NCBI GenBank assembly: GCA_047946875.1
Contig: CP181398.1
Location: 649,041 to 713,040, forward strand
Length of the DNA: 64,000 bases
Origin: Candidatus Kerfeldbacteria bacterium
GTDB lineage: Bacteria; Patescibacteriota; Patescibacteriia; UBA10025; JAHIVO01
Direction of reading: 5' to 3'
Made by a program: the position numbers and the translations under genes. Under the pieces are notes generated by a model that worked only from the letters and a program-made list of their open reading frames with translations, did no database searches and was not told the DNA's origin. Shown here one piece after another: positions 1 to 64,000 of this stretch; the first letter of the stretch is position 1, and the number at the start of each line of letters is the position of its first letter.

Positions 1-129
1 TGATTATATAATCCTATAAGCACCCAGCCAATGAAGCCTACAACAACAGAAATAATACCTAATACTCCTAATACTATTACGAAAGGTTTTTTTTTACTGT
101 AATCTCGTTCGTTCATAAATTTTTTTAAT

Positions 130-1140
130 TTAAAATTGTTCTAAATAATTTAAATCTCCTTTGTAAGACAAGCGAATATCATCAATGCCATGATAGAGCA
201 TCATCAAACGTTCAATCCCACCCCCAAAAGCAAAACCAGAATACTTCTCGGGATCTACTCCCATATTCTTAAGAACTTTAGGATGGACCATACCTGCTCC
301 CAACATTTCTAACCAGCCAGTCTTCTTACATACAGAACAACCTTCTCCATGACAAATAAGACAACTCATTGATACTTCTAGCGACGGTTCTGTAAATGGG
401 AAATATGATCCATTAGCTTTGATCTTCACCTCTTTACCAAATAATGTTTGAAAGAAACTTTCCAGAGTACTTAATAAATTTCTAACGCTAATATTCTCAT
501 CTATAACTAATCCTTCATACTGATGAAATGTTGTTTCATGTGATGCATCAGTAGCTTCATGACGAAATGTCCTACCAGGTACTAATAATCTAACAGGTGG
601 TTTACGAGTTTCCATAGCTCTTAGCTGCATTGGTGATGTATGTGTTCTAAGAACTAAACCTTTTTCCAGATAAAATGTATCCCACATATCTCTAGCTGGA
701 TGATTCTTAGGAATGTTTAATAAATCAAAATTATACTTAGGTGTCTCTATTTCTCTGCCTTCTAATATTTCAAATCCCATGGATAGAAAAATATCTTCTA
801 TCTTTCTTTGGAATTGGGTAATCGGGTGAAGATGACCAATCTCAGCTGGTTCACCCGGCCAAGTCATATCTAGAGGCGTTGAAGATATTTTATCTGCCTG
901 AGAAAGTTCTACAATTTTATTCTTTATAATATCTACTATTTCATTCTTTACTTCATTAGCCATTTTACCTACTATTGGTTTCTGGTCATTGGGTAAATCT
1001 TTTACTTGCTTCAATAAATTTGTTAGTTCACCTTTACGTCCTAATAAATTTGTTTCGATAGTTTGCAAGAAATTCAAATCTTTTGCTCCTTCGAGCATTT
1101 TTAGTGCTTTATTTTTAATTTGTTCTAATTTATCTTTCAT
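130..1140 (-). CDS. pheS: phenylalanine--tRNA ligase alpha subunit
   Basis: 336 aa; class II aaRS core with the typical PheS C-terminal GFAFGGGIERL and CHGEGCSVC motifs. Confidence 0.9.
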   Translation of the reverse strand: MKDKLEQIKNKALKMLEGAKDLNFLQTIETNLLGRKGELTNLLKQVKDLPNDQKPIVGKMANEVKNEIVDIIKNKIVELSQADKISSTPLDMTWPGEPAEIGHLHPITQFQRKIEDIFLSMGFEILEGREIETPKYNFDLLNIPKNHPARDMWDTFYLEKGLVLRTHTSPMQLRAMETRKPPVRLLVPGRTFRHEATDASHETTFHQYEGLVIDENISVRNLLSTLESFFQTLFGKEVKIKANGSYFPFTEPSLEVSMSCLICHGEGCSVCKKTGWLEMLGAGMVHPKVLKNMGVDPEKYSGFAFGGGIERLMMLYHGIDDIRLSYKGDLNYLEQF

Positions 1141-1142
1141 AT

Positions 1143-1526
1143 CTATCTTCTAATAACTTTTCTGGATAAAAAGAAAAATTCAAGTAAAGTCATAAAAATT
1201 ATTAACAAAACTATACTCCACCATTGTAGAAATTCTGATGCTTGTAACATCAACGTTAAAACTATAAGACCAGAAAACCATAGTGACTGGCGAGTTGCTA
1301 CTCCCAAATGTCTAAATATTACCTGTTCTTTAGAAAACCAAACCCTCATAAAAAAACCAAGCAATGAAAATGTACCTAAAGAAGCAAAAAATATACTCAT
1401 GTAAAATAAGAGGAATCCGACTGATCCAGCCTCAAAAGGATCCATGAAATATAGGACAAAAAGCCAACCGATCCAACAAACCAGGGTCATTGAAAACATT
1501 GTAATAAGGTATTTTTTTAGAGACAT
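1143..1526 (-). CDS. hypothetical integral membrane protein
   Basis: 127 aa, several hydrophobic helices; 2 nt upstream of pheS, so probably co-transcribed. Confidence 0.5.
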   Translation of the reverse strand: MSLKKYLITMFSMTLVCWIGWLFVLYFMDPFEAGSVGFLLFYMSIFFASLGTFSLLGFFMRVWFSKEQVIFRHLGVATRQSLWFSGLIVLTLMLQASEFLQWWSIVLLIIFMTLLEFFFLSRKVIRR

Positions 1527-1718
1527 TTTTGTAAATTTATGATAAAAAATCAGGCCTGAACCTGACTATATTTTAACACATTTTTTGCTCTCTGACAAAC
1601 CCCAAAACCGCCCTTTTTTAATGCTAATATTAGCTAAAAATTAGAGGTGTTAGTAACCTAAATTTATAACCTCATTTTCCAAATAAAAAAAGTGAAAATA
1701 TCACAATTTACACCTTGA

Positions 1719-1747
1719 CAAAATTTGAATAGTGCGTTATTATTATA
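1719..1747 (+). promoter_or_regulatory. sigma70-like promoter TTGACA-N17-TATTAT
   Basis: Consensus -35 and -10 hexamers with 17-nt spacing, read directly from the sequence; no plus-strand ORF follows. Confidence 0.5.
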
Positions 1748-1754
1748 TATTGAA

Positions 1755-1958
1755 ATGGTGAGCAGTAGTCTTTAATGACGCTAGCTCAATGGGATTGACT
1801 AGAAAGAGACGTTATAGAGTCTTAAGACCTAATAACATGATAGGATTGAGTGATAACAAATTATCGCCATACCTTCAGTCTACTGACTGGCATTACCCAA
1901 ATCCATTTCATAAAATTTCCACCCAATAAGTATTTATACGTACGGGTGGTTTTTTTTA
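1755..1958 (+). ncRNA. candidate small RNA (~200 nt), family unknown
   Basis: Bounded by the consensus promoter above and an intrinsic terminator; no ORF longer than 6 codons; no match to tRNA, tmRNA or SRP motifs that I can see. Confidence 0.3.
1919..1958 (+). terminator. rho-independent terminator
   Basis: CCACCC...GGGTGG stem followed by T9. Confidence 0.6.
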
Positions 1959-2049
1959 TGACTATAATTTTAAAATATTGGAGAATGGGACTTTAATAAT
2001 TATCTTTAAAAAAATTATAACAAATATTTCGTATATATAATCAAACTCT

Positions 2050-2139
2050 GTCACTCTGAGCGAAGTCGAAGAGTCTCCTGACCTTTGGTCAGGGGATTCT
2101 CACGGTCGTTACGTTTCACGTAACTCCCTCAGAATGACA
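2050..2139. other. GC-rich nested stem-loop element (three-way junction)
   Basis: Outer 11-bp stem GTCACTCTGAG/CTCAGAATGAC encloses hairpins CCTGACC-TTT-GGTCAGG and GTTACG-TTTCA-CGTAAC; lies between convergent transcripts. Confidence 0.35.
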
Positions 2140-2147
2140 ATAGGTGG

Positions 2148-2441
2148 TTACATTAAAATCCTTATCTTTTTTACTTTAATAGCCCCAATTTTCTTATTTA
2201 ATGTTTCTAACAATTCATATTCATTCATCTTTACTTCCTGACCAGTTGCCGAACTAAGAACCGCTACTGTCATTGTTCCATCTTTTACATATTTTGCTTG
2301 AATCCTATCTTTAAATTTATCCCCCATTATCTTCACTACCAACTTATCAAATTCATCACAAATCATAGCGGCGCCAACTTCTTTGGCAGCACCAGTTCTA
2401 CCTAAGCTCTCTCCTAATAAATTTTTTATCGATATTACCAT
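2148..2441 (-). CDS. DUF721/DciA-like small protein
   Basis: 97 aa; the pattern IKNLLGESLG...GAAMICDEF...KDGTMTVAVLSSATGQEV matches the DUF721 family as I recall it. Confidence 0.5.
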   Translation of the reverse strand: MVISIKNLLGESLGRTGAAKEVGAAMICDEFDKLVVKIMGDKFKDRIQAKYVKDGTMTVAVLSSATGQEVKMNEYELLETLNKKIGAIKVKKIRILM

Positions 2442-2446
2442 TTTGA

Positions 2447-2851
2447 TTATACTTTCCTAACTCTAGTTATCTGATTTAATATATTTTCAATTACTCCTTC
2501 TATATTATTATAAATATCATAATTAGTAAAACGTAAAAAATCTATACTAAACGTCTCAATAAACTCTTGGCGCTTTTTATCATTGATCTTAGCTTCTTTG
2601 GTTAAAAAATGCGTTGGACCATCCACCTCTATAACCAACCTTAACTCTGGACAATAGAAATCTACCACATATCCACCGATGCTGTACTGACGACGAAACT
2701 TAAAATCTCCGATCTGACGACCTTTCAAATACCGCCAAAGAATCAATTCAGCCTTCGGCGACTCACGTCGTAGTTTTTGACGACGCTCTTTCATACTCGT
2801 GCAATTATATAATCTTGTCATATGATGGATTGACCTCCCCTTAATAGACAT
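2447..2851 (-). CDS. DUF559 endonuclease-domain protein (Vsr-like fold)
   Basis: 134 aa; ELILWRYLKGRQ...FRRQ...GGYVVDFYCPELRLVIEVDG..H is the classic DUF559 signature. Confidence 0.8.
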   Translation of the reverse strand: MSIKGRSIHHMTRLYNCTSMKERRQKLRRESPKAELILWRYLKGRQIGDFKFRRQYSIGGYVVDFYCPELRLVIEVDGPTHFLTKEAKINDKKRQEFIETFSIDFLRFTNYDIYNNIEGVIENILNQITRVRKV

Positions 2852-3092
2852 TTAATTATTATTCTCAACCCCTCCTTCATCCCCTCCTCAATTGAGGAGG
2901 GGAAAGGCATACACTATAAATATAACCATTTCATGGTGAGAGGTGGTGGAGTAAACAAAAAATCCCCATGGTTATTGGGGAAAGTATTATATATGTAAAT
3001 TACGATATTTTTATCTTCTAGTCAATTAATTACGATTTAATGTTTCTGGCATACATAATTTTACCTTTTATTAACAATAAACGAAAAAACAC

Positions 3093-3121
3093 TTGACGAA
3101 AGTATGAACAAGACTTAATAT
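3093..3121 (+). promoter_or_regulatory. promoter TTGACG-N17-TAATAT
   Basis: Hexamers with 17-nt spacing about 40 nt upstream of the 3160 gene; shares AAAGTATGAA(A)CA after the -35 with the promoter at 12805. Confidence 0.5.
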
Positions 3122-3159
3122 AATATAAATAAGTAAAAAATCAAAAAAGGAGGAAAACA

Positions 3160-3531
3160 TTGAACAGTGAACAATTAGTCCAACAAGTGCGTGATGGAGA
3201 TATTATGGAGTATACTCTGACCGGCGACATCGACGACCTTGTCGTGGACATGCTCGATTTCGCCATTACTTCCGAAAAAAACGAACATGAACTGCACCTG
3301 GTCAACCTGACAGCAGTCACCTCAATTACGGACTATGCAATCGGAAAATTCATCCTGATCCGAGAGATCCTGGATATTAAAAAGGAAAAGCTGGCTCTGA
3401 CACTGGGTGGCAGAGAACACCCACTTCTCGAGCGGCTAGCCTGTGCGTTTATGAACAAACAGGTTTATATCTACCCTTCAGCGGAAAAAGCGGTTGAAGT
3501 ACTACACCGCCCTCAGACTACTTCGACCTAA
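3160..3531 (+). CDS. STAS-domain-like protein (anti-sigma-factor-antagonist fold)
   Basis: 123 aa; TTG start 7 nt after an AGGAGG ribosome-binding site; GC-rich relative to surroundings; LTGDIDDLVVDML...LVNLTAV.SI.DYAIGKF resembles a STAS domain. Confidence 0.4.
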   Translation: MNSEQLVQQVRDGDIMEYTLTGDIDDLVVDMLDFAITSEKNEHELHLVNLTAVTSITDYAIGKFILIREILDIKKEKLALTLGGREHPLLERLACAFMNKQVYIYPSAEKAVEVLHRPQTTST

Positions 3532-3559
3532 CTCGAAATTCCCGGCTAAAAACAAACCA

Positions 3560-3590
3560 AGCTCGGCGTAACATCACCGAGCTTTTTTAT
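3560..3590 (+). terminator. rho-independent terminator
   Basis: AGCTCGG...CCGAGCT stem followed by a T-run. Confidence 0.6.
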
Positions 3591-3679
3591 TTATGTCTTG
3601 TAATCCGTCTACTTTTTTATCATCTTCTGGATTGTGACTTAATGTTTCTGACATATATTTGTATTTTTGATATAATTCT

Positions 3680-4771
3680 TCATTTATCATACCTCCCTAT
3701 CTCCTCCTTTATTGTCCTAGCAACTACTTCCGGATCCTGCTTTTCATCGAAAAATATATTATGATAATGCGTATTATCTATCCCCAGCACCCTCAACACT
3801 TCCCATACTTTATTCTGTTGATCTTTGAATGCCTCAGGCAATACTACCAAATGAGTAATATCTAGATTCTCTTTCTTAATATAAGATGACGCATCAAGTG
3901 CCTCACATAACCACCGTCCATTAGTCGTACGCAGAGGTATCTCACCATAGGCAGGGTTCTCAGCATCGGGGTTAGTAAAATATATAGCCTCCCCTTTCCG
4001 CCTGATATTCCCATTAGCCTCCAACTGTTTAACTAGTTCCTCTGCCTCAATTATCTTCTCACTTTCTGAGATCAATAAATATTCCTTACCCTCGGTGGCA
4101 TCTTCTGACATTACCCCTTTTTCTTTTAACAAACCTTCTACACTTCTTTTAAAATTTTCTTTTACCCCATCTGACAGTTGCAACTGCGGAGCATCAAGTG
4201 GATCTCCTTTTTCAGTAGTTATTGCATGACCCTGTTCATCTGTCTGTATTTTTTTTGGCTTACCTAACAGATCCGTAGCATCAGGCATATCCGTATTATA
4301 TTCATCATAAAGAGATATCAACCTAGCCTTGGGGAATGATTCCGTTAATGTCTTCGCCACCTCTATCCCCACCTTATCCGTATCAGTCAGCTTATCCGAC
4401 CATATCTTACCACTAGATAGATCATAATCCGCCAAGTAAGGGCTAAATGACTCAAACTCCACCTTACGACCACTTCGATAATCTTCCAGGATTTCATTCA
4501 TTTGGCATAAGGAAAAATCCACGCCTTCACGCATGGCTTCTTTTGATGCTTCCTCTATTTCTTCATCCAATTTATATTTCAATTGCTTATCTCCAGCAGC
4601 TATACTAAAAGCACTTTTGAATTTATCTCTAATACCATTCAATATCTTTCTGATTTGCGAAGGACTTTTCTCCTCTTCTGTTTCAACTTCTGGAGAATCA
4701 TAAACCACCTCGGTCCTTTCAACCTCGTCGTTCCGCTCCACCTCTGGATTGTGCTTTAATGTTTCTGACAT
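3680..4771 (-). CDS. acidic hypothetical protein; probable third gene of the ATPase/DUF4276 operon
   Basis: 363 aa, Glu/Asp-rich N-terminus, no recognisable domain; starts 27 nt downstream of the DUF4276 stop on the same strand. Confidence 0.5.
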   Translation of the reverse strand: MSETLKHNPEVERNDEVERTEVVYDSPEVETEEEKSPSQIRKILNGIRDKFKSAFSIAAGDKQLKYKLDEEIEEASKEAMREGVDFSLCQMNEILEDYRSGRKVEFESFSPYLADYDLSSGKIWSDKLTDTDKVGIEVAKTLTESFPKARLISLYDEYNTDMPDATDLLGKPKKIQTDEQGHAITTEKGDPLDAPQLQLSDGVKENFKRSVEGLLKEKGVMSEDATEGKEYLLISESEKIIEAEELVKQLEANGNIRRKGEAIYFTNPDAENPAYGEIPLRTTNGRWLCEALDASSYIKKENLDITHLVVLPEAFKDQQNKVWEVLRVLGIDNTHYHNIFFDEKQDPEVVARTIKEEIGRYDK

Positions 4772-4797
4772 TTAATATTATAGTTATATTTCAATAT

Positions 4798-5490
4798 TTA
4801 TCTACTGACAAAAGAATCAACCTCTGTAATAAATTCATTTAAGCTATTAATCTTAGATTTAACAGATAAATACAATTCGCTATAATCTAATGCTTTGATA
4901 GTTCTTTTTATGCTATTTTCAGTCTTTGTATATCTTAATCCCACAATTTTATATATATCGTCTAAATCTATTGATGGATGACTTCTACTCTCTGGATTAT
5001 CTCTAAAAGGATCAAAATCAACACCAGTGCTTACAAGTGATTCTGTAAGAGAAGGATGAATTTTTCTATAATGACTTACCTCACCTAAAAACCATGCTTC
5101 CACTTCCATAATCGCTAGTACAATCTTTATTGGGATATATTTAGTTGGAACACGGGTAGATAGACCCATTTTTAAAGCTGGAATTTCAGCATGCGTAAAT
5201 GGATATACATCTCTTAACCCTATGATCCTATCGTAACCGCTTTCTGATAACTTTTCACAATGCTCAATAATGTCCGATTTAACACTTGAGTCTCCGCCAC
5301 AATCACGTATTAAAACATAATATTCCTTTTTAGGATTAATTGATTTTGCTTCAATTATTGTTAATAAATTTTTTTCAAATCTTTTTGTTTTAGATACTGT
5401 AATATTATTTTGACCAATAACTTCAATTAATAGCCTTTCTGAAAAAATTTGTTCTGTTTTACCCTCGACAAATATTGCTAACTTTTTCAT
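4798..5490 (-). CDS. DUF4276 family protein (Toprim-like)
   Basis: 230 aa; N-terminal KLAIFVEGKTEQIF plus IRDCGGD look like a Toprim Glu and DxD motif; 4-nt overlap with the upstream ATPase gene. Confidence 0.65.
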   Translation of the reverse strand: MKKLAIFVEGKTEQIFSERLLIEVIGQNNITVSKTKRFEKNLLTIIEAKSINPKKEYYVLIRDCGGDSSVKSDIIEHCEKLSESGYDRIIGLRDVYPFTHAEIPALKMGLSTRVPTKYIPIKIVLAIMEVEAWFLGEVSHYRKIHPSLTESLVSTGVDFDPFRDNPESRSHPSIDLDDIYKIVGLRYTKTENSIKRTIKALDYSELYLSVKSKINSLNEFITEVDSFVSR

Positions 5491-6629
5491 TTAATATTTT
5501 CATCTCTTAAATAAAAATTATTTGTAAAGAAATCAAAATTATTAAGTCCAGTATATTTAAATTCATCAAATAGCTTCTTAGAATTTTCATAATTAAGGAT
5601 ACTACATTTTCCTCCTACTCTATTAATAATAAGCCATAACTCAATTGGGATATCATTCATGACAAAGCGATCATTCGTAGTCATTATTAATTGAGCGGGT
5701 GAATCATCAATTTTTTTCATTAACAATTTAATAAGTGCTTGAGATCTCTCAAAATCTAATCCTTCACCAATATCATCAATGAGTATACAGGTAGGTGTTG
5801 ACTCTAAATGTGAGTAATTCAATTGAATAACCAATGACAAAGCTCTAAACATACCTTGAGAGATATCTTGTTGGTTTGTTATTCCTTCAAGATCTTTTTC
5901 CTTAACTGATAAACCCTTTGCCTCTATCTTCATCCCAAAATCAGATATAATTGGTATAGTTTCTAAAAAAATATTTTCTAATTGATAATTAATTTTCTTC
6001 ATATCCTTTCTGATTACATTTACAAATTTCTGACCATATTTTTTTTGACCTGCATCAAAAATATCAATTAGTCTGTTTATATTTTTTAAATTAATTTTTT
6101 CAATATTTTTATTTTGATTAATTCCTGAAACCTGATCTTTCCCCATTTGACTTCCAAATGGATAATAAAGAGTTTGCTTTCCCCATTTATATAGGTCATT
6201 AAAAAATGGGTGCTGAATTAAATCTTTCCTTACTACACAGGCTAATTCATTATTCGATACTTGAAAATCAATACTTTTTTTAAGTTGTACTGCAAATATT
6301 TTTCCTTTACCATTACCCTTTCTTTCTAGAAATTTCTTTTTATCTACTATGAATTCTTCTTTTAGTACTTTAGAATTTTTATATTTCAAAATATATTTAA
6401 CAATTTGTTTTCCATTCTCAAATTCAATTTCATAATTTCCTGAATTATATATTAATTTTTGATCACCAGAAACTAATGCAGCGAATGCATTTATAATATT
6501 TAATATTCTTGTTTTACCTGACGCATTTTTTCCAACAAGTAAATTTTTCTTACCAACGTTAAACTTTTTAACATGCCATGCTTTGGGCGTATTTTCAAAT
6601 TGACTATACTTGATTGATTTTAATATCAT
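5487..6629 (-). CDS. AAA_21/AAA_15-type ABC-like ATPase (OLD/PARIS AriA-like)
   Basis: 380 aa; Walker A GKNASGKT; C-terminal ILIDDIGEGLD Walker B/D-loop and TTND H-loop. Confidence 0.7.
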   Translation of the reverse strand: MILKSIKYSQFENTPKAWHVKKFNVGKKNLLVGKNASGKTRILNIINAFAALVSGDQKLIYNSGNYEIEFENGKQIVKYILKYKNSKVLKEEFIVDKKKFLERKGNGKGKIFAVQLKKSIDFQVSNNELACVVRKDLIQHPFFNDLYKWGKQTLYYPFGSQMGKDQVSGINQNKNIEKINLKNINRLIDIFDAGQKKYGQKFVNVIRKDMKKINYQLENIFLETIPIISDFGMKIEAKGLSVKEKDLEGITNQQDISQGMFRALSLVIQLNYSHLESTPTCILIDDIGEGLDFERSQALIKLLMKKIDDSPAQLIMTTNDRFVMNDIPIELWLIINRVGGKCSILNYENSKKLFDEFKYTGLNNFDFFTNNFYLRDENIK

Positions 6630-6674
6630 ATATTTATTTATTTACTAATCTAAATCTAATCCATTTTTAACTTT

Positions 6675-6700
6675 AAATCAACCCTGCCATTTACCCTCAC
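6675..6700. repeat. partial copy (A1) of the ~75-bp island repeat
   Basis: AAATCAACCCTGCCATTTACCCTCAC matches 25 of 26 nt with the start of repeats A2 and A3; lies about 45 nt upstream of the ATPase start. Confidence 0.7.
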
Positions 6701-6722
6701 AAATATCCCAGAATATCTTATT

Positions 6723-7829
6723 TTATTTTCCTGACTTAGTTCGATTATCCTGTTTACACAACATTTGACAATTTTTTGCTGTTGTTTTACCTCCTTCATG
6801 CCATGGATCAATGTGATCAGCTTCCATTTCAGAAATATCCCACTTCTGTTTCTTTTTGTTCTGCTTTTTGCAATCAGGACATACACCCTTTTGCCTCTCA
6901 TACGCTTCTCGCTTCATTTTATCGGTGAACGCGCGAATAGAAAGGTGCTTCTCCTGCCCTGTGAGTACATAAGGATAGATACCATATTTTTTTGTCACAT
7001 CCTCATCCTGCATCAATTTAGCAATTTCTGTTTCAAGTTTTTTTACACTTAATTTATTATCTTTGAATTGATTATATAGTTCTCCCCAATTCACGCTAAC
7101 CATTTCTTTACGATAATTTGTAAAAGTCTTTCGCACCCATTCAATCACATCTTGAAAATATCTCCACAACTCGTCAGCGTTTTTATCGTGTTGGTGTTTG
7201 GCCATGTAATCTTCTATCTTACCTTCGTTGATCCAGAAAAGTGCAGTTTCTAAATAATCTTGTCGTATTGGTGATCCACTTACCAAATGTCCTCCGTCAT
7301 TTGCTAAAAGATATGCTGCACAGTTTGATTTACTAAATTTCAATTTAGCATCACTTAACCATGGCCCCGTATAAACCGCATTGCGTAACTCTTGGTCGGT
7401 CAATTTTTCACCTGCAATATTAATAATCTTGAACCAATCAAGTCGCTCCCGATCTGTACCTTCGCACCAGTAAATCATAAGTTCATAATTCAAAATCTGA
7501 TCTTGTTCCTCATCTGTTAAATTATGAAAATACTTTTCATCTAGTGAAAAATCACCATTTACATATTGACCGATACTAATAGTACGCTGTTGACCATCGA
7601 GCATTTCGAAACCATCCTCATTCTTCAACCAATACATCACATTAAGTGGAAATTTTTGTTTGATGGATATTATAACTTCTTTACGTTGTTTGTCATTATA
7701 GACAAATTCGCGTTGATACTTAGGGCGAATATCGAGCTTGCCACCATATGCCACAACACCTTCTTCGGCGCTGTCTTTATAATCAGCGATTACTTCACGC
7801 ACAGAGATTCGATGTAGTTCAATTTTCAT
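6723..7829 (-). CDS. DUF262 (ParB-like DGQQR nuclease) with C-terminal HNH endonuclease domain
   Basis: 368 aa; DGQQR motif at about residue 80; C-terminus ADHIDPWHEGGKTTAKNCQMLCKQDNRTKS is an HNH motif with CxxC. Confidence 0.75.
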   Translation of the reverse strand: MKIELHRISVREVIADYKDSAEEGVVAYGGKLDIRPKYQREFVYNDKQRKEVIISIKQKFPLNVMYWLKNEDGFEMLDGQQRTISIGQYVNGDFSLDEKYFHNLTDEEQDQILNYELMIYWCEGTDRERLDWFKIINIAGEKLTDQELRNAVYTGPWLSDAKLKFSKSNCAAYLLANDGGHLVSGSPIRQDYLETALFWINEGKIEDYMAKHQHDKNADELWRYFQDVIEWVRKTFTNYRKEMVSVNWGELYNQFKDNKLSVKKLETEIAKLMQDEDVTKKYGIYPYVLTGQEKHLSIRAFTDKMKREAYERQKGVCPDCKKQNKKKQKWDISEMEADHIDPWHEGGKTTAKNCQMLCKQDNRTKSGK

Positions 7830-7830
7830 A

Positions 7831-8874
7831 CTATTTTTTTACTTTCTTATTTTTTATAATAATTCGTGCATAAGTAACATTAACAATACCATTTACAATC
7901 ATATATAAATCACCATCAACAGCACCTCTTTTTTGAATTTCCTTCCTATATTTTTTATGCTCTTCTTTGTATCGTTTAACTCCAATTTCTATTCCTGAAT
8001 TAGATATACCTAAACCAATAATCTCGAATTGTTTCGGATTATATTTATCGAGAAAAGTGATTGGCACACCCATATCACCGCCATAGTCATAAGGGATATC
8101 AGTGTATTTATTTACATTAATTGCGTTATAGTTTTCATATTTAGGATATTCCTCAGATTTATATTTTTTATAAAGTGTAATATTCTCTTTATGTTTATCA
8201 ACTTCTAAGTTAGTGAACCAACATGAAGTTGATACACGAGCAATTTTATTACCACTCTCATCAATATGATGAAACTTTTCCCAATCTTCTGGTACAATAA
8301 AAAACATACCAACATTAAAATTAGTGTAGCCAGTTCGAATTCTATCCTCCTTAAATAGTTTGAAAATTTCCTTATAAGTCATTGAATTAGTATTGCCAAT
8401 AATCAAAAACTTTTTATCATATTCTCTCAGCTGTGCAACATACTCGCGAAACAAAGAAAAGGGCGGATTAGTTACGACAATATCAGCCTCTTTGAGTAGA
8501 TCTATACACTCATCGCTACGAAAATCACCAGTGCCAATCATCTCGGTTATGAATTCTTCTGGATCAGGAATACGGTTGCCATTTTTATCACCAGTATATT
8601 CCAATTTATAAGGTTGTTCTTGGGTAAATAAGCTTGCTTCTTTGTAATGTGTAGCAATCAATTTTTTCAATCCTAAATGTTCAAAATTCATGCTGAAATA
8701 CTTGACGAAATTACTTTCTTTCGGATCATCGCAGTTACAAAAAACTACTTTGCCACGAAATTGATCTTTATAATGTTTTAGCTCTTTTTCAATATCAGAG
8801 AGTTGAGTGTAAAATTCGTCTTTCTTTTCTTTGCTTGCTTTGTGCAAATTTTTATTTGAAGATTTTTTTTTCAT
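7831..8874 (-). CDS. EcoRI-family N6-adenine DNA methyltransferase
   Basis: 347 aa; N-terminal KNLHKASKEKKDEFYTQLSDIEKEL...VVFCNCDDP and DIVVTNPPFSLFREY closely parallel M.EcoRI as I recall it. Confidence 0.75.
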   Translation of the reverse strand: MKKKSSNKNLHKASKEKKDEFYTQLSDIEKELKHYKDQFRGKVVFCNCDDPKESNFVKYFSMNFEHLGLKKLIATHYKEASLFTQEQPYKLEYTGDKNGNRIPDPEEFITEMIGTGDFRSDECIDLLKEADIVVTNPPFSLFREYVAQLREYDKKFLIIGNTNSMTYKEIFKLFKEDRIRTGYTNFNVGMFFIVPEDWEKFHHIDESGNKIARVSTSCWFTNLEVDKHKENITLYKKYKSEEYPKYENYNAINVNKYTDIPYDYGGDMGVPITFLDKYNPKQFEIIGLGISNSGIEIGVKRYKEEHKKYRKEIQKRGAVDGDLYMIVNGIVNVTYARIIIKNKKVKK

Positions 8875-8900
8875 AAATTAATATTCCAACTTTTTTATTT

Positions 8901-8980
8901 AAAATCAACCCTGCCATTTATCCTCACCCCCCACACACCAATTTCACCTATAAACTATGGGGTAACCTTGTTTTTAATCC
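8901..8980. repeat. island repeat copy A2 (~80 bp)
   Basis: Near-identical to A3 (9186-9260) over about 70 bp; sits about 20 nt upstream of the methyltransferase start. Confidence 0.8.
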
Positions 8981-9064
8981 ATAATACACTTTTGAAAATA
9001 ACTTTAAGTTTTTCTCTCTTTTTCGAGCATCTTTTTCGGAAGAATAAGCTTCATAATAATATAT

Positions 9065-9169
9065 TTATGGTGAAAATAAAATTACAGCCATAACCACTAC
9101 AAAAATAATTACAAATAATACTATTCTTTTACCTGTACCACCAATCCAAAATTTATTATATTTTTCCAT
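9065..9169 (-). CDS. 34-aa single-TM peptide (MEKYNKFWIGGTGKRIVLFVIIFVVVMAVILFSP)
   Basis: Hand-translated; a repeat copy (A3) lies immediately upstream, as for the neighbouring genes; below the ORF-track length cutoff. Confidence 0.3.
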   Translation of the reverse strand: MEKYNKFWIGGTGKRIVLFVIIFVVVMAVILFSP

Positions 9170-9185
9170 ATTAGATAAATTTTAA

Positions 9186-9260
9186 TTACCCCTGCCATTT
9201 ATCCTCACCCCCACATACCAATTTCACCTATAAACTATAAGGTAACCTTGTTTTTAAACA
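9186..9260. repeat. island repeat copy A3 (~75 bp)
   Basis: CCCCTGCCATTTATCCTCACCCCCACA(C/T)ACCAATTTCACCTATAAACTAT..GGTAACCTTGTTTTTAA shared with A2; overlaps the 3' end of the RhuM ORF. Confidence 0.8.
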
Positions 9261-9680
9261 CCAATTCTCTAAACACCTTTTTAAATGAAAACTTTTATTA
9301 ATAATGTAGCCATCAATCATATGCTGTTTTAATACCTTTGTCGCCCAAATACGAAATTGCGTAGCGTGTTTAGAATTAACGCGATAACCTACAGAAATAA
9401 TTGCATCAAGATTATATAAATTAACATCACGCTCTATATATCGTTTTCCTTCTTTTTGAACTATCCGGAAATTCCGGATAGTTGCTTTATCTGTTAATTC
9501 ACCTGTTCTATAAATATTTTTTAAATGCTCATTAATCGTACGTACATCTACATCGAAAACTTCAGCGATCTGCTTTTGAGATGCCCAAATAGTCTCTAGA
9601 TTAAAATCTCCACGAAATTCAATTGCTCCAGTTTTAGCCTGGTAAATAACAATATTTTTAATAGATTTATTTTTATTCAT
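9228..9680 (-). pseudogene. 3'-truncated RhuM-family (virulence/Fic-associated) gene
   Basis: 150 aa versus about 330 aa for the family; homology (IVIYQ..G.IEF...ETIWASQKQIAEVF...QFRIWATKVLKQHMIDGY) ends where repeat A3 begins; the last ~24 residues are read from sequence in and next to the repeat. Confidence 0.6.
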
Positions 9681-9744
9681 ATTATGTTAAAATGGTCTTT
9701 TAATTTTTAGTTCTTCATAATAACTAACCAAATTGATGTTAGGG

Positions 9745-12700
9745 CTAACCTTCCCACTTGTCTTCGCAGATTTCTTTAAAATCACAGGTCTTACACCAGA
9801 AGCCTGGATTTGCCTTAAAATCACTCTTCCTTATTTCCAAGATCTTATCTACTAATTTATCTTTCAATTTATCAAGTTCAGAATCCTTAGCAGTAAATGA
9901 GATCGGTTGATTTGCATTAACATAAAGATAAGTTAACTTAGCTGGTTTTAGTTTAAGAATATCCTTAGCAGCTAATGCATAGATCATCAACTGTTCTTTC
10001 TCATCCACTGACAACTTACCATTTTTTGGAACTTTACCAGTTTTGTAATCTATAATTTCTACTCCAGCGGAGCTGGACCCCGGTTTGCGGGGATCATTTC
10101 CATTAACATCACCAATTGGGTCTACTCTATCTATGACCCCTTTGAATGTATGTTCACCTAGTTTCAAATGAAATGGTTGTTCTAAGAATAATGGTACTGG
10201 AAAATCACCAGCTAATGAATCGTAATACATCTTCAATGACTCTCGACCCTGTTCATAATATTCTTCTTTATGCTGAACTGACAAATACCAATCCTCTATC
10301 CACTCTTGCTCATACAGTCCCATTAGTTCATCAAAACCAATTTTGACTTGGCCTTTGGCTGATCGATCTTGTACCATTTTGAAAAACTTAAATAAGGTAT
10401 TGTGAATTGTCTTACCATAACTAAACATATGCTTACCTTCTACTGGTATACGTAATAGATGTGCGTATTTGAATTGCTTAGGACAATTTTTGAAAGCCCG
10501 AAGTTGAGTATAGCTTGATTTCTCTGGAATTACTTTTCGTAAGTAATCTAACTCTTTAATTTTCTCTTGTTTAACATTATCGGTAGCTTTGAGTCTTTCT
10601 GTCTTATCTACCTCCCCTGTCCCTTTCTTCACTTCGAAACCAGTCTCGATCAAAAATCTGGATGGTTTTTTCTTGCGAGAGCCACCGTAATCATCTGCGG
10701 AAGTAAAATATAATCCCTCCTTAGCTCTGGTCATCGCTACATAGAATAATCGTCTCTCCTCCTGCAAATGAATATCCCCTTCTGGGATAATTTCTTTTAC
10801 CAATTCATCAGGTAGTTCAATCGGCTCTTTTCTTTCTATGGTTGGGAATCTTTTATCAACCAAATTTACTATAAATACATTTTTGAATTCCAATCCCTTA
10901 GCGCCATGAATAGTCATGATCTTAACTGCATCAGGCCCTTCATCCCAAGTTTGATTCATCGATCCAGATTCCCCTGCATCCTGAGATTGCTCAAATTCAT
11001 AAAGAAAATTCTTAACTGACTTATCATCATTAACTGCTTCAAAATCCTCTATCTTCCTGAAGAACTGATTAAGATGAATTATGCGTTCCATATTTTCTGG
11101 ACTATCTTTTGCAGTGATCTCTTTGAAATATCCAGAATCTTTCATAAATCTTAGAGCTACTGATAGTACATTTTTATCTCTAGTTAGCTGGGTATGCTTC
11201 TCTATCATGCCTAAGATTTTCTCAATGACATGATGTCCGCTTGATGAAATGCCAGGAATCCCTCTAACTTGTCCCATTGCTTCAAATAATGACATACGCT
11301 TCATAGCTGCATAACGTGATATAGACATCAGATAATCAGTTGGCAATTTAAACTGCTTAAAATTGAGCACTCTCCACATAGCAGCGCTCTCATGATAGTT
11401 ATCCAACATTTTCATATAGGCTACGATATCCATAATCTCTGGTTGACCATACAAACCTTTGGATGCCAAAAACTGATGCGGTATGTCTAGACGTGATAAT
11501 GAATTTATAAACTCCGCAGCGTATGAATTTGCCCTGATCAGGATAGCAAAATCACTCCATAATAATTTTCCGGCAGAGCCGGATCCCGCTTTGCGGGGCT
11601 TATTTCCAGTTTTCAGTTCTAATATTTTCTTAGTAACTCCACTTGCTTCGTCTAAATACGAATTGAAATGTAGATGCCGAATAACACCATCTTTACCAAT
11701 AGCTGATTTTAGCTTCTTACTTATTTTATTCTTTAGTGGAGCGCCCTTGGGATCTATCTTCCCTTTGGTCAGCTGATACTCAAGACGATTTGGGTCATTC
11801 TGTTTAATAAATTTATATGACAAATCTAGGATATTTTGTTTGGTACGATAATTGTCAGTTAGCACAATCTCATCAGACTCAGGAAAATCTTTTTTAAATT
11901 CCAAAATATTACTAATAGCAGCACCACGAAATTTATAGACAGATTGGTCATCATCCCCTACTACTGTAAGATTATTTTTTGGAGCAGATAATAATTTGAT
12001 TAATTCATACTGTGCGTAATTAGTATCTTGAAACTCGTCTACCAATATGTATTTGAACTGTTCTTGATATTTCTTTAATATTTTTGGACGCGTCTTGAAT
12101 AGCTTAATGGTATAAAGTATCAGATCACCGAAGTCCATGGCACTATTTTCTAACAGCAACTGCTGATAAACCTTGTAAGCATTAGCTACTTCCTGAACTC
12201 TTTTGTCTTCTGAAATTTCTTCGTCAACATCATCCTGACTACTATCTGGCTTTAGCTTATTAGCATATTCAATATATTCATCAGGTAATATGTTCTCATC
12301 TTTGGCTCGAGAAAAATGCCTAACTAAGGCTTGAACAAACTTGGTTGGATTACCTAAAGGACGATAGTAATCAAGATCAAATTTATCAAAATTCTTTTGA
12401 ATTAATAGAACTTGGTCTGTAACACTCAATAATTTAAAGTCAGGCGGTAAGCCAATCTCCAAGGCATTATCTTTCAATATTCTTTCACAAAAAGCATGAA
12501 AGGTAGATACCCAAAGATCAACATATCCCATTGGTAATAATACATCTATCCTCTCTTCCATCTCAGCCGCTGCTTTCTCTGTAAAAGTCAGAGCTAATAG
12601 ATGGTCAGTGTTTATCTTCTTCTCTAATATTAACCAAGCTATTCTCTCTGTAATCACGGTTGTTTTGCCAGTACCCGCTCCTGCTACAATTAGCAAAGGA

Positions 12701-12759
12701 CCCTCACCAAATGTGACGGCTTTTTTCTGGGCAGGATTAAGATTATCAGTAATGTTCAT
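9745..12759 (-). CDS. UvrD/PcrA-type SF1 helicase fused to a C-terminal PD-(D/E)XK (Cas4/AddB-like) nuclease
   Basis: 1004 aa; Walker A GAGTGKTT, helicase motifs, C-terminal EIIDYKTGK and a Cys cluster (C..C......C). Confidence 0.8.
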   Translation of the reverse strand: MNITDNLNPAQKKAVTFGEGPLLIVAGAGTGKTTVITERIAWLILEKKINTDHLLALTFTEKAAAEMEERIDVLLPMGYVDLWVSTFHAFCERILKDNALEIGLPPDFKLLSVTDQVLLIQKNFDKFDLDYYRPLGNPTKFVQALVRHFSRAKDENILPDEYIEYANKLKPDSSQDDVDEEISEDKRVQEVANAYKVYQQLLLENSAMDFGDLILYTIKLFKTRPKILKKYQEQFKYILVDEFQDTNYAQYELIKLLSAPKNNLTVVGDDDQSVYKFRGAAISNILEFKKDFPESDEIVLTDNYRTKQNILDLSYKFIKQNDPNRLEYQLTKGKIDPKGAPLKNKISKKLKSAIGKDGVIRHLHFNSYLDEASGVTKKILELKTGNKPRKAGSGSAGKLLWSDFAILIRANSYAAEFINSLSRLDIPHQFLASKGLYGQPEIMDIVAYMKMLDNYHESAAMWRVLNFKQFKLPTDYLMSISRYAAMKRMSLFEAMGQVRGIPGISSSGHHVIEKILGMIEKHTQLTRDKNVLSVALRFMKDSGYFKEITAKDSPENMERIIHLNQFFRKIEDFEAVNDDKSVKNFLYEFEQSQDAGESGSMNQTWDEGPDAVKIMTIHGAKGLEFKNVFIVNLVDKRFPTIERKEPIELPDELVKEIIPEGDIHLQEERRLFYVAMTRAKEGLYFTSADDYGGSRKKKPSRFLIETGFEVKKGTGEVDKTERLKATDNVKQEKIKELDYLRKVIPEKSSYTQLRAFKNCPKQFKYAHLLRIPVEGKHMFSYGKTIHNTLFKFFKMVQDRSAKGQVKIGFDELMGLYEQEWIEDWYLSVQHKEEYYEQGRESLKMYYDSLAGDFPVPLFLEQPFHLKLGEHTFKGVIDRVDPIGDVNGNDPRKPGSSSAGVEIIDYKTGKVPKNGKLSVDEKEQLMIYALAAKDILKLKPAKLTYLYVNANQPISFTAKDSELDKLKDKLVDKILEIRKSDFKANPGFWCKTCDFKEICEDKWEG
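10064..10104. repeat. GC-rich palindromic in-frame mini-insert, copy 2
   Basis: CCAGC-GGA-GCTGG followed by CCCCG-GTTTG-CGGGG; encodes NGNDPRKPGSSSAG on the gene strand. Confidence 0.6.
11570..11609. repeat. GC-rich palindromic in-frame mini-insert, copy 1
   Basis: CCGGC-AGA-GCCGG followed by CCCGC-TTT-GCGGG; encodes TGNKPRKAGSGSAG; about 80% nt identity to the copy at 10064. Confidence 0.6.
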
Positions 12760-12786
12760 AACATTATTTTATCAAAAAAACCAACG

Positions 12787-12833
12787 TTTGTCATACATCA
12801 TACCTTGACAAAAAGTATGAAACAGTATACGAT
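12787..12833 (+). promoter_or_regulatory. promoter with an operator-like inverted repeat TTTGTCA-N12-TGACAAA over the -35
   Basis: 26-nt block identical to 13090-13115; TTGACA at 12805, TACGAT at 12828. Confidence 0.5.
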
Positions 12834-12871
12834 CAATTGAAAACATTTTTAATACTGTGGAGGCTGGCATA

Positions 12872-13060
12872 ATGATGATTGATCGGAAACGCTGGAAACA
12901 ACTAATAACCCTAAAAGAAGCAGGGTTGCCTCGACCCACATTTCAAATGTCAGAAAAAGACATTCTATCAGGTGATGATCGCTGGAAAAAATTTTGGGAC
13001 TACTGCATAACCAGCGGTGGACCAATAACCCTACCATTACCGGAGCCTATCAATTTTTGA
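12872..13060 (+). CDS. hypothetical small protein (~62 aa)
   Basis: ATG 8 nt after a GGAGG ribosome-binding site; GC-rich. Confidence 0.35.
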   Translation: MMIDRKRWKQLITLKEAGLPRPTFQMSEKDILSGDDRWKKFWDYCITSGGPITLPLPEPINF

Positions 13061-13089
13061 TAGGTTTTTTTTAATCAAATAATATGTTA

Positions 13090-13136
13090 TTTGTCATACA
13101 TCATACCTTGACAAATAAGTAATCCCGTGATATTAT
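13090..13136 (+). promoter_or_regulatory. second copy of the promoter/operator: TTGACA-N17-TATTAT with the same inverted repeat
   Basis: Perfect hexamers; about 70 nt upstream of the 13207 gene. Confidence 0.6.
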
Positions 13137-13206
13137 AATTAGTTCATTCAAACTGACGGTGATAATAAAGTCACTGCGGTAAACATCGAATGGACAAGGA
13201 GTTAAC

Positions 13207-13677
13207 ATGTATATTTACATTAAGCCGGAAGCGGTCGAAGAACTGAAAAAGTACTTAGAAGGTCTTGATCAGGTCAAGATTGCCATTGAGTATGGCACGG
13301 AATCGGGTAGGAATTTGATAAGTACCCATCAAAATCCGTTCGGTATTACTTTTTCCATGGTAGATATTCCCGAAGAATTCATCGAAGAGATCACTATCCA
13401 GGACCACCAAATTGATAATGAAAATTGCACCCGGATAGAAGGGATCTACCGACATGAAGGTGCGGTATTGCAGTGCCATTTGCAAATCATATTAACTAAC
13501 AATGGTATGAATGAATGTGCTAGAGATATTATGGTAATCTCTATCACCGCTCCCAACTTGAAATCTCTTCAGACGATTTACACCCAGTTCCGATTGGGAA
13601 AAATTGAACCCGAAGAAAACTGGGAAGTTGACCAAGTAGGTCAAGAAAGTCCTTCTGATGAGGACAAAACAGAATAG
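13207..13677 (+). CDS. hypothetical protein
   Basis: 156 aa, GC-rich, acidic C-terminus. Confidence 0.5.
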   Translation: MYIYIKPEAVEELKKYLEGLDQVKIAIEYGTESGRNLISTHQNPFGITFSMVDIPEEFIEEITIQDHQIDNENCTRIEGIYRHEGAVLQCHLQIILTNNGMNECARDIMVISITAPNLKSLQTIYTQFRLGKIEPEENWEVDQVGQESPSDEDKTE

Positions 13678-13700
13678 CGAATAATCGCACAAAATAGAAT

Positions 13701-13739
13701 AACCCCGTTTGTATTTATACACTCGGGGTTAATTTTTTA
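13701..13739 (+). terminator. rho-independent terminator
   Basis: AACCCCG...CGGGGTT stem followed by T6. Confidence 0.65.
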
Positions 13740-13744
13740 TTCCA

Positions 13745-14477
13745 AAAAATTGAATAAAAAAAAGACCGTCCCCACCATGTTGCATCAGTATGCTACTAGC
13801 GGGAACGGTTAATCTAATATTCTATAATAATTTTTTGATCTAAACGAATCCAGTGGGAAACGGCATTTGAATGCCTCCGAGGTTTACCCTTTTTTGCTGG
13901 GCCGGCTGTATCTAATGTGTCCCCTACGTATACATTAACGCGGGGTGTGGAAAACAGGACTACGGATCACTAGGTGAATCCGTAAGTGGCCATATACGAC
14001 TTGCGTGTCATAGTAGCTTCCCTTTCGGGGGTCTAACGTATGGGTTTGTGGGCCATGCCGCTCTTTTTTTGGCGGCTGTGTTTCTGTCTTCTTTTTTCCG
14101 GCTGAGGCCAGATAGAGTCTGGCGGCCAGGTGCCGGATTTTTGTTTCAGTCTTCTTTTTGTCGACGAATTGTCGTCGCGCAATGGCCAGCGGCGCTAGCT
14201 TTTTCTTTTTTTTTGAACTACTGCTAGGGTCGCAGGACTACTCGGCGGCGACATACGACGGCCGGGTCGGTGAAAGTTTAATTAAAATGCGCTTTGCGCA
14301 GGTGGTTGCCGAAATTCGGCGATCCTCGGTTGAACATTTTTTTTACTCCTTTCTACCCTGGATGGTCATGTGTTAGGTTAATTCTTTCAATGAACGCGTA
14401 CTACACATATACATGCTCTACCGGTGCCAATTTAGGCGTATTACTCACGGTTATGGCATGTTATTGCGTAACCAATA
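13745..14477 (-). ncRNA. candidate large structured ncRNA (~700 nt), class unknown
   Basis: About 50% GC in a ~30% GC genome; no ORF longer than 74 aa; many GC stems; minus-strand promoter TTGACA-N17-TAGTAT at 14478-14506; minus-strand terminator (9-bp stem plus T10) at 13753-13809. Confidence 0.3.
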
Positions 14478-14527
14478 ATACTAGCGCATATTGCATAACT
14501 TGTCAAGGGGTAATATAAAGATATAAA

Positions 14528-14553
14528 AAAAGCATCTTTTATTCAAAGATGCT
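14528..14553. terminator. bidirectional hairpin terminator
   Basis: AGCATCTTT-TATTC-AAAGATGCT flanked by A-runs and T-runs. Confidence 0.5.
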
Positions 14554-14903
14554 TATCGTTTTAACAGTCGCTCTAGCTCAACAGACAAAGAATCATCGTA
14601 CTTGCTCACTTTTTCACAAGTAAAATTTTGTCCATTAATCCAACACTTCCAAACTATATTGTTTTCCCAAAATTTACGGTTCTGCTTCCAAATTAAGAAA
14701 AAAGATTTGGCTGTCGGACCCGATTTACAAAGAATACTAATCTTGCCTTTAGCAGTATTACCTGAGCTTTGAATAACTCTTCCATAGAAAGGCTCTCTAT
14801 GTCCATCTATGTAAATCTCTACTACATCCCACATTTTTGGGATATAATCCGGTCCATTTTCATGGAAAGTACGCATAATATCCTCCAATGTATAAAAGAT
14901 CAT
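14553..14903 (-). CDS. hypothetical protein
   Basis: 116-aa ORF. Confidence 0.45.
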   Translation of the reverse strand: MIFYTLEDIMRTFHENGPDYIPKMWDVVEIYIDGHREPFYGRVIQSSGNTAKGKISILCKSGPTAKSFFLIWKQNRKFWENNIVWKCWINGQNFTCEKVSKYDDSLSVELERLLKR

Positions 14904-14999
14904 TTTCGATTATAGCTTACATTCTTAAGTAAATATCGTCAATTACAGTTTTTGTAACAAAAAAGACCCTTTAATCTAGAGGGTCTTCAATTCATTAAT

Positions 15000-15329
15000 T
15001 TACATTTCTCCGCCTTCACCTTCAATAGCAGAGCGGAGTGACTCTACCATATCATCGACTCTAGACCTCTTGTCACCAGACATCGCTATATAGTTCTCCT
15101 GATCCATTGCCAAACTCAACCACTCACTTTCATCACTATCTTCTTTAATACCAATCTGCTGGTAAATAGCAATTAATTCCGTTGGATTTTTACCATTTAA
15201 ATTTTCCTTTAGAAATTGAGCCGTGGCAGTAGCTTTTTCCCACATGGCCCTGCCCTCAGGTGATTTCCCAGCTTCACTCATATATTTAAATATTAGTTTA
15301 TTATAATTTAATTTTAAACCATATATCAC
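15000..15329 (-). CDS. hypothetical protein
   Basis: 109-aa ORF; the true start may be an internal Met. Confidence 0.45.
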   Translation of the reverse strand: MIYGLKLNYNKLIFKYMSEAGKSPEGRAMWEKATATAQFLKENLNGKNPTELIAIYQQIGIKEDSDESEWLSLAMDQENYIAMSGDKRSRVDDMVESLRSAIEGEGGEM

Positions 15330-15360
15330 TTAATATCAAATCGCCCTTTTACGCTAGGGG

Positions 15361-15389
15361 TTGACAAATAACAATAAAGGTGATACTAT
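15361..15389 (+). promoter_or_regulatory. promoter TTGACA-N17-TACTAT
   Basis: Hexamers upstream of the 15446 operon. Confidence 0.55.
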
Positions 15390-15445
15390 GTTTAGTTAAC
15401 TATTTTTGAAAGAAACTTGAAATAATAATACAAACGGAGGTAACA

Positions 15446-15955
15446 ATGAAGTTACATCACACCATTTTGACCATAATTTTGGTCATCAGTTTAGCAACCT
15501 TCTTTGGTTGCAATGGGGAATCATCAAACATGTCAACTGAAGCTCAGTTGGAAGAAACTATTAGAAACCTTCCTACCGGGTATAACGACATGATGGTTCT
15601 TTATTCGGAAATTCTCAACCTAGAAGATGGTTTTATAAAACTATTGGACAGTTACGATGAATTCCGAGTAACTATGGACTCCATTCGTGCATGTACACCG
15701 GAAGAAGAGCTACTACCGGATTCGATCTATGTGCAGAATGGCAGGTTCAACGACGACATTTTCAGTGTGGAGAACCTTTGGAATAAGAAGGTATACCAGT
15801 ACAACGAAATGGGTGGAGTAATGCATCCTGACAGTTTGATGGCAGGCAATACCGCCATGAACATCGAACTACCGGCTGGTATCAACATCCAAGCCGAAGA
15901 GTCAAAGACTGATGAAGAAAAAGTTCAAAAAATCTTAGAATCATTGAATCAGTAA
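15446..15955 (+). CDS. putative lipoprotein
   Basis: 169 aa; signal peptide with lipobox FFGC. Confidence 0.55.
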   Translation: MKLHHTILTIILVISLATFFGCNGESSNMSTEAQLEETIRNLPTGYNDMMVLYSEILNLEDGFIKLLDSYDEFRVTMDSIRACTPEEELLPDSIYVQNGRFNDDIFSVENLWNKKVYQYNEMGGVMHPDSLMAGNTAMNIELPAGINIQAEESKTDEEKVQKILESLNQ

Positions 15956-15974
15956 CAAGAAGGGAGTTCAAAAA

Positions 15975-16451
15975 ATGAGACATGAAAAGTATTTCATCGA
16001 AAGTACTGGCGAAGTTAAACTCGCTAAAATCATTTTCCATGTATTCGGCCTTATTTGCCTGATCGTCTTGCTTAGTTTCGTGGGCAAAGTGGTCTTCTTT
16101 CCAGCGCAAGTAGCGCAGGAAATCGCTGAAGAGACTTTCGACGGTAGTCGGATGATCTATGTCTACGAAGACTTCTTCAACAAGTACGAAGCGGCCAAAG
16201 CAACAGCCATCAAGGTGAAAAATCACCAGAGGGCTCTGGATGACTTCAAATTCGGCCATCCGGACCCGGATAATTGGGATTATAATGATCGTCAAGAGTA
16301 TGATCGTTTATCCTCAATGATTCCAGCCGTGATGAATTTATTGGCCGACCAAGTCGGACAGTATAACGCCGACGCCGCGAAGATCAACCGCGCTTTTCTG
16401 AAAGGCGATAAATTGCCTGACAGTCTGGTCATTGAAGAACTCACGCAATAA
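15975..16451 (+). CDS. membrane-anchored hypothetical protein
   Basis: 158 aa with an N-terminal TM helix. Confidence 0.5.
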   Translation: MRHEKYFIESTGEVKLAKIIFHVFGLICLIVLLSFVGKVVFFPAQVAQEIAEETFDGSRMIYVYEDFFNKYEAAKATAIKVKNHQRALDDFKFGHPDPDNWDYNDRQEYDRLSSMIPAVMNLLADQVGQYNADAAKINRAFLKGDKLPDSLVIEELTQ

Positions 16452-16469
16452 CCCAAGGAAGGAAGAAAG

Positions 16470-17048
16470 ATGAAAACGAGAAAAATTCTCATTCTAACTT
16501 GTATGGCTTTGTTCGTCCTGATGGCGAATGGAGTCGTCCTGGCGGATAACGATTTTGAAGCGTCCTCCAAAGCTGTCAGTAGAATTCAGGCTCAGGACCA
16601 ATTGCAAACCGCTCAGAATTTCGAACGGTTATACAATGCGGTCCCGCCACCCGAAATGCAGGACTCCCAGGAACGACGCCAGCTGGTCAAACGGCTGAAT
16701 CGTTTCAATGTTTCTTCAAAGATCAGTTATATTTATCTGATCGACCGGGGAATCATCATGGCCTTCTTTACGGTCAAGGGAAAAGTCAGCTCAGTTAACT
16801 CCATGCTGACCTGCACAAAACAATTGGTTTACGATGGTTACGGTACCAGCTATGGCCGAGGTGGCGTTCACGCGGTTGCTAGTCCTGATCTCGACGGTAG
16901 CTATGGTACCAATGGTAATGGAGTATTCTTCTTCACCGATCTCGATACTTATATCGAATGGAACGGCAAGTACCTACTCTGTGATCAGTACATAAAGCTC
17001 AACCAACCGCCGGTCCTCGTTCTCGAAACTGAGGAAGGAGGCAAATAA
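16470..17048 (+). CDS. secreted hypothetical protein, tandem paralog A
   Basis: 192 aa, signal peptide; about 70% identical to the next gene. Confidence 0.6.
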   Translation: MKTRKILILTCMALFVLMANGVVLADNDFEASSKAVSRIQAQDQLQTAQNFERLYNAVPPPEMQDSQERRQLVKRLNRFNVSSKISYIYLIDRGIIMAFFTVKGKVSSVNSMLTCTKQLVYDGYGTSYGRGGVHAVASPDLDGSYGTNGNGVFFFTDLDTYIEWNGKYLLCDQYIKLNQPPVLVLETEEGGK

Positions 17049-17049
17049 G

Positions 17050-17631
17050 ATGAGATTGAACAAAAATCATATCATCTTCATCGCCATCGCTATGGCTATA
17101 CTCCTTCTGACTATCGGTTGTGGAAAGAATAAAGAATTTTCCAACTCATCCAAAGCCGTCAGTAACATTCAGGCCAAGGACCAGCTGAAAACCGCTGAAA
17201 ATTTCGAACGGTTATACAAAGCGGTCCCACCTCCGGAACTTCAGGATTCCCAAGAACGGCGTCAGCTGGTTAAACGGCTGAACCGATTCAATGTAGCCAA
17301 CAAGATCAGCTTTATCTACATCATTGACTTCGGGAAAATCATTGGATTTTTCACGGTCAAAGGTAAAGTCAGTTCAGTTAACTCTATGTTAACTTGTACT
17401 GAACAGCTGGTTGATGATGGATTTGGGACGGGTACTGGTGAAAATGGACGCGATAATGTCCATATTGTTCCCAGTCCTGATCTTGACGGTAGCTATGGTA
17501 CCAATGGTAAAGGAGTATTCTTCTTTACTGATCTCGATATCTATGTGGAATGGAATGGCACTTATATGCTTTCCGACCAGTACATCAAACTGGATCAACC
17601 ACCGGTCCTTATGCTCAAAGTGAAAGCCTAG
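17050..17631 (+). CDS. lipoprotein, tandem paralog B
   Basis: 193 aa; lipobox TIGC; shares the conserved KGKVSSVNSMLTCT motif with paralog A. Confidence 0.6.
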   Translation: MRLNKNHIIFIAIAMAILLLTIGCGKNKEFSNSSKAVSNIQAKDQLKTAENFERLYKAVPPPELQDSQERRQLVKRLNRFNVANKISFIYIIDFGKIIGFFTVKGKVSSVNSMLTCTEQLVDDGFGTGTGENGRDNVHIVPSPDLDGSYGTNGKGVFFFTDLDIYVEWNGTYMLSDQYIKLDQPPVLMLKVKA

Positions 17632-17670
17632 AGCAAAAGAGGCTAGTTAACATAACGTTCTTTATTATAA

Positions 17671-17705
17671 AGGTCTGTGCGATACGCTCCACAGACCTTT
17701 TTTAT
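17671..17705 (+). terminator. rho-independent terminator
   Basis: AGGTCTGTG...CACAGACCT followed by T7. Confidence 0.65.
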
Positions 17706-17761
17706 TTGTAAAATTTAAAAAGACTAAGCAATAAAGTTTAGTCTTATATTTTTTTTACCCT

Positions 17762-18190
17762 TTAACTAATGACTTCAAAATCAATTACATCCTTACCATC
17801 TATATTTTCAATTCTAGCTAGAACTTTCTTGATTTCGATATTAGGGAAATCAGTTTTTACTAATTTTTCTGCTATTACCATATCATCAATCTGCTTTTTC
17901 TTTTCTGCTTCAATATCATCGAAGGCATCATGACCACCATAGGCACCACAATCCATATGATGAATGATGTACAGTTGGTCAACACTATGCAGACGATTAG
18001 CAATGTCGATTTGCTTCAATATTAATGGTTTACCATGTTGGTCGTTTTCTACCAAATCTTTGGTAGCTCCAGCCAAGCTGACCATATCATAATCACCCTT
18101 CAAATCATTTGAGATCAAAAAATCTCTAATCGCTGAACGAAAACGATAATCAATACAAACTACAACCAATGCTCTACAATGACCACCCAT
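17762..18190 (-). CDS. small beta-carbonic-anhydrase-like protein
   Basis: 142 aa; CIDYR (CxDxR) and HHMDCG (HxxC) zinc-ligand motifs with beta-CA-like spacing; directly downstream of atpC. Confidence 0.4.
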   Translation of the reverse strand: MGGHCRALVVVCIDYRFRSAIRDFLISNDLKGDYDMVSLAGATKDLVENDQHGKPLILKQIDIANRLHSVDQLYIIHHMDCGAYGGHDAFDDIEAEKKKQIDDMVIAEKLVKTDFPNIEIKKVLARIENIDGKDVIDFEVIS

Positions 18191-18215
18191 AAAATTTTCT
18201 CCTTTTTATTTTTAT

Positions 18216-18656
18216 TTAAATTGTTGGATTAATATCTTTTCGATGTCTTCTTCTCTTTACTACTTTTATTCTAATTAATTCTTTCTCAATCTTAGCAGAT
18301 AATGCGGCGAATTCTTTGGCGTCTGTTCTCTTCTCAGTCAATAACTTCTCAGCCTTCTGTCTAGCTTCTTCTGCCTTTGCTTCATCAATATCGTCTGACT
18401 TCTCAGCTGAATCAGCCAAAACTACCACCTTGTCAGGTCGCACTTCTATGAATCCTCCGGACACAGCCAGATACTCCTCTTCTTTACCTTTCTTAATCTT
18501 TAATTCTCCTGGTTTCAGAATAGAAACCAATGGAATATGATTTGGCAATATACCAATTTCACCCTGCACAGTCGGCAAAACAACCTCATCTACCTGATCA
18601 GAATATACTACTTTTTCAGGAGTTATTATTTCAAAATTAAGTTTTTTTTCTGCCAT
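18216..18656 (-). CDS. atpC: F0F1 ATP synthase epsilon subunit
   Basis: 146 aa; beta-sandwich plus helical hairpin; operon position. Confidence 0.85.
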   Translation of the reverse strand: MAEKKLNFEIITPEKVVYSDQVDEVVLPTVQGEIGILPNHIPLVSILKPGELKIKKGKEEEYLAVSGGFIEVRPDKVVVLADSAEKSDDIDEAKAEEARQKAEKLLTEKRTDAKEFAALSAKIEKELIRIKVVKRRRHRKDINPTI

Positions 18657-18666
18657 ACAAAAATTA

Positions 18667-20064
<1,398 letters not shown>

Positions 20065-20173
20065 TTATTATTAATTTATTTATTGTTTAAAACTCTTGAC
20101 AAATTTATGTATTTATAATTAGATATAGTAATTGTTCAAATTGTACATTGATAAAATAAACTAGGAGGAATTC

Positions 20174-20653
20174 ATGAATACGGATGTTTTACAACCATTA
20201 CCAGATGAGTATAAAGATAAAACTAGTAGCGAAATAGCGGTTTTATTGTTTGACTCATCAAAAATTAATAATACTGAGTTAGCAAATATACTTGGTATCG
20301 GCAGGACAACTCTGTGGCGATATCGGAAGAAAAAATTCTCAAAACTGATTATGGCTAATGCTATCATTCAAGCTTTGGGTTATATTCCACCTAATCTACC
20401 TCAACGGAAAATGCCTGCTACGACTTCAGATGATCAACAGCTCTACTCTGGTACAATAGTATATAGCTATTTAAATGGTACTGTAACCTACATCAAATGG
20501 TTAGAGAAAAAATCAGAGACGCTCTGTAAGGTAAAATTAGACAAATATGATAGAGAAATAGTAATAATATTTCCTTATGATATTACTGATCGTGTCTTCC
20601 GTGAGTCTAAAATAATACTAGTCAATGAAATGGTTGGTAAAATCAAACTCTAA
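20174..20653 (+). CDS. HTH-domain protein (paralog 1)
   Basis: 159 aa; LANILGIGRTTLWRY helix-turn-helix. Confidence 0.5.
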   Translation: MNTDVLQPLPDEYKDKTSSEIAVLLFDSSKINNTELANILGIGRTTLWRYRKKKFSKLIMANAIIQALGYIPPNLPQRKMPATTSDDQQLYSGTIVYSYLNGTVTYIKWLEKKSETLCKVKLDKYDREIVIIFPYDITDRVFRESKIILVNEMVGKIKL

Positions 20654-20672
20654 AATAACGGAGGTAAGAGTG

Positions 20673-21164
20673 ATGAACGATCAAGGATTGAACAATTCAT
20701 TTCCTATTATCGATCTAAATCAAGACGATGCAACATTACTTGAAACAATTTATCAAGCATTCTTATTAACTGGTGAAAACGACGTTGTTCTATCACGTAG
20801 ACTAGGAATTTCTCGTAACACCCTCCGATCTATAAAAAATGGTAACCACGGAATTCTGTCAAAATCTCTATCTATCTTGCGTAGTCTTGGATATTGCCTC
20901 ATCCTCCCGATAACTGATTCAGCATTCGAATTTCGACAGTTACCTATTGTGGTAACCTCGGCTATTGAAAATCCCGATCCGGATTGTTTTGAAGAGGTTA
21001 CTAGATGTAAGCAATATCTGGTAGATGATGGATGGGAAATTGTTCTGATTAATCGCCGTCCAATAGATGATGACAGGTATCAGTTCACTTTACATGCTCG
21101 CCGGTTGGTCCCTGAAGATTTTAAAGAAAAATCATCAAATACCCAATCTGTGGCTGCAGTATGA
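20673..21164 (+). CDS. HTH-domain protein (paralog 2)
   Basis: Start moved to the ATG 8 nt after GGAGG; LSRRLGISRNTLRSI helix-turn-helix; shares the (A/S)LGY motif with paralog 1. Confidence 0.5.
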   Translation: MNDQGLNNSFPIIDLNQDDATLLETIYQAFLLTGENDVVLSRRLGISRNTLRSIKNGNHGILSKSLSILRSLGYCLILPITDSAFEFRQLPIVVTSAIENPDPDCFEEVTRCKQYLVDDGWEIVLINRRPIDDDRYQFTLHARRLVPEDFKEKSSNTQSVAAV

Positions 21165-21291
21165 CTCCTTTGTTTATTATAAAGCGCTTTTAAGATTATT
21201 ATCTTAGGCGCTTTTTTTATTTAATGTACTTTCCAATTACTGGATAAAATCTATATTCAATAATTAAATACAAATTTCAGCCAATAACTTA

Positions 21292-22212
21292 TTATTTGAC
21301 TGCTGCAGCCCCGGCACTAATTTCTGCTATCTCTGATGTAATTGCCTGTTGTCTAGCTTGGTTGAATGTTAGATTCAAATCATCAATCATATCTCCAGCT
21401 GCATCAGATGCATTACGCATGGCTACCATTCGTGAAGAATGTTCAGATGCATTTGATTCTAACAATGCTTGATATACTTGCAACTCAATCAAACGATGCA
21501 ACATCTGATCCAAAACTACATCAGGAGATGGTTCGAATGTATATTCCAAATCTGTAGTTTCAGCTTCTACATTATCCTTCTTATCTTTTATAACATGACC
21601 CAACTCATTATCTTCTTTTGAAATAGGTAATAATTTTCTAATATAAGCTTCTTGAGATACGGCAGATTTATAATCAGTATAAGCAATTACTACTCTTTCA
21701 TATTTTCCAGATAAATAATCTGTGATAACCATCTTTGCTATAGCGCTTATTTCCGTAACACTTTCTGCAGTTTCTGGTTTAGGAAAGTTAGCAATAATCT
21801 TATGATTATATTGATGCATAATATCTTTACCACGATCACCCATCAAAAATATGTCCGCTATCTCTTCAATATTTTTTTCTTTTTTCTTTTTATCTAAATA
21901 CCCTGCAACTTTTTCAACAATCTCACGATTAAATCCGCCACATAAACCACGGTTTGAATTAATCATTATTATGCCTATTTTTCCGTCTTTTGATTCTTTT
22001 CTTTCTAATAAAGGATGGTGAGAAGCATCTGTCTTGGCAGATAGATTCTTAACAATATCCCAAGCCGTATTTGCATAATGACGGGTTTCCAAAACAGACT
22101 TCACTGCTTTTCTCATTTTTGAAGCAGCAACCAACTCCATAGCTTTAGTAATTTTTTTAGTACTACTTATGGAGCGAAGACGTCTTTTTATTTCTTTAGT
22201 TGCTAGGGGCAT
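21292..22212 (-). CDS. atpG: F0F1 ATP synthase gamma subunit
   Basis: 306 aa; N-terminal KEIKRRLRSISSTKKITKAMELVAASKMRKA. Confidence 0.9.
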   Translation of the reverse strand: MPLATKEIKRRLRSISSTKKITKAMELVAASKMRKAVKSVLETRHYANTAWDIVKNLSAKTDASHHPLLERKESKDGKIGIIMINSNRGLCGGFNREIVEKVAGYLDKKKKEKNIEEIADIFLMGDRGKDIMHQYNHKIIANFPKPETAESVTEISAIAKMVITDYLSGKYERVVIAYTDYKSAVSQEAYIRKLLPISKEDNELGHVIKDKKDNVEAETTDLEYTFEPSPDVVLDQMLHRLIELQVYQALLESNASEHSSRMVAMRNASDAAGDMIDDLNLTFNQARQQAITSEIAEISAGAAAVK

Positions 22213-22262
22213 AATTTATTTCTTTCAGGCATAGCCTGATCCGGCTCTGCCGGAATCTTTAT

Positions 22263-23810
22263 TTAATTATTAACCTTTTTAGTCTCTTTCTCTTCTTCTT
22301 TTACAACAAAATTTGTTGTTTTTTTAAAGTCTTCTATTGTTTGTCTTAATTTCTTATCAATATCTTCAGTAATATCTCCGGCATCAGAAATTTCTTTCAG
22401 TAAATCTTTTGCTGACATATTTAGATATTTATCAAATTCAGTTTCAAATTCTTTGATTTTCTCTACTGGAATATCAGACAACAATTCATTAACCGCAGCA
22501 AATAATATTGCTACTTGATTTTCCATCGGTACTGGCGCAAATAAACCTTGTTTCAATATTTCAGTTAACCTTTTACCTAATTCTAATTGTCGTTGTGTAG
22601 CATCATCAAGATCAGAACCAAACTGTGCGAAAGCTGCTAATTCTCTAAACTGAGCTAAATCCAAACGTAATTTGCCGGCTACTTTTTTCATAGCTTTGGT
22701 TTGGGCAGCAGAACCAACACGAGACACTGACAAGCCAACACTAATCGCTGGTCTAATACCTTGATAAAATAAATCTGGCTCCAAAAATATTTGACCATCT
22801 GTAATAGAAATTACATTGGTAGGAATATAGGCAGAAATATCTCCTGCTTGAGTTTCGATAATTGGCAAGGCTGTTAATGATCCACCACCATAATCTTTAT
22901 TTAATTTAGCAGATCTTTCTAATAGTCTTGAATGTAAATAAAATACATCACCTGGATAAGCTTCACGGCCTGGAGGTCTCCTTAATAACAATGAAATCTG
23001 TCGATATGCCCAAGCATGCTTGGATAAATCATCATAAATAACTAGAGCATCTTTACCCTGCTCCATGAAATATTCTGCCATTGCACATCCAGAGTAAGGG
23101 GAAATATATGATAAACTTGCTGGATCAGAAGCACCAGCTACTACTACAATAGTATGTTCCATTGCTCCATGTTTTTCCAATTCAGTAACAATCTTAGCTA
23201 TCTTTGATTCCTTCTGACCAATAGCCACATAAACACAAGTTACACCTTTACCTTTTTGATTGATAATAGTATCTATAGTCAAAGCTGTTTTACCTGTCTG
23301 ACGATCACCAATAATCAACTCACGTTGGCCACGTCCAATAGGTATCATTGAATCAATAGCCTTAATACCAGTTTGTAGTGGCGTATCTACTGATTTTCTA
23401 GTAATAACACGAGGGGCAATTTTTTCTACTGGGTAATATTGGTCAGTATTAATATCACCTTTACCATCAATAGGCTCACCTAGTGGATTCACAACTCTAC
23501 CAACTAAAGCATCGCCAACAGGTACCTGTAAAATTTTACCAGTACTTTTAACAGTATCTCCTTCATTAATACCTTCATTACCACCAAGGATAATAGCACC
23601 AACAGAATCTTCTTCTAGGTTCAAGGCTACACCATATTTTCCGCCAGGAAATTCTATCATCTCCATAGCCAAAACATCAGACAGTCCAGAAATCATAGCG
23701 ATGCCATCACCTATTTCTTCGACTGTACCAACTTTTTCAGTTGAGACAGATGTTTTGAAATCAGTAATCTGTTTTTTTAGTTCTTCGATAACGAAATCTT
23801 TGCTTGACAT
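22263..23810 (-). CDS. atpA: F0F1 ATP synthase alpha subunit
   Basis: 515 aa; GDRQTGKT Walker A. Confidence 0.95.
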
Positions 23811-23863
23811 ATTTTTTAAATTAATTTATATTATTATTTATATTATTATTCTTTATTAACATT

Positions 23864-24262
23864 TTATTTTAAAGTTTCTGCTAGCAACTCTATTCTTCTC
23901 TGTACGCTTCCATCAATTATAGTATCATTATATTTGATTACCATACCACCAATCAATTTCTCATCCGTTCCTGTTTTGATTTCAATTTCTTTATTTAATG
24001 ATCCACTTAACTTATTCTTAATCATATCCAATATATTCTGGTCAATTTTCTCAGCAGTTGTAACAGTAATTTCAAGATTATTTTCTTGTTCATTATAATA
24101 ATTTCTAAAAGCTTTGATAATTTTTTCTACTTTGTTTACATCTTTATTCTTTATCAAAATTCCTACAAAAGATTTTAGAATATCAGAAAGCTTATGCTCA
24201 TCTACATTTTTTATAGACTCATATAAACTGATTGCGTATTTTTTTGGAGGAATATTCTTCAT
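23864..24262 (-). CDS. atpH: ATP synthase delta (OSCP) subunit, short form
   Basis: 132 aa; operon position; OSCP-like C-terminus. Confidence 0.7.
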   Translation of the reverse strand: MKNIPPKKYAISLYESIKNVDEHKLSDILKSFVGILIKNKDVNKVEKIIKAFRNYYNEQENNLEITVTTAEKIDQNILDMIKNKLSGSLNKEIEIKTGTDEKLIGGMVIKYNDTIIDGSVQRRIELLAETLK

Positions 24263-24267
24263 TATTT

Positions 24268-24765
24268 CTAATTTACTTGATTTATTGTATCTTCGATTAG
24301 TTTTTTGTTGCTTTCTTTATCTATCTCTTTTCCAATAATCTTGGAGCTGGCTATGACAACTAAATCAGCTACTTCTTGTTTTGCTTCCTTAATTATTTTT
24401 TCTTTCTCATCTTCTAAATCAGCTTTTGTTTTAGCAACAATTTTTTCTACCTCTTCTCTTGTCTGCTTCAATTTCTCATCACGAGTATGGTCAGATTCTT
24501 TATGAACTGTTTCCATAATTATCTGAGCTTCTTTTTTTGCTTCAATAACTATTTTTTCTTTAGTATCACCTGCTTCTTTTAATTTCTTTTCAATCTCTTC
24601 AGCATCTTTTAAACTTTTCTCAATATCATCACTACGTTTATTCATCACTTTCATCAATGGCTTTATAGCGAAGAACCATAAAACTCCTAAGACAATCGCG
24701 AAATTAATAATTTGAGCTATTAATAATTTCCAGTCAATATGAAATGTTTTTACTAATTCGTCCAT
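24268..24765 (-). CDS. atpF: ATP synthase F0 subunit b
   Basis: 165 aa; single TM helix followed by a charged coiled coil. Confidence 0.8.
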   Translation of the reverse strand: MDELVKTFHIDWKLLIAQIINFAIVLGVLWFFAIKPLMKVMNKRSDDIEKSLKDAEEIEKKLKEAGDTKEKIVIEAKKEAQIIMETVHKESDHTRDEKLKQTREEVEKIVAKTKADLEDEKEKIIKEAKQEVADLVVIASSKIIGKEIDKESNKKLIEDTINQVN

Positions 24766-24840
24766 AAATTTTAAATTAAGTTAATTGTATAACTATAGAA
24801 GGCCTAATCTCGAAAACAAGACCTTCTAGACGTCATAAAA

Positions 24841-25089
<249 letters not shown>

Positions 25090-25150
25090 TTATATTTTTA
25101 GTTTATTGTCGGTGTAAACAAACAAATTTATTAGTTATTATTTATTAATA

Positions 25151-26062
25151 TTAATGCTCTTCGTCTGTAGAAGCAATAGTGAAATAGACCAATGTTAGCA
25201 TAGCGAAAATCAATGCCTGAATAATGCCAACTATTACTTCCAAAAATATAAACGGGATTGGCAATGCATAAGCAAATATTACTGCCATCGAAGATAGCAA
25301 TACCTCACCAGCAAAAACATTACCAAAGAGACGAAATGACAAGGAAGCAATTTTGGCTACCTCACCAATAATCTCAATTATACCGACAAAAAACTTTATC
25401 GGATTAATTAAAACAATTGTTGGTTCTTTCATTATCTTTTTTGGAATTTCTCCTAATGTTTTTAGGTTTATAAACTTATTAAAATGTTTCCATGCTCCAA
25501 CCATAAAAATACCAAATACATTAGATCCAATCACAGCGAACAAAGCTAATGCTAAAGTAGTATTCAGATCTGCAGTACCACCTCTAAAAAATGGCACAAA
25601 CAATGCTGCACCATGCCCTTCTTCTATAAAACCTATAGAACCAATCCCAGGAATCAATCCTAACCAGTTGTTAACCAAAATGAATATAAATATAGCAAAT
25701 ACAAATGGGAATATCTTCATTGTTTTTTTTCTGTCTCCAGTTACAGAGTCAGCCATATCCATAGCTCCGTCAACTATAATTTCAAAAGCATTTTGGATGC
25801 CACGAGGAATTTTTTTTATACTTCTACCTATTACTACAGCTAAAATAACGATAATAAAAACTGCCAACCAACTATTAATTAGCGAGTTGGTGACATTAAA
25901 ACCTCCTATATTAAATACTGGCTCAGCATGCAACGTCACCTCGTGGGCAACTTCTTCGTGCGTTTCTTCAACACCTTCTTCGTGAGTATCTACGACTACT
26001 TCTTTATGAGAATCTTCTGTTGTCGTATCTTTAATTTCAGTTGTTTCTTCTAGCAAATCCAT
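25151..26062 (-). CDS. atpB: ATP synthase F0 subunit a with an acidic/His-rich N-terminal extension
   Basis: 303 aa; polytopic; operon position. Confidence 0.85.
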   Translation of the reverse strand: MDLLEETTEIKDTTTEDSHKEVVVDTHEEGVEETHEEVAHEVTLHAEPVFNIGGFNVTNSLINSWLAVFIIVILAVVIGRSIKKIPRGIQNAFEIIVDGAMDMADSVTGDRKKTMKIFPFVFAIFIFILVNNWLGLIPGIGSIGFIEEGHGAALFVPFFRGGTADLNTTLALALFAVIGSNVFGIFMVGAWKHFNKFINLKTLGEIPKKIMKEPTIVLINPIKFFVGIIEIIGEVAKIASLSFRLFGNVFAGEVLLSSMAVIFAYALPIPFIFLEVIVGIIQALIFAMLTLVYFTIASTDEEH

Positions 26063-26067
26063 TTTAG

Positions 26068-26343
26068 TTATTTATTGTCAGTCTTATCTGACTTAGTTTC
26101 TTTTTTAGCTTCTTTTTCGATTTGATTTATATATTTACCTGCTACTTTTATTATCCCTATTGTAGTAATGATGAAAGCGGCAGCAGTAAGCCCTAGAAAA
26201 TACCAAGGTTCAGAATCATTCTTCTCATCCAAATACCTACCTAAAAATAATGCCGCAATAATTGGTGCAGCTATCCATCCAATTACTTCTCCAAATACTG
26301 TCATACCGGCATGCCACCATGCTTGTTCTGGTTCTTTTTTCAT
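26068..26343 (-). CDS. AtpZ/AtpI-family small membrane protein
   Basis: 91 aa; two TM helices; first gene of the atp operon. Confidence 0.6.
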   Translation of the reverse strand: MKKEPEQAWWHAGMTVFGEVIGWIAAPIIAALFLGRYLDEKNDSEPWYFLGLTAAAFIITTIGIIKVAGKYINQIEKEAKKETKSDKTDNK

Positions 26344-26544
26344 ACAAATATATAAAATAACACTAACTCATGAATTACCATTTTTTACTTTAAAATAAGG
26401 CTAAAATTAGTTTGTTTATCCACAAGTTGGCTATATTCTAGAGTAATATGAGTTAAAAGTCAACCCCCCTCGAATTTAGATTTGATTGTAAATAGATTTT
26501 TAACCTAACATTAGCCAATTTAATAAAAAACCTCCATATATTTA

Positions 26545-26892
26545 CTATAAGGAGGCTATATTTGTGTGAATCTTTGGATGATTTTGTAACAACCAAAGAG
26601 TGATAGATATAGACATATCCCTGACTGAATGACCAAAGTCAGCAAGCTCGTTGAATGGCGGGAACTCATCTTGCATGTCCCAACAGACAGGAATTCTATA
26701 GATAATATTGTGCGGGATTTCTGGTATATCCAACATAATATTTAAATCTATCCTCATTAATTCAGAGATAAAATCAGACAAACTAAGTTCTGAAAAAAGT
26801 GTATAACCAGATACACTATTGTTATTACTGTCTGCCCGTAAAATCCCAATCATCTTTCTAAGGATTACCGTTTGGACGCAGTTTATATCCAT
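26545..26892 (-). CDS. hypothetical protein
   Basis: 115-aa ORF; 2-nt gap after the fabD stop. Confidence 0.4.
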   Translation of the reverse strand: MDINCVQTVILRKMIGILRADSNNNSVSGYTLFSELSLSDFISELMRIDLNIMLDIPEIPHNIIYRIPVCWDMQDEFPPFNELADFGHSVRDMSISITLWLLQNHPKIHTNIASL

Positions 26893-26894
26893 AA

Positions 26895-27845
26895 TTACCT
26901 CACCTGGTTAATTGCTGCTGTTAGAGTTTTTAGATCATCAATTCCATAAACAGGAATTGATTTGTCTATCTGACGCATTAAATTAACAATAACTTTACTT
27001 GGACAGGGTACATATAATTCTTGAGCACCCATTCGAATTAAGCTATTTACAGACACGTCCCATAATACAGGAGATGTCGCTTGATAAGATAAAGTTTGAG
27101 GCACTTCCCAAGCACCACGATATGGCATCGCATCAGTATTCTTGATTACTGGTATTCTCGGTTTATGAAAATTAGTATTTTCAAATTGCTTCAACAATAC
27201 AGATTCCACCGGTTCCATTATACTACTATGAAATGGCGCAGAAACTTTCAAAGGAATTAATTTTCCTTTTAGCTTCCTAACTTTTTCACCAGCAGCCAGT
27301 ACAGATCTACTGTGACCAGAGATAACCACTTGCTTTGGTGAATTATAATTTGCAATGCTAAGTACATCACCTTCAATTGGTTCGTCACAAATTGTATTAA
27401 TTTGATCGTAACTCAATCCAATAATCGCAGCCATCATAGTATCGCCCGCTTTATCTGCAGCTTCTTGCATGGCCAAGCCACGCAAACGAACAATGCTAAT
27501 CGCATCTTCAAAAGAAATTACCCCAGATACTACCAAAGCAGAATACTCCCCTAAAGAATGTCCCGCCATACCAATAACATTTATTTTCCCAGCAGTTTCT
27601 TCATAAAAAACTCGCCAAGCTGCAATAGATGCTGTTAATATTACCGGTTGTGTATTAGACGTCAAAGATAGATCTTCATCAGTGCCATTAAAACACAAAT
27701 CAGCAATATCAATCCCTAATACAAGAGATGATATTTTGAAAGTATCTCTAACAACTTGGTACTTATCATAAAGCTCTTGATAACCGTCGGCAAATTCTGA
27801 TGCTTGCCCAGGAAATAAAAAAGCAATAGGTTTTACATTTGTCAT
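26895..27845 (-). CDS. fabD: ACP S-malonyltransferase
   Basis: 316 aa; FLFPGQ...GHSLGEYSA. Confidence 0.85.
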   Translation of the reverse strand: MTNVKPIAFLFPGQASEFADGYQELYDKYQVVRDTFKISSLVLGIDIADLCFNGTDEDLSLTSNTQPVILTASIAAWRVFYEETAGKINVIGMAGHSLGEYSALVVSGVISFEDAISIVRLRGLAMQEAADKAGDTMMAAIIGLSYDQINTICDEPIEGDVLSIANYNSPKQVVISGHSRSVLAAGEKVRKLKGKLIPLKVSAPFHSSIMEPVESVLLKQFENTNFHKPRIPVIKNTDAMPYRGAWEVPQTLSYQATSPVLWDVSVNSLIRMGAQELYVPCPSKVIVNLMRQIDKSIPVYGIDDLKTLTAAINQVR

Positions 27846-27923
27846 GTCAATGAACCTCCAATATATTTATTTTTATTTTTCTGTTAGTAGCTTAGTTAAT
27901 ACTACGGTAATTGTCAAGAATTT

Positions 27924-28709
27924 CTAATTAATTATTTCCTGCAACTTCTTCCATGATTTAACGATATCGTCATCTCCTAATACTTCTAAAGTGAAATAAT
28001 TTTTATAACCCGTCTTTTTAAGAAAGCTTATAAATTCTTTCAGGTCCAAATCCCCTTTTTTATCAAAACCAAAATGAGCTCTGCCTTTTGTAAATGCATT
28101 ATGTACATGAATATTTAATATCTTATCAATATTGTCCTCAAAATATTCTTTGTAGTCATCCTCGTTTTGCATACAATGTCCAATATCTACAGTAGATACT
28201 AACCGTGGAACTCTTTTTATTATTAATTCTAATTCATTAAGTTTGATGGGGTATCGTAAACTTGTCCCAGTACTAACAGGTAAATTTTCTATTGCCAACT
28301 CAAATCTTCTATCTACGAATTCTGCCAATCTTTCTAAATATGGTATCGCCATTTCGCGCGCTTCATCATCAGTGATATACATAGGCTTTCTACCAACATG
28401 TACTGTCATCACTTTACCCTCCAATATTTCTACATGCTTTACTGCCTCTTGCAAAGCTACTAAAGAAGCTTCATTAATAACTGTATTCATTGTAACAAAA
28501 GAGAAACCAATAAAAGGCGCATGAACAATAATTTCATATCCTGCTAATTTTTCTTTTAACCACTTTGAATCATCCAATGTCCATTCACCATATTCCAGCC
28601 ATACTTCTATATGCCCTAAGTTATTTAGTTGCTTCAAAAAAGCAATGCGCTGTTCAATGATACTTCTATCGTTTGTTATTATATTTAGAAAAGCTCCGTA
28701 TGATTTCAT
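27924..28709 (-). CDS. xylose-isomerase-like TIM-barrel protein (sugar phosphate isomerase/epimerase family)
   Basis: 261 aa; TIM-barrel pattern with His/Glu/Asp metal ligands. Confidence 0.5.
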   Translation of the reverse strand: MKSYGAFLNIITNDRSIIEQRIAFLKQLNNLGHIEVWLEYGEWTLDDSKWLKEKLAGYEIIVHAPFIGFSFVTMNTVINEASLVALQEAVKHVEILEGKVMTVHVGRKPMYITDDEAREMAIPYLERLAEFVDRRFELAIENLPVSTGTSLRYPIKLNELELIIKRVPRLVSTVDIGHCMQNEDDYKEYFEDNIDKILNIHVHNAFTKGRAHFGFDKKGDLDLKEFISFLKKTGYKNYFTLEVLGDDDIVKSWKKLQEIIN

Positions 28710-29776
28710 TATTCTTCTTTTGGTTTATCTATTTCAACTAGATCAAAATCGCCTCCTACTCCAGCAATCTTGTTGGTATCTTTATCCAACTTTTTAAATT
28801 CTTTATAAGCCGTATTATATGTATTTACAGTTGTACCTATCTGAACTCCCAACTTATCCATATAAGATTTGTAACTCATTATATGTTTAGACAGATTACC
28901 TACTCCTTTTTTAATTTCTTGAGCTGATTCCTCGATCTGCAAAGCACGTAAACCTTGTAATACAGTTTGCAAATAAGCTAGGAAACTTGTTGGTGATACT
29001 ATAATTACATGTTTTTCTTTGAATGCGTATTCAATCAAATCTCGAGTAGCCACTTTGACTGCACCAACTTTATTGACTAATAGATCATAATAAATAGCTT
29101 CCGACGGAATAAACATAAAAGCAAACTCCATTGTTTTTTCCCTTGGTCGCACGTACTTACTTGTTTCATCAATTCTATTTTTCAAATCTTGTTTAAATGC
29201 TTTTTCAAATTCTTCTTTTCTTATTGGATCAGTCTCTTCAACTATCCGTTTATAATTTTCCAAAGAAAATTTAGAATCAACAGGGATAATTTTTTCTTTT
29301 ACAAAAACAACCGCATCTACAATATCACCATTTTTAAACTTGTACTGCATTTGATAAGAATTTGGGGGTAGAACATTTTTTAATGTTTCTTCTAGATAAT
29401 ACTCTCCTAATATTCCACGTTGCTTAGGATTGTTTAATGTGTCCTGTAATTTATTTAGTTGCTCAGAAAAACCCAAGACTTGCTTATTAGTTTCGTCCAA
29501 CTTGGTAAGTCTCTCTGTGACATCTTGAACAATCTTTGCTGAATGCCCAAACTGATCTTGCATAGCCTTGGTTGATTCGGCCATTTTATTATCAAGCATC
29601 TTTGTCATCTCTCCACTTTTTTCGTTTAGATGACCTATCCTCTCTTCTAGACGTAATATTTTTTCATAAGTTTCTTTATCTTGCGGAGCTACTTGTTGTG
29701 ATTTACGAGTACTTATGAAAGTTAGGACTGTCCCCGCTAGAATCAAACCTGCCATTATTATTAATAGTGTATCCAT
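28709..29776 (-). CDS. rmuC: DNA recombination protein RmuC
   Basis: 355 aa; N-terminal TM helix and coiled coil; QRGILGEYYLEE...DAVVF...PVDSKF. Confidence 0.8.
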   Translation of the reverse strand: MDTLLIIMAGLILAGTVLTFISTRKSQQVAPQDKETYEKILRLEERIGHLNEKSGEMTKMLDNKMAESTKAMQDQFGHSAKIVQDVTERLTKLDETNKQVLGFSEQLNKLQDTLNNPKQRGILGEYYLEETLKNVLPPNSYQMQYKFKNGDIVDAVVFVKEKIIPVDSKFSLENYKRIVEETDPIRKEEFEKAFKQDLKNRIDETSKYVRPREKTMEFAFMFIPSEAIYYDLLVNKVGAVKVATRDLIEYAFKEKHVIIVSPTSFLAYLQTVLQGLRALQIEESAQEIKKGVGNLSKHIMSYKSYMDKLGVQIGTTVNTYNTAYKEFKKLDKDTNKIAGVGGDFDLVEIDKPKEE

Positions 29777-29779
29777 ATA

Positions 29780-30619
29780 TTACTTTAGATTAAAAAATTT
29801 ATTTGCATTATTAGTTGTTGCTATAGCAACTTCATCATAACTTATTTTTTTTATTTCAGCTACTCGATCTGCTACATACCTAACAAATCTTGGTTCATTT
29901 CTCTTACCGCGTACCATCTGTGGAGCTAGATATGGAGCATCTGTTTCTACCATCATTCTATCTAATGGAGTTTTCCTAACTACTTCCTCTAGTTTACTAG
30001 TTTTAGGGTATGTAATAATCCCCGTAAACGAAATCATAAATCCAGCATCCAGAAATTTCTTGGCAATTGGCCAATCAGCTGTAAAACAATGCACTACCCC
30101 ATTATTAAAATCAGCTTCTTTCAAAACAGCTAGCATATCATCGTAGGCTTTAACAATATTATCATTTGACCCACGACAGTGCATGATCAATGGCAAAGAT
30201 AATTTTTTTGCCATCTGAGCTCCTTTCAAAAATGTCCAATGTTGTTTATTTTCAAATTCTTCTTTAGGGATACCATCAGGCACATGAAAATAATCTATTC
30301 CCATCTCTCCGATAGCAACAACCTTAGGATTCTTTGCTAATTCTTCGTATGCATCACTTTTGAAATCTTCTTCTCTAGATGTAAAAGCAATTTCTGATTC
30401 ATCAACTTCTGTAGAAAAAAGATGGATAGGATGAAGTCCAATAGCCGCATAACAATTGTAAGGATATTTCTCAGCTATCTCTATGGCTCTTTTACTGGTT
30501 GATAGTTGAGAGCCAACATTAATAACTTTAGTATTTTCTTTGGCAATTCTATCTACTACTGCTTCTAGATCATCTTTATAGGCAGAAAAATTAAGATGAG
30601 CATGTGTATCTATGAGCAT
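29780..30619 (-). CDS. tatD: TatD-family metal-dependent DNase/hydrolase
   Basis: 279 aa; begins MLIDTHAHLNF. Confidence 0.85.
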   Translation of the reverse strand: MLIDTHAHLNFSAYKDDLEAVVDRIAKENTKVINVGSQLSTSKRAIEIAEKYPYNCYAAIGLHPIHLFSTEVDESEIAFTSREEDFKSDAYEELAKNPKVVAIGEMGIDYFHVPDGIPKEEFENKQHWTFLKGAQMAKKLSLPLIMHCRGSNDNIVKAYDDMLAVLKEADFNNGVVHCFTADWPIAKKFLDAGFMISFTGIITYPKTSKLEEVVRKTPLDRMMVETDAPYLAPQMVRGKRNEPRFVRYVADRVAEIKKISYDEVAIATTNNANKFFNLK

Positions 30620-30719
30620 AGTTCTAAAACAATTAATAAAAAGTATTTATTTATATTAAACATGGATTATTAAATACACTTCTCGTCCCGCCCCTGAAGC
30701 GGAACAGAATAGTGCGGGA

Positions 30720-31250
30720 TCAATTAACATAATTTGTAGGAATAGTATTTTGTATATTAGCTGTCATTGATTCAGGTATCAATGGAACTAATACTTTTGA
30801 TATTGTTGTAAATAATGTTGCCATTGCTGAGTTATCTATGGCTTGCATCACCTCTGGTGAAAATTCAAAAGTTGTAATCACATACAATATTGTACCTAAC
30901 ACCAAAGCTCCTTCTAAAAATCCGAGTAATCCACCAGCTAAACGATTAACCATAGTAGCAAAAGGTATAAGCCTAGCAAGTTTGAATCCTTGGTCGATCA
31001 TATGTACCATATATCCTACTAACCTACTAATACCTACAAATACAACTATAAAAGCAATAACGTCGGCTACGTTTTCTTTGACCATAAAGAATTGAACAAA
31101 AGTTGATATTTCTGGATATAAATTTGAGGCTGCCACTATACCAACAACAACTCCAATGATTGCGCCAAGTGTATGAATTAAACCAAGATAAAATCCAGCT
31201 CCAACGAAGCCAAAGAAAATTATTAATAAAACTAAATCAAGTGTACCCAT
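30720..31250 (-). CDS. cvpA: CvpA-family membrane protein
   Basis: 176 aa; four TM helices with the CvpA pattern. Confidence 0.65.
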   Translation of the reverse strand: MGTLDLVLLIIFFGFVGAGFYLGLIHTLGAIIGVVVGIVAASNLYPEISTFVQFFMVKENVADVIAFIVVFVGISRLVGYMVHMIDQGFKLARLIPFATMVNRLAGGLLGFLEGALVLGTILYVITTFEFSPEVMQAIDNSAMATLFTTISKVLVPLIPESMTANIQNTIPTNYVN

Positions 31251-31265
31251 AAATATAAACTTAAA

Positions 31266-32693
31266 TTATAATCTTTTGAAAAGTGGATCTCCTTTTACAA
31301 TCTTATCACTACTTAGACTACCAATAATTATATCGGCTGTATGTGGCATAAATGGTTTTATCTCAGCTGCAAAGGCAAATAAGAAACTTGCCAAATCACT
31401 AAGTAAATCCTCTAGCGCAGTTTGTCTGTCCGGGTCTTTTGCCATCTTCCAAGGCTCATTCTCATCGATAGTTTGATTTGCTTTAGCTATCGTCTGCCAT
31501 AACTCTTTCAAAGCTTCATCAAATTGCAATTTTTCAATTCTTTCTCCGATAAGCTCAAGGCTGATTGGTGAATCTACTTGTTTAGGAATTTTACCGTCTG
31601 TATATTTCTCAATCATATTCAAAACTCGACTAACTAGATTACCAAGATTATTTGCAAGATCGGCATTATATTTTTCTTTGAACAAAGATTTTTTTATATC
31701 ACCATCATTACCAAATGGAAATTGAGTTAATAGTAAATACCTAGTTGCATCAACACCAAACTCCTCTATCATCTCATTGGGATGTATAACATTGCCAAGC
31801 GATTTACTCATTTTCTGGCCATCCAAACTAAAAAATCCATGTGCATAAATTAATCCTGGTAATTTTTCTCCTGCCGCTAACAACATGGCTGGCCAATATA
31901 CTGCATGAAATTTAATAATATCTTTAGCCATTAGATGTACATCGGCAGGCCACCATTTATTAAATTCCTTATCATCGCGACCATAACCAATAGCAGAAAT
32001 GTAATTTTGTAATGCTTCTACCCAAACATAAACTTTTTGCGTTTTATCTACAGAAAAATCAAGTCCCCACTTCACTCTCTCTCTAGTCACCGAAAAATCT
32101 TTAAGCTCTTGCTTTATCAAACCGAGTACCTCATTTTTTCTTGCTTCTGGAAGTACTTTTATTTTATCAGTTTCAATTAATTTTTTTACTTCAGGTAAAT
32201 ATTTTTCTAATCGAAAAAACCAGTTCTTCTCTTTCACTACTTCTGGCTTTTTATTATGATCTGGACATTTACCATCTACTAATTCTTTTTCCGTAAGAAA
32301 ATCTTCACAACCATTACAATACAACCCTTCATAGTCCCCTTGATATAAAGCATCAACTTTTTCCAATTTCTCCAAAAATTTATTTACTGACTCCTGGTGT
32401 TTAGGATCAGTTGTCCGCATAAAAATATCATTAGTGATATTAAGTTTCTGAAAAGCATCCTTAAAATCATTAGCATTCTTATCGACAAAATCTTGTACAT
32501 CTACTCCATTTTTCTCAGCGCTTTCTGCTACCTTGTCGCCATGCTCATCAGTACCGGTCAAGAAAAAAACATCATAATCTTTCTGACGATAATAACGTGC
32601 CAAAACATCCGCCGCAATCGTAGTATAAGCACTACCGATATGTGGCTTATCATTTACATAATATATAGGCGTAGTTATGTAGAACTTTTTCAT
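31266..32693 (-). CDS. metG: methionine--tRNA ligase
   Basis: 475 aa; HIGSAY (HIGH) and KMSKS motifs. Confidence 0.95.
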   Translation of the reverse strand: MKKFYITTPIYYVNDKPHIGSAYTTIAADVLARYYRQKDYDVFFLTGTDEHGDKVAESAEKNGVDVQDFVDKNANDFKDAFQKLNITNDIFMRTTDPKHQESVNKFLEKLEKVDALYQGDYEGLYCNGCEDFLTEKELVDGKCPDHNKKPEVVKEKNWFFRLEKYLPEVKKLIETDKIKVLPEARKNEVLGLIKQELKDFSVTRERVKWGLDFSVDKTQKVYVWVEALQNYISAIGYGRDDKEFNKWWPADVHLMAKDIIKFHAVYWPAMLLAAGEKLPGLIYAHGFFSLDGQKMSKSLGNVIHPNEMIEEFGVDATRYLLLTQFPFGNDGDIKKSLFKEKYNADLANNLGNLVSRVLNMIEKYTDGKIPKQVDSPISLELIGERIEKLQFDEALKELWQTIAKANQTIDENEPWKMAKDPDRQTALEDLLSDLASFLFAFAAEIKPFMPHTADIIIGSLSSDKIVKGDPLFKRL

Positions 32694-32881
32694 GTTTTTT
32701 GATTAAACTTGTAGTAATACTTGTCCCGTCACCTTGAGCAAAGAGATGTGGTACGGGATAGAATTTCTTTGACATATTTTCTTTATTATAACTAAAAAAC
32801 TGCTTTTTTTCAAATAAAAATAACCTCACTTTATAATAAAATGAGGCTACATAAATGTACGAATATCTAGATTAATAAATA

Positions 32882-33676
32882 TTAATCATCATCACCGGGC
32901 GTATATGGTTCGATGTTAATCTTATCAACGATAGTTGATTTTGAAACTTTAGTCCCGGCAGCTACTACAACATCGGCTATCAAGAAGCTTTCATCAACCT
33001 TGCAATTTTTTCCGACCTCAACATCATTGATAATTGTAGAACCATCTACTTTTGTATTATCGCCAATTTCAGCTGAGTTCAGAATAACAGAATCTTCAAC
33101 ATCACATTTTTCGCCGATTTCAACATCACCGATCAAAATTGAATCCTCAACTTCAGCACCTTTATCGACATTTGTATGTTGACAAATAATCGAGTCTTCA
33201 ATTTCAGCACCTTCACCGATTGTTGCATCATTTGTTAATGTAGAACCTTCAACTTCAGCTTTGTCGTTGACTTTAACATTATCAATTAATAACGAATCAT
33301 CGACTTTTGCACCTCCCCGAATGATCACATTATTTGCAACGATTGAAGCTGTTACTTTTGCACCTTCCTGAATTTGAGGTGATCCAGTAATAGTAGATTC
33401 TCTGACGATCGCTTCGTCTCCAATCCTACAGCTACCATCAATTTTGCATTTCTGAATAACAACATTAACGCCGATTCTAATAGCAGTATTACCACTGTCA
33501 GCAAAAATTAATGATTCTGCAACCATCGTACCTGCACCAATATACACATTGGGGCCAACAATAGAACCGACACCAATTGACGCCGAATCATCCACATGAG
33601 CATCTTTTGCAACCAACCCACCACCACTATGGATAGTGTATTCATCACCAAATAGGTTAAAAACTTGAGTTTCCAT
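32882..33676 (-). CDS. bactofilin-like beta-helical repeat protein
   Basis: 264 aa of repeated (D/E)S.I.G.V.IG...V motifs. Confidence 0.5.
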   Translation of the reverse strand: METQVFNLFGDEYTIHSGGGLVAKDAHVDDSASIGVGSIVGPNVYIGAGTMVAESLIFADSGNTAIRIGVNVVIQKCKIDGSCRIGDEAIVRESTITGSPQIQEGAKVTASIVANNVIIRGGAKVDDSLLIDNVKVNDKAEVEGSTLTNDATIGEGAEIEDSIICQHTNVDKGAEVEDSILIGDVEIGEKCDVEDSVILNSAEIGDNTKVDGSTIINDVEVGKNCKVDESFLIADVVVAAGTKVSKSTIVDKINIEPYTPGDDD

Positions 33677-33816
33677 CTCGTTTCTCCTGAGATTAAAGTG
33701 TTTTAATGATATATAAAATAGCTATTTGTATTTTTTATAATTAAATCATCTTAATTAAATAATGATTTCTTGTCAAATAAAAAAAGACTCGGTTTCTATA
33801 CGAGTCTTTATACGGA

Positions 33817-34008
33817 TCATTTCTTAATAATTCTCTCAGATATTGTTCCAGCAACTATCAAAGCTACTATTGCAACAAAAACAACATATCCACCTGTAAC
33901 TTTTGTAAGTGTTGCCACAATATAAACTATTGCACCAACTCCAATCCATGAAATTAGAATTCCGAGAAAATCACAAAATCCTAATTTTCCGTGTTTTTCA
34001 ACACTCAT
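33817..34008 (-). CDS. 63-aa membrane protein, tandem paralog
   Basis: KLGFCDFLGIL motif; own hairpin terminator (AAAGACTCG...CGAGTCTTT) downstream. Confidence 0.5.
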   Translation of the reverse strand: MSVEKHGKLGFCDFLGILISWIGVGAIVYIVATLTKVTGGYVVFVAIVALIVAGTISERIIKK

Positions 34009-34121
34009 GCAAATCCCTCCTTGTTTAGAAATGAACTTTTTACGTTAATTAAAACATATATTTTTTATAGAACTTTGTCAATAAAAAAAGACTCGTTTAT
34101 GATAAACAAGTCTATAAGGAG

Positions 34122-34313
34122 TTATTTTTCTACAATTTTACCGGTAGTTAAACCAGCAGCTATCAGGGCTACAATACCGGTGAGAAATGAAAGAAGTCCT
34201 CCTACTTCGTCACTGGATGCAACAGCAAATGTAACGCCTGCAGCTCCTCCCCATACAGCAAGGATCCCGAGAAAATCACAGAATCCTAATTTTCCACGTT
34301 TCTCGCTGCCCAT
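34122..34313 (-). CDS. 63-aa membrane protein, tandem paralog with GC-richer codons
   Basis: Same KLGFCDFLGIL motif; own terminator. Confidence 0.5.
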   Translation of the reverse strand: MGSEKRGKLGFCDFLGILAVWGGAAGVTFAVASSDEVGGLLSFLTGIVALIAAGLTTGKIVEK

Positions 34314-34454
34314 AATATCCCCTCAAGTTAAAAATGAACTTTTTTCAATTTAATTAACTTAAGTCATATATACATATTTGTCAAGAATATATAAGGCTAG
34401 CATAAACAACTTAGTTGTGATATAAAATAATGTTACTTTTTTATTCATAAAATA

Positions 34455-35204
34455 TTATTCTGGAAATGCTATTGCTAGTATTATAAACACTAAAACGCTT
34501 GCTAGCAAACCAGTAGTTAGATAAATTGGCTTACGATATTTATGAGCCATTGGTAATAATTCATGAATAGATATGTAAACCATAATCCCAGCAGAGAAAG
34601 CTAACATATAAGCATTCAAACCAGTGAAAAAACTAACCGCTAACAAACCGATCACAGCTCCTACTGGCTCAGCCAATCCAGAAACTATAGCAATCTTAAT
34701 TAATGATTTTTTATTCTTACCAGCTGTAATCAAAGGTACGGCCATAGCAAATTCTTCAGGAATATTATGAAGGGCAATAGCAATAGCTACCATTATACCC
34801 AATGAAGGAGAATTAACGAATGAGTTAGCCATAGCAAAACCTTCAGGAACATCATGTAATATCAAACCAAAAGCTAACAAATAAGCAGCAGCAATAATCG
34901 GCCTATTCGCTCCTTCTCTCTCTTTTATCAAATGAGTATGGGGAATTATATAATTAAGAATAGCAGAAAATCCGAATCCAATTATTCCAGTTAATATAGC
35001 TTTCGTCCAACCTGCCTCATCTATAGCTTCGGGGAATAATTCAAAAAACGAAATCAAAATCATAATACCAGTAGAAAACCCTATACCCACAACTATCAAA
35101 TATGATTTATTTTTTATACGATAAGCTAGCCAGACCCCGATCAAGGTGGTCATGCCAGACAATAATGCTAATACTATTATTGCTAAATATGTAGATGAAT
35201 CCAT
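34455..35204 (-). CDS. ZIP-family metal transporter
   Basis: 249 aa; HNIPEGFAMA and HELP motifs. Confidence 0.8.
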   Translation of the reverse strand: MDSSTYLAIIVLALLSGMTTLIGVWLAYRIKNKSYLIVVGIGFSTGIMILISFFELFPEAIDEAGWTKAILTGIIGFGFSAILNYIIPHTHLIKEREGANRPIIAAAYLLAFGLILHDVPEGFAMANSFVNSPSLGIMVAIAIALHNIPEEFAMAVPLITAGKNKKSLIKIAIVSGLAEPVGAVIGLLAVSFFTGLNAYMLAFSAGIMVYISIHELLPMAHKYRKPIYLTTGLLASVLVFIILAIAFPE

Positions 35205-35206
35205 TT

Positions 35207-35749
35207 TTATTTTATTTTATACTTCCATCCCGGTTGCCACTGACCTACTTTTCTCCAATCAGTTTCTATCGACTGCTTCCAAGTTTTATTATTTAATAAT
35301 ACCTCTATAGCTAACTGTGGGGCTTGATGAGCTACTAGAGCCACCTTCTTACCGTCATATTCTTTTTTTAAATAGTTTAAAAAATCTTTAATTCTATTTT
35401 CTATTTGCTTATAACTTTCACCATTCGGAAAAGCATTGGAGATATATTTATTCAAATTATTCTTAAAATGCTCATCTCCTCCATTCCAATCTCCATAATT
35501 TGCTTCACGCAATCTTTTGTCCTGTATAATTTCATACTTATCTTCAAAAGCACACTTAGCAGAATCAATCGCTCGCTGTAAATCTGAACTTATCACTACA
35601 TCAAATTTTTTGTCTTTAACTAGCTCCCCTAATTCTTTAGATTGTTGAATACCTAAATCAGACAACTCACCAGGTAACCAACCAGTGGCTTTTCCTGTTT
35701 CATTATCAATAGTTGTCCCATGCACAAAATATGTTATTTCTACACTCAT
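35207..35749 (-). CDS. histidine phosphatase family protein
   Basis: 180 aa; N-terminal F.HGTT with downstream R/H residues. Confidence 0.55.
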   Translation of the reverse strand: MSVEITYFVHGTTIDNETGKATGWLPGELSDLGIQQSKELGELVKDKKFDVVISSDLQRAIDSAKCAFEDKYEIIQDKRLREANYGDWNGGDEHFKNNLNKYISNAFPNGESYKQIENRIKDFLNYLKKEYDGKKVALVAHQAPQLAIEVLLNNKTWKQSIETDWRKVGQWQPGWKYKIK

Positions 35750-36027
35750 AAAGTAATTTTACCTTTTATTGACTAATCATTCAAATAAAAAAACCGTCAA
35801 TAATAATTATTAATATAGAGACATAGTTTTTGACTTATTATATGGTATTTGTTAATGTAATCTAAACATGTTCATTAAGTTTGTTAGAAAACTTACAAAA
35901 TGGAAGCTTGAGATGAGTGCTGGAAAAATGGAACTAAAATCCAGAAACCAGACGTTACAAGTTGGCAACCGGATATGTATAACCTACACAAGACAAAACA
36001 TTAAAAAATATTAACATCTATATCCAT

Positions 36028-36069
36028 TCTATTCCAGCAACTAACAAGAGTTAGTTTTTGAAATAGAAG
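36028..36069. repeat. ~40-bp direct repeat with an internal ACTAAC..GTTAGT hairpin, copy 1
   Basis: Matches 36849-36890 at about 80%; upstream of lepB. Confidence 0.55.
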
Positions 36070-36099
36070 TAAGTTCTTTGAAATATATTGGAGGTGATC

Positions 36100-36792
36100 A
36101 TGAAATCACATGTTCATGTAGAAAAGTATAGTCGAGCTGAGTCCAATAGAAGATCAAATTGGTTGAGACATCTCATAATACCAGTGATCATTATAATTGG
36201 TGCAATTTTAGTGAGAACATATTTTGTAAGAGCATATTATATAAAATCCGGTTCAATGGAAGGGGAGCTATATGAAGGTGATTTTATTTTTGTGAATCAT
36301 CTTATATATAATTTCAGTCTTCCCGAAAACGGAGATATAATTGCCTTTAAGTACCCAAATAATCCTACTAGAGATTTCCTTAAGCGAGTTGTCGCCGGAC
36401 CTGGTCAGATTGTTGAAGTCAGAGACAAAATTTTATATGTAGACCATGTAATCGCTTCATGGCCAAAACATGCTAAGTATGTTGATTCTACTCGAGTACT
36501 ATCAGGAGAATTTTCTTTCCGTGATAATTTCGGACCATATGAAGTTCAACCAGACAATTGGTTTGTTATGGGAGACAATCGTGATGCCAGTCGTGATAGT
36601 AGATTCTGGGGAACTATTCCCAAAGAAAATATAAAAGGAAAAGCCATGATTATTTATTGGTCTTGGCAATCTAACCCAGATGCTCCTGGATGGGAATTTC
36701 CATATATTATTGATATAGTCCGCTGGACAGGTTATATCATTTGGAATTTTCCAACTCATGTCCGTTGGGAACGGCTATACACTTCCTTGTAA
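36100..36792 (+). CDS. lepB: signal peptidase I
   Basis: GSMEGEL (catalytic Ser), K box, GDNRDASRDSRFWG; start set 3 nt after GGAGGTG. Confidence 0.9.
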   Translation: MKSHVHVEKYSRAESNRRSNWLRHLIIPVIIIIGAILVRTYFVRAYYIKSGSMEGELYEGDFIFVNHLIYNFSLPENGDIIAFKYPNNPTRDFLKRVVAGPGQIVEVRDKILYVDHVIASWPKHAKYVDSTRVLSGEFSFRDNFGPYEVQPDNWFVMGDNRDASRDSRFWGTIPKENIKGKAMIIYWSWQSNPDAPGWEFPYIIDIVRWTGYIIWNFPTHVRWERLYTSL

Positions 36793-36848
36793 GCACATTT
36801 GTTTTTGTGCAGAGGCAGTACTTAGAAATAAGTATTTGTCTCTGCACA

Positions 36849-36890
36849 CTCTATTCTAGTCACTAACGAAAGTTAGTTTCTGAAACAGAG
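36849..36890. repeat. ~40-bp direct repeat with hairpin, copy 2
   Basis: Downstream of lepB, between convergent genes. Confidence 0.55.
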
Positions 36891-36900
36891 AATGTTTATA

Positions 36901-38130
36901 TTACTCAGCTGAAAATTTCTTATCCAACTCAGTAACTTGTGGATCTACTTGCAAAGATTTCTCATTATATCCTATCAAACTTAATCCATTGAGAGATCTA
37001 ACTCTTGATAATGCTACATACCCCATCCCATATTCAAAAGTCTTACTAAGATCTATTTCTGTAAGATCCAAACTCATACCCTGACTTTTATGCACAGTAA
37101 TAGCCCAAGCCAAACGTAATGGCACTTGTGCTATCTCAGCCAAGACATCATCTTGCTCATCTATTGTCCAAGAAACTGGTTTTACTTTGATTGTTTTACC
37201 TTCTACAGTTTTGACTATTGGATAATTATCTTCATCATCAAAATCAATCACCTCTCCCATCGTCCCATTTATATATTCTTCTTTAAAATTATTTTTTACA
37301 AACATTACTGCCGCACCTCTCTTCAATATCAAGTCCTCTGGAGCTAAACAATTTTTCTTTAATGTCTGTACCAAATTTTCTATCCCATTAGATTTCATTT
37401 GGTATATTTTTGGTTTTCTATTTATTTTTGCCAGCTCCATCGAGTTTAATGAATCGACATCAGTATTATGTGTATAAATTTTTATTGGTTTGATGCGACT
37501 CTTGAGCTTAGCGCCAACCCTACTTTGCAATAGAGTGAGGTCAGCTGGGGTACATGTCTGTGATCTAATATTTTTTAATAATGTAAGAAACTTTTTATCT
37601 TGATGACGATGTTGTTCAGTCAAATAGCAAATCTCAGGATCTAGTTCTGGCCAAGCATGTGAATTCACTACAAAACTTCTAAAGCCCATTCCTCTGACCG
37701 GTTGAAGCTGAAAAAAATCTCCACTCAAAATTACTTGCAATCCTCCAAATGGTCTTACGTCCTGCCTAAAATATTTACAAACCTTATTTATAAGATCAAA
37801 CTGGTTAGCATGTAACATTGATATCTCATCAATAATCAAAATGTCATTATTTTTTATATGCTGTCGCAAGTAATCTTTCTTCATCATTTTGGATATCTCA
37901 CCATCAGTCAAAGTAGTTTTCAGCTGAATCCCAGACCATGAATGTATTGTTTTCCCACCTATATGCGTAGAGGCAATCCCAGTAGAAGCAGTTACAGCGA
38001 CAGCTTTACCTTCACTCTTTGCCCATTTGATAAATTTATTTAACAAAAAAGTTTTACCAGAGCCTGCGGCGCCGGTAATGAATGCGTTCCCACCATCTTT
38101 TAGTGCTTCTAGAGCTTCTTTTTGTTTCAT
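36901..38130 (-). CDS. PIF1/RecD-family SF1B helicase
   Basis: 409 aa; GAAGSGKTFLL, DEISML, C-terminal LSRVRSLNGL. Confidence 0.8.
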   Translation of the reverse strand: MKQKEALEALKDGGNAFITGAAGSGKTFLLNKFIKWAKSEGKAVAVTASTGIASTHIGGKTIHSWSGIQLKTTLTDGEISKMMKKDYLRQHIKNNDILIIDEISMLHANQFDLINKVCKYFRQDVRPFGGLQVILSGDFFQLQPVRGMGFRSFVVNSHAWPELDPEICYLTEQHRHQDKKFLTLLKNIRSQTCTPADLTLLQSRVGAKLKSRIKPIKIYTHNTDVDSLNSMELAKINRKPKIYQMKSNGIENLVQTLKKNCLAPEDLILKRGAAVMFVKNNFKEEYINGTMGEVIDFDDEDNYPIVKTVEGKTIKVKPVSWTIDEQDDVLAEIAQVPLRLAWAITVHKSQGMSLDLTEIDLSKTFEYGMGYVALSRVRSLNGLSLIGYNEKSLQVDPQVTELDKKFSAE

Positions 38131-38178
38131 GTTTATTTTTTTAAATATATGTAAATGTATCTTACTATTATTTTAATA

Positions 38179-38610
38179 CTAAAACAAGTTTTCTATTTCT
38201 TTATTATTAAAATATTGATATGGTAGCTCATGATACTTGCGTGGTAAATCCTGTTTGATGGGATTGTATTTTATATAACTAGTAACTGCTCTTAGATATT
38301 TACCTGTATCTATAATACGAGTGTAGAAACGACGTTGCCAAATATTACCCATATGTAATTTTCGGGAAAAATTTCCCTTGATTGATTGAATCAAATTCGA
38401 GATAGTATATTGATTGGCTGGTCGCACGTTGGAAAACGTGCTCTTGTTTGATGGCACAAACTGTTGAATATCCTTCGAGAGCACCCTTTCTAGGGTGCGA
38501 TCAACATATACCAACAAATGAATATAATCTGGCATTATTTGATATGCTAAAATATTATACCCTTTTAATCTACCCACATTGAATATGATGTCCGATAATA
38601 ATTTCGTCAT
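38179..38610 (-). CDS. IS200/RAYT-like transposase-family protein, N-terminally truncated, HuH degenerate (YIH)
   Basis: 143 aa; PDYIHLLV where an HuH motif is expected; WQRRFYTRII motif. Confidence 0.55.
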   Translation of the reverse strand: MTKLLSDIIFNVGRLKGYNILAYQIMPDYIHLLVYVDRTLERVLSKDIQQFVPSNKSTFSNVRPANQYTISNLIQSIKGNFSRKLHMGNIWQRRFYTRIIDTGKYLRAVTSYIKYNPIKQDLPRKYHELPYQYFNNKEIENLF

Positions 38611-38706
38611 TTTTTAATCCTCAAATAATTGATATCCTTCCCTGATACGAAAGGTAATAAAATATGGATATTTATTTTGATATATTCTACGTTGTGTCAT
38701 AAAAAA

Positions 38707-38733
38707 CTTCCCTTTTCTATTTGGGAAGGTTTT
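38707..38733. terminator. bidirectional hairpin (possible IS200-like end hairpin or terminator)
   Basis: CTTCCC-TTTTCTATT-TGGGAAG followed by T-run; about 100 nt upstream of the transposase-like start. Confidence 0.45.
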
Positions 38734-38863
38734 ATACTATTATCTTACCACTCGTTCCAAATATATTCAATCATTATTGACAAAGTATATTATTTATTAT
38801 AAGTTTAGTTGAAAATATTAAACAGTTCTTTAATAATCATCAACCTCGAAAGGAGGTAATATC

Positions 38864-39532
38864 ATGAAACAAGAGACTAAGAAAAAACTCTACAAATTCT
38901 TAGCAATAGGAACCTTAATTCTTAGCCTTATAGCATTTATCATTTATGCTATTTATCGTTTTTTTAAATTTGTTACCTCTGGAACTCTTGAGGGTACTTT
39001 ATGGGGAATTGGTGTTATCATCGTTCCAATTCTCTTGTTTATCCTTATTTCAAGGATACGTGGTGAGTTATACCAACAAGAACGAGCTAAAATAAACCAA
39101 CAACGAAAAGAGAGAGAAGAAAAATTAGAGAGAGAAGAACGCAAGAGAAAAGCCGAAGCAGAAGCAAGAGAAAAATCAGAGAGAGAAGAACGCAAGAGAA
39201 AAGCCGAAGCAGAAGCAAAGGAGGCAAAGAGAAGAGGTATCTGCGTTTGCTGTGAAAAACCATCCAAAAATTTAGATTCTTTGGCATGGTGTAATAATTG
39301 TATTCTTGAGGTTGAACGTATAAAAAGAAAAAGAAAAGAGAAACCGCTACGTGATGCTGAAGAAGCTGGTAAGGATGTATGTTGGGAATGCGAATCTATT
39401 AACCCTAATAGATTCAGAACAGGTGAATGCATACAATGCTCAAATAGATGTCGCTGTGGAGCACCCTTCACTAGACACAACCCTAGCTTAGGCGGAGAAT
39501 GCGTTGACTGTTTTCTTGATTATGATGACTAA
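38864..39532 (+). CDS. membrane protein with charged coiled coil and a Cys-rich (6x CxxC) C-terminal domain
   Basis: 222 aa; two TM helices, ER/K-rich repeat, CVCCEKP..CNNC..CWEC..CIQC..CRC..CVDC. Confidence 0.6.
   Translation: MKQETKKKLYKFLAIGTLILSLIAFIIYAIYRFFKFVTSGTLEGTLWGIGVIIVPILLFILISRIRGELYQQERAKINQQRKEREEKLEREERKRKAEAEAREKSEREERKRKAEAEAKEAKRRGICVCCEKPSKNLDSLAWCNNCILEVERIKRKRKEKPLRDAEEAGKDVCWECESINPNRFRTGECIQCSNRCRCGAPFTRHNPSLGGECVDCFLDYDD
39127..39228 (+). repeat. perfect 51-nt in-frame tandem repeat x2 (EREERKRKAEAEAREKS)
   Basis: Identical 51-nt units at 39127 and 39178. Confidence 0.85.
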
Positions 39533-39596
39533 AAAGCCTGGTAGTTTACTACGAGGCTTTTATTATTTCTATAAAAAATAGAAAACTTTAATCTTA

Positions 39597-40259
39597 TCAT
39601 TTATAAATTGTTGTATTCTCAGAGCTCATCGATCCTGAATTCATAATCTTAAAATGCTCCTTGGTATGTAATATGTAATCAAGAATGATTTTTGCAATAA
39701 TCAATAGACCGGCCAATATCCGGCCTGCTCCCAGTATTCCGATCAAAAAACCACTCCCCATAATTATGGCATGCATGACAACGACTCGGCCGTATGGCTT
39801 GAACATTTGTTCCCCGGGGGAAATCTTTTTATACTCCCCTCGCTCAATGAAATTAGTCTTATATGAAACACCGTGACTAATAAGCAGACCCGTGAACATT
39901 ACTACTATTCCCCAAATTGAAACATCCATACTGCTGCCTGAAAATGTATCTGATCCGAAAAGCGCGAAGACAAAAATACCATGAACCAAAGTAAAAATAC
40001 CGAAATGCATGATGAAAAAAGCGATCAGTGGTTTTTTAGTTCCGGGTTTTAAAGGTTTGCCATTCATGGAAATACTCGAAGGATTCGGCGCCTCGGCCTT
40101 ACTCATTTTGATAATGTTATATAGGCCAATAACCAAATTTTCCATCCAATAAGCAATCATGATGGAAAAAATGCTCCAATCAAAAATTAATACCCCTAGC
40201 AACGGTACTATGTTCGCGCCTATTAATACAATTATTGCTTTTTGACTTTTCTGTTCCAT
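39597..40259 (-). CDS. hypothetical polytopic membrane protein
   Basis: 220 aa, about six TM helices. Confidence 0.5.
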   Translation of the reverse strand: MEQKSQKAIIVLIGANIVPLLGVLIFDWSIFSIMIAYWMENLVIGLYNIIKMSKAEAPNPSSISMNGKPLKPGTKKPLIAFFIMHFGIFTLVHGIFVFALFGSDTFSGSSMDVSIWGIVVMFTGLLISHGVSYKTNFIERGEYKKISPGEQMFKPYGRVVVMHAIIMGSGFLIGILGAGRILAGLLIIAKIILDYILHTKEHFKIMNSGSMSSENTTIYK

Positions 40260-40316
40260 TAATAAATTATTTAAATCTAACCGATGAACTTCCCACGACT
40301 GAAACCTAATATGGCT

Positions 40317-41354
40317 TCACAGTGCGGACAACTTTTGTTCAACACCTCGCATAGTAGCACGTGCGCCCTCCATATCAGGCGGGATCTTGGTTGCGAAATA
40401 CATACCATTACGCCATGCCTGCCACGCTTGATAAAAATCAATGTCTTCTTTTTTAATATCCATATCTTGACCATACCCTTCGAGAAATGCTTCTTTGTAT
40501 TGTTCAAACTGTTCTTCATTAGCTATATTCCTATATTCGAGTATTCCCTTGGTCTGTTCTAAGAATCCACCAACATCTCTTGCTCGAGGCGCGATCGCCA
40601 CATCAGTAAAATCAACCATACCAACATTATCACCATCTGTAGCTAGTAAATTACCTGGATGAAGATCTCCATGATTAATAACTAGTTCTTCTGACTCGCG
40701 TATTTCTTTTTCTCTGGCTACGAGAATATCATACTGAGCCTTCATACCTTGATAAAATTCTGGGTCATATGCCCTAATCTCTTCAAAACTATCTGCATTG
40801 ATTGTTTGCATAATCATTTCTATGGAGCTGTTAACCTCGTTTGAGTCACGATGAATATCTTTTGTATCTACACTATGAAGTTTTTTTGTCAGCTCCCCTG
40901 CTTGGCGAAAAAATTCCAATCGTTTTGTTTCATCTGCCTCGACTAGTGCATCTACAAAATTTTCACCGGCCAATTCCTCATAAGCTAGAGCATCCAACTT
41001 TTCTGAATAAGCGACTGGCCTAGGGACTGATCCTTCGGGCAAAGCTTGGTGAACTACACTAAGATTATCAAAAGCTGGTTTTATCTGATAGTTAGTATTA
41101 CGGGTTAGATAATATATACCATTTTCGGTTTCGTATTTAATAAGGTATTTTTCCAAGGAACCATCATGTTTAGCAGCTAGACTTTTGAACTCCTGCTCAG
41201 TTATCGCACCTCCATCATTTAATAAATCCTTAATATAGTCAAAATCAAAAACTTCTGGAACTTCTTGCCGTAATTGTTCTACACTAAATTCGGGAGTCGA
41301 TGGGGACTCTTTTTTTTCTACTTCAATTGGAGGAGAAGCTACTTCTAGATTCAT
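40317..41354 (-). CDS. APH/ChoK-type phosphotransferase family protein
   Basis: 345 aa; INHGDLHPGNLL...VGMVDF. Confidence 0.7.
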   Translation of the reverse strand: MNLEVASPPIEVEKKESPSTPEFSVEQLRQEVPEVFDFDYIKDLLNDGGAITEQEFKSLAAKHDGSLEKYLIKYETENGIYYLTRNTNYQIKPAFDNLSVVHQALPEGSVPRPVAYSEKLDALAYEELAGENFVDALVEADETKRLEFFRQAGELTKKLHSVDTKDIHRDSNEVNSSIEMIMQTINADSFEEIRAYDPEFYQGMKAQYDILVAREKEIRESEELVINHGDLHPGNLLATDGDNVGMVDFTDVAIAPRARDVGGFLEQTKGILEYRNIANEEQFEQYKEAFLEGYGQDMDIKKEDIDFYQAWQAWRNGMYFATKIPPDMEGARATMRGVEQKLSAL

Positions 41355-41449
41355 TTATCTAATAGGTTATTAAAATTAGTTTAACATTTTGATTTTGTCA
41401 CGTTTTCCATATATACATTTATCCTACGTTTATTTTTTTTGTTATTAAT

Positions 41450-41896
41450 TCATTTATTATATAATGTTTCTGTTTTTATTTCCTGAGATCTCCGCCAAGC
41501 CATAAGGAATAATATTCCCGGCAAAGCGATGATTAACAATAAAACTAAAGGTACTATAAATTGTGCTTCTAAAGTAATGGGTTTATACATTAATAAGACT
41601 ACAATAGCTAAGCATGAAAAACTAAGATTAATTATCCCCCCTATTTTCTCATAACGCCAAGCGATCGCCAAACCTACAATAGCCAAAAACATTAAAATAG
41701 GTGGCAAGTTCTCAATGAATGGATAATCTTCTACTGCATAAGGGTCAGCTGTTCCAGTTGTCATCCAACTTATTAGATAACCGATCATCATCAAAATTGC
41801 ATAAGCAGTAAAAAAAGTAGACAAAATTCGCGCAATCAGACGAATCCGTTTCGTTGTTTTATCAGATGATTTTTGCTCTTGTTGTTTATCATCCAT
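41450..41896 (-). CDS. hypothetical membrane protein
   Basis: 148 aa; four TM helices. Confidence 0.5.
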   Translation of the reverse strand: MDDKQQEQKSSDKTTKRIRLIARILSTFFTAYAILMMIGYLISWMTTGTADPYAVEDYPFIENLPPILMFLAIVGLAIAWRYEKIGGIINLSFSCLAIVVLLMYKPITLEAQFIVPLVLLLIIALPGILFLMAWRRSQEIKTETLYNK

Positions 41897-41922
41897 ACGT
41901 TTATATTTGATTAATTATTTAT

Positions 41923-43512
41923 TTATCTTACTGGATTATGAATTAATACAAAATTGGTATCTTCTGTAATAGGCACAGGACCAGATCCTGTTCTCTTATA
42001 TTCTTTTTTTGCAAAAACATCTGACGAGCCAACATATTCCCAGTTTTTAATCAAATAAGCGGTTTCCGACCATTCGAAATTTGGTATGGTTGAAATTTCC
42101 GGACCGACATATTCATCTTCAAAATGAAGTTCATCAAAATCACCTAACCAGCCAAAACCAGCAAACTCACCAACACTTCCTCCCCCATAATCACAACGGT
42201 GATCATAATATGGCAAATATTCACCAGCATCAACCTCAATAATCAGAGCTACCTCGACATTACCCCCGGTAAATTTAATATCTCCAAGTCCTACATTTAA
42301 TGGAAATGTTACATTAGTAGTAGGTTCACAAATATCACCACCTAATTCCCAAGAAACTTCTGTATGTTCTCCTTTACCGACCCAGCCAGAAAAATTTTCA
42401 TTCAAAGAAATATTTGGAATAGAGCCACTCTCAATAATAATAGTGGTAAGAGCTTGCATGGTAGATTCTAGAGTCAATGAAAACTGAGCACATGATTTTA
42501 CCTGTTCTTTAATCGTATCTATATCAAGGCCTCCCCGATCATCAAGTCCTAGTAACATCGCTGCCTTGGCCCAAAAAATCATATCCTCCACCTCAGTCGG
42601 ATCACTATTAACCACGCATTCATCACTTGAAGAACTAATAGCATTCTTGATTCCCTTAGCCATAGAATCCATAGCTCTAGAATCTTCATCAGAAAACTGA
42701 TCGTCGTGACCATATATTTGTACCTGCCCTAACCATGAAAGATAATTCCGAATTGCATTTTTTAATAAATTTTCTTTAGTCTCGGCGGCAGCGAGATCTT
42801 TTTGAACACTATTATCAAACCAGTCCTGCAATACCTCAACACTTCCTTCGGAAACTGCCGTCTGTGTCTCATAATCAGATTGAGTAACCGGGTCGGAATG
42901 CAAACTACCATCTACTTCTGCATCTGAAATATCAAGTACTCCATATCCACTGAAATGAGTAATATTCATTATTACTTTACCATCTGCTACGGTCACTGGA
43001 TAAAGATGAAAATTTTCTCCATCCCCTTCATAAGTAAATCCAACCAACTTTCCCTTAGGATTTATTTGCTCAAGATTAAACGTTAATGTTGACGGTAAAA
43101 TCATTTCTGTGCCATTGGGTTGGAGATCAACTCCCGCTACCATAGAATCGTCAAATGATGAACCGGCTATGGATCTCATAGGAGTCAGATCAATTTCTTT
43201 TGACATAACGAACGAATCAGCAGGCACTGTCAGTGTAACGCCGATATCCACTACGTAACTTCCTCCTTCATCAGCATTGATAAAACTATTAACTGTTTCT
43301 GTTTCATCAACGGTTGTGGTAACTGAAACGGCTGGGGTGGCAGATTTTGATGCACTGTCAGTCGTACTGGTAGACGTAGTCTCCGATGTTATATCGTTTC
43401 CACCTTGCGTAGCAAAGTAGATGCCCGCACCTGCACCGATTACCATAATAATTACAATTATGATCAGTAGTGTTTTATTAGATTTTTTACCTTGCATCGG
43501 TTGATCTTCCAT
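41923..43512 (-). CDS. membrane-anchored extracellular protein
   Basis: 529 aa; N-terminal TM helix, Ser/Thr-rich linker. Confidence 0.5.
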   Translation of the reverse strand: MEDQPMQGKKSNKTLLIIIVIIMVIGAGAGIYFATQGGNDITSETTSTSTTDSASKSATPAVSVTTTVDETETVNSFINADEGGSYVVDIGVTLTVPADSFVMSKEIDLTPMRSIAGSSFDDSMVAGVDLQPNGTEMILPSTLTFNLEQINPKGKLVGFTYEGDGENFHLYPVTVADGKVIMNITHFSGYGVLDISDAEVDGSLHSDPVTQSDYETQTAVSEGSVEVLQDWFDNSVQKDLAAAETKENLLKNAIRNYLSWLGQVQIYGHDDQFSDEDSRAMDSMAKGIKNAISSSSDECVVNSDPTEVEDMIFWAKAAMLLGLDDRGGLDIDTIKEQVKSCAQFSLTLESTMQALTTIIIESGSIPNISLNENFSGWVGKGEHTEVSWELGGDICEPTTNVTFPLNVGLGDIKFTGGNVEVALIIEVDAGEYLPYYDHRCDYGGGSVGEFAGFGWLGDFDELHFEDEYVGPEISTIPNFEWSETAYLIKNWEYVGSSDVFAKKEYKRTGSGPVPITEDTNFVLIHNPVR

Positions 43513-43529
43513 ATAATTTATATTAATTA

Positions 43530-45533
43530 TTATTTACTTTCATAAATCCTAATAGAGCTATCACCAAATCCGGAAGCTATATATTTACCGTCATCAGAAA
43601 TTGTTACAGTTATAACTCCAGTTTGATTATGATCAAATTCTATACCAGCTTGGGCAGAAGGTCGATCATTAGTATGCTGTTTCTCCCATAACAAAGTTCC
43701 ATTTTTATTATACAGATGTATGTAACCACTCATATCATTTACGCCCGCAGTACCCACAACAATATACTCACCATCTGGAGTCATATCGAGAGCATTATGT
43801 CCTTGAAGTTCACCTTTCAAAGTTCGTTGCCATAAAATTTCTCCATCAGGATTAAATGCCATTACTTTTGCTCCGACCGTACCTATTACAATCATACTTC
43901 CATCTGCGCTCATATTGTCAGCCCCAGCCGTAACTACATGGTTACCAATCCTGCGACGCCAATTTAGATTACCAACCACATCATAACTGAATAACTCCCT
44001 ATTTTTACCAGCGGCATACACATTATATTCATCGTCAATTTCCAAAACCATAGGAAATTCACCAATATACTTTGTCCAAACTAATGTACCGTCAGATTTA
44101 TACAACATAGTGGTTCCCCCTGCTAAACCTACGACAATATATTTATCATCAGCTGACCAACGAGCTGCCCTTAACCAATTATCAACATTTGATCCCGCCC
44201 ATAATAATGTACCATCGGAAGTGTTTAATATGGCAAAATCAGCCTTGGTATTTTGGTCTTGATATGGACCAACCAATACTTGAGTGCCATCATTACTAAA
44301 TTCTATATCACGGGACATACCAGCACCCTCGAGCGTCCATTTTGTATTTCCGTCACTATCAACCATATAAATTGTACCTTCATGACAAGCCGCTGCAATC
44401 ATACCATCTTGAGAGACATCCATCCCCCAACACTCATCTTTGGTATCTATTCTCCAATTTTCATTCCCAGTTTTATCTACTGATATAATATGACCTGGCT
44501 GATTTAACTCAGACGGATGTCTACCTTGAACAGCAGCAAAATTAGTAAAATTATCATAAGACATTATCCACCAATATCCAAATATTCCATCTGTTTGTGT
44601 TTCCCCGATTATTTCATAATCCAAGGCCTCGACTTTAGACAAAGAAAAATCTACCGTTTCCGTATCGCCTCTATCCAAAACTATTTCATCTTGATACCCA
44701 ATTTCATAGCCATCTTTTTCAGCATAAACGAAAAAACCAAGTGTATCATAAGCTCGTTCTCTATCACCTAATAATGCTTCTACATCTTCTGATGAAGGAA
44801 CATTAATAGTATAATTTCCATTATCATCGGTACGTTCTTCAAAAACTCGTTCGCTATTGAAATAATTTGTAGATACGACTACACCCGAAAGAGGATTACC
44901 AGATTCATCGGAAATTGTTCCGTTTATAGTAGCAGTGAACGGTAATTCAACTGGGCCCCGATCTCGTCCCTGATTATTACCAACAGTGACAGTGACGGTT
45001 TCTGTTATATTTGATTCTACTATCGTAAACTTTACGTCAAAGGTAAGATTACCCTCCTTAAACGGAGCTGACATATATTCAATTGTCTCCTCAGCTCCAC
45101 CAGCAATAGCTACTGATGAATTGGTCATAGAATACAGATGCATATCCGAACCACCATCGACACTCTGTGTTATTACTGGTTCATGTAATAATGTTACCGT
45201 AGTTGAACTTGAATTCTTAGCCGAAAAATAAATATTAGTACTATTCTCCAAACCAGTAATGGTGATAGGATTATAAACAGAAATTTCTACATCTCCTATA
45301 CTGTATATTTTTATTTCCTCAACCGACGCTGTTGGCAAAGGAGCATTAAGATCGGGTGGCGGTGAAAAAATTGGCGGTTGGCCATTTGGTTCTAGACCAG
45401 GACCTGGTACAGGTTGAGAGTTATTTGTAACTGGTTTTACTTCTTCAATATCACTTGCAAAATAAAAATACCCACCAATTCCAAGGGCGAGAACAATTAA
45501 AGTAATAACTGTAATAATAGTTGTTTTATTCAT
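43530..45533 (-). CDS. membrane-anchored PQQ-like beta-propeller repeat protein with a CarboxypepD_reg-like domain
   Basis: 667 aa; repeated DGTLLW/DGEILW blades; Pro-rich linker. Confidence 0.6.
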   Translation of the reverse strand: MNKTTIITVITLIVLALGIGGYFYFASDIEEVKPVTNNSQPVPGPGLEPNGQPPIFSPPPDLNAPLPTASVEEIKIYSIGDVEISVYNPITITGLENSTNIYFSAKNSSSTTVTLLHEPVITQSVDGGSDMHLYSMTNSSVAIAGGAEETIEYMSAPFKEGNLTFDVKFTIVESNITETVTVTVGNNQGRDRGPVELPFTATINGTISDESGNPLSGVVVSTNYFNSERVFEERTDDNGNYTINVPSSEDVEALLGDRERAYDTLGFFVYAEKDGYEIGYQDEIVLDRGDTETVDFSLSKVEALDYEIIGETQTDGIFGYWWIMSYDNFTNFAAVQGRHPSELNQPGHIISVDKTGNENWRIDTKDECWGMDVSQDGMIAAACHEGTIYMVDSDGNTKWTLEGAGMSRDIEFSNDGTQVLVGPYQDQNTKADFAILNTSDGTLLWAGSNVDNWLRAARWSADDKYIVVGLAGGTTMLYKSDGTLVWTKYIGEFPMVLEIDDEYNVYAAGKNRELFSYDVVGNLNWRRRIGNHVVTAGADNMSADGSMIVIGTVGAKVMAFNPDGEILWQRTLKGELQGHNALDMTPDGEYIVVGTAGVNDMSGYIHLYNKNGTLLWEKQHTNDRPSAQAGIEFDHNQTGVITVTISDDGKYIASGFGDSSIRIYESK

Positions 45534-45614
45534 AATATTTTTTTATTATTATATTTTTTATATATTAATCGTACCGTGATTTACATAAATAATCAAATAA
45601 ATTTGAATATTTTT

Positions 45615-46115
45615 TTATTTATCTAACTTTGGTAAACGAGATATTATTTTTTTATGAGTCTCCTCCAAACTACCCTTAGCATCAATCATAATACCAAATC
45701 TATTTCTAACCACCAATTTATATACTGCTCTAGTTGCATCCTCACCAAGAGTTTTTTTTCTTTCTTTATCTCTTCTTATACAGACATCAACTGGTACCCG
45801 CAAAGTAAATATATAGCCAGGATGTAACATATTTCTGATTAAATAATCCATAGCCTCCCGATGATAAAAACATCCATCAAAAATAACAACCTGCCCTTTT
45901 TTCAAAGCAAGTTTGGCTATTGGCATAGCAATATCTAATGCTTGGATAAATCTATCAGCTGGGACAGAAGCAGAGTCTGGATCTCTATCTAAATTATATT
46001 TAGTTAGTATATTATCCATGATTATAAGTCTAGCATTAAGAACCTGGGATAATTTCTCAGCATTTGTTGACTTCCCAGAACCCAGCGGTCCATTTATAAC
46101 AATATAATAACTCAT
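45615..46115 (-). CDS. P-loop NTPase/kinase-like protein
   Basis: 166 aa; GPLGSGKST Walker A. Confidence 0.55.
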   Translation of the reverse strand: MSYYIVINGPLGSGKSTNAEKLSQVLNARLIIMDNILTKYNLDRDPDSASVPADRFIQALDIAMPIAKLALKKGQVVIFDGCFYHREAMDYLIRNMLHPGYIFTLRVPVDVCIRRDKERKKTLGEDATRAVYKLVVRNRFGIMIDAKGSLEETHKKIISRLPKLDK

Positions 46116-46199
46116 ATTAATATGATAAACTTTATTTACTACTTAAACAAGGTATGTGCTTCAATTAATAATATTTGAAACCGTTTATTATTTAAATAA

Positions 46200-46335
46200 C
46201 ATTGGGGTCTGGGGTGCTTCATTAAGCCAATTCAAAAAGAGATAACTCAAATTTCTGGTTGCGCATTGAAGCCCCCAGTGTTCCTTCACTTCATTCAGGA
46301 CAAGCTTTGGTACTTTCTGGTGTCAGAAAGTACAT
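46200..46335. other. structured leader region: long-range stem CTGGGGTGCTTCA/TGAAGCCCCCAG and a 10-bp hairpin GTACTTTCTG/CAGAAAGTAC
   Basis: Complementary segments read directly from the sequence; 5' of the kinase-like gene. Confidence 0.3.
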
Positions 46336-46351
46336 AAAAAACTGAATCAGA

Positions 46352-47029
46352 TTATTCCCCCTCAATAATTACAACAAACTCTCCCTTTGTTTCCCCTGCA
46401 TCTAATTTTGATTTAACTTCTTTAATATTTCCTCGATAAATAGTTTCAAACTTTTTTGTTAATTCACGACCAATTACCACTCGCCTACTATCATCTAATA
46501 ACTCGACCAGCGCATCCACTGTTTTCATAATACGATGAGTAGATTCATAAAAAATTATTGTTTGTTTTGACTCACTTATATATTTAAATAAAGTCTGGCG
46601 TCCTTTTTTATGTGGGATAAATCCCAAAAATTCAAATTTGTCAGTAGGAACTCCTGCTACCGATATCAAAGTAGTCAAAGCTGACACTCCAGGTATAGGA
46701 ATTATCTCTACTTCATCTTTCAACTCCTCAATTACTTTTTCTACCAAAACTCCTCCCGGATCAGATAAAGACGGTGTACCAGCATCAGAGACCATTGCCA
46801 AACTCTTCCCTTGTTTTAGCAACTCTATAATTTTATCTATCTTATGTAATCCGGAATGTTGATGATAACTTAATAATTCTTTTTTAATATCGTAATGATT
46901 TAATAAAATAATAGTATGTCTAGTATCTTCACATAAAATAATATCAACCTCCTTGAGAGTATTAATGGCCCGTAAAGTTATATCTTCTAAGTTACCTATA
47001 GGAGTAGCGACGATAAATAATTTGGACAT
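46352..47029 (-). CDS. rsmI: 16S rRNA (cytidine1402-2'-O)-methyltransferase
   Basis: 225 aa; tetrapyrrole-methylase fold; N-terminal IVATPIGNLEDIT...EDTRHT. Confidence 0.85.
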   Translation of the reverse strand: MSKLFIVATPIGNLEDITLRAINTLKEVDIILCEDTRHTIILLNHYDIKKELLSYHQHSGLHKIDKIIELLKQGKSLAMVSDAGTPSLSDPGGVLVEKVIEELKDEVEIIPIPGVSALTTLISVAGVPTDKFEFLGFIPHKKGRQTLFKYISESKQTIIFYESTHRIMKTVDALVELLDDSRRVVIGRELTKKFETIYRGNIKEVKSKLDAGETKGEFVVIIEGE

Positions 47030-47158
47030 ATATATAATTATACTTCAAAATAATATGTTTTTCAATAGAATATTGACACTAATATTAAATCATACTATAC
47101 TAAATTGAAAAATATATTTAATAAAAAAATTGTTCATATAAAAAGAAAGGGACGAATA

Positions 47159-47512
47159 ATGTCACAAAGCAACCAATCAGACATTACTCCTAAGAGTTTG
47201 CATGAAAAATCGAATTCAACGACTGATGAATTATTTCAGCAAGTATTAGATAAAATCAATGCTGTTTTAAAAGAATGGGATCCTCGTAAGGCAGGTAGTA
47301 GAAAAGTTGTTGTATCTTTTAAACAAAAACATGCTAACGACAAACTGGGCAATTTACTTGATGAAAGTGACAAAACCAGGATTGTCAAGCATTACAAAAA
47401 GTTAGGATTCAAGAAAGTCAAATGGACCACTGAAAGCTACAAGTATCAGGGTCAGGTTGAAAAAAATGGAACAACTTGGTGTGATTTCCATCTGACAGTC
47501 CCAAAATCCTAA
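47159..47512 (+). CDS. hypothetical protein
   Basis: Internal ATG chosen (MSQSNQ...); an upstream in-frame start at 47105 is also possible. Confidence 0.4.
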   Translation: MSQSNQSDITPKSLHEKSNSTTDELFQQVLDKINAVLKEWDPRKAGSRKVVVSFKQKHANDKLGNLLDESDKTRIVKHYKKLGFKKVKWTTESYKYQGQVEKNGTTWCDFHLTVPKS

Positions 47513-47525
47513 AATATCTACTAAC

Positions 47526-47559
47526 AAAGCGTCAAATATTTTATTAGACGCTTTTTTAT
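47526..47559 (+). terminator. rho-independent terminator
   Basis: AAGCGTC...GACGCTT followed by T6. Confidence 0.65.
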
Positions 47560-47626
47560 TTGACATTATAAGTTTACTGCATTAAACTAAATTAAACAAA
47601 TTAATAGTATAAATAGGAGGTAATTT

Positions 47627-47842
47627 GTGGCCAAAGCGAATCTTTTTGTAAAAGTACGCGAAGGCGAATCTATTGAAAAATCTCTAAGACACTTTCGAAA
47701 AATGTGTGAGAAGACTAAAATATTCTCAGATATTAAAAGAAATCTTTTTTACTCTAAACCTAGCGTAATCAAAAAAGATAAAAAAAAGAGAGCCATTAAA
47801 GCTCAACAAAAATTTGTCAGAAGTGAAAAAGTAAACTACTAA
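47627..47842 (+). CDS. rpsU: 30S ribosomal protein S21
   Basis: 71 aa; GTG start after AGGAGG; VKVREGESIEKSLRHFRK...YSKPS. Confidence 0.85.
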   Translation: MAKANLFVKVREGESIEKSLRHFRKMCEKTKIFSDIKRNLFYSKPSVIKKDKKKRAIKAQQKFVRSEKVNY

Positions 47843-47882
47843 ATCCATACAATAAACAATATGGCTTTTTTATTTTACAAAT

Positions 47883-48941
47883 TTATTCTTCCAATTTAAA
47901 TTCTTTTTCTTCTTTATTAGCAAAAAAATCTTCAGCAAATGCTTTAAATATAAGAGTAACAGGGACTGCTAATAAAATACCTACGATACCTGCTAATTTT
48001 GCACCAATAAGCATAACCACTATTACCACCAGCGGATTCATCCCAACTGTTTTTTGCATAACTTTAGGGACGAGAATAGAATTTTCAAGTTGTTGGATAA
48101 CGATATACCAAATAATCACGATCAAAGTAATCATGAACCCTCCAGTAGTCATAGAAATAAATATTGCAGGAACTGCACCAAGCAATGGTCCAAGATAAGG
48201 AATAAACTCTGTCAGACCTGCCCACAATGCCAACACCAATGCATATTTCACTCCAAGAATAGTTAAACCAAGATAGGCCAATAAAAAAATTATAAAACTC
48301 AAAATCAGCTGACCCTTCAACCAAAGTCGTAATTTTTCTTGAGACCTATTCACCAGTTGAAAAACATATGGCTGATATTTGGTTGGTGTCAGAGAACGAA
48401 TAAATTTCTTCACAGCATGCTCTTCCAAAATCATATAGAAAGTAATTACGATAACTCCAAGGAATGAGAAAAGACCGCCAAAGACACTTGCTGCTGCTCC
48501 AAAAATTCCAGATGCTGTCTGTGAAAGATTATTTTGCAATGAATCCAAAGTAGAATTTAGTGAATCTAATAAATTTTGTTGCAGTGAAAATTCTCTAAAT
48601 TGCTCAAAATCATTTACTACCCGATTATAATACTCGGGAAAATTATGTGCGATATCACCTATCTGTGTAGCAATAGGAGGAATCATTAAAATAAATATTA
48701 AAATAAATGATCCAAAAAATGCTAAATAAATAAATATTGTAGCCAAAATTCTGGGCACTCTACGTCTTTGCAATGCATTGACCCATGGATTCAAAGCGCT
48801 AGCTAAAACAACTGAAACTAATAAAATCATCAGCACATCCCGTAATGTATAAATCAAACCAATTGCTAATAAAATCAATAAAAATTTTACAAGTGTATTA
48901 GTCGAAATATTTATAGTCATTTGACCTTTTGCTTCTGCCAT
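47883..48941 (-). CDS. AI-2E family transporter
   Basis: 352 aa; eight TM helices; PerM-like pattern. Confidence 0.75.
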   Translation of the reverse strand: MAEAKGQMTINISTNTLVKFLLILLAIGLIYTLRDVLMILLVSVVLASALNPWVNALQRRRVPRILATIFIYLAFFGSFILIFILMIPPIATQIGDIAHNFPEYYNRVVNDFEQFREFSLQQNLLDSLNSTLDSLQNNLSQTASGIFGAAASVFGGLFSFLGVIVITFYMILEEHAVKKFIRSLTPTKYQPYVFQLVNRSQEKLRLWLKGQLILSFIIFLLAYLGLTILGVKYALVLALWAGLTEFIPYLGPLLGAVPAIFISMTTGGFMITLIVIIWYIVIQQLENSILVPKVMQKTVGMNPLVVIVVMLIGAKLAGIVGILLAVPVTLIFKAFAEDFFANKEEKEFKLEE

Positions 48942-48985
48942 AATATATTACACATTTTATAATTACTTTTAGTATACCCTATCTC

Positions 48986-50251
48986 TTAGAGCTTTAAAAG
49001 TCCCTTAAATTCTGAATTATTTTTATACGGTCCAATCAATGATAGATTAATTCTATTTGTTTTAATCAATTCATTGGCAACTTTACTTACATCCTGAACT
49101 GTAACTTTTTCTAACTTTTTAACTAGCTCTGCGGGAGTAATTATCTTATTCTCCAATAATTCCTGCCTACTCAACCAAGAAGCAACACTATCAGACGCTT
49201 CTAGCTGGAGAGTTAGTTTACCTTCCAAATAATCCTTAGCTTTGCATAATTCATTTTTAGTAACACCAGATTGTTTCAGTTTCTTTAATTCTTTCAAAAT
49301 TTCTGTAATAGCTGGTGATAAACGTGATTTATCTAAACCTGCTTGTATCATTAAAGTACCAGTATCTTGGTAAAGATTAACAGATGAACGGATAAAATAA
49401 CACAAACCTTTTCTTTCTCGAATAGTTGTAAATAAACGTGAACTCATATTACCACCCAAGATCACACTTAGTAAATAAAGAGGGTAAATTTTATTGCTAG
49501 TGAATGAGTATGCAGGGAAGCCAAGAGCAAGTTGCGCTTGTTCCGTGTCCTTATATTTAATCTTAATCTGAGGCTTTGTTTGTTTAATTGAAATTTTTCT
49601 ATAATTACCCAGCTTATCTTTTTTTGTATTATTACTAAAATATTTTTTTACCAGGTCAATTGTCTTATTGTCTATCCTGCCAGCTACTGCCACAAGCATA
49701 TTTTTTGGTTGATAATATTTTTTGTAATAAGAATACAATTTAGCTCTACTAACTTTTTTAATAACTTCCTTAGGTCCTGCTATATTCCATCCAAGTGGAT
49801 GATCTCCATATACTGTCTGCTCAAAAAGATCTTCCATATACATCATTGGATTATCTTCATACATATTTATCTCCTCGACTATTACTCCACGTTCTCTGTT
49901 CATCTCGTCAGCTTCAAATTTGGAATTAAATAACATATCAGACAACATTTCCAAAGCTAACTCTGCCTTATCTGCTCTTGTCTTAATATAATATCCAGTA
50001 TGATCTTTAGAAGTAAAAGCGTTATAATCTGCTCCAATACCATCCAACTCCTTAGAGATATGCTTAGTTGTTGGTCTTTTTTTAGTTCCTTTGAACATTA
50101 GATGCTCTACAAAATGCGAAGCCCCATTAATATCTTTAGTCTCATATCTAGAACCGACTTTTGTTAAAACTAGCACTGTTACAGCTTTTGTATCTGCCAT
50201 CGGCGCTAATAATACTCTTAAACCATTATTTAATTTTTGTTGTTTGAACAT
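48986..50251 (-). CDS. M16-family zinc peptidase
   Basis: 421 aa; HFVEHLMFKGT (inverted zincin HxxEH motif). Confidence 0.85.
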   Translation of the reverse strand: MFKQQKLNNGLRVLLAPMADTKAVTVLVLTKVGSRYETKDINGASHFVEHLMFKGTKKRPTTKHISKELDGIGADYNAFTSKDHTGYYIKTRADKAELALEMLSDMLFNSKFEADEMNRERGVIVEEINMYEDNPMMYMEDLFEQTVYGDHPLGWNIAGPKEVIKKVSRAKLYSYYKKYYQPKNMLVAVAGRIDNKTIDLVKKYFSNNTKKDKLGNYRKISIKQTKPQIKIKYKDTEQAQLALGFPAYSFTSNKIYPLYLLSVILGGNMSSRLFTTIRERKGLCYFIRSSVNLYQDTGTLMIQAGLDKSRLSPAITEILKELKKLKQSGVTKNELCKAKDYLEGKLTLQLEASDSVASWLSRQELLENKIITPAELVKKLEKVTVQDVSKVANELIKTNRINLSLIGPYKNNSEFKGLLKL

Positions 50252-50265
50252 TATTATATCTTTCG

Positions 50266-50601
50266 TTAATTATTTTTTATTATTTTTTTTGTGACAGCAT
50301 CCTGGAATATACGGAAAGCTTTACGCTTTTCTTTATCATAGATATAAGGCATTCCCATAATAAAACCACATTTATTGCATTTCAGTGGTGATATTTTTTT
50401 AATATCTTTCTTATGTAATTCTACAAGACTACTTGGGCTGAAAATACGATCCATATATAAACGGCGCAAATTGCCTGGACCATCTTTTTGATAAACAAGA
50501 ATCTTATTGTTACATTTTTGACAACTTATATCCAAAAGTCTTGAATACCCTCCTCTTGAACTTTTATATTTATCCTTTTTAATTTTTAATATTTTTTCCA
50601 T
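50266..50601 (-). CDS. hypothetical Zn-ribbon-like protein
   Basis: 111 aa; CQKC...CNKC. Confidence 0.4.
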   Translation of the reverse strand: MEKILKIKKDKYKSSRGGYSRLLDISCQKCNNKILVYQKDGPGNLRRLYMDRIFSPSSLVELHKKDIKKISPLKCNKCGFIMGMPYIYDKEKRKAFRIFQDAVTKKIIKNN

Positions 50602-50790
50602 TTTTTAATACAAAATATTCATAAATATACATTGAATCTTCATTACCATGAGTCTTAGCTATCTTAGTAAAAAAATCCGAAACTAGTTTACTATTAGTCT
50701 ATTGGTCAACTCAAACTTCTAAGTCAACCAAATTAACTATAGCACAATGGATAAATATTATACATTACACAAAATTAAATAAAAAAAAGC

Positions 50791-51168
50791 CTAACTTATG
50801 GTTAGGCTTATGACAGAGTTATTGGAATTGAAGAACCAATTCCTGAAACTGTAGACCCAAGAGTCTAATTTACGCTTAATAAGTTTCAATCTGTCCAACT
50901 GACGAGAAATCCTAAAAGCGGTTCTCATCTTCAATCTGGACGGTCCATAGTCAGGACTGACATAGGGAATATTAAATCCATGAATAGACATTCCATTGAA
51001 ATGTCCACAAGGACAGATATACCCCGGACCGCCACCCAAAACATTGGCTGTTTTTTTGCAGTGGTGACACCTTGTTGCGGTGAAACCGTTGAAATTAGCC
51101 CAATGCTGGCAAGCATCGACAATGTCCCTGATTGTGAAACCCATCTGTTCGGGTGTGGTATGAGGCAT
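50791..51168 (-). CDS. hypothetical Cys/His-rich protein
   Basis: 125 aa; GC-rich; the 3' end overlaps a hairpin terminator (AAGCCTAAC...GTTAGGCTT) so the C-terminus is uncertain. Confidence 0.4.
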   Translation of the reverse strand: MPHTTPEQMGFTIRDIVDACQHWANFNGFTATRCHHCKKTANVLGGGPGYICPCGHFNGMSIHGFNIPYVSPDYGPSRLKMRTAFRISRQLDRLKLIKRKLDSWVYSFRNWFFNSNNSVISLTIS

Positions 51169-51304
51169 AAAAACCCCTTTCTGTATTTACAATCAATACT
51201 TTTTTACCATATTTGAAAGGACAAAACGAACTAGGAATATTATCATGCTTTTATACATTTGTCAAGATTACAAGCTAAATAAATATTCAAAAATTCAATA
51301 AAAA

Positions 51305-51337
51305 AATCGTCCTATTTATTAGAACGATTTTTACTGC
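51305..51337 (-). terminator. rho-independent terminator
   Basis: Hairpin AATCGTTC...GGACGATT followed by T7 on the minus strand. Confidence 0.55.
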
Positions 51338-51721
51338 TTACTCTGTTAATGAACTTTCAATGAAGTTAAGCTCCCCGATTTCACCGAATGCTTTGGCAAG
51401 TACCTCGCGAATTTTGGGATCAATCACCTCCCAACTGGCATTGTCGTTTATAAAAACGGTGTAGTTGGGACTCGCAAACGTAATCATTCCAACGCCATCA
51501 ATCTGCTGCAATTGAGCAACAATATTATGTTTGGGTTCGTCTCCGGGAGTCTCCATACCCAAATCATTTGATAAAGCAGAGCCTATGAAAGAATCCATAG
51601 TGTCCATAAATGCTTCTTCAGCTATTTTATCATCAAGCTGGTACACTCTTTGGTCGGGCATCTTCGGATCTGCATATACTATCAACTTATCCATTAAATC
51701 ATCTCCTATTTCAAAGTACAT
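51338..51721 (-). CDS. hypothetical protein
   Basis: 127-aa ORF. Confidence 0.45.
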   Translation of the reverse strand: MYFEIGDDLMDKLIVYADPKMPDQRVYQLDDKIAEEAFMDTMDSFIGSALSNDLGMETPGDEPKHNIVAQLQQIDGVGMITFASPNYTVFINDNASWEVIDPKIREVLAKAFGEIGELNFIESSLTE

Positions 51722-51847
51722 AACTTTTTATACAGTTTGGGGCTTTTCAATACAAAAGTCAACCCTCTTTAAACTTTTGATTAATCCATCCTTACCAAAT
51801 ACAATTTGTTTAGTTTCCTTGGTGCTTGGCAACTTAATTTAATTTTT

Positions 51848-52282
51848 TTATAACTCTAAAGCCATTTCATTCTCCTTCTTCTTGTAACCGTATTTTTCAT
51901 AAAATTTAATATTATCATCTGAACAATTCAGTACTATACGATAGCAATCTTCTTTTTTCGCCACCTTTTTTGCTTTTTCTATCAAAGCACCACCGATACC
52001 ATTCCCTTCAAAACCTTCTCTTACTACAACATCCTCAATATGACCAAGTTTACCAAATTCATGAATAAATTTTCTTTCAATAAGTAATGTGGTTAAACCG
52101 ATTACTTGTTCATCTTCATTGATTGCTACAAATATTCGATGATTTTTATTCTTCTGAATATGTTTAAAAGCTTTCCTGCCTTTTTTAATATTCTTTTTTA
52201 CAGTCTTTGATAAGTTATTTAAAGTAGTAAAAAATTCTGATGTTATATTTTTTTTTGAAAATTCCTTAATTTTATATTTCAT
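51848..52282 (-). CDS. GNAT-family N-acetyltransferase
   Basis: 144 aa; acetyl-CoA-binding motif GNGIGGALI. Confidence 0.7.
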   Translation of the reverse strand: MKYKIKEFSKKNITSEFFTTLNNLSKTVKKNIKKGRKAFKHIQKNKNHRIFVAINEDEQVIGLTTLLIERKFIHEFGKLGHIEDVVVREGFEGNGIGGALIEKAKKVAKKEDCYRIVLNCSDDNIKFYEKYGYKKKENEMALEL

Positions 52283-52283
52283 A

Positions 52284-53075
52284 CTATTTACTATTAATAA
52301 ATGAAATCATCTTGTCATGTATGGGTTGACTGGCAGCTACAAAAGAATAATCCTGTAAATAATTTTCTCTATCAACTTTGAAATCAAATTTATTACTGAT
52401 AATATCAGTAGCTAACCCACCTGCTTCTTCTACTATCAAGCTGGTCGCTGCTACATCCCATATTTTAGCAGTTCTATAAACACAACCACCAAGCCGTCCA
52501 TCAGCTACATAACACGAGTCTATCACACTATTTGTTGATCTAAAGTTTCGTGCATTTTGTACTATCGAAACTATTGGGTTAACCTCCTCTTTTATTTTTT
52601 CAATATCCTCAGAAAAATCTAAAGAATAAGCTATCAAAAGATTTTGCATTTCTTCGTCCTCAGTCACGCCAATTTCCTGGCCATTTTTTGTCACACCTTC
52701 TCCTAATTCTGCCAAATATATTTCCTTAGTAGCAGGTAGATGAACACCAGCCAAAAGTACCTTACCTTTTTTTACTAAAGCTATCATACTCCCAAACCAA
52801 GGAATTCCAACTGCATAATTCGAAGTGCCATCCAACGGATCAACAATCCATGTATACTCAGATTCATTATCAACAAAACCACTCTCCTCAGCAATGATGT
52901 TGTGTTTCGGATATTTATTTTTAATTAATTCTACGATTACTTGCTCTGATTCAATATCAGCTTTAGTGACAATATTACTCTGATCTCCTTTTACTGAGTA
53001 ATCATCAAATTCGCCAAAATATTTCATCAATACTTCGCCGGATTTAATTAATGATTCATTAATTAATTCTTTCAT
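52284..53075 (-). CDS. inositol monophosphatase family protein
   Basis: 263 aa; WIVDPLDGTSNY. Confidence 0.85.
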   Translation of the reverse strand: MKELINESLIKSGEVLMKYFGEFDDYSVKGDQSNIVTKADIESEQVIVELIKNKYPKHNIIAEESGFVDNESEYTWIVDPLDGTSNYAVGIPWFGSMIALVKKGKVLLAGVHLPATKEIYLAELGEGVTKNGQEIGVTEDEEMQNLLIAYSLDFSEDIEKIKEEVNPIVSIVQNARNFRSTNSVIDSCYVADGRLGGCVYRTAKIWDVAATSLIVEEAGGLATDIISNKFDFKVDRENYLQDYSFVAASQPIHDKMISFINSK

Positions 53076-53125
53076 AACTAAATTTTATACTCAGTAGTTA
53101 ATTAAAATTAGGATAATAAATATTT

Positions 53126-54466
53126 TTAACTATCTAACTTGTGTTTTAAATAATTAACCAATTCATCAACAGAAATTCTCTCTTGTTCCATAGTATCTCT
53201 ATCTCTGACTGTTACTTTTTTATCATCATTACTATCGAAATCGTAAGTCACACAATATGGCGTACCTATTTCATCCTGTCTTCGATATCTCCTACCTATA
53301 GAGGATGCATCGTCATATGCCACCATCCAATATTTTTGTAATTCTTTGTACAAATCTTTAGCTGATCCACTTACTTCTTCTTTCTTGGACAATGGTAATA
53401 TTGCTACTTTATATGGAGCCAAATCTTTGTGTAATTTTAAAACCATTTCTTTTTCTTTGTTACTCTCTGTAGTAGTAGATCTGCCACCATCTATCTCTTC
53501 ATAGGCATCCAATAAAAATGCTAACATAGCTCGATCTACTCCAGCTGATGGCTCAATCACATATGGAACAAATTCTTCTTTATCAACATCGTCTTTGTAT
53601 GTTATCCCATGTGCCTTCAAGTCATAGTCTGTACGATTGGCAATCCCCATTAATTCTGCAAAGCCTTTGTCAAAAGGAAAATTATATTCTAGATCAATAG
53701 TCTCTTTGGAATAATGTGCCAACTCTTTTCCTTTTTGTTCATACTTACGAATATTTTCTTTTTTTATTCCTAAATCTATAAAAAAATTATAGCTAGCATC
53801 TACAAATTCTTTGAAATATTTTTTATCATCCTTTGGGTTAACAAAAAATTCTAACTCCATCTGTTCAAATTCACGTGAACGAAATATAAAATTACCTGGA
53901 GTAATCTCATTACGAAATGCTTTGCCAATCTGAGCAATACCAAATGGAACTTTTTTTCTCATTGACTGACGAATGTTATCAAACTGCACAAAAATATTCT
54001 GAGCAGTTTCCGGTCGTAGATAAGCAGTACTTGCCGTATCTTCGGTCGGACCGACAAAAGTCTTAAACATGGTATTAAAATCCTTCGGTTTGGTTAAATC
54101 ATCACTTTGACAATACGGACATTTTAAAAAACCTGGTTCATTAGAAAAATCAGCTTCCTTAAAACGTTGATGACATTTCTTGCATTCAACAAGTTTGTCT
54201 GAAAAACCTTGGACATGACCACTATTTTTCCAAACAGTTGAATTTGTAATAATACTGGAATCAAGTCCAACCACGTCATCTCTTTGCTGAACAAATTTCT
54301 TCCACCAGACTTTCTTGATATTATTCTTAAGTTCTACTCCCAATGGACCATAATCCCAAAATCCCTGCAGGCCACCATAAACTTCTGCAGATTGAAAAAT
54401 AAAACCCCGCCTTTTACAAAGTGAAATCAGTTTTTCCATTTTTGTGTTTTCTTGTTTCTTTTCCAT
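53126..54466 (-). CDS. glyQS: glycine--tRNA ligase (alpha2 dimeric type)
   Basis: CKRRGFIFQSAEVYGGLQGFWDYGPLG; start uncertain, an internal Met at 54466 or 54439 is more likely than the longest ORF. Confidence 0.85.
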   Translation of the reverse strand: MEKKQENTKMEKLISLCKRRGFIFQSAEVYGGLQGFWDYGPLGVELKNNIKKVWWKKFVQQRDDVVGLDSSIITNSTVWKNSGHVQGFSDKLVECKKCHQRFKEADFSNEPGFLKCPYCQSDDLTKPKDFNTMFKTFVGPTEDTASTAYLRPETAQNIFVQFDNIRQSMRKKVPFGIAQIGKAFRNEITPGNFIFRSREFEQMELEFFVNPKDDKKYFKEFVDASYNFFIDLGIKKENIRKYEQKGKELAHYSKETIDLEYNFPFDKGFAELMGIANRTDYDLKAHGITYKDDVDKEEFVPYVIEPSAGVDRAMLAFLLDAYEEIDGGRSTTTESNKEKEMVLKLHKDLAPYKVAILPLSKKEEVSGSAKDLYKELQKYWMVAYDDASSIGRRYRRQDEIGTPYCVTYDFDSNDDKKVTVRDRDTMEQERISVDELVNYLKHKLDS

Positions 54467-54544
54467 AAATATAGATATATTATAACGATTATATTGCATT
54501 TCAGCAAATAAAAAAGTCGAACTAAAAAGTTCGACTTATAAAAA

Positions 54545-55108
54545 TTATGAAACGATATCAGAACTCTGCAGAACTGAACCAACAAACTCATTACTTGAGA
54601 TAGTTGAATATTCACTAAATCTCAAAAAAGAAGGCTGATCACTAGAAAGAAATTTACTGCTTGCATCCTCCATAAATCCAGCAGTTAATTCAAAATGTCC
54701 AACATTTTCTCTGTTATCGATCAATGATTCAGCTAACTCACTCTCAGTATCGAATACAGCTCCAATAATAACACTGGTTAATGGAATAGAATAATCCAAA
54801 TATGGTGCAGTCTCTGCATTTGAAATACATCGGATTATTTCTAAGTCAGCTGGAGTAAAGAGAAATCCCTCTTTGCGAAAACATTCTAAATAGATTGCTA
54901 TTTGAGCACATCTTGGAACTGATAAATCAATATTAAGATGGACCATATTCGTACTGCCGGTAATAATTTGACTATTAAGAAAATCGCATTGCTGTGAATC
55001 ATTACACATCAACAGTATCGGCATAGCTAATGAACTGTCATCAGTATCACAGTAACGAGAAATAAAAATTTGCGGAACTCCAAAATTCATAACTGCATGG
55101 TTCGACAT
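54545..55108 (-). CDS. hypothetical protein
   Basis: 187-aa ORF. Confidence 0.45.
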   Translation of the reverse strand: MSNHAVMNFGVPQIFISRYCDTDDSSLAMPILLMCNDSQQCDFLNSQIITGSTNMVHLNIDLSVPRCAQIAIYLECFRKEGFLFTPADLEIIRCISNAETAPYLDYSIPLTSVIIGAVFDTESELAESLIDNRENVGHFELTAGFMEDASSKFLSSDQPSFLRFSEYSTISSNEFVGSVLQSSDIVS

Positions 55109-55180
55109 ATGTCCTCCTTATTATTTTTTGAATGATCATTTAATTAAACAATCTTCTCATATTGAAATAATTAAGTCAAT

Positions 55181-55211
55181 AAAAAAACTGGCGGTGCAAA
55201 GCAACGCCAGT
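55181..55211 (-). terminator. rho-independent terminator
   Basis: ACTGGCG...CGCCAGT followed by T7 on the minus strand. Confidence 0.6.
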
Positions 55212-55236
55212 TTAAAGAACAAAATTAGATTTTCGA

Positions 55237-55950
55237 TTAGTTAACGGTACAGAGACCACTTGGAGGTTTTTTTACAACTTCCGTGATTTGTGGAATATCC
55301 GATACCACCTTTGGCTCTGGTGCGACATAATCAACACCCATAACCAAGCAAATCATCTCATTGTAATCTACTGGCCGAATCTCGGCCGCAGAAGCTATGT
55401 AATTCCACTGACCTTCAACCAAATGAAATCTACGATTATCTTCCAAGATAATAACCGCATTACTTTGGCGAAGCCATCTAGAATTATTAACTAGCGTAAT
55501 AAGTTTCACGCGTAACGACCAGTCATCAGTAAAGAGACAGACCATATTATATGGAGTGATCGGGTTCGGCAAACGATTAGCAAAAATACTTTGCCTAACC
55601 ATGTTTCTCACTTCATAAGTAACTGTTTTCTGATCCAGTGAATCAGCAGTTAATTTCTCCATACTCACAGAAACCACTTCAAGATAATGAGCACGAAGCG
55701 AATCATGATTCGGTGCGTCCTCCCAGATTGCCATACCGCTTGATGTAGCACCGACAACTACTTTATCAGCCGCACTTGAATTGCTAGCAAATATCATAAC
55801 AATAATTGCTAATACTGCGAATGCAATCATTCTTCCCTTACCATGTCCACCTGCTTCGTGTTTCTCATTGTCCTGATCAATCTGTTTGGACACTTTTTGA
55901 GTTCGGCATCTTTTTTCATCCACCGAACCAGATGTTAAATCGTAAGTCAT
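55237..55950 (-). CDS. membrane-anchored hypothetical protein (GC-rich)
   Basis: 237 aa; TM helix at about residue 40. Confidence 0.5.
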   Translation of the reverse strand: MTYDLTSGSVDEKRCRTQKVSKQIDQDNEKHEAGGHGKGRMIAFAVLAIIVMIFASNSSAADKVVVGATSSGMAIWEDAPNHDSLRAHYLEVVSVSMEKLTADSLDQKTVTYEVRNMVRQSIFANRLPNPITPYNMVCLFTDDWSLRVKLITLVNNSRWLRQSNAVIILEDNRRFHLVEGQWNYIASAAEIRPVDYNEMICLVMGVDYVAPEPKVVSDIPQITEVVKKPPSGLCTVN

Positions 55951-56171
55951 ATTGACTCCTTGTCATGTTTGTACTTTCCTTAAGTACGTTTTTTGAATTT
56001 CATTATCCTATAATAATTATTCCTATTTTGTTATTATTTTAACGTGCAAAATAACTCAATACATTAACATTATATTGATTTTTTGTCAAGAGGTAATAAA
56101 AAAAACACACTCTTTGATTACAAAAGAAACATTGAAATTAGATAATTGCCGTATCTCATACTTGTCAAACT

Positions 56172-56200
56172 TTGACATTGTCCCTATTAAGAAATATAAT
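56172..56200 (+). promoter_or_regulatory. consensus promoter TTGACA-N17-TATAAT producing a leaderless mRNA
   Basis: The -10 hexamer ends 6 nt before the ATG at 56207; there is no ribosome-binding site. Confidence 0.6.
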
Positions 56201-56206
56201 TAGATT

Positions 56207-56581
56207 ATGAATAAATCACAAAAAATATTAATTTTTGCTTTCGCATTATTGCTAGTATTATCACCTATTTTTCTTTATGCTGCGACTTTTGAATTTGATC
56301 CAGATAATCGCATAAAAAATGGACTAGAAGGAGAAATTACCACTGTAAATCCAGAAGATATTACAACAAATACTATGAGCTGGATACTAGGTTTATTAGG
56401 ACTAATATCTGTAATAATTGTACTATATGGTGGATTCAGTTGGATGACTGCAGCTGGTAATGAAGAAAAATTATCAAAAGCAAAAAAATTATTAACCTAC
56501 TCAATCATAGGACTAATAGTTATTCTTTTTGCTTGGGTTATGGTTTCTTTTGTATTTGATACAGCAAACAATAGCTTCTAA
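56207..56581 (+). CDS. VirB2/TrbC-like (T4SS pilin-like) small membrane protein
   Basis: 124 aa; signal peptide plus two TM helices with LYGGFSWMTAAGNEEK between them. Confidence 0.45.
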   Translation: MNKSQKILIFAFALLLVLSPIFLYAATFEFDPDNRIKNGLEGEITTVNPEDITTNTMSWILGLLGLISVIIVLYGGFSWMTAAGNEEKLSKAKKLLTYSIIGLIVILFAWVMVSFVFDTANNSF

Positions 56582-56594
56582 AAAATATATTTCC

Positions 56595-59363
56595 TTATAT
56601 TTCTCTGGCTTGCCTAACACTTATCTTACCGCCGGATTCTAAGACCGCAACATCACGACGGCCTATTTTACCTTGCAATAAATAATTTGCCAATGCATTA
56701 TCGACTGTATCTTGAATAGCTCTACGTAATGGTCTTGCTCCAAATTGAGGATCATATCCCTTTTGTGCTAATTCTTCTTTTGCCTTATCAGTAGCTTCCA
56801 AACGTATACCTTTTCGAGCTAAACGTTTTTCGACTTTTTTTAACATCAAATCTACAATCATTAAAATATGTTGCAAGGTAAGAGGCGTAAAGACTACAAT
56901 ATTATCAAAACGATTTAAAAACTCAGGTCTAAAATATGGCTTAAGAGCTTCATTAATTAATTCTTCTTTAATTTGATCCATTTTAATTTTTTGATTAATT
57001 CTATCTTGAATTAATGAAGTACCGGCATTGGAAGTAGCAATAATAATTGTATTTGTAAAATCAATAGTACGTCCCAAAGTATCTGTCAATCTACCATCAT
57101 CCATTACTTGTAAAAATATATTCAAAATATCAGGATGTGCTTTTTCAATTTCGTCCAATAGCACTAATGAAAAAGGCTTAGCTCTAACTGCTTCAGTCAA
57201 AAATCCACCACGAGCAGAGCCGTCATACCCAGGAGGCGCACCTATCAATCTATTGATAGACGACTTCTCCTGATACTCAGACATATCCAATCTGATCATA
57301 TTGTCTTCCGATCCAAAATATACATCAGCAACTGTCTTGGCGAGTTCTGTCTTACCTACACCGGTTGGTCCAAGGAATAATAGATTAACAATTGGACGTT
57401 TAGCATCACGAAGCTCAGCTCTGGCACGTCTCAATGCAGTTGATACAGCCTTCACTGCCTCTTCTTGATTTACCATTCGTTTATGAATAAGCTCTTCAAG
57501 ATTCAAAAGCTTTTCAGTTTCTTTTTCGTTAATTTTTGTTACGGGGACATTTGTCTTTCCTGATATAACTTCTGCGACATCTTCACCAGTGACAATCGCA
57601 TTTTTTCCTTTTTTCCTTCTAGCATATACTGCTACCTCTCCTAATAAAGTAATAGCTTTTTCTGGAAAATATCGATCCTGAATATAACGACCAGACAATC
57701 TAACAGTCTTTTGAATAGAATCATAAGAAAAGAAAATTTGGTTTTTTGCTTCCAACGTTCCAGCCTTAGCTTCCAGCACTCGAATTGTCCCATTAATATC
57801 TAATTCTTCTATCGGTACTTTTTGGAATACAGAAGTTAGAGCAGTACTACTCTCAATATATCTAGTGTAATCCATCGGTGAAGTAGTCGCGATACTATAA
57901 AATAACCCATGTTGTAAAGCATTCGCCAAAATATCAGAGATGTCCAAATTTTCAGCACCTTGCGTAGAAACTCCTACCATATTCTGAATATTATCAATAA
58001 TTAATACTATATTTCCAGAACGTGTAATTTCATTAATTATTTGCATTAACAAGCCTTCTAATTCACCTTGCCGACCAGCTGCACTAACTAAAGACGGTAC
58101 AGATAGACTAACCATCCTCATATCTTGTAACATTTCTGGTACTTCTTCTGAAGCCATTAGCTCTGCAATACCCTCTATAATACTTGTCTTACCAACACCT
58201 GGATTACCAGAAAGAATAACACTTTTACCACCCTCTAAAATTCGTAGTGTTGTCTCTATCTCTCTATCTCTACCAATACAAGGTGACGTTACTCCTTGTC
58301 TAGCCAAACTGGTAATATCTCTACTAAATCTATCCAACAAAGGAGTTGCTTGAGATGTCATTGATTTATTCATTACCCCTTTTGATTTATAAGATGCTTT
58401 ATTTCTCCAACGACGCAACTTTTCAGCCAAACGTTGATGAATATTTATCCATTCTGCAACATTAATTATTTCATCTAACTCTATTTCTAAATCAAAAAAT
58501 ATTTCACTAGATAATTTATCAACTTTGACTAAAGCTGTAAGTAAATGTGGAATCTGTACACGTGACTGTCTTGATTGATGCGCCTCATTATAAGCGCTTA
58601 TTAATATTTTTCTAAAATCTGACGATAATATAATATCCTTTTTACCAACTCTTTTTGGTATTCTATTCAAACTCCTTGAAATTTTATCAATCATCAATTG
58701 ACCATCAATACCTAGACGACCTAGTATTGTTTGTGTTTCACTATAAGATAATAAAGTTGCTAACAAATGAATAGGATGAGCCTGTTGATGATCAAATTTT
58801 TTAGCTAATTCCCATGACTTATCTATAGCACGTCTTGCTTCCATAATATAAGTCGGCGAAACATCAATAATTTGTTTTTTGTTTAGTGCCATCACTTGAT
58901 CAAATAAGACCTCAGGTAATGTCTCAGTCAATATAGGATCGAATTTTTTAGCTATAACTTTTTTCTCTAAAATTGATTCTCTCTGAATTCGATAATAGGC
59001 ATACAAATCTGTAAGTAATGTTATAGCAAAAATACCCATCAAACCATTTTTTGTTTTAATAAGTTCAATAAATATCTCATCACCTTTGATAAATTCAATA
59101 TAGGTTACAGCTAAAGCAACTATTCCAATTATTCCAAAAAATATTAAAAATCCGTTTATTAAAGCTTTTACTGTTCTTTCAATTTGTTCCTCAAAAATAT
59201 TCAAAGTATCAACTTTGGATCCCCAAAAAATAAAATTACCATCAAGCCAACCATAAACACCTTTCTCACGGCAACATCCACAATTTTTATCAGCTTCAAG
59301 ACCTGTCCCCTGACAAATAGGGCAATCTATAATGACAAAATTTTTACCTGTCTCAGTCGGCAT
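56595..59363 (-). CDS. ClpA-like double-AAA+ unfoldase with N-terminal zinc ribbon and TM anchor
   Basis: 922 aa; CPICQGTG...CGCC; TM segment; two Clp_N repeats; GNPGVGKTS and GPTGVGKTE Walker A motifs; no M-domain. Confidence 0.8.
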   Translation of the reverse strand: MPTETGKNFVIIDCPICQGTGLEADKNCGCCREKGVYGWLDGNFIFWGSKVDTLNIFEEQIERTVKALINGFLIFFGIIGIVALAVTYIEFIKGDEIFIELIKTKNGLMGIFAITLLTDLYAYYRIQRESILEKKVIAKKFDPILTETLPEVLFDQVMALNKKQIIDVSPTYIMEARRAIDKSWELAKKFDHQQAHPIHLLATLLSYSETQTILGRLGIDGQLMIDKISRSLNRIPKRVGKKDIILSSDFRKILISAYNEAHQSRQSRVQIPHLLTALVKVDKLSSEIFFDLEIELDEIINVAEWINIHQRLAEKLRRWRNKASYKSKGVMNKSMTSQATPLLDRFSRDITSLARQGVTSPCIGRDREIETTLRILEGGKSVILSGNPGVGKTSIIEGIAELMASEEVPEMLQDMRMVSLSVPSLVSAAGRQGELEGLLMQIINEITRSGNIVLIIDNIQNMVGVSTQGAENLDISDILANALQHGLFYSIATTSPMDYTRYIESSTALTSVFQKVPIEELDINGTIRVLEAKAGTLEAKNQIFFSYDSIQKTVRLSGRYIQDRYFPEKAITLLGEVAVYARRKKGKNAIVTGEDVAEVISGKTNVPVTKINEKETEKLLNLEELIHKRMVNQEEAVKAVSTALRRARAELRDAKRPIVNLLFLGPTGVGKTELAKTVADVYFGSEDNMIRLDMSEYQEKSSINRLIGAPPGYDGSARGGFLTEAVRAKPFSLVLLDEIEKAHPDILNIFLQVMDDGRLTDTLGRTIDFTNTIIIATSNAGTSLIQDRINQKIKMDQIKEELINEALKPYFRPEFLNRFDNIVVFTPLTLQHILMIVDLMLKKVEKRLARKGIRLEATDKAKEELAQKGYDPQFGARPLRRAIQDTVDNALANYLLQGKIGRRDVAVLESGGKISVRQAREI

Positions 59364-59365
59364 AA

Positions 59366-59833
59366 TTAATTCTCAAAAAATATTAAAGGTATATCTGTAG
59401 TCTGATAAACAATATAATAAATAATTATTAATGGAAGTATTAACCAGCTAATAAACAATAAAAATAATATTATCAACCAAAGTATCGTAGCAATTAGTTT
59501 CCATACTAGAACTATCAACCTCATAAAGAAACTGATAATTCTACCTTCCCGTGTATAGTCCCCATACATTGGCTTAAATATATTTTTTAACCAGATAACC
59601 AAAGCAAGGCGACGATTGATATGAAAGGTCGCACTTTGAATACAATAGTTACCTACTATTTTTAATCCTTTTGTATACCACCAAATCGGAAAATAAATAA
59701 TATCCCAAATAATTTCTATCGCAATATATTTAAGTGTAGCTATGATAATATGATCAGACATAGTAAAATTGTCTCCTTTATATATATATTCTAACACATT
59801 TTTTTGATTTTGTAAAGGAAAAAAGAACCACAA
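59366..59833 (-). CDS. hypothetical membrane protein
   Basis: 155 aa; Trp-rich TM helices. Confidence 0.45.
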   Translation of the reverse strand: MWFFFPLQNQKNVLEYIYKGDNFTMSDHIIIATLKYIAIEIIWDIIYFPIWWYTKGLKIVGNYCIQSATFHINRRLALVIWLKNIFKPMYGDYTREGRIISFFMRLIVLVWKLIATILWLIILFLLFISWLILPLIIIYYIVYQTTDIPLIFFEN

Positions 59834-59870
59834 TCTTGGTTCTTTCTTTATTTTTTTTAAAAAATTATTC

Positions 59871-60344
59871 CTAGTTAAAAAAAAGTGAGAAAACTAATTC
59901 ATCTTTACCTGCATGAAAATGATTCTTTAAGATCGCCTCTTGATGCATACCCTTATTTTCAAAAAAGTTTTTTATCTGAATATTGTCTGTATGTATCATA
60001 GAAAAAACTTTGCGTAATTTTGAATTATGTTTTTTATAAAAATAATCAGCCTCTGCAACCATAACATCAAATAACATTTCTTTTACTTCTTCAGACTCAG
60101 ATATATCTTGTAAAACTGTTATTTTAGTTAATTCAGCCACTCCATGTTTTTCTGTACCTTGTGTTCGCCAACTTATTATACCAACTACCTTATCACCATT
60201 ATGAGCGATACGATAATGTTGATACATACATTCATACTCAAAAACGCTTACCGCTTCTTCTTTTGTAATATAACTGTACTTACTTTTTAGCAGTTCTGAA
60301 ACCGCCTGGCCATCTTTACAGTTGGCCTTACGTATTTTTATCAT
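59871..60344 (-). CDS. GNAT-like acetyltransferase
   Basis: 157 aa; weak GNAT pattern. Confidence 0.4.
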   Translation of the reverse strand: MIKIRKANCKDGQAVSELLKSKYSYITKEEAVSVFEYECMYQHYRIAHNGDKVVGIISWRTQGTEKHGVAELTKITVLQDISESEEVKEMLFDVMVAEADYFYKKHNSKLRKVFSMIHTDNIQIKNFFENKGMHQEAILKNHFHAGKDELVFSLFFN

Positions 60345-60373
60345 GAAACTTATTTTTTTATTTTTATTAAATA

Positions 60374-61135
60374 TTATTCAGTTGTATCTGTCGTAACAGG
60401 AATATCAGTATTAGAATTTAATTCTTCTTCAATAATTTCTTTAAAATCATCCAATGTCTTAGGACTTATCTTCTCCCCATTCAAAAAGAATGATGGAGTT
60501 GAATTTACTTTAGCTCCTATACCACTTGTATAGTCACCATCTACTTTATTTTTAACTGTGCTAGATGTTAAGTCAGTTGTAAATTTCTCTACATCCAATT
60601 CTAATTCTGTAGCATATGTAACAAACATTTCTTCAGGATTTGATTCATTTGACCAACTATTTTGTCCTTCGAATAATTTATCATGCATCTCCCAAAATTT
60701 ACCTTGAACTCCCGCAGCCTCTGATGCCTGAGCTGCTATCTGTGCATTACTATGTATACTTCTGAGTGGAAAATGTCTATATGAAAAATATATATCATCA
60801 CCATATTCATCCATTACTTGATTCATTATATTATAATATGTTGAACAAGCAGGACATTGAAAATCACTATATTCTATCAAAACTATTTGACTCTCTTCAT
60901 TACCCTTAGTTTGGTCTATTTCAGAAATATCATTTACTGTAGTTGTGCTAGTATTATCACCGTCTCCCTGACTTAACCAATATATACCGCCAATAACAAT
61001 TATGATTATTATAGCCCAAGTAGTATATCTAATAATCTTTTTTTTTGAATCATTTTTTTTTCTATTTTCAATCTTCCCTTGTCGTTTTAATTCTCGTCTT
61101 TGTTTTTTTGTTAAAACTTGATCTTGATTATCCAT
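60374..61135 (-). CDS. DsbA-like thiol:disulfide oxidoreductase, membrane-anchored
   Basis: 253 aa; CPAC active site in a thioredoxin fold; N-terminal TM helix. Confidence 0.75.
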   Translation of the reverse strand: MDNQDQVLTKKQRRELKRQGKIENRKKNDSKKKIIRYTTWAIIIIIVIGGIYWLSQGDGDNTSTTTVNDISEIDQTKGNEESQIVLIEYSDFQCPACSTYYNIMNQVMDEYGDDIYFSYRHFPLRSIHSNAQIAAQASEAAGVQGKFWEMHDKLFEGQNSWSNESNPEEMFVTYATELELDVEKFTTDLTSSTVKNKVDGDYTSGIGAKVNSTPSFFLNGEKISPKTLDDFKEIIEEELNSNTDIPVTTDTTE

Positions 61136-61196
61136 ATATAAAAAAATAATTATTAATTAGCCTATATTGTATCAAATGATAAAAAAAGGTCAACTG

Positions 61197-62789
61197 TTAA
61201 TAAATTTCGTCTTTTTTTTCTTTTTGATATGTTATCCAATCTTCTACTACTTCAATAAATATTTTGAATGGTGCTTCAATAATAAAATCAAAAATAAATA
61301 GGAAAACATTAATTTTAGGTACTTTGGCTGACAACCACTGTCCAACACGCAGAATCGGTAAAGTAAATAAATTTAACAATGCTGAGAAAAAACTATCTCG
61401 CTCATTAACAATTACTAATTCTTTAACTTCATTTCTTAGCTTAAGACCAAAGAAACTAACCGCTGTTAAGAAAAATATAAAGAAAATTATACTTACAATA
61501 TTAAAATTCAATAACCCTAAAGCCCAAACTAAAACACCAAATGATAATAAGAATGTTAAGGCATATAATAAATTAAATACTACTTCTACTACCTTACTAC
61601 GATTAAATACCTTTTTCTTACGATATAAAAATCCTGGATGAGGCTCAGAATAAACAATTCTCATTAATAAATTAGTTATTGTTTGGGTATTTTTTTCTGA
61701 AGGTAATTTTATTGAAGAAGCAATGAATAACATAAGTAGTGGATGAAAAATGATATTAACTAATAAAGGTGTATAAAACGTTAAACCTAATATAAATAAC
61801 TCATAAGGCAGCTCCAAAGCTAAAGCAAGTAACATCTTTGTTATAAAAATATATATTATAGTTCTAATATAACTACGTTTTAATTTTAGTTTAGCTTTTT
61901 GATAACGAAGATTACAATGACGAACAATTTCTTGCTCAAATTGTTTTGGGTGATTGACCAACCCAGTAAAATTTTCTTTATACTCGTCTATAATGTCTTT
62001 CAATATTATAAATATAACTGAGAATTGTCTAACAAATCTAAATAACCGATCATAAAAAGGATGGTTAATCTGGTATTCAATTTTATCTTTAATAGTAGAA
62101 AACTCATTATAAAAACGTTCAATCGCATCTGCATCACCAGATAGCCAGCCGGGCACCAAAAAATCTAACAAATGAAATCTAATTATCCCAAAATCTGATT
62201 TTATTAAAACACGATGTATAGCTATATAAACTTGTAAATCTCTTTCAATCGGATCAACAATATCCTCAGCCAAATCTACATCTTGCCTGATAATTTTATA
62301 CATATATTCAACTAAAGCATCTTCTCTGGTCGGCGGAACTAAATGATGCTCAATCTCAGTTGCTAAGACTGAAAGAATCCAATTTGCATCCTTACGTCTC
62401 TCTTTAGTCAAAAGATTGGGAGCAACACGTCTCAATAAATTCAAATGCTTCTCAATAATATTTTCCACCTCACCAATAACTCTCTCAGGAACTATGTTAT
62501 TTGGTAGATATTTTGCTCGTATCAACTCCGTAATTAATAAATTACCAAAATTTGATTTACGATCTTCAGTATAGAATCTTCTTTTTAACATTCGTTCAAT
62601 CGCATTCTTACGCAATAAATGCTCATCTTTATAATCGATAGCATTCCTAATTCTTTCATAAACAGAAGCGGCTCTACTTATCGTCATTTGAATCTTTATT
62701 TTTGATTCATCACTATCGTATTGATTCTGAGTTGATACTTGTTGAAAAGTATCTATAAATTTAATTGTTGGTTGTGAGATGTTGCTCAT
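61197..62789 (-). CDS. hypothetical membrane protein
   Basis: 530 aa; C-terminal half polytopic. Confidence 0.5.
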   Translation of the reverse strand: MSNISQPTIKFIDTFQQVSTQNQYDSDESKIKIQMTISRAASVYERIRNAIDYKDEHLLRKNAIERMLKRRFYTEDRKSNFGNLLITELIRAKYLPNNIVPERVIGEVENIIEKHLNLLRRVAPNLLTKERRKDANWILSVLATEIEHHLVPPTREDALVEYMYKIIRQDVDLAEDIVDPIERDLQVYIAIHRVLIKSDFGIIRFHLLDFLVPGWLSGDADAIERFYNEFSTIKDKIEYQINHPFYDRLFRFVRQFSVIFIILKDIIDEYKENFTGLVNHPKQFEQEIVRHCNLRYQKAKLKLKRSYIRTIIYIFITKMLLALALELPYELFILGLTFYTPLLVNIIFHPLLMLFIASSIKLPSEKNTQTITNLLMRIVYSEPHPGFLYRKKKVFNRSKVVEVVFNLLYALTFLLSFGVLVWALGLLNFNIVSIIFFIFFLTAVSFFGLKLRNEVKELVIVNERDSFFSALLNLFTLPILRVGQWLSAKVPKINVFLFIFDFIIEAPFKIFIEVVEDWITYQKEKKDEIY

Positions 62790-63023
62790 TTTATTTTTTT
62801 TGATTTAAAATATTTCTCTTGAAAATTTACCTTTTATTAATTTCTTCATCAGTATATATTATGCCATTAACTTGATTTCCTGATCACCAGTACTCCTCTT
62901 AATAACTGCAGTTATTATACCATTAAATTTATCTATTGACTTATAAATTATATTTATATATTTTGAATGTTTACTTCCCAATCTTCTATCCACAACTACC
63001 TATACTTTTTTCCTAACCAATCT

Positions 63024-64000
63024 TTATAATTTTCCATTACCTATAGCCTTTCTTATTTTTCTCATCAATGTCAAATAAAAATTGAGATTATGTATAGTTG
63101 CCAATCGATATGAAAGTGGATCAGAAGTCATAAATAAATGACGAATATAGCTCAATGAGAAATTTTTACATGTATAACAATCACAATATTTATCTATTGG
63201 CTTCATATCTGATAAAAATTTAGATTGTTTGATACGTATCTCTTTATAAAAATTTCCTCTTATCTTATCCCCAGACCAAGCATAAAGCAATCCATGTCGA
63301 GCATGTCTTGTAGGAATAACACAATCAAACATATCTACTCCTCGCTTGACTGATTCTACTATCTGTTCTGGTTTACCGACTCCCATCAAATATCTTGGTT
63401 TATTTTCTGGTAATACAGGTACTGTATAATCTAATATCTTATACATTATATCAACAGGTTCACCTACTGCTAAACCTCCTACTGCATATCCATCAAAATT
63501 CATTGCTACTAATTCTTTAGCGCTTTGGATTCTTAAGTCTTTAAAACTAGAACCTTGAACAATCCCGAATAATTTTTGTTTATTGTTCGGATTTTTTTTC
63601 TTCTTAAAATAATCTTTTCCTTGTTTTGCCCAACGACTAGTCAATTCTAAAGAATCACTTGCATACTTCCTCGTAGAAGGATATGGTGGGCACTCATCAA
63701 AACTCATCATTATATCTGAGCCTATTGTCATCTGAATTTCTAGAGCTTTTTGGGGAGTTAAAAAATATCTCTGCCCATCTAATTCTGAATTAAATTCTAC
63801 TCCTTTTTTAGTTAACTTTCGTCTTTTTGATAATGAAAAAACTTGGTAGCCTCCAGAATCAGTTAATATTGGACCGTCCCAATTCATATAATTATGTAAA
63901 CCTTTTGCTTTTTTTAATACTGAAAGTCCCGGTCTCTGCCAGAGATGGTAAGTATTTGATAAAATTATTTGCCCACCCAAATTTTTTATATCATCTGGTA
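63024..64000 (-). CDS. tgt: tRNA-guanine transglycosylase (partial; 5' end beyond the window)
   Basis: LTDSGGYQVFSL, zinc site CDCYTC...H. Confidence 0.85.
   Translation of the reverse strand, partial: PDDIKNLGGQIILSNTYHLWQRPGLSVLKKAKGLHNYMNWDGPILTDSGGYQVFSLSKRRKLTKKGVEFNSELDGQRYFLTPQKALEIQMTIGSDIMMSFDECPPYPSTRKYASDSLELTSRWAKQGKDYFKKKKNPNNKQKLFGIVQGSSFKDLRIQSAKELVAMNFDGYAVGGLAVGEPVDIMYKILDYTVPVLPENKPRYLMGVGKPEQIVESVKRGVDMFDCVIPTRHARHGLLYAWSGDKIRGNFYKEIRIKQSKFLSDMKPIDKYCDCYTCKNFSLSYIRHLFMTSDPLSYRLATIHNLNFYLTLMRKIRKAIGNGKL

Follow-up and report, generated by a model that had tools for sequence, protein, structure and literature searches.

A repeated 26-nt promoter block around an orphan gene in a Candidatus Kerfeldbacteria genome, and its probable origin in a bidirectional promoter

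Introduction

Back-to-back divergent sigma-70-type promoters place their -35 hexamers on opposite strands, each with a -10 element at a distance of 17 nt, and serve genes that point away from each other. Dyad symmetry in such a region follows from the consensus that the two -35 elements have in common. The locus described here, where the predicted transcription starts lie ~81 bp apart, has all of these features. It departs from the known arrangement in that a leaderless mRNA from an extended -10 promoter is predicted for the helicase gene on one side, and in that the promoter core is duplicated, with three genes on two copies.

To count as putative mobile promoters, sequences upstream of non-paralogous genes must be 80% or more identical across 50 nt or more (PMC3575422). 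Our locus likewise carries identical promoter sequence in front of unrelated coding sequences in one genome. However, the identity spans 26 nt only, the flanks have no significant similarity, and the two copies are not dispersed but lie 303 bp apart, probably as the two ends of one insertion. Phage morons, which are promoter-gene-terminator insertions, offer another parallel because the 62-aa unit considered below is small, compositionally distinct, self-contained, and located between two older genes. Unlike a moron, this unit is found outside a prophage and would borrow its -35 element from the target site.

Repressor operators that cover a -35 element, such as phage sites of the Cro/CI type, the C-boxes of restriction-modification controllers, and LexA boxes, also form a dyad over the -35 element of a strong promoter. 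The presence of a DNA-repair-type helicase gene and small genes next to the block is reminiscent of these systems. In contrast to them, no cognate DNA-binding protein was found for this locus, the dyad neither recurs in the sequences scanned nor is conserved, and selection on half-sites does not explain its 19-bp centre-to-centre spacing and identical spacer.

The 26-nt block and its surroundings

The source organism is a member of Candidatus Kerfeldbacteria (CPR/Patescibacteria) with a genome of 1,309,938 bp, and the same sequence is present with 100% identity in two NCBI assemblies and one JGI metagenome. The window, by which we mean the whole 64,000-nt stretch of DNA analysed, is chromosomal and includes the ATP synthase operon at 18216-26062. 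The closest relative found is a single organism represented by three loci (L084, L085, and L086). The features on which the argument depends are as follows.

9745 to 12759, minus strand: core gene for a 1004-aa UvrD-like helicase with a C-terminal PD-(D/E)XK nuclease domain (Pfam hits; 71 related loci; 73% identical to the L084 protein)
12766 to 12794, minus strand: predicted divergent helicase promoter, with -35 element ATGACA at 12794-12789, a 17-nt spacer, and TG-n-TAAAAT (-10 element at 12771-12766)
12787 to 12812, no strand assigned: copy 1 of the 26-nt block; its left 10 nt are the putative -35 region of the helicase promoter (minus strand) and its right 8 nt the putative -35 element of the 62-aa unit
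12805 to 12833, plus strand: predicted promoter of the 62-aa unit (TTGACA, 17 nt, TACGAT)
12813 to 13089, no strand assigned: lineage-specific 277-nt insert with its own -10 element, Shine-Dalgarno (SD) sequence, 62-aa ORF, and terminator; not present between the helicase gene and the 156-aa homologue in L084, L085, and L086
12872 to 13060, plus strand: orphan 62-aa ORF (ACNFW9_03385), itself the sole match among 5.8 billion proteins
13042 to 13072, plus strand: intrinsic terminator of the 62-aa unit, a 12-pair stem followed by T8
13090 to 13115, no strand assigned: copy 2 of the block; its right 8 nt are the putative native -35 element of the 156-aa gene promoter and its left 18 nt probably duplicated passenger sequence from the helicase side
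13108 to 13136, plus strand: predicted promoter of the 156-aa gene (TTGACA, 17 nt, TG-n-TATTAT; 11/12 consensus positions), conserved in homologous loci
13142 to 13194, plus strand: conserved two-helix structure in the 5' UTR of the 156-aa gene, ending just before the SD sequence AAGGAG at 13196-13201
13207 to 13677, plus strand: 156-aa gene (ACNFW9_03390) of a small uncharacterised family with 57 representative homologues (full-sensitivity HMMER)

The initial annotation reported an identical 26-nt block at 12787 and 13090, and this repeat is indeed exact. The 26-mer TTTGTCATACATCATACCTTGACAAA occurs just twice on the plus strand, at 12787-12812 and 13090-13115, and no further match with three or fewer mismatches exists (0 expected in shuffles). 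Both copies contain perfect 7-nt inverted arms separated by a 12-nt spacer, and at copy 2 the arms extend to 8 nt. As had also been described, TTGACA is located inside the right arm and is followed after 17 nt by TACGAT at copy 1 or by TG-n-TATTAT at copy 2. The block also holds an internal 7-nt tandem repeat (TTTG-TCATACA-TCATACC-TTGACAAA). Searches for the exact 26-mer in viral_contigs and genome_contigs gave 0 matches, as did a 20-base semi-degenerate version in metagenome_contigs. This organism is evidently missing from the latter collection, since the search did not recover JGI contig L005, which is identical to the window sequence.

Beyond its edges, the repeat ends abruptly. Local alignment of the two left flanks gave a score of 13 compared to 9.7 for shuffled sequences, with 32 of 500 shuffles reaching 13, and the similarity score of the right flanks was below the shuffle mean. 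Thus, the repeat is a sharply bounded island of identity between flanks that have no significant similarity, and this same observation rules out a tandem duplication of the two units followed by divergence. A short additional homology, AAGTA, lies immediately to the right of both copies.

The proposal that a duplicated promoter module drives two genes agrees with the presence of two self-contained units. The first consists of a promoter, an SD sequence (GGAGG at 12860-12864, 7 nt before the ATG), the 62-aa ORF, and a terminator. The second comprises a promoter, a structured leader, an SD sequence, the 156-aa ORF, and a terminator. Both genes are GC-rich, as claimed, with GC3 values of 0.37 and 0.43 compared to 0.20-0.28 in core genes.

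Two arms, two predicted promoters

The right arm, TTGACAAA, is the general -35 consensus of this organism (cTTGACAaa). The window contains 7 instances of the related sequence CTTGACAAA where 1.08 would be expected, and most of them lie in intergenic promoters with a TAnnnT hexamer 17 nt downstream. When compared to sigma-70-type promoters, the element pair at 12805/12833 agrees with 10/12 consensus positions, the pair at 13108/13136 with 11/12 plus the TG, and the minus-strand pair at 12794/12766 with 10/12 plus the TG. The spacing between -35 and -10 elements falls within 16-18 nt in all three predicted promoters. Moreover, the helicase and 156-aa gene elements are conserved in orthologous upstream regions; the 62-aa promoter has no orthologue for such a comparison. 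On these sequence criteria, promoters at both copies of the block are credible, and the transcription starts are placed by the same predictions.

The left arm reads ATGACA(AA) on the minus strand and would serve the divergent helicase promoter as its -35 element. The -10 element stands 6 nt before the helicase ATG at 12759, and the mRNA is predicted to be leaderless and to be made from an extended -10 promoter. A -10 element followed after 6-7 nt by ATG is the layout common to the helicase orthologues in L022, L008, L013, L014, L015, L007, and L053, and also in L084. These orthologues belong to other CPR genomes, and the leaderless layout is also frequent among core genes of the window (e.g., 56207, 46352, and 35207). 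No good match to a minus-strand -10 element follows the left arm of copy 2.

More broadly, many core genes of the window (e.g., 12759, 35749, 47029, and 56207) are probably leaderless, since they lack an SD sequence and a TAnnnT hexamer precedes their start codon by 5-7 nt. The GC-rich accessory genes all carry a strong SD sequence of the GGAGG type. The analysis thereby records, for a Kerfeldbacteria genome, promoters close to the sigma-70-type consensus and leaderless genes that appear to be frequent.

How surprising is the symmetry of the block? With 32 TTGACA hexamers in the window, 0.22 instances of a 7-nt inverted repeat overlapping one of them are expected, and the probability of at least one is ~0.20, where the two copies of the block are counted as one event. 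The dyad alone is thus weak evidence. A second dyad of two opposed -35 hexamers, TGTCAAAcTTTGACA, is found at 56163-56177 in another divergent intergenic region. Its plus-strand hexamer TTGACA is followed by 17 nt, TATAAT, 6 nt, and the ATG of a T4SS-pilin-like gene at 56207.

The arms are conserved separately

The best 156-aa homologue, P0123 (41% identity), is divergently adjacent to the helicase gene in L084, L085, and L086, the sole close relative showing the insert-less state. The gene order in L084 is the helicase gene (minus strand), 362 nt, and the 156-aa homologue (plus strand), with no 62-aa gene in between. Since a relative has a homologue beside its helicase gene, the 156-aa gene was not acquired recently. 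By this comparison, the lineage-specific part of the locus is the 62-aa unit only, and not the 156-aa gene.

On the helicase side of L084, the stretch CAT..ATTTTATCAAAAAAAA..GTTTGTCATAC matches the -10 region in the window, and GTTTGTCATAC is kept at 11 of 11 positions next to the helicase -10 element. Towards the 156-aa gene, the promoter at copy 2 and L084 have in common TTGACAAA, the GTGATAT -10 region, ATTAGTTCATT, and the leader, and the TTGACAA -35 element and the leader recur in L087, L088, L089, L090, and L091. The two arms are ~230 nt apart in L084, separated by unrelated GC-rich DNA, and form no dyad there. Indeed, TTTGTCA-N12-TGACAAA is found upstream of none of the six homologous 156-aa-family genes (L084 and L087-L091). 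The two arms thus have separate evolutionary histories, the left arm being conserved with the helicase gene and the right arm with the 156-aa gene. Judged from these loci, the dyad is confined to the case in which two -35 regions chance to adjoin.

The helicase/160-aa intergenic region of L084 also holds a ~120-nt GC-rich element (3690-3810) bounded by a 13-nt inverted repeat, GTCATTCTGAGGA / TCCTCAGAATGAC. The left end of this element repeats TTTGTCAT of the helicase -35 element.

These comparisons bear directly on the function that the initial annotation had assigned to the block, namely a dimeric-repressor site overlapping a promoter. In such an operator model, a repressor bound to TTTGTCA-N12-TGACAAA would occlude the -35 element and co-regulate the 62-aa gene, the 156-aa gene, and, from copy 1, the helicase gene. 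The symmetry itself is appealing: 7-nt arms with a 12-nt spacer (8 bp in each arm at copy 2) form a perfect dyad whose right arm contains the -35 element, and copy 2 retains the whole dyad even though its left arm has no obvious promoter role there. Furthermore, the repeat boundary is also the end of the dyad. However, each arm appears to be the -35 element of a different promoter, conserved apart from the other in the closest relative, and a dyad of this kind is expected by chance at a rate that is far from negligible. A second, different back-to-back -35 dyad at 56163-56177 also counts against the operator, and the identical 12-nt spacer points to copying rather than to selection on half-sites.

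The motif search that had been proposed as a check returned no further instance of TTTGTCA-N12-TGACAAA in ~84 kb of the 1.31-Mb genome (the window plus 10 kb on either side), in 71 helicase loci of relatives, or at L084 and five other homologous promoters. A search for a partner helix-turn-helix (HTH) protein fared no better. No DNA-binding domain was detected in the neighbouring 62-, 156-, 107-, and 93-aa proteins, and the only HTH matches (genes at 20174-21164) lie 7 kb away, are weak, and fall under Pfam thresholds. We therefore regard an operator for a dimeric repressor as unlikely, and a dedicated regulator is probably absent.

A related scenario is that a dyad created by juxtaposed -35 regions has since become a working operator for a small CPR regulator, either the 62-aa orphan or the weak-HTH proteins at 20174-21164, which would couple the helicase-nuclease, the orphan, and the 156-aa gene. 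We consider this quite unlikely. The 62-aa protein was evaluated as a DNA-binding regulator and set aside: it has no Pfam or PHROG match, and its AF2 single-sequence model (pLDDT 55) is too poor to judge.

The two HTH candidates at 20174-21164 (plus strand; Xre-like HTH, E = 7.6e-4) lie within the minus-strand ATP synthase operon, with atpD on one side and atpG on the other. These two atp genes are adjacent in the relative L082.

A probable duplication of a bidirectional promoter core

The best reading of the repeat is one of ordinary promoter evolution, in which it is not evidence of a repressor site. Specifically, we assign a probability of about 0.7 to the explanation that the block represents the back-to-back -35 regions of two opposed promoters, duplicated when the orphan unit was inserted between them. 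In this view, a compact bidirectional promoter region would have the 26-nt block at its core. The left end of the block, TTTGTCATAC (minus strand, GTATGACAAA), would be the -35 region of the leaderless, extended -10 helicase promoter, and its right end, TTGACAAA, the -35 region of the promoter for the conserved 156-aa gene. The dyad symmetry would follow from two -35 elements that have one consensus and point in opposite directions.

In this Kerfeldbacteria lineage, an event of 303 bp (the 277-nt insert plus one copy of the block) would have placed the self-contained orphan unit between the two promoters and duplicated the block. The helicase gene would have kept its -35 element, the 62-aa gene would have taken the right arm of copy 1 as its own, and the 156-aa gene would have kept a full promoter by means of copy 2, where the left arm would be a passenger. 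Candidate routes to such a duplication include template switching, repair of a staggered break, or recombination at -35 microhomology. A single duplicative insertion of 303 bp is the simplest account because the left flank of copy 1 corresponds to the helicase promoter of the relative and the right flank of copy 2 to its 156-aa-family promoter, and the 277 nt between have no counterpart there. We infer both the direction of the event and its single-step nature from this alignment of flanks. Loss of the 62-aa unit in the L084 lineage is a possible alternative to insertion, since one relative alone shows the insert-less state.

Two observations run against treating the left part of copy 2 as a passenger. 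The left boundary of the duplication coincides exactly with the end of the dyad, and the extension of the dyad to 8 nt at copy 2 is not predicted by this reading.

A different role for the left part of copy 2 would be that of an UP-like or activator-binding element, in which the 18 nt before the -35 hexamer (TTTGTCATACATCATACC) boost transcription, which would explain their retention at copy 2. The two copies agree at all 18 nt despite flanks that have no significant similarity, and the 18 nt include the tandem repeat TCATACA/TCATACC. Yet homologous promoters of the 156-aa family carry unrelated sequence upstream of the -35 element, and the 18 nt are not rich in A/T tracts as UP elements are. 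Since the block measures 26 nt and one recent event would have copied it, the identity needs no selection. An upstream element is thus very improbable.

Direct repeats around a discrete insert that is missing from a relative also call to mind site-specific integration, with the block as an att-like or core site and the 277 nt as a mini-cassette whose arrival left the direct repeats. The dyad symmetry of the block would suit such a site. However, no integrase or transposase was found near the site in the window, the insert has no terminal inverted repeats, and neither a third copy of the block nor a second one of the insert turned up. The 12-nt spacer is also at odds with the core sites of tyrosine recombinases. 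We judge a recombination site to be exceedingly improbable, and the duplicated promoter core remains our preferred explanation.

The 277-nt insert has no similarity to any fetched locus, and its left end resembles the spacer of the promoter at 3093. The claim that the promoter at 3093 shares the sequence after the -35 element with the copy at 12805 stands in part: AAAGTATGAA is present at 3099 and 12812, the only pair in the window, and the left arm of the block is absent at 3093. This 10-mer was considered as proof that the insert derives from a 3093-like promoter, and that argument is weakened by the occurrence of TTGACAAAAGTAT in a promoter of an unrelated organism (L091). The gene at 3160-3531 had been called STAS-like, and it has no STAS or other Pfam match. 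A regulon of horizontally acquired genes, which had been suggested on this basis, finds no backing in a 10-nt spacer match that comes without the dyad, nor in the 156-aa gene given its age.

In assembly GCA_008633345.1, the contigs break within the T8 run at 13065-13072 (end of L004, start of L002) and overlap by 8 T. The break was considered as a sign of a population variant and dismissed because it does not fall at a block boundary.

Because the dyad has an ordinary explanation, its regulatory importance is small. The locus instead offers a clean, small example of a streamlined CPR genome gaining an orphan gene. No neighbour would lose its -35 element in the process, because a new unit placed in a bidirectional promoter duplicates the 26-nt core.

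Two RNA candidates

The analysis also yielded two RNA candidates, of which the first is the leader of the 156-aa gene family. A fold computed with RNAalifold from seven sequences has 18 pairs, and compensatory changes occur in 10 of these. In this fold, 89.7% of cells are paired compared to 19-52% when the alignment is slid, and 0 of 500 shuffles reached the observed values. The structure is also present at about 3935-3990 of L084 and upstream of the homologues in L087, L088, L089, L090, and L091. No Rfam match was obtained for this leader, and its 5' UTR core pattern gave 0 matches in metagenome_contigs. We propose it, from covariation among these homologues, as a candidate new cis-regulatory leader in CPR bacteria. 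The encoded protein has a confident AF2 model (pLDDT 93), for which Foldseek found no counterpart in either PDB or BFVD (E <= 0.001), and the residues G79, Y81, and R129 are invariant in its family.

The second is a candidate large structured RNA of 712 nt on the minus strand (13760-14471). This GC-rich region has no long ORFs and is located between a near-consensus promoter (14506-14478) and a strong terminator (~13765-13815). Its minimum free energy is -213 kcal/mol compared to -175 kcal/mol for shuffled sequences (z = -6.3), with z = -3.1 for the plus strand. An SD-led 19-codon ORF (~14288-14347) lies within the region, as do A-rich linkers that carry an 18-nt repeat. Rfam gave no match for the region, and none of the fetched loci holds a homologue. 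Across the analysis, Rfam gave nothing relevant at gathering and E-value thresholds, and no tRNA was found.

The wider neighbourhood

In more distant relatives, the genes atpD, atpC, (carbonic anhydrase), helicase, X, and pheS are all co-directional. Given this gene order, the window has extra DNA on both sides of the helicase gene (~1527-9744 and 12760-17760). The first of these regions is a defence-type block that encodes a DUF559 endonuclease, a DUF4276 protein, an AAA_21 ATPase, a GmrSD-HNH protein, an EcoRI-type methylase, and a truncated RhuM. It sits between the helicase gene and the genes that directly follow the helicase gene in relatives.

Genes in the second region have GC3 values of 0.37-0.53 compared to 0.20-0.28 in core genes, and all are SD-led where many core genes are not. 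No flanking repeats of the kind that would mark a mobile island were found around this 5-kb region. Its recent import as a whole is ruled out because the right part is common to a relative at ~70% nucleotide identity.

Within this right part, the segment at 15270-15450 (plus strand), which holds a promoter at 15361 and a 5' UTR, has ~93% mean column identity with the relative (L082 1855-2040; L083 217-402), compared to ~70% nucleotide identity in the adjoining aligned region. This suggests a constrained leader for the operon at 15446-17631. The tandem paralogues at 16470-17631 (plus strand) are 75% identical and belong to a family of 444 homologues, the named ones being from CPR bacteria. Some of these homologues are annotated as prepilin-type N-terminal cleavage/methylation proteins.

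Follow-up and report, generated by a model that had tools for sequence, protein, structure and literature searches.

A putative lineage-restricted structured RNA gene in the GC-rich intergenic region of a Candidatus Kerfeldbacteria bacterium

We analysed a 64-kb stretch of DNA from Candidatus Kerfeldbacteria bacterium (the window), and found that its sole GC-rich intergenic region, at positions 13753-14506, probably harbors a real, lineage-restricted structured RNA gene, which would constitute a new orphan family known from two sequences. The reading best supported by our sequence comparisons is that of a non-coding, independently transcribed, structured RNA encoded on the minus strand. An earlier, sequence-only reading of this region had proposed a structured ncRNA with its own promoter and terminator. 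This proposal holds for the minus strand, where both signals are conserved in a related species (locus L084), but most of the perfect GC stems that it pointed to lie outside the conserved core of the element.

The composition of the region agrees with the GC content of about 50% claimed for it, as 200-nt windows across 13900-14300 have a GC fraction of 0.50-0.535, compared with 0.34 for the whole window. Among the stretches between ORFs of 100 aa or more within the 64-kb window, the gap at 13678-14552 is the second longest and has a GC fraction of 0.437, versus 0.235-0.349 in the other 13, and the GC content of the element exceeds that of the neighbouring genes by 10-19 percentage points. Also as claimed, no ORF in any frame is longer than 74 aa; the L084 counterpart of this longest ORF has 33 aa, no ORF of more than 21 codons is conserved between the two copies, and the conserved nucleotides change frame between the two species. 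A Pfam search with the ORF translations of at least 49 aa from both copies returned no match at E≤1 except for one at chance level (E=0.02, 15 bits versus a cutoff of 30 bits). In the NCBI annotation, the locus tags flanking the element run consecutively.

We identified one homologue of the element, at L084:2302-2955; the helicase encoded nearby in that species is 94% identical to its counterpart in the window. The two copies are syntenic, each lying directly downstream of an orthologous gene of ~100 aa and convergent with an orthologous gene of ~150 aa. The L084 copy retains the promoter, the terminator, a 5' domain of ~220 nt and a 3' hairpin array, and the two copies are distinguished by large lineage-specific indels, ~170 nt long in the window and ~65 nt long in L084. 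Although the helicase proteins are 94% identical, their 4-fold degenerate sites are only 58% identical, and none of the other intergenic regions tested between the two species gives an nhmmer match. In the same type of comparison the 5' domain reaches 91.6 bits (E=3e-28), compared with only 26-32 bits for the flanking coding sequences. Conservation thus exceeds the neutral level, and no conserved reading frame accompanies it, which is the pattern expected of an ncRNA. The homologue search suggested by the sequence-only reading produced one homologue with compensatory pairs, and two sequences are too few for a statistically sound covariation test (e.g., R-scape).

The predicted transcription unit begins at a promoter on the minus strand (14478-14510) made up of CCCC, a -35 box TTGACA (14506-14501), a 17-nt spacer and a -10 box TAGTAT (14483-14478). 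The TTGACA-N17-TAGTAT arrangement had been reported at 14478-14506, and it is indeed found there, matching the sigma-70-type consensus at 10 of 12 positions. Comparable promoter-like sites occur at chance frequency in the AT-rich window (9 found versus 7.5 expected); despite this, the site is credible because it is conserved in the homologue, where CCCCTTGACAAGTT is identical over 14 nt and the -10 box is TATTAT at the same 17-nt spacing, with a different spacer sequence. Transcription would start near 14471. At the opposite end lies a strong intrinsic terminator (13756-13809, minus strand), which consists of a long stem (13809-13765; -27.5 kcal/mol, z-score -6.2) with ~13 paired positions and an apical 4-bp hairpin, followed by U8 (13763-13756). 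The terminator that had been described here is real and conserved, but its stem is longer than the 9 bp given, and its tail is U8 followed by AUU rather than T10. The L084 copy has a terminator at the same end (-29.8 kcal/mol, z-score -5.8), in which the lowest 10 bp of the stem (CCGUUCCCGC / GYGGGGACGG) and the U8 tract are kept with one G-U to G-C change, and the apical part differs. A further intrinsic terminator (14530-14554, minus strand; 10-bp hairpin plus U7, -11.7 kcal/mol, z-score -4.5) is predicted for the upstream ~100-aa gene and sets that gene apart from the RNA promoter; an equivalent hairpin with U7 is located at the matching position in L084 (2250-2281). Hence, as expected of a stand-alone ncRNA gene, the element appears to have its own promoter and intrinsic terminator, both conserved in orthologous loci.

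Between these signals, the element falls into three parts. The 5' domain (14250-14471, minus strand) is under sequence constraint: it is 78% identical to its counterpart when gapped columns are left out, includes exact matches of 9-16 nt and the invariant blocks AACCGUGAGUAA, GCCUAAAUUGGCACCG, CAUGACCAU, CGAGGAUCGCCGA, ACCUGCGCAA and CACCGACC, and its consensus fold has a z-score of -2.7 against column shuffles. The 3' domain (13811-14045, minus strand) is a hairpin array with the moderately conserved linkers ACCCAUACG, GGAUUCACCU, GGGUAAAC and UGGAUUCGU, for which nhmmer returned segments of only 21.9 and 16.2 bits. A structure model derived solely from the window copy detects L084:2643-2787 (11.9 bits, E=0.35 in 186 kb), and a model of the window based on sequence only did not detect the L084 copy in that search. 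Conservation of the global fold is poor: the SCI is 0.47 in the 5' domain and reaches 0.63 in the region of the 3' hairpins.

The conservation of pairing in the 3' domain is seen in individual hairpins, all on the minus strand. Hp-a (13960-13985; UUACGGAU-U-CAC / GUG-AUCCGUAG), which separate folds of the two species place at the homologous site, contains two or three compensatory pairs (A-U to G-C, C-G to U-A and U-A to A-U) and one G-C to G-U change, and its bulged U becomes a pair in L084. Hp-b (13921-13945; CCCCGCGU / ACGU-A-GGGG), when folded alone, forms 8 bp with a conserved bulged A and an identical bracket pattern in both species; it has three compensatory pairs (C-G to G-C, G-C to U-A and U-A to C-G) and one G-U pair common to both. 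In Hp-c (13877-13905; CCG-GCCC ... GGGU ... CGG) the four inner base pairs, one of them G-U, do not vary, and the outer helix is kept in part. Hp-d (13862-13875; GGCAU-UCAA-AUGCC) corresponds to GGUAUC-AUGC-GAUACC in L084, where a compensatory change has turned one C-G pair into U-A and the stem is longer by one pair; the stem noted earlier at this site is present as the 5-bp GGCAT-TTGA-ATGCC, but the outer C/G pair quoted with it is absent. In a structure-guided alignment of the two sequences, 13 of the 21 comparable pairs in three 3' hairpins are unchanged, one is changed on one side, seven are compensatory and none is broken. In the model-derived alignment of the same two sequences, 96.4% of the cells are paired and six pairs are changed on both sides, compared with 0-1 in slid controls; the observed value was reached by 3 of 500 shuffles. 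G-U pairs occur on the minus strand in Hp-a, Hp-b, Hp-c and the terminator, which argues for a minus-strand RNA, since the other strand would carry C-A mismatches at these positions.

The middle segment (14046-14249, minus strand) contains four or five GC-rich hairpins with perfect stems, set apart by A-rich linkers, but has no nhmmer match in L084, where a single hairpin of ~43 nt occupies its position; in an anchored alignment the flanking anchors are 227 nt apart in the window and 55 nt apart in L084. Because these ~200 nt are absent from the sole homologue, we consider them a species-specific expansion rather than a part of the conserved core. The stems GCCGC..GCGGC (14057-14076), GCCAGA-TAGAG-TCTGGC (about 14108-14124), CGACGA-ATTG-TCGTCG (about 14162-14177) and CCC-TTTC-GGG (about 14021-14032) are all present as had been noted, but most of the perfect GC stems fall in the segment that L084 lacks. 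The same segment largely accounts for the extreme folding z-score of the window, -6.8 on the minus strand versus -3.3 on the plus strand (20 shuffles each); the L084 copy is weakly more stable than its shuffles, with z-scores of -2.4 and -2.1 on its two strands. The segment also harbors an 18-nt direct repeat, whose copies at 14142-14159 (AAAAAGAAGACUGAAACA on the RNA strand) and 14079-14096 (AAAAAGAAGACAGAAACA on the RNA strand) are identical at 17 of 18 positions, and which was not found in L084. A scan of genome contigs keyed on the two-copy internal repeat GAAGACNGAAAC gave CRISPR arrays and chance matches, and none of the contigs returned is related to the RNA by nhmmer.

The distribution of the element is narrow. 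It is absent from the syntenic site in all more distant relatives examined (helicase identity 62-73%), including L085, where a methyltransferase gene takes its place, and it is therefore young or dispensable. No homologue was found in the loci of nine further helicase relatives (L085-L089, L091-L097) by nhmmer --max and a two-sequence profile, in L085, L086, L088, L089, L091 and L092 by the structure model, or in a metagenome scan with a conserved 22-mer; a metagenome scan with the alignment of the ~100-aa protein recovered L090 only, which belongs to the same species as L085. The viral contigs and the phage and plasmid collections contain nothing similar to the element, and the window has no second copy of it and no terminal inverted repeats around it. 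The element sits in a mosaic, horizontally shuffled island, in which the neighbouring proteins are 28-46% identical between the window and L084, compared with 94% for the helicase, and the 93-aa protein of the window is nearer to that of L085 than to that of L084. Its flanking proteins of 156 aa and 107 aa found no relatives but themselves in a word-indexed search of 5.8 billion proteins, and an exhaustive HMMER search added six weak relatives, no more, for the 107-aa protein, whose AlphaFold model, with a pLDDT of 59, was not reliable enough for a fold search. Among the neighbours there are no replication, relaxase, integrase or transposase genes, and PHROG gave no meaningful match to them, the one chance-level hit (E=0.0036) being that of a 192-aa ORF to a family of unknown function. 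No 9-mer complementarity target common to both species was found in the ~5% of the genome searched.

Searches for known RNA classes were negative as well. The cmscan check proposed by the sequence-only reading, run against Rfam 15, returned no match reaching the gathering score, either in the 64-kb window or in any of seven related loci, and ARAGORN found no tRNA or tmRNA gene in the window, in agreement with the earlier observation that RNase P, tmRNA and SRP signatures are lacking. In E-value mode, the best matches are to sRNA models, driven by the terminator and far short of the threshold, and the two copies do not hit the same model (suhB, 20 bits, in the window; SraG, 33 bits, in L084). 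The likeness to OLE, ROOL and GOLLD that had been suggested finds no counterpart in Rfam similarity or in a tRNA or phage context, and membership in a class of large ornate RNAs is not established, because the family has two members and relatives closer than family level lack it at the syntenic site. Several other identities were considered and rejected: a tmRNA, an RNase P RNA or tRNA-like ends (no match in Rfam or ARAGORN), a CRISPR-associated RNA (no array in the window), a CsrA-type sponge (by eye, GGA motifs look close to chance frequency and are located in stems), and a 16S 3' end mimicked by GGAUUCACCU (no Rfam SSU signal).

The 5' domain also contains a short ORF (14278-14337, minus strand; 19 codons plus stop, MFNRGSPNFGNHLRKAHFN), the AUG of which is preceded at a distance of 8 nt by a Shine-Dalgarno-like AAAGGAG (14346-14352, minus strand); this conserved combination was overlooked in the sequence-only reading. 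In L084 the counterparts are GGAAGGAG, 5 nt before the AUG, and an ORF encoding MFNRGSPRFGTNLRNAPINLI, so that both copies possess a Shine-Dalgarno-preceded short ORF conserved among homologues, as would be expected of a dual-function sRNA. The transcript might accordingly be a dual-function RNA or a micropeptide mRNA, yielding a peptide of 19-21 residues (shared pattern MFNRGSP.FG..LR.A..N), with the rest of the molecule acting as a structured 3' UTR or, by analogy with Staphylococcus aureus RNAIII/hld, as a further riboregulatory module. We regard this as a possible but rather unlikely explanation. The ORF lies in the best-conserved part of the transcript, its first seven codons are the same in both copies save one synonymous change, and 13 of the 19 residues are identical. 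However, the codon-by-codon comparison of the two copies gives eight non-synonymous differences and one synonymous difference, and the latter also converts G-C to G-U in a predicted long-range helix, CGGU/A(C/U)CG. The differences are mainly found in hairpin loops and linkers, leaving the overlapping stems GCCGA-AUU-UCGGC (14308-14320) and GCGC-AAA-GCGC (14289-14299) invariant; both the length and the C-terminus of the peptide vary, and the frame relative to the conserved nucleotides is lost past the stop. Moreover, segments outside the ORF, e.g., GCCUAAAUUGGCACCG and AACCGUGAGUAA, are equally invariant, structure prediction places the AUG in a pairing with the conserved CAUGACCAU, and the peptide is neither hydrophobic nor toxin-like, with no modification genes nearby. 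The substitutions thus look like the result of RNA constraint, not of coding constraint.

Four other explanations deserve consideration. Non-functional, hairpin-rich DNA in a hypervariable island, be it a mobile-element remnant or shuffled cargo whose likeness to L084 reflects recent horizontal exchange, would fit the mosaic neighbourhood, the tiny family missing from all other relatives and the middle third devoid of conservation; yet a recent transfer predicts uniform similarity, whereas the similarity observed is strongly heterogeneous, with a 5' domain at 92 bits, an unmatched middle and a 3' domain that has diverged but remains paired. Retention of both the promoter and the terminator at the correct spacing, the preservation of pairing by every substitution in the compared stems and the lack of terminal inverted repeats, of a second copy in the window and of phage or plasmid similarity likewise speak against it, and we hold it to be doubtful. 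An element acting as single-stranded or cruciform DNA, for example a single-strand origin of replication or a site at which an integrated element recombines, might also maintain dense inverted repeats by compensatory change in a variable island, but is improbable given the G-U wobbles at several conserved stem positions on one strand only, the conserved promoter and U8-tailed terminator that bracket the element in the right orientation, and the gene content of the neighbourhood described above. CPR housekeeping RNAs can be divergent, and the size and GC contrast of the element resemble those of large ornate RNAs, so the element might be envisaged as a strongly diverged representative of one of the known classes (RNase P RNA, tmRNA, SRP, 6S, group I/II intron, OLE, GOLLD, ROOL, raiA or HEARO); the Rfam and ARAGORN results, together with the consecutive locus tags, make this scarcely credible. 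Equally hard to credit is a decayed protein-coding gene: the island does consist of fast-evolving orphan genes, but the ORF lengths in the two copies, the Pfam result, the frame shifts of conserved nucleotides between species and the GC excess over neighbouring genes all run against it.

The sequence comparisons show the anatomy of the element, its conservation above the neutral level, the compensatory pairing, the strand and the lack of a coding signal; transcription itself, its start site and any mode of action we infer. Under the preferred reading, a minus-strand RNA of ~0.72 kb would extend from the conserved sigma-70-type promoter (~14471) to the strong intrinsic terminator (~13756). Its ~220-nt 5' domain, with long invariant single-stranded and hairpin segments under sequence selection, would most likely carry specificity, via base pairing or protein recognition. 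The central segment would be freely expandable, having grown into four or five perfect GC hairpins in the window species, and the 3' array of at least four hairpins, which keeps pairing rather than sequence, would most likely provide stability or a protein-binding scaffold. We give about even chances to a stand-alone, modular RNA gene of this kind whose product would serve a narrow lineage as a trans-acting regulatory RNA or scaffold. A more ambitious version, which we offer tentatively and think unlikely, is a CPR-specific large riboregulator or RNP RNA of ~0.6-0.7 kb, with an invariant 5' specificity domain (perhaps translated as well, like RNAIII, into a peptide of ~20 residues), a centre able to expand and a 3' scaffold of covarying hairpins, partnered with two small, extremely rare proteins whose genes lie directly upstream on the same strand; if true, it would be the first example. 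CPR/Patescibacteria are uncultivated, host-dependent bacteria with ~1-Mb genomes, and we found no paper on regulatory or structured ncRNAs beyond the housekeeping set in them. A 0.7-kb RNA gene under selection in such a streamlined genome would imply a function worth its cost and would provide a way into the study of RNA-based regulation, or of RNP biology, in these bacteria. The result also suggests that searching for long GC-rich intergenic regions works in CPR genomes, with the caution that the hairpins that stand out most are in the part conserved least. With a distribution of two species and no functional clue, the finding carries limited weight.

Compared with known systems, the element resembles OLE, GOLLD, ROOL and raiA in being several hundred nucleotides long, in its predicted stand-alone transcription unit, in its location in a long GC-rich intergenic region of an AT-rich genome, and in its multiple hairpins with variable-length insertions. 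It differs from them in showing no covariance-model similarity, in occurring in two species rather than in hundreds to thousands of representatives, in lacking conservation over about one third of the molecule, and in its CPR host, as the hosts of the former are Firmicutes or other host-associated taxa. GOLLD and ROOL are often found beside tRNA genes and/or inside prophages; unlike many of their loci, the element has no such context. The middle segment is reminiscent of REP/BIME clusters in its perfect GC-rich hairpins, A-rich linkers, species specificity and repeated 18-mer, but it is single-copy in the 64-kb window, and its hairpins are embedded between two conserved domains of a promoter-to-terminator unit, not between convergent genes. 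With respect to the dual-function RNAs RNAIII (hld) of Staphylococcus aureus, SR1/SR1P of Bacillus and SgrS/SgrT of E. coli, there is no sequence or structural homology, the ORF substitutions do not look coding-like, and the hairpin loops are not C-rich anti-Shine-Dalgarno loops. Nevertheless, the element shares with these RNAs a predicted independent transcript with its own promoter and terminator, many hairpins, a Shine-Dalgarno-preceded short ORF in the 5' half, and a modular organization into 5' and 3' domains.

The candidate structured RNA gene runs on the minus strand of the window from about 14471 to 13756 (about 0.7 kb), in a genome of Candidatus Kerfeldbacteria (CPR/Patescibacteria), and NCBI annotates nothing at this place, since the locus tags of the two flanking genes, ACNFW9_03390 and ACNFW9_03395, are consecutive. 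The sequence-only reading had described a rise of GC to about 50%, which we recovered as 0.50-0.535 across 13900-14300, against 34% for the whole window. Of the window's 14 inter-ORF gaps that reach 200 nt (counting ORFs of at least 100 aa), the one holding the element was the second longest and the only GC-rich one (0.437 vs 0.235-0.349 elsewhere). As that reading also stated, no ORF in the region exceeds 74 aa, and a minus-strand TTGACA-17-TAGTAT promoter is located at 14506-14478; promoter-like sites occur in the window at chance frequency (9 found vs 7.5 expected). Two descriptions had to be amended: the terminator does fold (13809-13756, -27.5 kcal/mol, z of folding energy against shuffled sequences -6.2), but with a U8 rather than a T10 tail, and the listed perfect GC stems are real, except that the stem at 13862-13875 has 5 bp, while most of them lie, with an 18-nt direct repeat, in a middle segment that has no detectable similarity to the only homologue. 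The view that no known RNA class is present was upheld, as a covariance-model search of the whole window against Rfam 15 gave 0 matches at the gathering score and only chance-level hits in E-value mode, and ARAGORN predicted neither a tRNA nor a tmRNA in the window.

We searched for relatives of the element in several ways. Searches of phages, plasmids and viral contigs, and a metagenome scan with a conserved 22-mer, returned nothing, and two assemblies (L001 and L002) match the window at 100% identity throughout the region and thus provide no comparative information. We then fetched contigs of relatives of the AddA-like helicase-nuclease, which is encoded 1 kb from the element and has many relatives in searches, for a synteny check. 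Only the closest one, the ENA assembly locus L084, whose helicase is 94.5% identical by global alignment (92% by BLASTP), carries the element, at 2302-2955 on the helicase strand, where its 5' and 3' parts match with nhmmer E-values of 1.7e-25 and 9e-9; it is missing from the syntenic site in nine further relatives with helicase identities of 62-73%. In two of the fetched loci, L085 and L090, a methyltransferase gene occupies its position. The ~130 nt after this gene in L090 (1930-2060, equivalent to the L085 gap 8812-9155) contain three perfect GC hairpins, CCGCCTTTGGCGG, CCCGCCGCAGGCGGG and CCTGACTTTCAGTCAGG, which have no sequence relationship with the RNA of the window and could be another small RNA or repeat element. 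At another locus, L089, the interval from Pro_CA_2 to the helicase has an 872-nt gene-free gap (4540-5411) beside a protein with an RRM_1 RNA-binding domain, its GC (0.36) being under the locus mean.

The window, L084 and L085 have a common gene order, namely, Pro_CA_2, a ~93-aa gene, a ~100-aa gene, the RNA (missing in L085), a convergent ~150-aa gene and the helicase. The three small proteins have no match in NCBIfam, PHROG or PADLOC, and in Pfam only the 156-aa protein has one, below threshold, to Fe-S_biosyn (E 0.0039, 17.8 bits, cutoff 26.3). Both immediate neighbours of the element are orphans in protein searches: a search of 1.84 billion representatives gave 7 hits for the ~100-aa family, and the 156-aa protein is on record in four contigs, all from this organism, including SWBW01001861.1 and a 1.31-Mb contig. 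A single-sequence AlphaFold model of the ~100-aa protein is all-beta, with a pLDDT of 59 that is too weak for use. Since L085 keeps both small proteins with no RNA beside them, an RNA-protein partnership is not obligatory, at least in cis.

The surroundings are variable. In the island at 13207-15281, the 93-aa protein is 71% identical to that of L085 and 45% to that of L084, whereas the helicase ranks the opposite way (73% and 94%), which points to recombination or horizontal exchange within the island, as judged from these identities. Defence-type genes (GmrSD_N/HNH, an EcoRI-type methylase and RhuM) lie at 5487-9680 beside the helicase, and in loci L095 and L096 type I R-M, SduA_C (Shedu) and Mrr are found on its other flank, which in the window is the side of the RNA island; variable, defence-type cargo thus seems to accumulate on either side of the helicase, as at a hot spot. 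Four plus-strand ORFs at 15446-17631 (169, 158, 192 and 193 aa; GC 0.41-0.52 in this 34% GC genome) have signal-peptide- or lipoprotein-like N-termini and no match in Pfam, PADLOC or NCBIfam, with one chance-level hit in PHROG; as they are not present in L084, where Pro_CA_2 is followed directly by a 91-aa gene, they look like inserted cargo. Several CPR orthologues of the helicase (P0005, P0024, P0027, P0048 and P0112; ~1320-1385 aa) contain an intein with Hint / Intein_splicing domains, and the window copy has none. Elsewhere, at 39109-39218, a purine-rich 51-nt unit (AGAGAAGAACGCAAG...) is repeated twice with 98% identity, overlapping the ORFs 38864-39532 (+) and 38953-39480 (-).

Comparison of the two copies of the element reveals its anatomy. 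The upstream gene has a terminator to itself in both species, a hairpin followed by U7; the promoter that follows is identical over 14 nt (CCCCTTGACAAGTT), with a -10 box of TAGTAT or TATTAT at a conserved 17-nt spacing and a differing spacer sequence. The 5' domain (14471-14250) is 78% identical over ungapped columns, with exact runs of 9-16 nt (AACCGUGAGUAA, GCCUAAAUUGGCACCG, CAUGACCAU, CGAGGAUCGCCGA and ACCUGCGCAA). Next comes the middle segment (14249-14046), where the distance between the flanking anchors is 227 nt for the window copy but 55 nt for that of L084. The 3' domain (14045-13811) has conserved linkers between its hairpins (ACCCAUACG, GGAUUCACCU, GGGUAAAC and UGGAUUCGU), to which L084 adds one perfect hairpin of ~65 nt, and in the terminator the basal 10 bp and U8 are conserved while the apical part differs. 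The RNA may be modular in layout: its 5' module would be constrained in sequence, its centre would be free to expand, and its 3' hairpin array would be constrained in structure. The motif GAAGACNGAAAC, repeated on the RNA strand of the middle segment (14096-14079 and 14159-14142) and not present in L084, is reminiscent of the 3' ends that many CRISPR repeats have; a pattern scan of genome contigs keyed on it drew only CRISPR arrays (from Deinococcus, Methanosuratincola and other genomes) and chance matches, and the window contains no such array.

When each sequence is folded by itself, Hp-a (13985-13960) and the terminator appear as hairpins at corresponding positions in the two species, and Hp-b (13945-13921) has the same bracket pattern in both, bulged A included. 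Among 21 comparable pairs in a hairpin-by-hairpin alignment, 13 are unchanged, 1 is changed on one side, 7 differ on both sides yet still pair, and none is broken. For a less hand-made test, we built two models from the window sequence alone: the covariance model with four local hairpins had L084:2643-2787 as its sole non-self match in 186 kb (11.9 bits, E=0.35), and the sequence-only model of the same stretch found nothing. In the resulting alignment, 96.4% of cells are paired and six pairs changed on both sides (0-1 with partners slid by 1-3 columns), values reached by only 3 of 500 shuffles, although such alignments lean towards structure and two sequences do not permit a valid covariation statistic. 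Consensus folding beat column shuffles by 5.9 sd for this alignment and by 2.7 sd for a 5'-domain alignment made purely from sequence; the structure conservation index is modest, at 0.63 in the 3' hairpin region and 0.47 in the 5' domain. The strand is fixed as minus by the orientation of promoter and terminator, by several conserved stem positions that are G-U on this strand and C-A on the opposite one, and by the folding z-scores (-6.8, against a weaker -3.3 for the plus strand). For the L084 copy, the margin of stability over shuffles is slight (-2.4 sense, -2.1 antisense); the extreme z-score of the window copy stems largely from its private GC-hairpin expansion.

We hold with moderate confidence that the element is a lineage-restricted stand-alone structured RNA gene, the most likely role of which would be trans-acting regulation or scaffolding. 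A dual-function RNA or micropeptide mRNA is unlikely, though one short ORF, preceded by AAAGGAG (window) or GGAAGGAG, is common to both copies, reading MFNRGSPNFGNHLRKAHFN in the window (14337-14278) and MFNRGSPRFGTNLRNAPINLI in L084. By our own reading-frame comparison, 8 of its 9 nucleotide differences are non-synonymous; most of the differences sit in loops belonging to two hairpins with invariant stems, the one synonymous change also turns a G-C into a G-U in a predicted helix, and past the stop codon the conserved nucleotides stand in different frames, so that constraint on the RNA would fit these substitutions better than constraint on a peptide. Beyond 21 codons the copies have no ORF in common (the 74-aa one on the plus strand of the window corresponds to one of 33 aa in L084), and a Pfam scan of the ORF translations of at least 49 aa from both copies gave no match, which leaves a decayed protein gene scarcely credible.

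Non-functional shuffled island DNA is somewhat less likely still than the dual-function or micropeptide reading. At four-fold degenerate sites of the helicase, the window and L084 are 58% identical (170/295), and their neighbouring small proteins share only 28-46% identity. With each segment searched separately against L084, the 5' domain scored 91.6 bits (E=3e-28), the 3' domain 21.9 and 16.2 bits, and two of the neighbouring coding sequences reached 25.7 and 31.7 bits, while the middle segment, the 156-aa coding sequence and all five other intergenic regions tested were without a hit. Nothing else in the island is thus as well conserved as the 5' domain, and such uneven conservation along one 0.7-kb unit favours selection and counts against uniformly recent transfer. 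An element acting at the DNA level is very improbable, and a divergent member of a known RNA class hardly to be expected, as every membership test by covariance model failed.

The stand-alone structured RNA gene proposed here is noteworthy for its size and its occurrence in a CPR genome, and we found no paper on such RNAs in CPR genomes; its two-species distribution and absence from the next relatives reduce the weight of the finding. It would be a new orphan family among bacterial stand-alone structured RNAs; in its working it would most resemble the large orphan ncRNAs from GC-rich intergenic regions or the RNAIII-type dual-function RNAs, but it is a member of neither.

Follow-up and report, generated by a model that had tools for sequence, protein, structure and literature searches.

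A small membrane protein of Candidatus Kerfeldbacteria with a partly duplicated charged spacer and a cysteine-rich head from a rare eight-cysteine family

What is a small membrane protein that carries a long tandem repeat in its charged middle and ends in a dense cluster of cysteines, and does it stand alone? The gene that raises this question lies in a stretch of 64,000 nucleotides, hereafter the window, from Candidatus Kerfeldbacteria, a CPR lineage. CPR bacteria carry many small membrane proteins without an assigned role. Judged by its sequence, the protein encoded here belongs to a rare family that neither Pfam nor NCBIfam contains, and within that family it is divergent and lineage-specific. 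A preliminary description of the locus proved largely right, with details that are corrected below, and its interpretation was supported in part.

The open reading frame encodes 222 amino acids followed by a stop codon, within exactly the boundaries first given for it. It is a real gene, with a ribosome-binding site, a promoter-like site, a terminator hairpin (Table 1) and homologues. The promoter-like site agrees with the consensus at 10 of 12 positions and is a consensus match only. The terminator-like hairpin, which sits between this gene and a convergent DUF6498 gene, has a predicted RNA folding energy of -16.6 kcal/mol (z -4.9), and none of 200 shuffled sequences was equally stable. Since the upstream gene is divergent and the downstream gene convergent, the gene looks like a stand-alone transcription unit. 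Its GC content is 37%, that of the window 34%.

Table 1. Features of the gene and its product. Positions are those of the window; aa, residues of the protein; TM, transmembrane helix; AF2, AlphaFold2.
Feature	Position	Strand	Basis or remark
Promoter-like site, TTGAAA-17 nt spacer-AATAAT	38809..38837	+	26 nt 5' of the start codon
Ribosome-binding site, GGAGG	38852..38856	+	7 nt 5' of the ATG, read directly from the sequence
Coding sequence	38864..39532	+	Identical protein on record: 'hypothetical protein ACNFW9_03560, Candidatus Kerfeldbacteria bacterium'
Predicted two-TM hairpin: TM1 aa 12-30, conserved loop FKFVTSGTLEGTLWG, TM2 aa 44-62	38897..39049	+	Hydropathy, AF2
Predicted ER/K-rich single alpha-helix spacer, aa 64-125	39053..39238	+	Composition, charge pairs; about 9.3 nm if fully helical
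Tandem duplication, 2 x 51 nt	39118..39219	+	49/51 identical; copies aa 86-102 and aa 103-119
Unit A, aa 126-146: C127-x-C129-C130 ... P133 ... C143-x2-C146	39239..39301	+	Zinc-ribbon-like
Unit B, aa 164-216: one copy of the family module, DAEEAGKDVCWECESINPNRF..C..C..CxC..CxxC	39353..39511	+	Family HMM, phmmer, alignments A3 and A4
Acidic C-terminal tail FLDYDD, ends in Asp	39512..39529	+	Family trait
Terminator-like hairpin (39532-39561), then U-rich tract	39532..39572	+	Shares its first base with the end of the stop codon

The order of parts that had been proposed, two TM helices followed by a charged helix and a Cys-rich C-terminal domain, was borne out by hydropathy, AF2 modelling and composition. 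Hydropathy gives two hydrophobic helices, and AF2 run without an alignment places helices at residues 3-39 and 42-124. The same two-TM hairpin module occurs in the proteins P0002, L038/L072, L092 and L064 (alignment A5), and the loop FKFVTSGTWQGTL is common to L038/L072, L092 and L064. The hairpin of P0002 is 46% identical to that of the window protein, but P0002 has no Cys domain. The flanks of the hairpin are rich in K and R, both at the N-terminus (net +4) and after TM2, and the short loop is net +1, so that both ends are predicted to be cytoplasmic. The cytoplasmic topology suggested for the head is drawn solely from this positive-inside rule.

The segment that joins the hairpin to the Cys domain is highly charged: E, R and K make up 66% of residues 64-125, 5 of the 62 residues are hydrophobic, and 23 pairs of opposite charge are spaced i/i+4. 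It had been described as a coiled coil, an assignment that we reject, given that no heptad with a hydrophobic seam was found and that even the best register has hydrophobic residues at just 3 of 17 a/d positions. A high content of E, R and K, opposite charges at i/i+4 and the lack of a hydrophobic seam are the criteria of an ER/K single alpha-helix, and the segment shows all three. On its sequence, it is more likely to be such a helix than a coiled coil. AF2 models one continuous helix, with pLDDT of 92-97 over residues 61-110, 78 over residues 111-120 and below 50 from residue 124, and the helix may be monomeric. Known ER/K single alpha-helices, such as those of the medial tails of myosin VI and X and of caldesmon, are mostly eukaryotic and soluble. 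The window segment resembles them in its high content of E, R and K, its dense i/i+4 charges, the absence of a hydrophobic seam, and its prediction as a long isolated helix acting as a rigid spacer. It differs from them in that it runs on directly from a bacterial TM helix, and in that its single-helix behaviour is predicted.

All 13 Cys residues of the protein lie within residues 127-216, and none within residues 1-126. They form five CxxC pairs (127/130, 143/146, 173/176, 189/192 and 213/216) and one CxC (196/198), where six CxxC pairs had been counted. No significant match to the Cys domain was obtained in Pfam, NCBIfam, PHROGs, PADLOC or the PDB sequences, and a literature search for a described CPR family of Cys-rich zinc ribbons returned nothing relevant. 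Nor did the domain match a common rubredoxin-like family of known function, an outcome that the preliminary description had named as one that would tell against its reading.

A word-indexed search with the full protein returned only the protein itself and P0002; with unit alignments, it returned nothing at first and then P0006 alone. No related loci for the window protein were found in the genome and metagenome collections. An exhaustive phmmer search with residues 120-222 against 1.84 billion representatives gave three weak relatives (P0003-P0005, E 1e-5 to 2e-4), which exposed a repeated unit, G-x-D-V-C-x2-C-x-T-I-x-P-x-R-C… This unit was turned into a degenerate DNA pattern with which genome and metagenome collections were scanned, and the matches were then translated, whereupon true members were clearly distinct from chance matches to the pattern. 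The scans define a family of 39 distinct proteins from Parcubacteria, Falkowbacteria, Moraniibacteriota, Minisyncoccia, Desulfobacteraceae, Desulfobulbaceae, Chlorobiaceae, Planctomycetota and unclassified MAGs, a distribution that takes in CPR bacteria, Desulfobacterota, Chlorobiaceae and Planctomycetota. No members were found in viral contigs, phages or plasmids: the pattern matches in viral contigs were spurious, and tblastn against phage and plasmid collections gave no match. The closest full-length relative of the window protein (L038/L072, Parcubacteria) is 27.7% identical to it over 217 residues (tblastn E 1e-14).

The consensus over 50 units from outside the window reads xxAxxxGxDVCxxCxTIxPxRCxCGxCxxCx(5-8)CxxC. 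The eight Cys columns are kept in 43-50 of the 50 units, five of them not having been imposed by the search pattern, and the modal number of Cys per unit is 8, within a range of 7 to 18 across the family. Most members share one architecture, that is, an N-terminal membrane anchor, a charged helix, one to three units and a C-terminal Asp. The anchor is present in 29 of the 39 proteins and the terminal Asp, which the window protein has, in 33; the linker between the anchor and the first unit is often rich in E, R and K and has a median length of 60 residues (range 27-289). With its two TM helices and its 62-residue ER/K helix, the window protein conforms to this plan. Among the single-TM members, the C-terminal flank of the anchor is the richer in K and R in 14 of 14 (mean 4.1 vs 0.4). 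On this bias, the one-TM and two-TM versions alike would have a cytoplasmic head.

Unit B of the window protein belongs to this family. Against a family profile built without the window protein it scores 40.4 bits (E 8e-12), and the next-best score among the 847 open reading frames of the window has an E value of 0.26. The changes within unit B appear to concern the ligands. Six of the eight family Cys are retained; F183 and T186 stand where Cys3 and Cys4 would be, and an insert before Cys7 contributes two further Cys, 196 and 198. One other unit, that of L110, also has F at Cys3 together with extra Cys downstream, and it hints that F183/T186 together with C196/C198 may reflect a relocation of ligands; such a swap is a guess. 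Unit A falls on the outer Cys pairs in alignment A2 and scores only 0.8 bits with the family HMM, which is not significant, and we treat it as a putative generic Cys4 knuckle pair. The head is net acidic (unit B has a net charge of -3), which argues against nucleic-acid binding and identifies no partner. Its AF2 models are weak: pLDDT is about 40-50 without an alignment and 69 with eight sequences. The eight-row model of the unit exceeds 90 over the first 20 residues and then falls, and a Foldseek search of the PDB with the unit model gave nothing (E > 5).

Several known zinc-binding modules resemble the family unit in part. The family alignment had no significant match in Pfam, NCBIfam or the PDB. 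When 25 family units were compared individually with Pfam, DZR was matched by 2 (best E 1.6e-5), DZR_2 by 2, DHHC by 6 (0.03) and Fer4 by 3 (0.0015), and none of the 25 had a match in NCBIfam. Like the double zinc ribbons (DZR, PF12773, and DZR_2, PF18912), the family module has paired CxxC knuckles, for which four Cys to a zinc and two sites to a module are proposed. Unlike them, it has a signature of its own, GxDVCxxCxTIxPxRCxCGxCxxC…CxxC, its knuckles seem to be nested where theirs follow one another, and in most members it comes after a membrane anchor and a charged helix, with Asp as the last residue of the protein; the window protein has no match to DZR at any E value up to 10. Nested knuckle pairs are found in the connective peptide of methionyl-tRNA synthetase (MetRS; for example PDB 1qqt and 1pfu), where the local pattern P-[DN]-R-F-x-x-G-x-C-x2-C … C-x2-C is a close match to NPNRFRTGECIQC of the window protein. 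This MetRS zinc knuckle (PDRFxxGxCxxC…CxxC) was also the top PDB match of the family profile, with a non-significant E value of 0.24. In MetRS, however, the knuckles are an insertion in an enzyme, whereas the head of the window protein is free-standing and tethered, and no similarity to MetRS other than the zinc knuckles was found. The DnaJ cysteine-rich domain (PF00684) and the eukaryotic CXXC domain (PF02008) are compact modules whose eight Cys bind two zinc ions, as those of the family unit may do, and the family stretch CGxCxxC resembles the motif of the latter. Neither model was among the matches of the 25 units at E 10, and both differ from the family in spacing and in conserved non-Cys residues. 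In kind, the 8-Cys module appears to be zinc-ribbon-like, and it falls outside every curated family tested.

The conservation of eight Cys across 50 homologous units supports the proposal that the Cys domain is made of several zinc-ribbon-like knuckle pairs. Zinc, rather than disulfide bonding, is suggested by the replacement of Cys8 by His in 3 units, by the predicted cytoplasmic location, and by the weak similarities to double zinc ribbons and MetRS knuckles. The framing of the Cys by conserved residues that are not ligands, and the knuckle-type spacing, point the same way.

The repeat in the spacer is a 51-nt tandem duplication, as had been noticed, but it is near-perfect rather than exact. 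In the best register, 39118-39168 is followed by 39169-39219, and TRF reports a period of 51, 2.0 copies and a 98% match over 39118-39218. The register first given, 39127-39228, is off by 9 nt and matches at only 44 of 51 positions; the exact core is 41 nt long (39127-39167 = 39178-39218). The two in-frame copies, EKLEREERKRKAEAEAR and EKSEREERKRKAEAEAK, agree in 15 of 17 residues, and every difference between them alters the protein (L/S and R/K). The closeness of the copies supports a recent duplication, which, at 0.15 nm per helical residue (the value also used for the spacer in Table 1), would correspond to 2.55 nm. An identical protein is encoded on five contigs, and the three that were aligned (the window, NCBI GCA_008633345.1 and JGI 3300083231) are 100% identical in DNA over 1 kb. 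The repeat is thus not an artefact of assembly, which had been raised as an objection, and at 102 nt the array should be shorter than a typical short read. Length variation between strains, which had been anticipated, did not appear: the five contigs contain no copy-number variant, and the 90%-identity cluster of the protein is a single sequence. Among the 39 family genes checked, the window gene is alone in having a long exact repeat; an in-frame exact repeat of more than 15 nt occurs in none of the others. The duplication is therefore specific to this lineage, and slippage-prone linkers as a family-wide trait were rejected.

In the window, the neighbours of the gene encode a signal peptidase I, a PIF1-like helicase, a short Y1-transposase-like protein, a DUF6498 membrane protein, an APH-type kinase and a DUF7670 membrane protein. 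The transposase-like gene to which attention had been drawn is indeed adjoining (38179-38610, reverse strand). It matches Pfam Y1_Tnp (E 5.8e-8; 33.3 bits, cut-off 23) and reaches 55 with NCBIfam REP_Tyr_transpos (cut-off 80); its profile match begins at position 27/33, and its HUH site reads Y-I-H. Such a neighbour occurs at only one other family locus, differently oriented, and nothing supports a functional tie between it and the Cys-rich gene. That the gene might be the cargo of a mobile element was considered and rejected, since terminal or flanking repeats were not convincing; a 16-nt inverted pair does occur at 38186 and 39573, but the 6 kb of AT-rich DNA here contain 14 pairs of this kind. 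A component of a defence system was also rejected, the PADLOC matches being generic helicase ones for the PIF1-like neighbour only. So was a RiPP or SCIFF-like precursor, as no radical-SAM protein or other maturase was present among the conserved neighbour clusters and the immediate neighbours. Across the family loci, neighbours are heterogeneous and no conserved operon partner was found.

The explanation that we prefer, and whose chances as a whole we consider even, is that of a small inner-membrane protein in which an ER/K spacer carries a cytoplasmic, two-zinc docking head. The two-helix hairpin would anchor the protein in the inner membrane with both ends in the cytoplasm, and TM2 would run on into an ER/K single alpha-helix of about 62 residues, which would form a stiff spacer some 9 nm long. 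This spacer would bear a cytoplasmic head composed of the Cys4-type knuckle pair, the 8-Cys module and the acidic tail that ends in Asp. Nested knuckle pairs in the 8-Cys module most likely hold two zinc ions, and in the window protein two of the ligands seem to have shifted with the loss of Cys3 and Cys4 and the gain of C196 and C198. The head is probably a docking surface that fixes how far a cytoplasmic partner sits from the membrane, and the in-frame duplication would have added 17 residues, or about 2.5 nm, to the spacer.

Some membrane proteins of known function are built along similar lines. ZipA and TolA have the same order of parts (an anchor, a charged and extended linker, and a small C-terminal binding domain). 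ZipA also has the N-out/C-in orientation that is predicted by charge for the single-TM members of the family, and the window protein has a weak compositional match to the helical region of TolA (NCBIfam E 0.26). Yet there is no sequence homology with either protein, the C-terminal domain of the window protein is Cys-rich and is not of the fold of ZipA or TolA domain III, and TolA faces the periplasm. ZAS anti-sigma factors likewise have a small cytoplasmic zinc-binding domain that is tethered to the membrane, as is predicted here, and that sequesters a partner. Their domain order is the reverse, however, with the ZAS domain N-terminal; neither the HxxxCxxC motif nor a Pfam match was found, and a sigma-factor gene adjoins a single family locus (L111).

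Four other explanations were weighed, all of which we rank as less likely than the zinc docking head. The protein may be a membrane-tethered, metallothionein-like buffer or sensor, with variable Zn, Cu or Cd held in thiolate clusters and an acidic tail that aids the capture of cations. The wide range of Cys numbers per unit would suit such a role, as would members such as L069, which are about 30% Cys with runs of CC, CxC and CxxC, and the ZIP-family metal permease encoded 3.7 kb upstream in the window. That permease is missing from the other family loci, however, and Cys accounts for just 13.5% of the last 96 residues of the window protein. Eight framed Cys with conserved G, D, V, T, I, P and R, moreover, are typical of a folded zinc module and not of a metallothionein. 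We regard the buffer as rather unlikely.

Less likely again is a membrane-associated redox sensor, whose head would either cycle between thiol and disulfide at its CxxC pairs or bind a [4Fe-4S] or [2Fe-2S] cluster through CxxCxxC. CxxC is a classic redox motif, and the combination of CxC and CxxC recalls the zinc redox switch of Hsp33, which is a lead only. The weak Fer4 matches noted above arise from the family stretch CGxCxxC, but the Fer4 model does not match the window protein, in which the stretch reads TGECIQC and the first Cys of CxxCxxC is missing (T186). The ferredoxin-type CP motif (CxxCxxCxxxCP) is absent as well, and neither a thioredoxin-like fold context nor Fe-S assembly neighbours were found. 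The change of Cys8 to His and the knuckle-type spacing fit zinc better. A redox-active module, which the preliminary description had named beside zinc ribbons, is a minor possibility that gained no support.

The Cys could also stabilise, through disulfide bonds, an outward-facing surface domain on a TolA-like stalk, for example one that mediates contact between cells in an episymbiotic CPR bacterium. CPR bacteria rely on contacts made at their surface, and both the layout of anchor, charged helical stalk and small C-terminal domain and the weak TolA match would agree with such a role. Its direction, however, is contradicted by the positive-inside rule, which puts the C-terminal side in the cytoplasm in all 14 single-TM members and in the window hairpin, and many single-TM members begin hydrophobic, with no basic n-region. 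The odd number of Cys in the window protein, and the replacement of Cys8 by His, which would be intolerable in a disulfide partner, likewise tell against it, and we consider it improbable, more so than the redox head. Finally, that the repeat or the whole reading frame is an assembly artefact, or the gene a decaying, non-functional one, is very hard to believe: there is no close orthologue (all relatives found among the 1.84 billion representatives are below 50% identity) and the adjoining transposase-like gene is degenerate, but the DNA is the same in three independently assembled contigs and the protein on five, a typical short read is longer than the repeat, the reading frame is unbroken and has its ribosome-binding site and terminator, and the protein has kept the signature of the family, the hairpin module and the Asp at its end.

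For the zinc docking head, one candidate partner is offered by gene order. A convergent pair made of tpiA and a gene for a TPR protein lies within 0.2-4 kb of the family gene in seven distinct CPR loci; the window has no such pair. The one TPR protein that was translated (L020) has an N-terminal hydrophobic anchor, a charged region and then TPR repeats. We regard the pair as conserved synteny until shown otherwise. By analogy with the EEVD-TPR contacts of eukaryotic chaperones, it may be imagined that the family is a membrane tether whose two-zinc head and invariant C-terminal Asp form a docking motif, that this motif is read through a carboxylate clamp by the membrane-anchored TPR protein encoded beside it, and that the length of the ER/K helix tunes the working distance. 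This is a speculation to which we give little credence, less even than to the outward-facing domain. If it were true, the 17-residue duplication would retune the working distance from the membrane.

Without a partner or a phenotype to go with them, these results are of descriptive value, and they touch no major open question yet. Neither Pfam nor NCBIfam has a model of the family; adding one could give a name to about 40 or more proteins. In the window protein, nature offers a clean example of a spacer helix extended by one recent duplication, which could be used for testing ER/K helices as length rulers in bacteria. What was an orphan small membrane protein of a CPR bacterium is now a member of a definable family with a clear sequence signature and a repeated architecture.

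The anchor of the Cys-rich window protein is a module combined with differing heads. The two-transmembrane hairpin and its conserved loop recur in P0002, a related protein without the Cys module, which carries an Asp-rich tail (…DDDDGAWEDDFYAGNDDWGP) in its place, so one hairpin has been joined to different heads.

Features in the window and in loci of related proteins
Feature	Locus	Coordinates	Strand	Remark
ZIP-family metal permease gene	window	34455-35204	-	3.7 kb upstream of Cys-rich gene
PIF1-like SF1 helicase gene	window	36901-38130	-	Pfam PIF1, E 1e-37
Y1-transposase/REP-associated tyrosine transposase-like gene	window	38179-38610	-	143 aa, short
Type IV secretion system pilin-like small ORF	window	56207-56581	+	tblastn E 1e-11 to L031 ORF
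P0002	L003	3334-3882	+	182 aa
P0006 family gene	L013	4270-4593	-	Minisyncoccia genome
Paralogous family gene, first	L107	5200-5769	+	
Paralogous family gene, second	L107	6263-6844	+	
Family member	L111	3793-4479	+	
ECF-type sigma-70 gene	L111	4581-5147	+	
Triosephosphate isomerase/TPR-operon loci (examples; there are others)	L020	2311-3198	-	
	L031	4022-4828	-	
	L024	6423-7226	+	
	L007	1071-1877	-	

The closeness of the ZIP permease gene to the Cys-rich gene may be due to chance, since clustering the neighbours at the other family loci brought up no ZIP gene. The PIF1-like helicase gene has signal peptidase I on one side and the transposase-like gene on the other, and its product weakly matches RecD-like PADLOC defence models. 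The transposase-like gene is probably inactive or domesticated; profile matches to its product begin only at position 27/33 of the models, its score of 55 bits is under the NCBIfam cut-off of 80, and Y-I-H (PDYIHLLV) occupies the HUH position. For the pilin-like ORF elsewhere in the window, the L031 counterpart matches PF18895; the window ORF is followed, on the opposite strand, by an ORF of 922 aa.

On one metagenome contig (L107), the two paralogous genes of the rare 8-Cys family stand in tandem, about 500 bp apart. In L111 the ECF-type sigma-70 gene comes directly after a family member; no other family locus has a sigma-factor gene as neighbour. In a single case (L013), dnaJ lies 83 nt upstream of the P0006 gene on the same strand, a spacing with which the two may be co-transcribed.

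A recurrent arrangement was found in seven distinct CPR loci, where the family gene is near a convergent triosephosphate isomerase and TPR-protein operon. In the only TPR protein translated, that of L020, the TPR repeats come after a hydrophobic anchor at the N-terminus and a charged region. Given that the C-terminal Asp is near-invariant in the family, these TPR-protein neighbours suggest a candidate contact between the TPR protein and the C-terminal tail of the family proteins.

Follow-up and report, generated by a model that had tools for sequence, protein, structure and literature searches.

The question raised by this locus is what an Hsp100/Clp-type ATPase might do if it is built into the cytoplasmic membrane and lacks the tripeptide through which such proteins dock to ClpP. 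Hsp100/Clp proteins are, to our knowledge and in the literature searched here, known only as soluble machines. The family described here is widespread in Patescibacteria, a vast radiation, for the most part uncultured, whose minimal genomes probably keep few genes that do not matter. In public databases its members go simply under 'ClpC' or 'AAA family ATPase', names that suggest a protease role dependent on ClpP, for which the sequence offers no support. We lean, if only slightly, towards the reading that the protein is a remodelling or extraction machine of the Hsp100 type that is integral to the membrane, is driven by D2, works with a small partner and has no need of ClpP. All coordinates refer to the window, that is, the whole 64,000-nucleotide stretch of Candidatus Kerfeldbacteria DNA that was analysed, and every feature for which they are given lies on the minus strand.

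Results

The open reading frame at 56595..59363 is complete (922 residues plus the stop codon), and it encodes a membrane-anchored class I Hsp100. The database entry of an identical protein, P0003, names it 'AAA family ATPase [Candidatus Kerfeldbacteria bacterium]'. The encoded protein begins with a zinc ribbon and a membrane segment, continues with a Clp_N-like domain and ends in two AAA+ modules. A sequence-only reading of this DNA had proposed Clp_N followed by two AAA+ modules, and Pfam bore out both, with matches to AAA_2 (E 2e-64), ClpB_D2-small (E 5e-26), AAA (E 3e-20) and AAA_lid_9 (E 1e-10) and a weak match to Clp_N (21.4 bits against a cut-off of 20.7, E 2.9e-4). Pfam and PDB alignments together give the class I domain order, namely Clp_N, D1 with AAA_lid_9, AAA_2 D2 and ClpB_D2-small. 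The Clp_N-like domain (residues ~175-320, 58404..58841) aligns with residues 10-130 of the ClpC N-domain and is 34% identical to the E. coli ClpB N-domain over 80 aa (E 1.7e-6). The absence of an M-domain, also proposed earlier, was confirmed by the alignment, in which the family has no residues at the ClpB insertion (>100 columns) or at the shorter ClpC insertion.

The same reading had called the protein ClpA-like, which proved right for its layout but not for its sequence. ClpA aligns to it as one stretch, and ClpB and ClpC as two stretches each; D2, however, shares 53% identity with E. coli ClpB and 52% with ClpC but only 41% with ClpA, and the corresponding values for D1 are 37% (ClpB/ClpC) and 29% (ClpA). 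Judged by these identities, the protein is a descendant of the ClpB/ClpC branch whose likeness to ClpA is one of layout only. It falls below the NCBIfam cut-offs for ClpB (equivalog TIGR03346, 650 bits against 1232), ClpA (TIGR02639, 561 against 993; NF008263, 401 against 1350), ClpG (509 against 1900), ClpK (520 against 1900) and ClpV (TssH; 518 against 885).

Relatives were gathered by a full-length search together with an N-terminal profile search; a search with the N-terminal 205 aa alone returned only 2 relatives because of its word index. The profile of the N-terminal module matches at least 459 clusters at 50% identity, and the members with a credible source label are all Patescibacteria. 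The family is found almost only in Patescibacteria (CPR), and the query, which has both the N-terminal profile match and the adjacent partner gene, is its founding sequence. As a large family has kept the architecture in full, it is not a chance feature. The combination had been thought unusual, and our literature search likewise found no description of such an architecture: a Clp/Hsp100 protein built into the membrane, with no ClpP docking, one dead and one live ring and a small partner, has not been described before. Scanning for promoters and terminators gave signals no better than chance.

The two rings differ in the state of their motifs. The D1 module (residues ~341-590, 57594..58343) retains the Walker A lysine (GNPGVGK392T), but its Walker B ends in D457-N458 instead of DE, R431 occupies the position of the pore-loop Tyr of ClpA/B, and the Arg-finger pair is replaced by S511-V512. 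The same holds across the family: 66 of 68 members have the Walker A Lys, the Walker B 'DE' occurs in none of the 110 members in which the dipeptide was located, and the aromatic pore-loop residue is absent from D1 in all members examined. Judged by its motifs, the D1 of all members checked is a pseudo-ATPase, having lost the elements for hydrolysis and for gripping substrate, and it is predicted to bind nucleotide but not to hydrolyse it. D1 is still 61% identical on average within the family, which indicates that it is under purifying selection. The description of the protein as double-ring therefore stands insofar as two AAA+ modules are present, but not in the sense of two working motors, since D1 has lost its hydrolytic and substrate-gripping residues.

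In a class I Hsp100 both rings are competent and each carries an aromatic pore loop; D1 departs from this pattern, whereas D2 is competent. In the D2 module with D2-small (residues 591-922, 56598..57593) the catalytic set is intact, comprising K671 (Walker A), D737-E738 (Walker B), the sensor-1 TSN, R818 (Arg finger) and the sensor-2 G-A-R877. The query has the D2 pore loop G-Y713-D-G, and its clade has a PPGY loop of ancestral length with the Tyr, the hydrophobic residue past this Tyr being replaced (GYDG, GYSG, GYRG). Throughout the family D2 retains Walker A (122/125) and Walker B (118/125), yet its pore loop has no aromatic residue in 58 of 107 members and is then usually 4-6 residues shorter. 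Since more than half of the wider family is without the D2 pore aromatic, the family-wide function may not be canonical threading. The earlier suggestion of an unfoldase or disaggregase is consequently plausible in the clade of the query, which kept the Tyr, but it is insecure, as most of the wider family deleted the loop. The split of the family into clades with and clades without this loop amounts to a natural experiment on the need for threading. Another point against the favoured machine is a complete D2-less branch (P0186), in which dead D1, N-domain and membrane module are all still present. A recurrent class of ~600 aa had been a candidate for a split gene; this was rejected on two examples, P0132 being truncated at a contig end and P0186 being a complete D2-less gene.

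One alternative hypothesis is that the ATPase is a non-threading, ATP-driven switch or scaffold, in which the D2 cycle would alter a membrane complex (the partner and possibly a WecA-like GT4) without pulling any polypeptide. The loss of pore-loop aromatics from every D1 and from so many D2 modules in the face of well-kept D2 Walker motifs would be expected under this hypothesis, as would the D2-less branch, and adjacency or fusion to GT4 recurs in divergent branches. However, the full-length PPGY loop of the query's own clade is hard to explain without a pore function, no GT4 gene lies within the 64-kb window, and every characterised Hsp100 that we know of threads its substrate. We think that this alternative is rather unlikely.

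For the machine favoured here, the next consideration is ClpP. The site of the ClpA/ClpC docking loop is occupied by the helix-loop-helix NAGTSLIQDRINQKIKMDQIKEELINEALKPYFRPEF (residues 779-815, 56919..57029), which has neither IG(F/L) nor Gly and is about as long as the same region of E. coli ClpB. The query has no Gly at all between the sensor-1 'SNAG' and 'RPEF' and none in residues 782-811, and a 7-residue gap lies opposite 'FAGFGG' of S. aureus ClpC. Alignment with ClpA, ClpC and ClpB, which the sequence-only reading had named as one check on its claim, brought out no canonical loop. That reading had placed TSLIQ (residues 782-786) where ClpA has IGL; the docking tripeptide is indeed missing, but the positional match was not right, for the IGL of ClpA aligns on K792-I793-K794. 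Among the 97 members in which the region was located, a hydrophobic-Gly-hydrophobic triplet occurs in only 2 (a chance IGI or MGL), at non-conserved positions. The tripeptide is a required and defining feature for ClpP binding (PMC5540906), and its absence from the query and across the family supports, as had been suspected, action of this ATPase without ClpP.

The absence of the tripeptide throughout the family equally bears on the possibility that the protein is a protease-coupled unfoldase docking ClpP, a ClpP-like protein or another peptidase through a non-canonical surface. What speaks for such coupling is a single genome (L027), in which a divergent PF00574 homolog, apparently membrane-anchored, lies 2 kb from the gene pair. 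This 'CLP_protease' gene was rejected as a canonical ClpP: it scores 74 bits only, is encoded on the other strand and has a hydrophobic N-terminus of its own, and neither the window nor 332 kb of related loci contains a counterpart of it. Nor was any ClpP signature found in the six frames of the 64-kb window (~5% of the genome). We hold protease coupling to be very improbable.

Tethering to the membrane, as opposed to the form of the tether, agrees with the earlier reading and is backed by hydropathy, a confident AF2 model and family-wide conservation. A long helix at residues 53-93 (59085..59207; hydropathy and AF2) runs from a conserved, amphipathic juxtamembrane part, LNIFEEQIERTVK, into TM1, the core of which (residues ~67-90) is strongly hydrophobic, with Kyte-Doolittle (KD) 19-residue means of up to 2.6; in 36 family members the best 18-residue window of TM1 averages 2.62. 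The hydrophobic segment that had been reported is therefore real, but it is not the whole anchor, as a second helix follows at residues 107-125. This TM2, GLMGIFAITLLTDLYAYYR (58989..59045, within an AF2 helix at 107-131), precedes a K/R-rich stretch. It is only moderately hydrophobic in the query (KD mean about 1.0 by hand calculation, below the listing threshold of 1.4), the mean over the 36 members being 1.48, and its residues D119, L120, Y121, Y124 and R125 are invariant within the close clade. The presence of this second, weaker hydrophobic helix points to a hairpin rather than to a single TM helix. The AF2 model, with helices 53-93 and 107-131, is confident (pLDDT 85.6), and the mean K+R counts in the 36 members (4.3 ahead of TM1, 1.5 in the loop and 5.4 past TM2) follow the positive-inside pattern. 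From the model, the hydropathy, this charge pattern and the need for the ATPase to be in the cytoplasm, we infer that the anchor is a two-helix hairpin with the zinc ribbon and the ATPase both cytoplasmic.

The putative zinc ribbon noted previously was upheld as a sequence feature. The module (residues ~9-46, 59226..59339), supported by Cys conservation, AF2 and weak PF00684/PF15777 matches, has Cys at residues 14, 17, 28, 30 and 31. Knuckle 1 (C14-P-I-C17-Q-G-T-G) matches CxxCxGxG exactly and knuckle 2 (C28-G-C-C31-R-E-K-G) is CxxCxxxG; C14, C17, C28 and C31 each reach at least 90% conservation across 36 family members, and C30 is not conserved. AF2 models it as short beta-strands (pLDDT ~90). 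Matches to known modules are weak: PF00684 (DnaJ_CXXCXGXG) hits 21 of the 36 family N-termini and PF15777 (Anti-TRAP) 14 (best E 2.5e-4), the query's own module has no Pfam match at E<=1, and Anti-TRAP is both the top Foldseek match (E 0.28) and the best relevant PDB sequence match by phmmer (E 0.07). Matches of the N-terminus to designer PPR proteins were discarded as repeat-summing artefacts. The ribbon is dispensable, as 16 of 125 family members have no CxxC.

The zinc ribbon suggests a further alternative, in which the protein would work alone on cytosolic proteins, as a disaggregase or holdase, and its place at the membrane would be incidental. Its DnaJ-type ribbon and N-domain would bind unfolded clients, and it would replace the ClpB-DnaK bi-chaperone in reduced genomes. 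Descent from ClpB/ClpC, the missing ClpP loop, the lack of the M-domain needed for DnaK coupling and a putative zinc module resembling the DnaJ Cys-rich or Anti-TRAP type would all fit. On the other hand, D1 is dead, whereas the characterised disaggregases known to us use both rings and both pore loops, and the ClpG and ClpK scores are far below the cut-off. This alternative also leaves unexplained the hairpin and the membrane partner, both of which persist in members that have lost the ribbon, and we consider it distinctly unlikely.

The partner is a 131-aa integral membrane protein encoded at 59366..59761, with its stop codon 2 bp ahead of the ATG of the ATPase gene. The mechanical ORF list extends the gene to a TTG at 59833, but homologs begin at the ATG of the 59366..59761 ORF. 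The protein has the motifs FPIWWYTKGL and PMYGDYxxxGRxISFFMR and a hydrophobic C-terminal ~50 aa; its AF2 model is all-helical (pLDDT 89), and at ~130 aa it is conserved from locus to locus. It has no Pfam, NCBIfam or PADLOC match. The matches of the ATPase to the PADLOC anti-phage models were partial and of a generic AAA kind, and, with no specific model matching either gene, assignment to a defence system was rejected. The partner gene lies directly upstream in 17 of 18 independently sampled loci found through the ATPase, a sample biased toward one clade because the genome scan used the 14 closest sequences; the most divergent sampled member (38% identity) also has it, and the spacing is -4 to +12 bp in 16 loci. 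Conversely, the loci found through distant partner homologs all carry the ATPase gene (3/3) in otherwise different neighbourhoods.

The genes around the pair repeatedly involve membrane or envelope biogenesis, in heterogeneous neighbourhoods: yidC in L027, WecA-like GT4 genes in L025, L028 and L022/23, and one GT4 fusion, seen on a single contig. In the window, a PF18895 T4SS_pilin gene is convergent with the ATPase gene, 13 bp downstream on the opposite strand, and it occupies the same place in 13 of the 15 close-clade loci with downstream sequence. This might suggest an ATPase that serves a pilus or secretion apparatus in an accessory role and acts on the adjoining pilin, comparable to ClpV in T6SS or HSP101 in PTEX. 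We give this very little credence: apart from the pilin being on the opposite strand, it is missing beside more distant members (L007, L008, L025-L028) where the partner gene persists, so that its adjacency looks like the local gene order of one clade.

Discussion

In the working model that we favour, the N-terminal hairpin would hold each subunit of a presumed hexamer in the cytoplasmic membrane, with the DnaJ/Anti-TRAP-type zinc ribbon ahead of it and the Clp_N domain and both AAA+ modules past it, all on the cytoplasmic side. D1, with nucleotide bound but neither hydrolysing nor gripping substrate, would serve as an assembly or scaffold ring, leaving D2 as the sole motor. An N-terminal tether would turn the ring's entry face (the N-domain and D1 side) towards the membrane. 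The likeliest job would therefore be to pull or remodel, at the expense of ATP, proteins embedded in or associated with the membrane, the product being released into the cytoplasm and not into ClpP. The small membrane protein encoded upstream would probably contact the ATPase as an adaptor, co-anchor or substrate receptor.

A bolder version, which we offer tentatively and would not bet on, is that Patescibacteria have a dedicated protease-free dislocase of membrane proteins, or envelope-assembly remodeller, on an Hsp100 scaffold. The partner would select clients, candidates for which are envelope-synthesis enzymes such as WecA-like GT4 or pilins; the pseudo-ATPase D1 and the hairpin would place one active ring under the membrane, as a bacterial counterpart of Msp1 or Pex1/Pex6-Pex15; and much of the family may have shifted to non-threading action. 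If true, the non-threading mode would be new for Hsp100 proteins. Under the favoured model too, an integral-membrane Hsp100 with a natural 'Walker-B-trap' D1 and a membrane partner would extend the known range of the scaffold, and bacteria would gain an analogue of the eukaryotic membrane extractases.

Among known systems, ClpB and ClpC are the closest relatives by sequence and have the order N-domain, D1, D2, D2-small in common with the query, and ClpB, like the query, is without a ClpP-docking loop. The query differs from them in its dead D1, its 175-residue N-terminal module of zinc ribbon and two TM helices, its membrane partner gene and its lack of an M-domain, and hence of a surface for coupling to DnaK or MecA. 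ClpA shares the two directly joined AAA+ modules without an M-domain, aligning as a single stretch with residues 175-900, but it is soluble, its D1 is active and it has the IGL loop. ClpE and ClpX provide a precedent for a Clp ATPase with an N-terminal Cys4 zinc module; they keep the ClpP loop, however, whereas in the query a transmembrane hairpin separates the zinc module from the ATPase. The motif is of the same CxxCxGxG type as in the DnaJ Cys-rich domain and Anti-TRAP, the matches being weak and the zinc site predicted.

For Msp1, AAA-driven extraction by an N-terminally anchored protein is established, and Msp1/ATAD1 and FtsH are extractors of membrane proteins in which an N-terminal TM anchor brings the ring's substrate-entry face up to the membrane (PMC7018516, PMC12793716), as we propose for the query. 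Both, however, have a single AAA module of a different AAA+ clade, with no Clp_N or D2-small. FtsH shares TM helices with the query but has a fused M41 protease, whereas the query has no peptidase domain and its AAA modules are of the Hsp100 type. The logic of a dead D1 and an active D2 tethered to a membrane is established for Pex1/Pex6-Pex15, where D1 keeps the Walker A Lys and is without Walker B, Arg finger and aromatic pore loops, and D2 is the motor (PMC9265785). Pex1/Pex6 with Pex15/PEX26, a eukaryotic peroxisomal type II AAA complex, works at the membrane with a small anchored partner and no attached protease (PMC9265785), as proposed for the query, but it belongs to the unrelated classical AAA clade and is a heterohexamer recruited peripherally, whereas the query is an Hsp100 and membrane-integral. 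The likeness between the two is one of analogy and not of homology.

An Hsp100-type ATPase of the ClpB/ClpC lineage

The open reading frame at 56595-59363 (minus strand) encodes a 922-residue Clp-like protein, identical to a database entry (P0003) labelled 'AAA family ATPase [Candidatus Kerfeldbacteria bacterium]', which places the window in the Patescibacteria (CPR). A residue listing, hydropathy and Pfam located the features expected from the sequence-only reading: zinc-ribbon cysteines (residues 14, 17, 28, 30 and 31), a strongly hydrophobic stretch at about 67-90, a weak match to Clp_N, and two AAA+ modules, D1 and D2 (AAA, AAA_lid_9, AAA_2 and ClpB_D2-small). The absence of an M-domain was also borne out by alignment, as the family has no residues at the columns of the ClpB/ClpC coiled-coil insertion. 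The protein had been called ClpA-like, which describes its layout and not its sequence. D2 is 53% identical to ClpB, 52% to ClpC and 41% to ClpA, the corresponding values for D1 are 37%, 37% and 29%, and a resemblance to ClpB is detectable in the N-domain. These identities argue for a ClpB/ClpC-lineage protein that has lost its M-domain, the likeness to ClpA being confined to layout. The protein scores far below the cut-offs of the NCBIfam equivalog models for ClpB (650 bits against a cut-off of 1232), ClpA (561 against 993), ClpV (518 against 885) and ClpG/ClpK (about 510-520 against 1900).

ClpA binds ClpP through an IGL/F tripeptide in a helix-loop-helix of NBD2, and ClpB and Hsp104 do not carry the tripeptide (PMC5540906). 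The sequence-only reading had taken TSLIQ as the counterpart of IGL; TSLIQ (782-786) in fact lies just past sensor-1, and IGL aligns with K792-I793-K794. The tripeptide itself is nevertheless missing, as that reading had held. Because the docking-loop region has no glycine and is about as long as that of ClpB, and because a fortuitous tripeptide (IGI or MGL) occurs in only 2 of 97 family members, we predict that docking to ClpP is absent. No ClpP was found in the 64-kb window, and 332 kb of related loci yielded none but one divergent PF00574 homolog, in locus L027 (2433-3176, minus strand; 247 aa). The gene for this protein lies between rpmH and rnpA, 2 kb from the local copy of the Clp-like gene and its partner (see below). 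The homolog scores only 74 bits and has an N-terminal hydrophobic segment of its own; it was rejected as a canonical ClpP on these grounds and is apparently membrane-anchored.

A putative zinc ribbon and a predicted membrane hairpin at the N-terminus

The N-terminal module was examined in an alignment of 68 full-length relatives and in a subset of 36 sequences. Its order is conserved: a pair of Cys knuckles, of which the first matches the DnaJ-type CxxCxGxG exactly, is followed by a Trp-rich stretch, an amphipathic helix, a first transmembrane helix (TM1), a loop of 13-26 residues and a second helix (TM2) with a conserved terminal 'DLYAYYR'. After TM2 come a basic stretch and then a linker, which is variable, ahead of the Clp_N domain. 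A confident AlphaFold2 model (mean pLDDT 85.6) built from the alignment shows short β-strands in the zinc module, a long helix spanning residues 53-93 and another spanning 107-131. Thus, the membrane anchor proposed previously is supported, except that the second helix turns the supposed single span into a hairpin. Across the 36 members, the segment preceding TM1 has on average 4.3 lysines plus arginines and the segment following TM2 has 5.4, against 1.5 in the loop between them, and mean best-window hydrophobicity is strong for TM1 (2.62) and moderate for TM2 (1.48). Given these values, and since the ATPase must be cytoplasmic, the predicted topology is an N-in/C-in hairpin, which would place the zinc ribbon in the cytoplasm as well.

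The zinc module is, at the family level, putatively of the DnaJ Cys-rich/Anti-TRAP type. PF00684 matched 21 of the 36 N-termini and PF15777 matched 14, all weakly (best E 2.5e-4) and with the query below threshold; Anti-TRAP was both the top Foldseek match and the best relevant PDB sequence match, each of them weak. The cysteines have been lost in 16 of 125 full-length members, and the Cys-less members in the 68-sequence alignment retain the hairpin, which makes the hairpin the core of the module.

A degenerate first ring and a catalytically complete second ring

The family was aligned with ClpA and ClpB of E. coli and a cyanobacterial ClpC. D1 retains Walker A (GNPGVGK392T, with the Lys in 66 of 68 sequences) and may still bind nucleotide. 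The Walker B Glu is gone (D457-N458; 'DE' in none of the 110 members in which the dipeptide was located), as are both residues of the Arg-finger pair ('ERRF' replaced by 'TSVF') and the pore-loop Tyr (KYR replaced by GRQ). Mean within-family identity to the query is 61% in D1 and 71% in D2. Because D1 is this well conserved despite its lost motifs, it appears to be a maintained pseudo-ATPase rather than a decaying domain.

The catalytic elements of D2 are complete in the query (Walker A, Walker B, sensor-1, Arg finger R818 and the sensor-2 GAR), and Walker A and Walker B are intact in 122 and 118 of 125 members, respectively. The D2 pore loop of the query's clade has the ancestral length ('GAPPGY713DG'), but the hydrophobic residue normally following the Tyr is replaced. 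In the wider family, the pore-loop aromatic is missing in 58 of 107 members, usually alongside a deletion of 4-6 residues. A further branch of the family consists of proteins of about 600 aa (P0171, P0173, P0178, P0186, P0190 and P0193) that share the zinc ribbon, the hairpin, the Clp_N domain and the degenerate D1 but stop at the D1-D2 linker; lacking D2, they would be entirely ATPase-dead relatives. P0186, the sole member checked on its contig, is a complete gene (L022, 2894-4717; also L023). The widespread loss of the aromatic and the existence of this branch are the main caveat to a D2-driven motor and make a non-threading role as a switch a serious alternative.

A small membrane protein encoded with the ATPase

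The partner, a membrane protein of 131 aa, is encoded directly upstream (59366-59761, minus strand), and its stop codon is 2 bp before the Clp-like ATG. Its start codon is the ATG at 59761; the TTG at 59833 in the mechanical ORF list is an over-extension. The protein has invariant motifs (FPxWWYxxG, PM..., S..MR and W...P) and no match in Pfam, NCBIfam or PADLOC. Its 147 homologs are from Patescibacteria only and are all labelled 'hypothetical'. A confident AlphaFold2 model (pLDDT 89) is all-helical and found no match in the PDB. The Clp-like protein led to 18 distinct loci, of which 17 carry the partner at −4 to +12 bp relative to the start of the Clp-like gene, including the locus of the most divergent member, where it is an uncalled ORF found with the partner HMM; it was not found in one Jacksonbacteria locus. 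Conversely, all three loci reached from distant partner homologs (35-46% identity) have a Clp-like gene directly downstream, in differing surroundings. This reciprocal co-location argues strongly that the two genes function as a pair, and their products probably bind each other.

Extent of the family

A search of 1.84 billion representatives with a profile made from the first 200 residues recovered 459 clusters (50% identity) at E<=1e-3; the number falls to 257 at E<=1e-10. The length of complete members is about 885-965 aa. Database entries for the family are titled 'AAA family ATPase', 'ClpC' or 'ATP-dependent Clp protease ATP-binding subunit'. Named members are almost all Patescibacteria; the ATPase occurs in Kerfeld-, Jackson- and Parcubacteria, and the partner in Komeilibacteria as well. 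The exceptions are labelled 'uncultured Gammaproteobacteria' or 'Xanthomonadaceae' (P0046; L009, L011, L015-L017). Because the genes of these MAGs are 45-70% identical to Patescibacteria proteins and have the same synteny, the labels are probably errors or taxonomic defaults of third-party assemblies.

Genomic neighborhood

The window is AT-rich (GC ~0.33 by composition count), and tRNA and Rfam searches of it gave no matches. A plus-strand block at ~13200-17650, opposite in orientation to the majority of window genes, contains five ORFs of 156-193 aa without Pfam matches and is the GC maximum of the window (0.39-0.43 vs ~0.33 elsewhere); it could be a foreign island. An AAA_21 (AbiEii-like) ATPase (5487-6629), a 1004-aa AddA-like UvrD-helicase/PD-(D/E)XK nuclease fusion (9745-12759) and a PIF1-like helicase (36901-38130) are encoded on the minus strand. 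Elsewhere there are F-type ATP synthase subunits (18216-23810), MetRS, GlyRS, TGT and an M16 peptidase, a content of ordinary housekeeping.

Nearer the locus, three minus-strand ORFs within 54545-55950 and 61197-62789 could not be matched to any family: one of 187 aa, one of 237 aa that includes a TM segment, and one of 530 aa for a polytopic membrane protein. The interval between the last of these and the partner gene encodes a DsbA-like thioredoxin that has a TM at its N-terminus (60374-61135) and an acetyltransferase with a weak likeness to RimI (59871-60344). Converging on the Clp-like gene, with 13 bp between stop codons, is a gene for a T4SS-type pilin (PF18895; 56207-56581, plus strand). 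Of the 15 close-clade loci that include downstream sequence, 13 have the pilin gene in this position, but it was not found beside more distant family members, so we read the adjacency as local synteny. A promoter-like site with a perfect TTGACA-17-TATAAT (56172-56200) ends 6 bp before the pilin ATG, and the transcript could thus be leaderless or have a very short leader.

In divergent branches, the neighbors include candidate envelope genes. A WecA-like Glycos_transf_4 gene lies directly 3' of the Clp-like gene in L025 (8151-9239) and L028 (7962-9128), and 3' of the D2-less form in L022 (4900-5922) and L023; P0149 (1231 aa), seen on one contig, is a fusion of the Clp-like protein with Glycos_transf_4. 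This recurring WecA/TagO-like protein falls short of the cut-offs for WecA and MraY and was not found in the 64-kb window; it may link the family functionally to the synthesis of envelope glycopolymers. In L027 (4281-8085), yidC, the partner and the Clp-like gene follow one another, separated by 3 and 16 bp, in what appears to be an operon of the pair with the membrane insertase. Together, the Glycos_transf_4 neighbors, the fusion and the yidC adjacency point loosely to membrane and envelope biogenesis.

Comparison with known AAA systems

Full-text literature searches turned up neither an integral-membrane class I Hsp100 nor a D1-dead Hsp100 from bacteria, and no account of the partner family. 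We propose that the protein would form a hexamer with D2 as its motor, working independently of ClpP with the entry face of the ring directed at the membrane, and that its clients would be membrane-embedded or membrane-associated proteins chosen with the help of the partner. Two likenesses lead to this proposal. In Pex1/Pex6 with Pex15/PEX26, D1 retains the Walker A Lys but has no Walker B, Arg finger or aromatic pore loop; D2 is active, and the complex is membrane-tethered, has a small membrane partner and is protease-free (PMC9265785); the Clp-like protein presents the same pattern of dead D1, active D2, membrane tether and small partner without a protease. Its N-terminal anchoring geometry, in turn, is that of the extractases Msp1 and FtsH.
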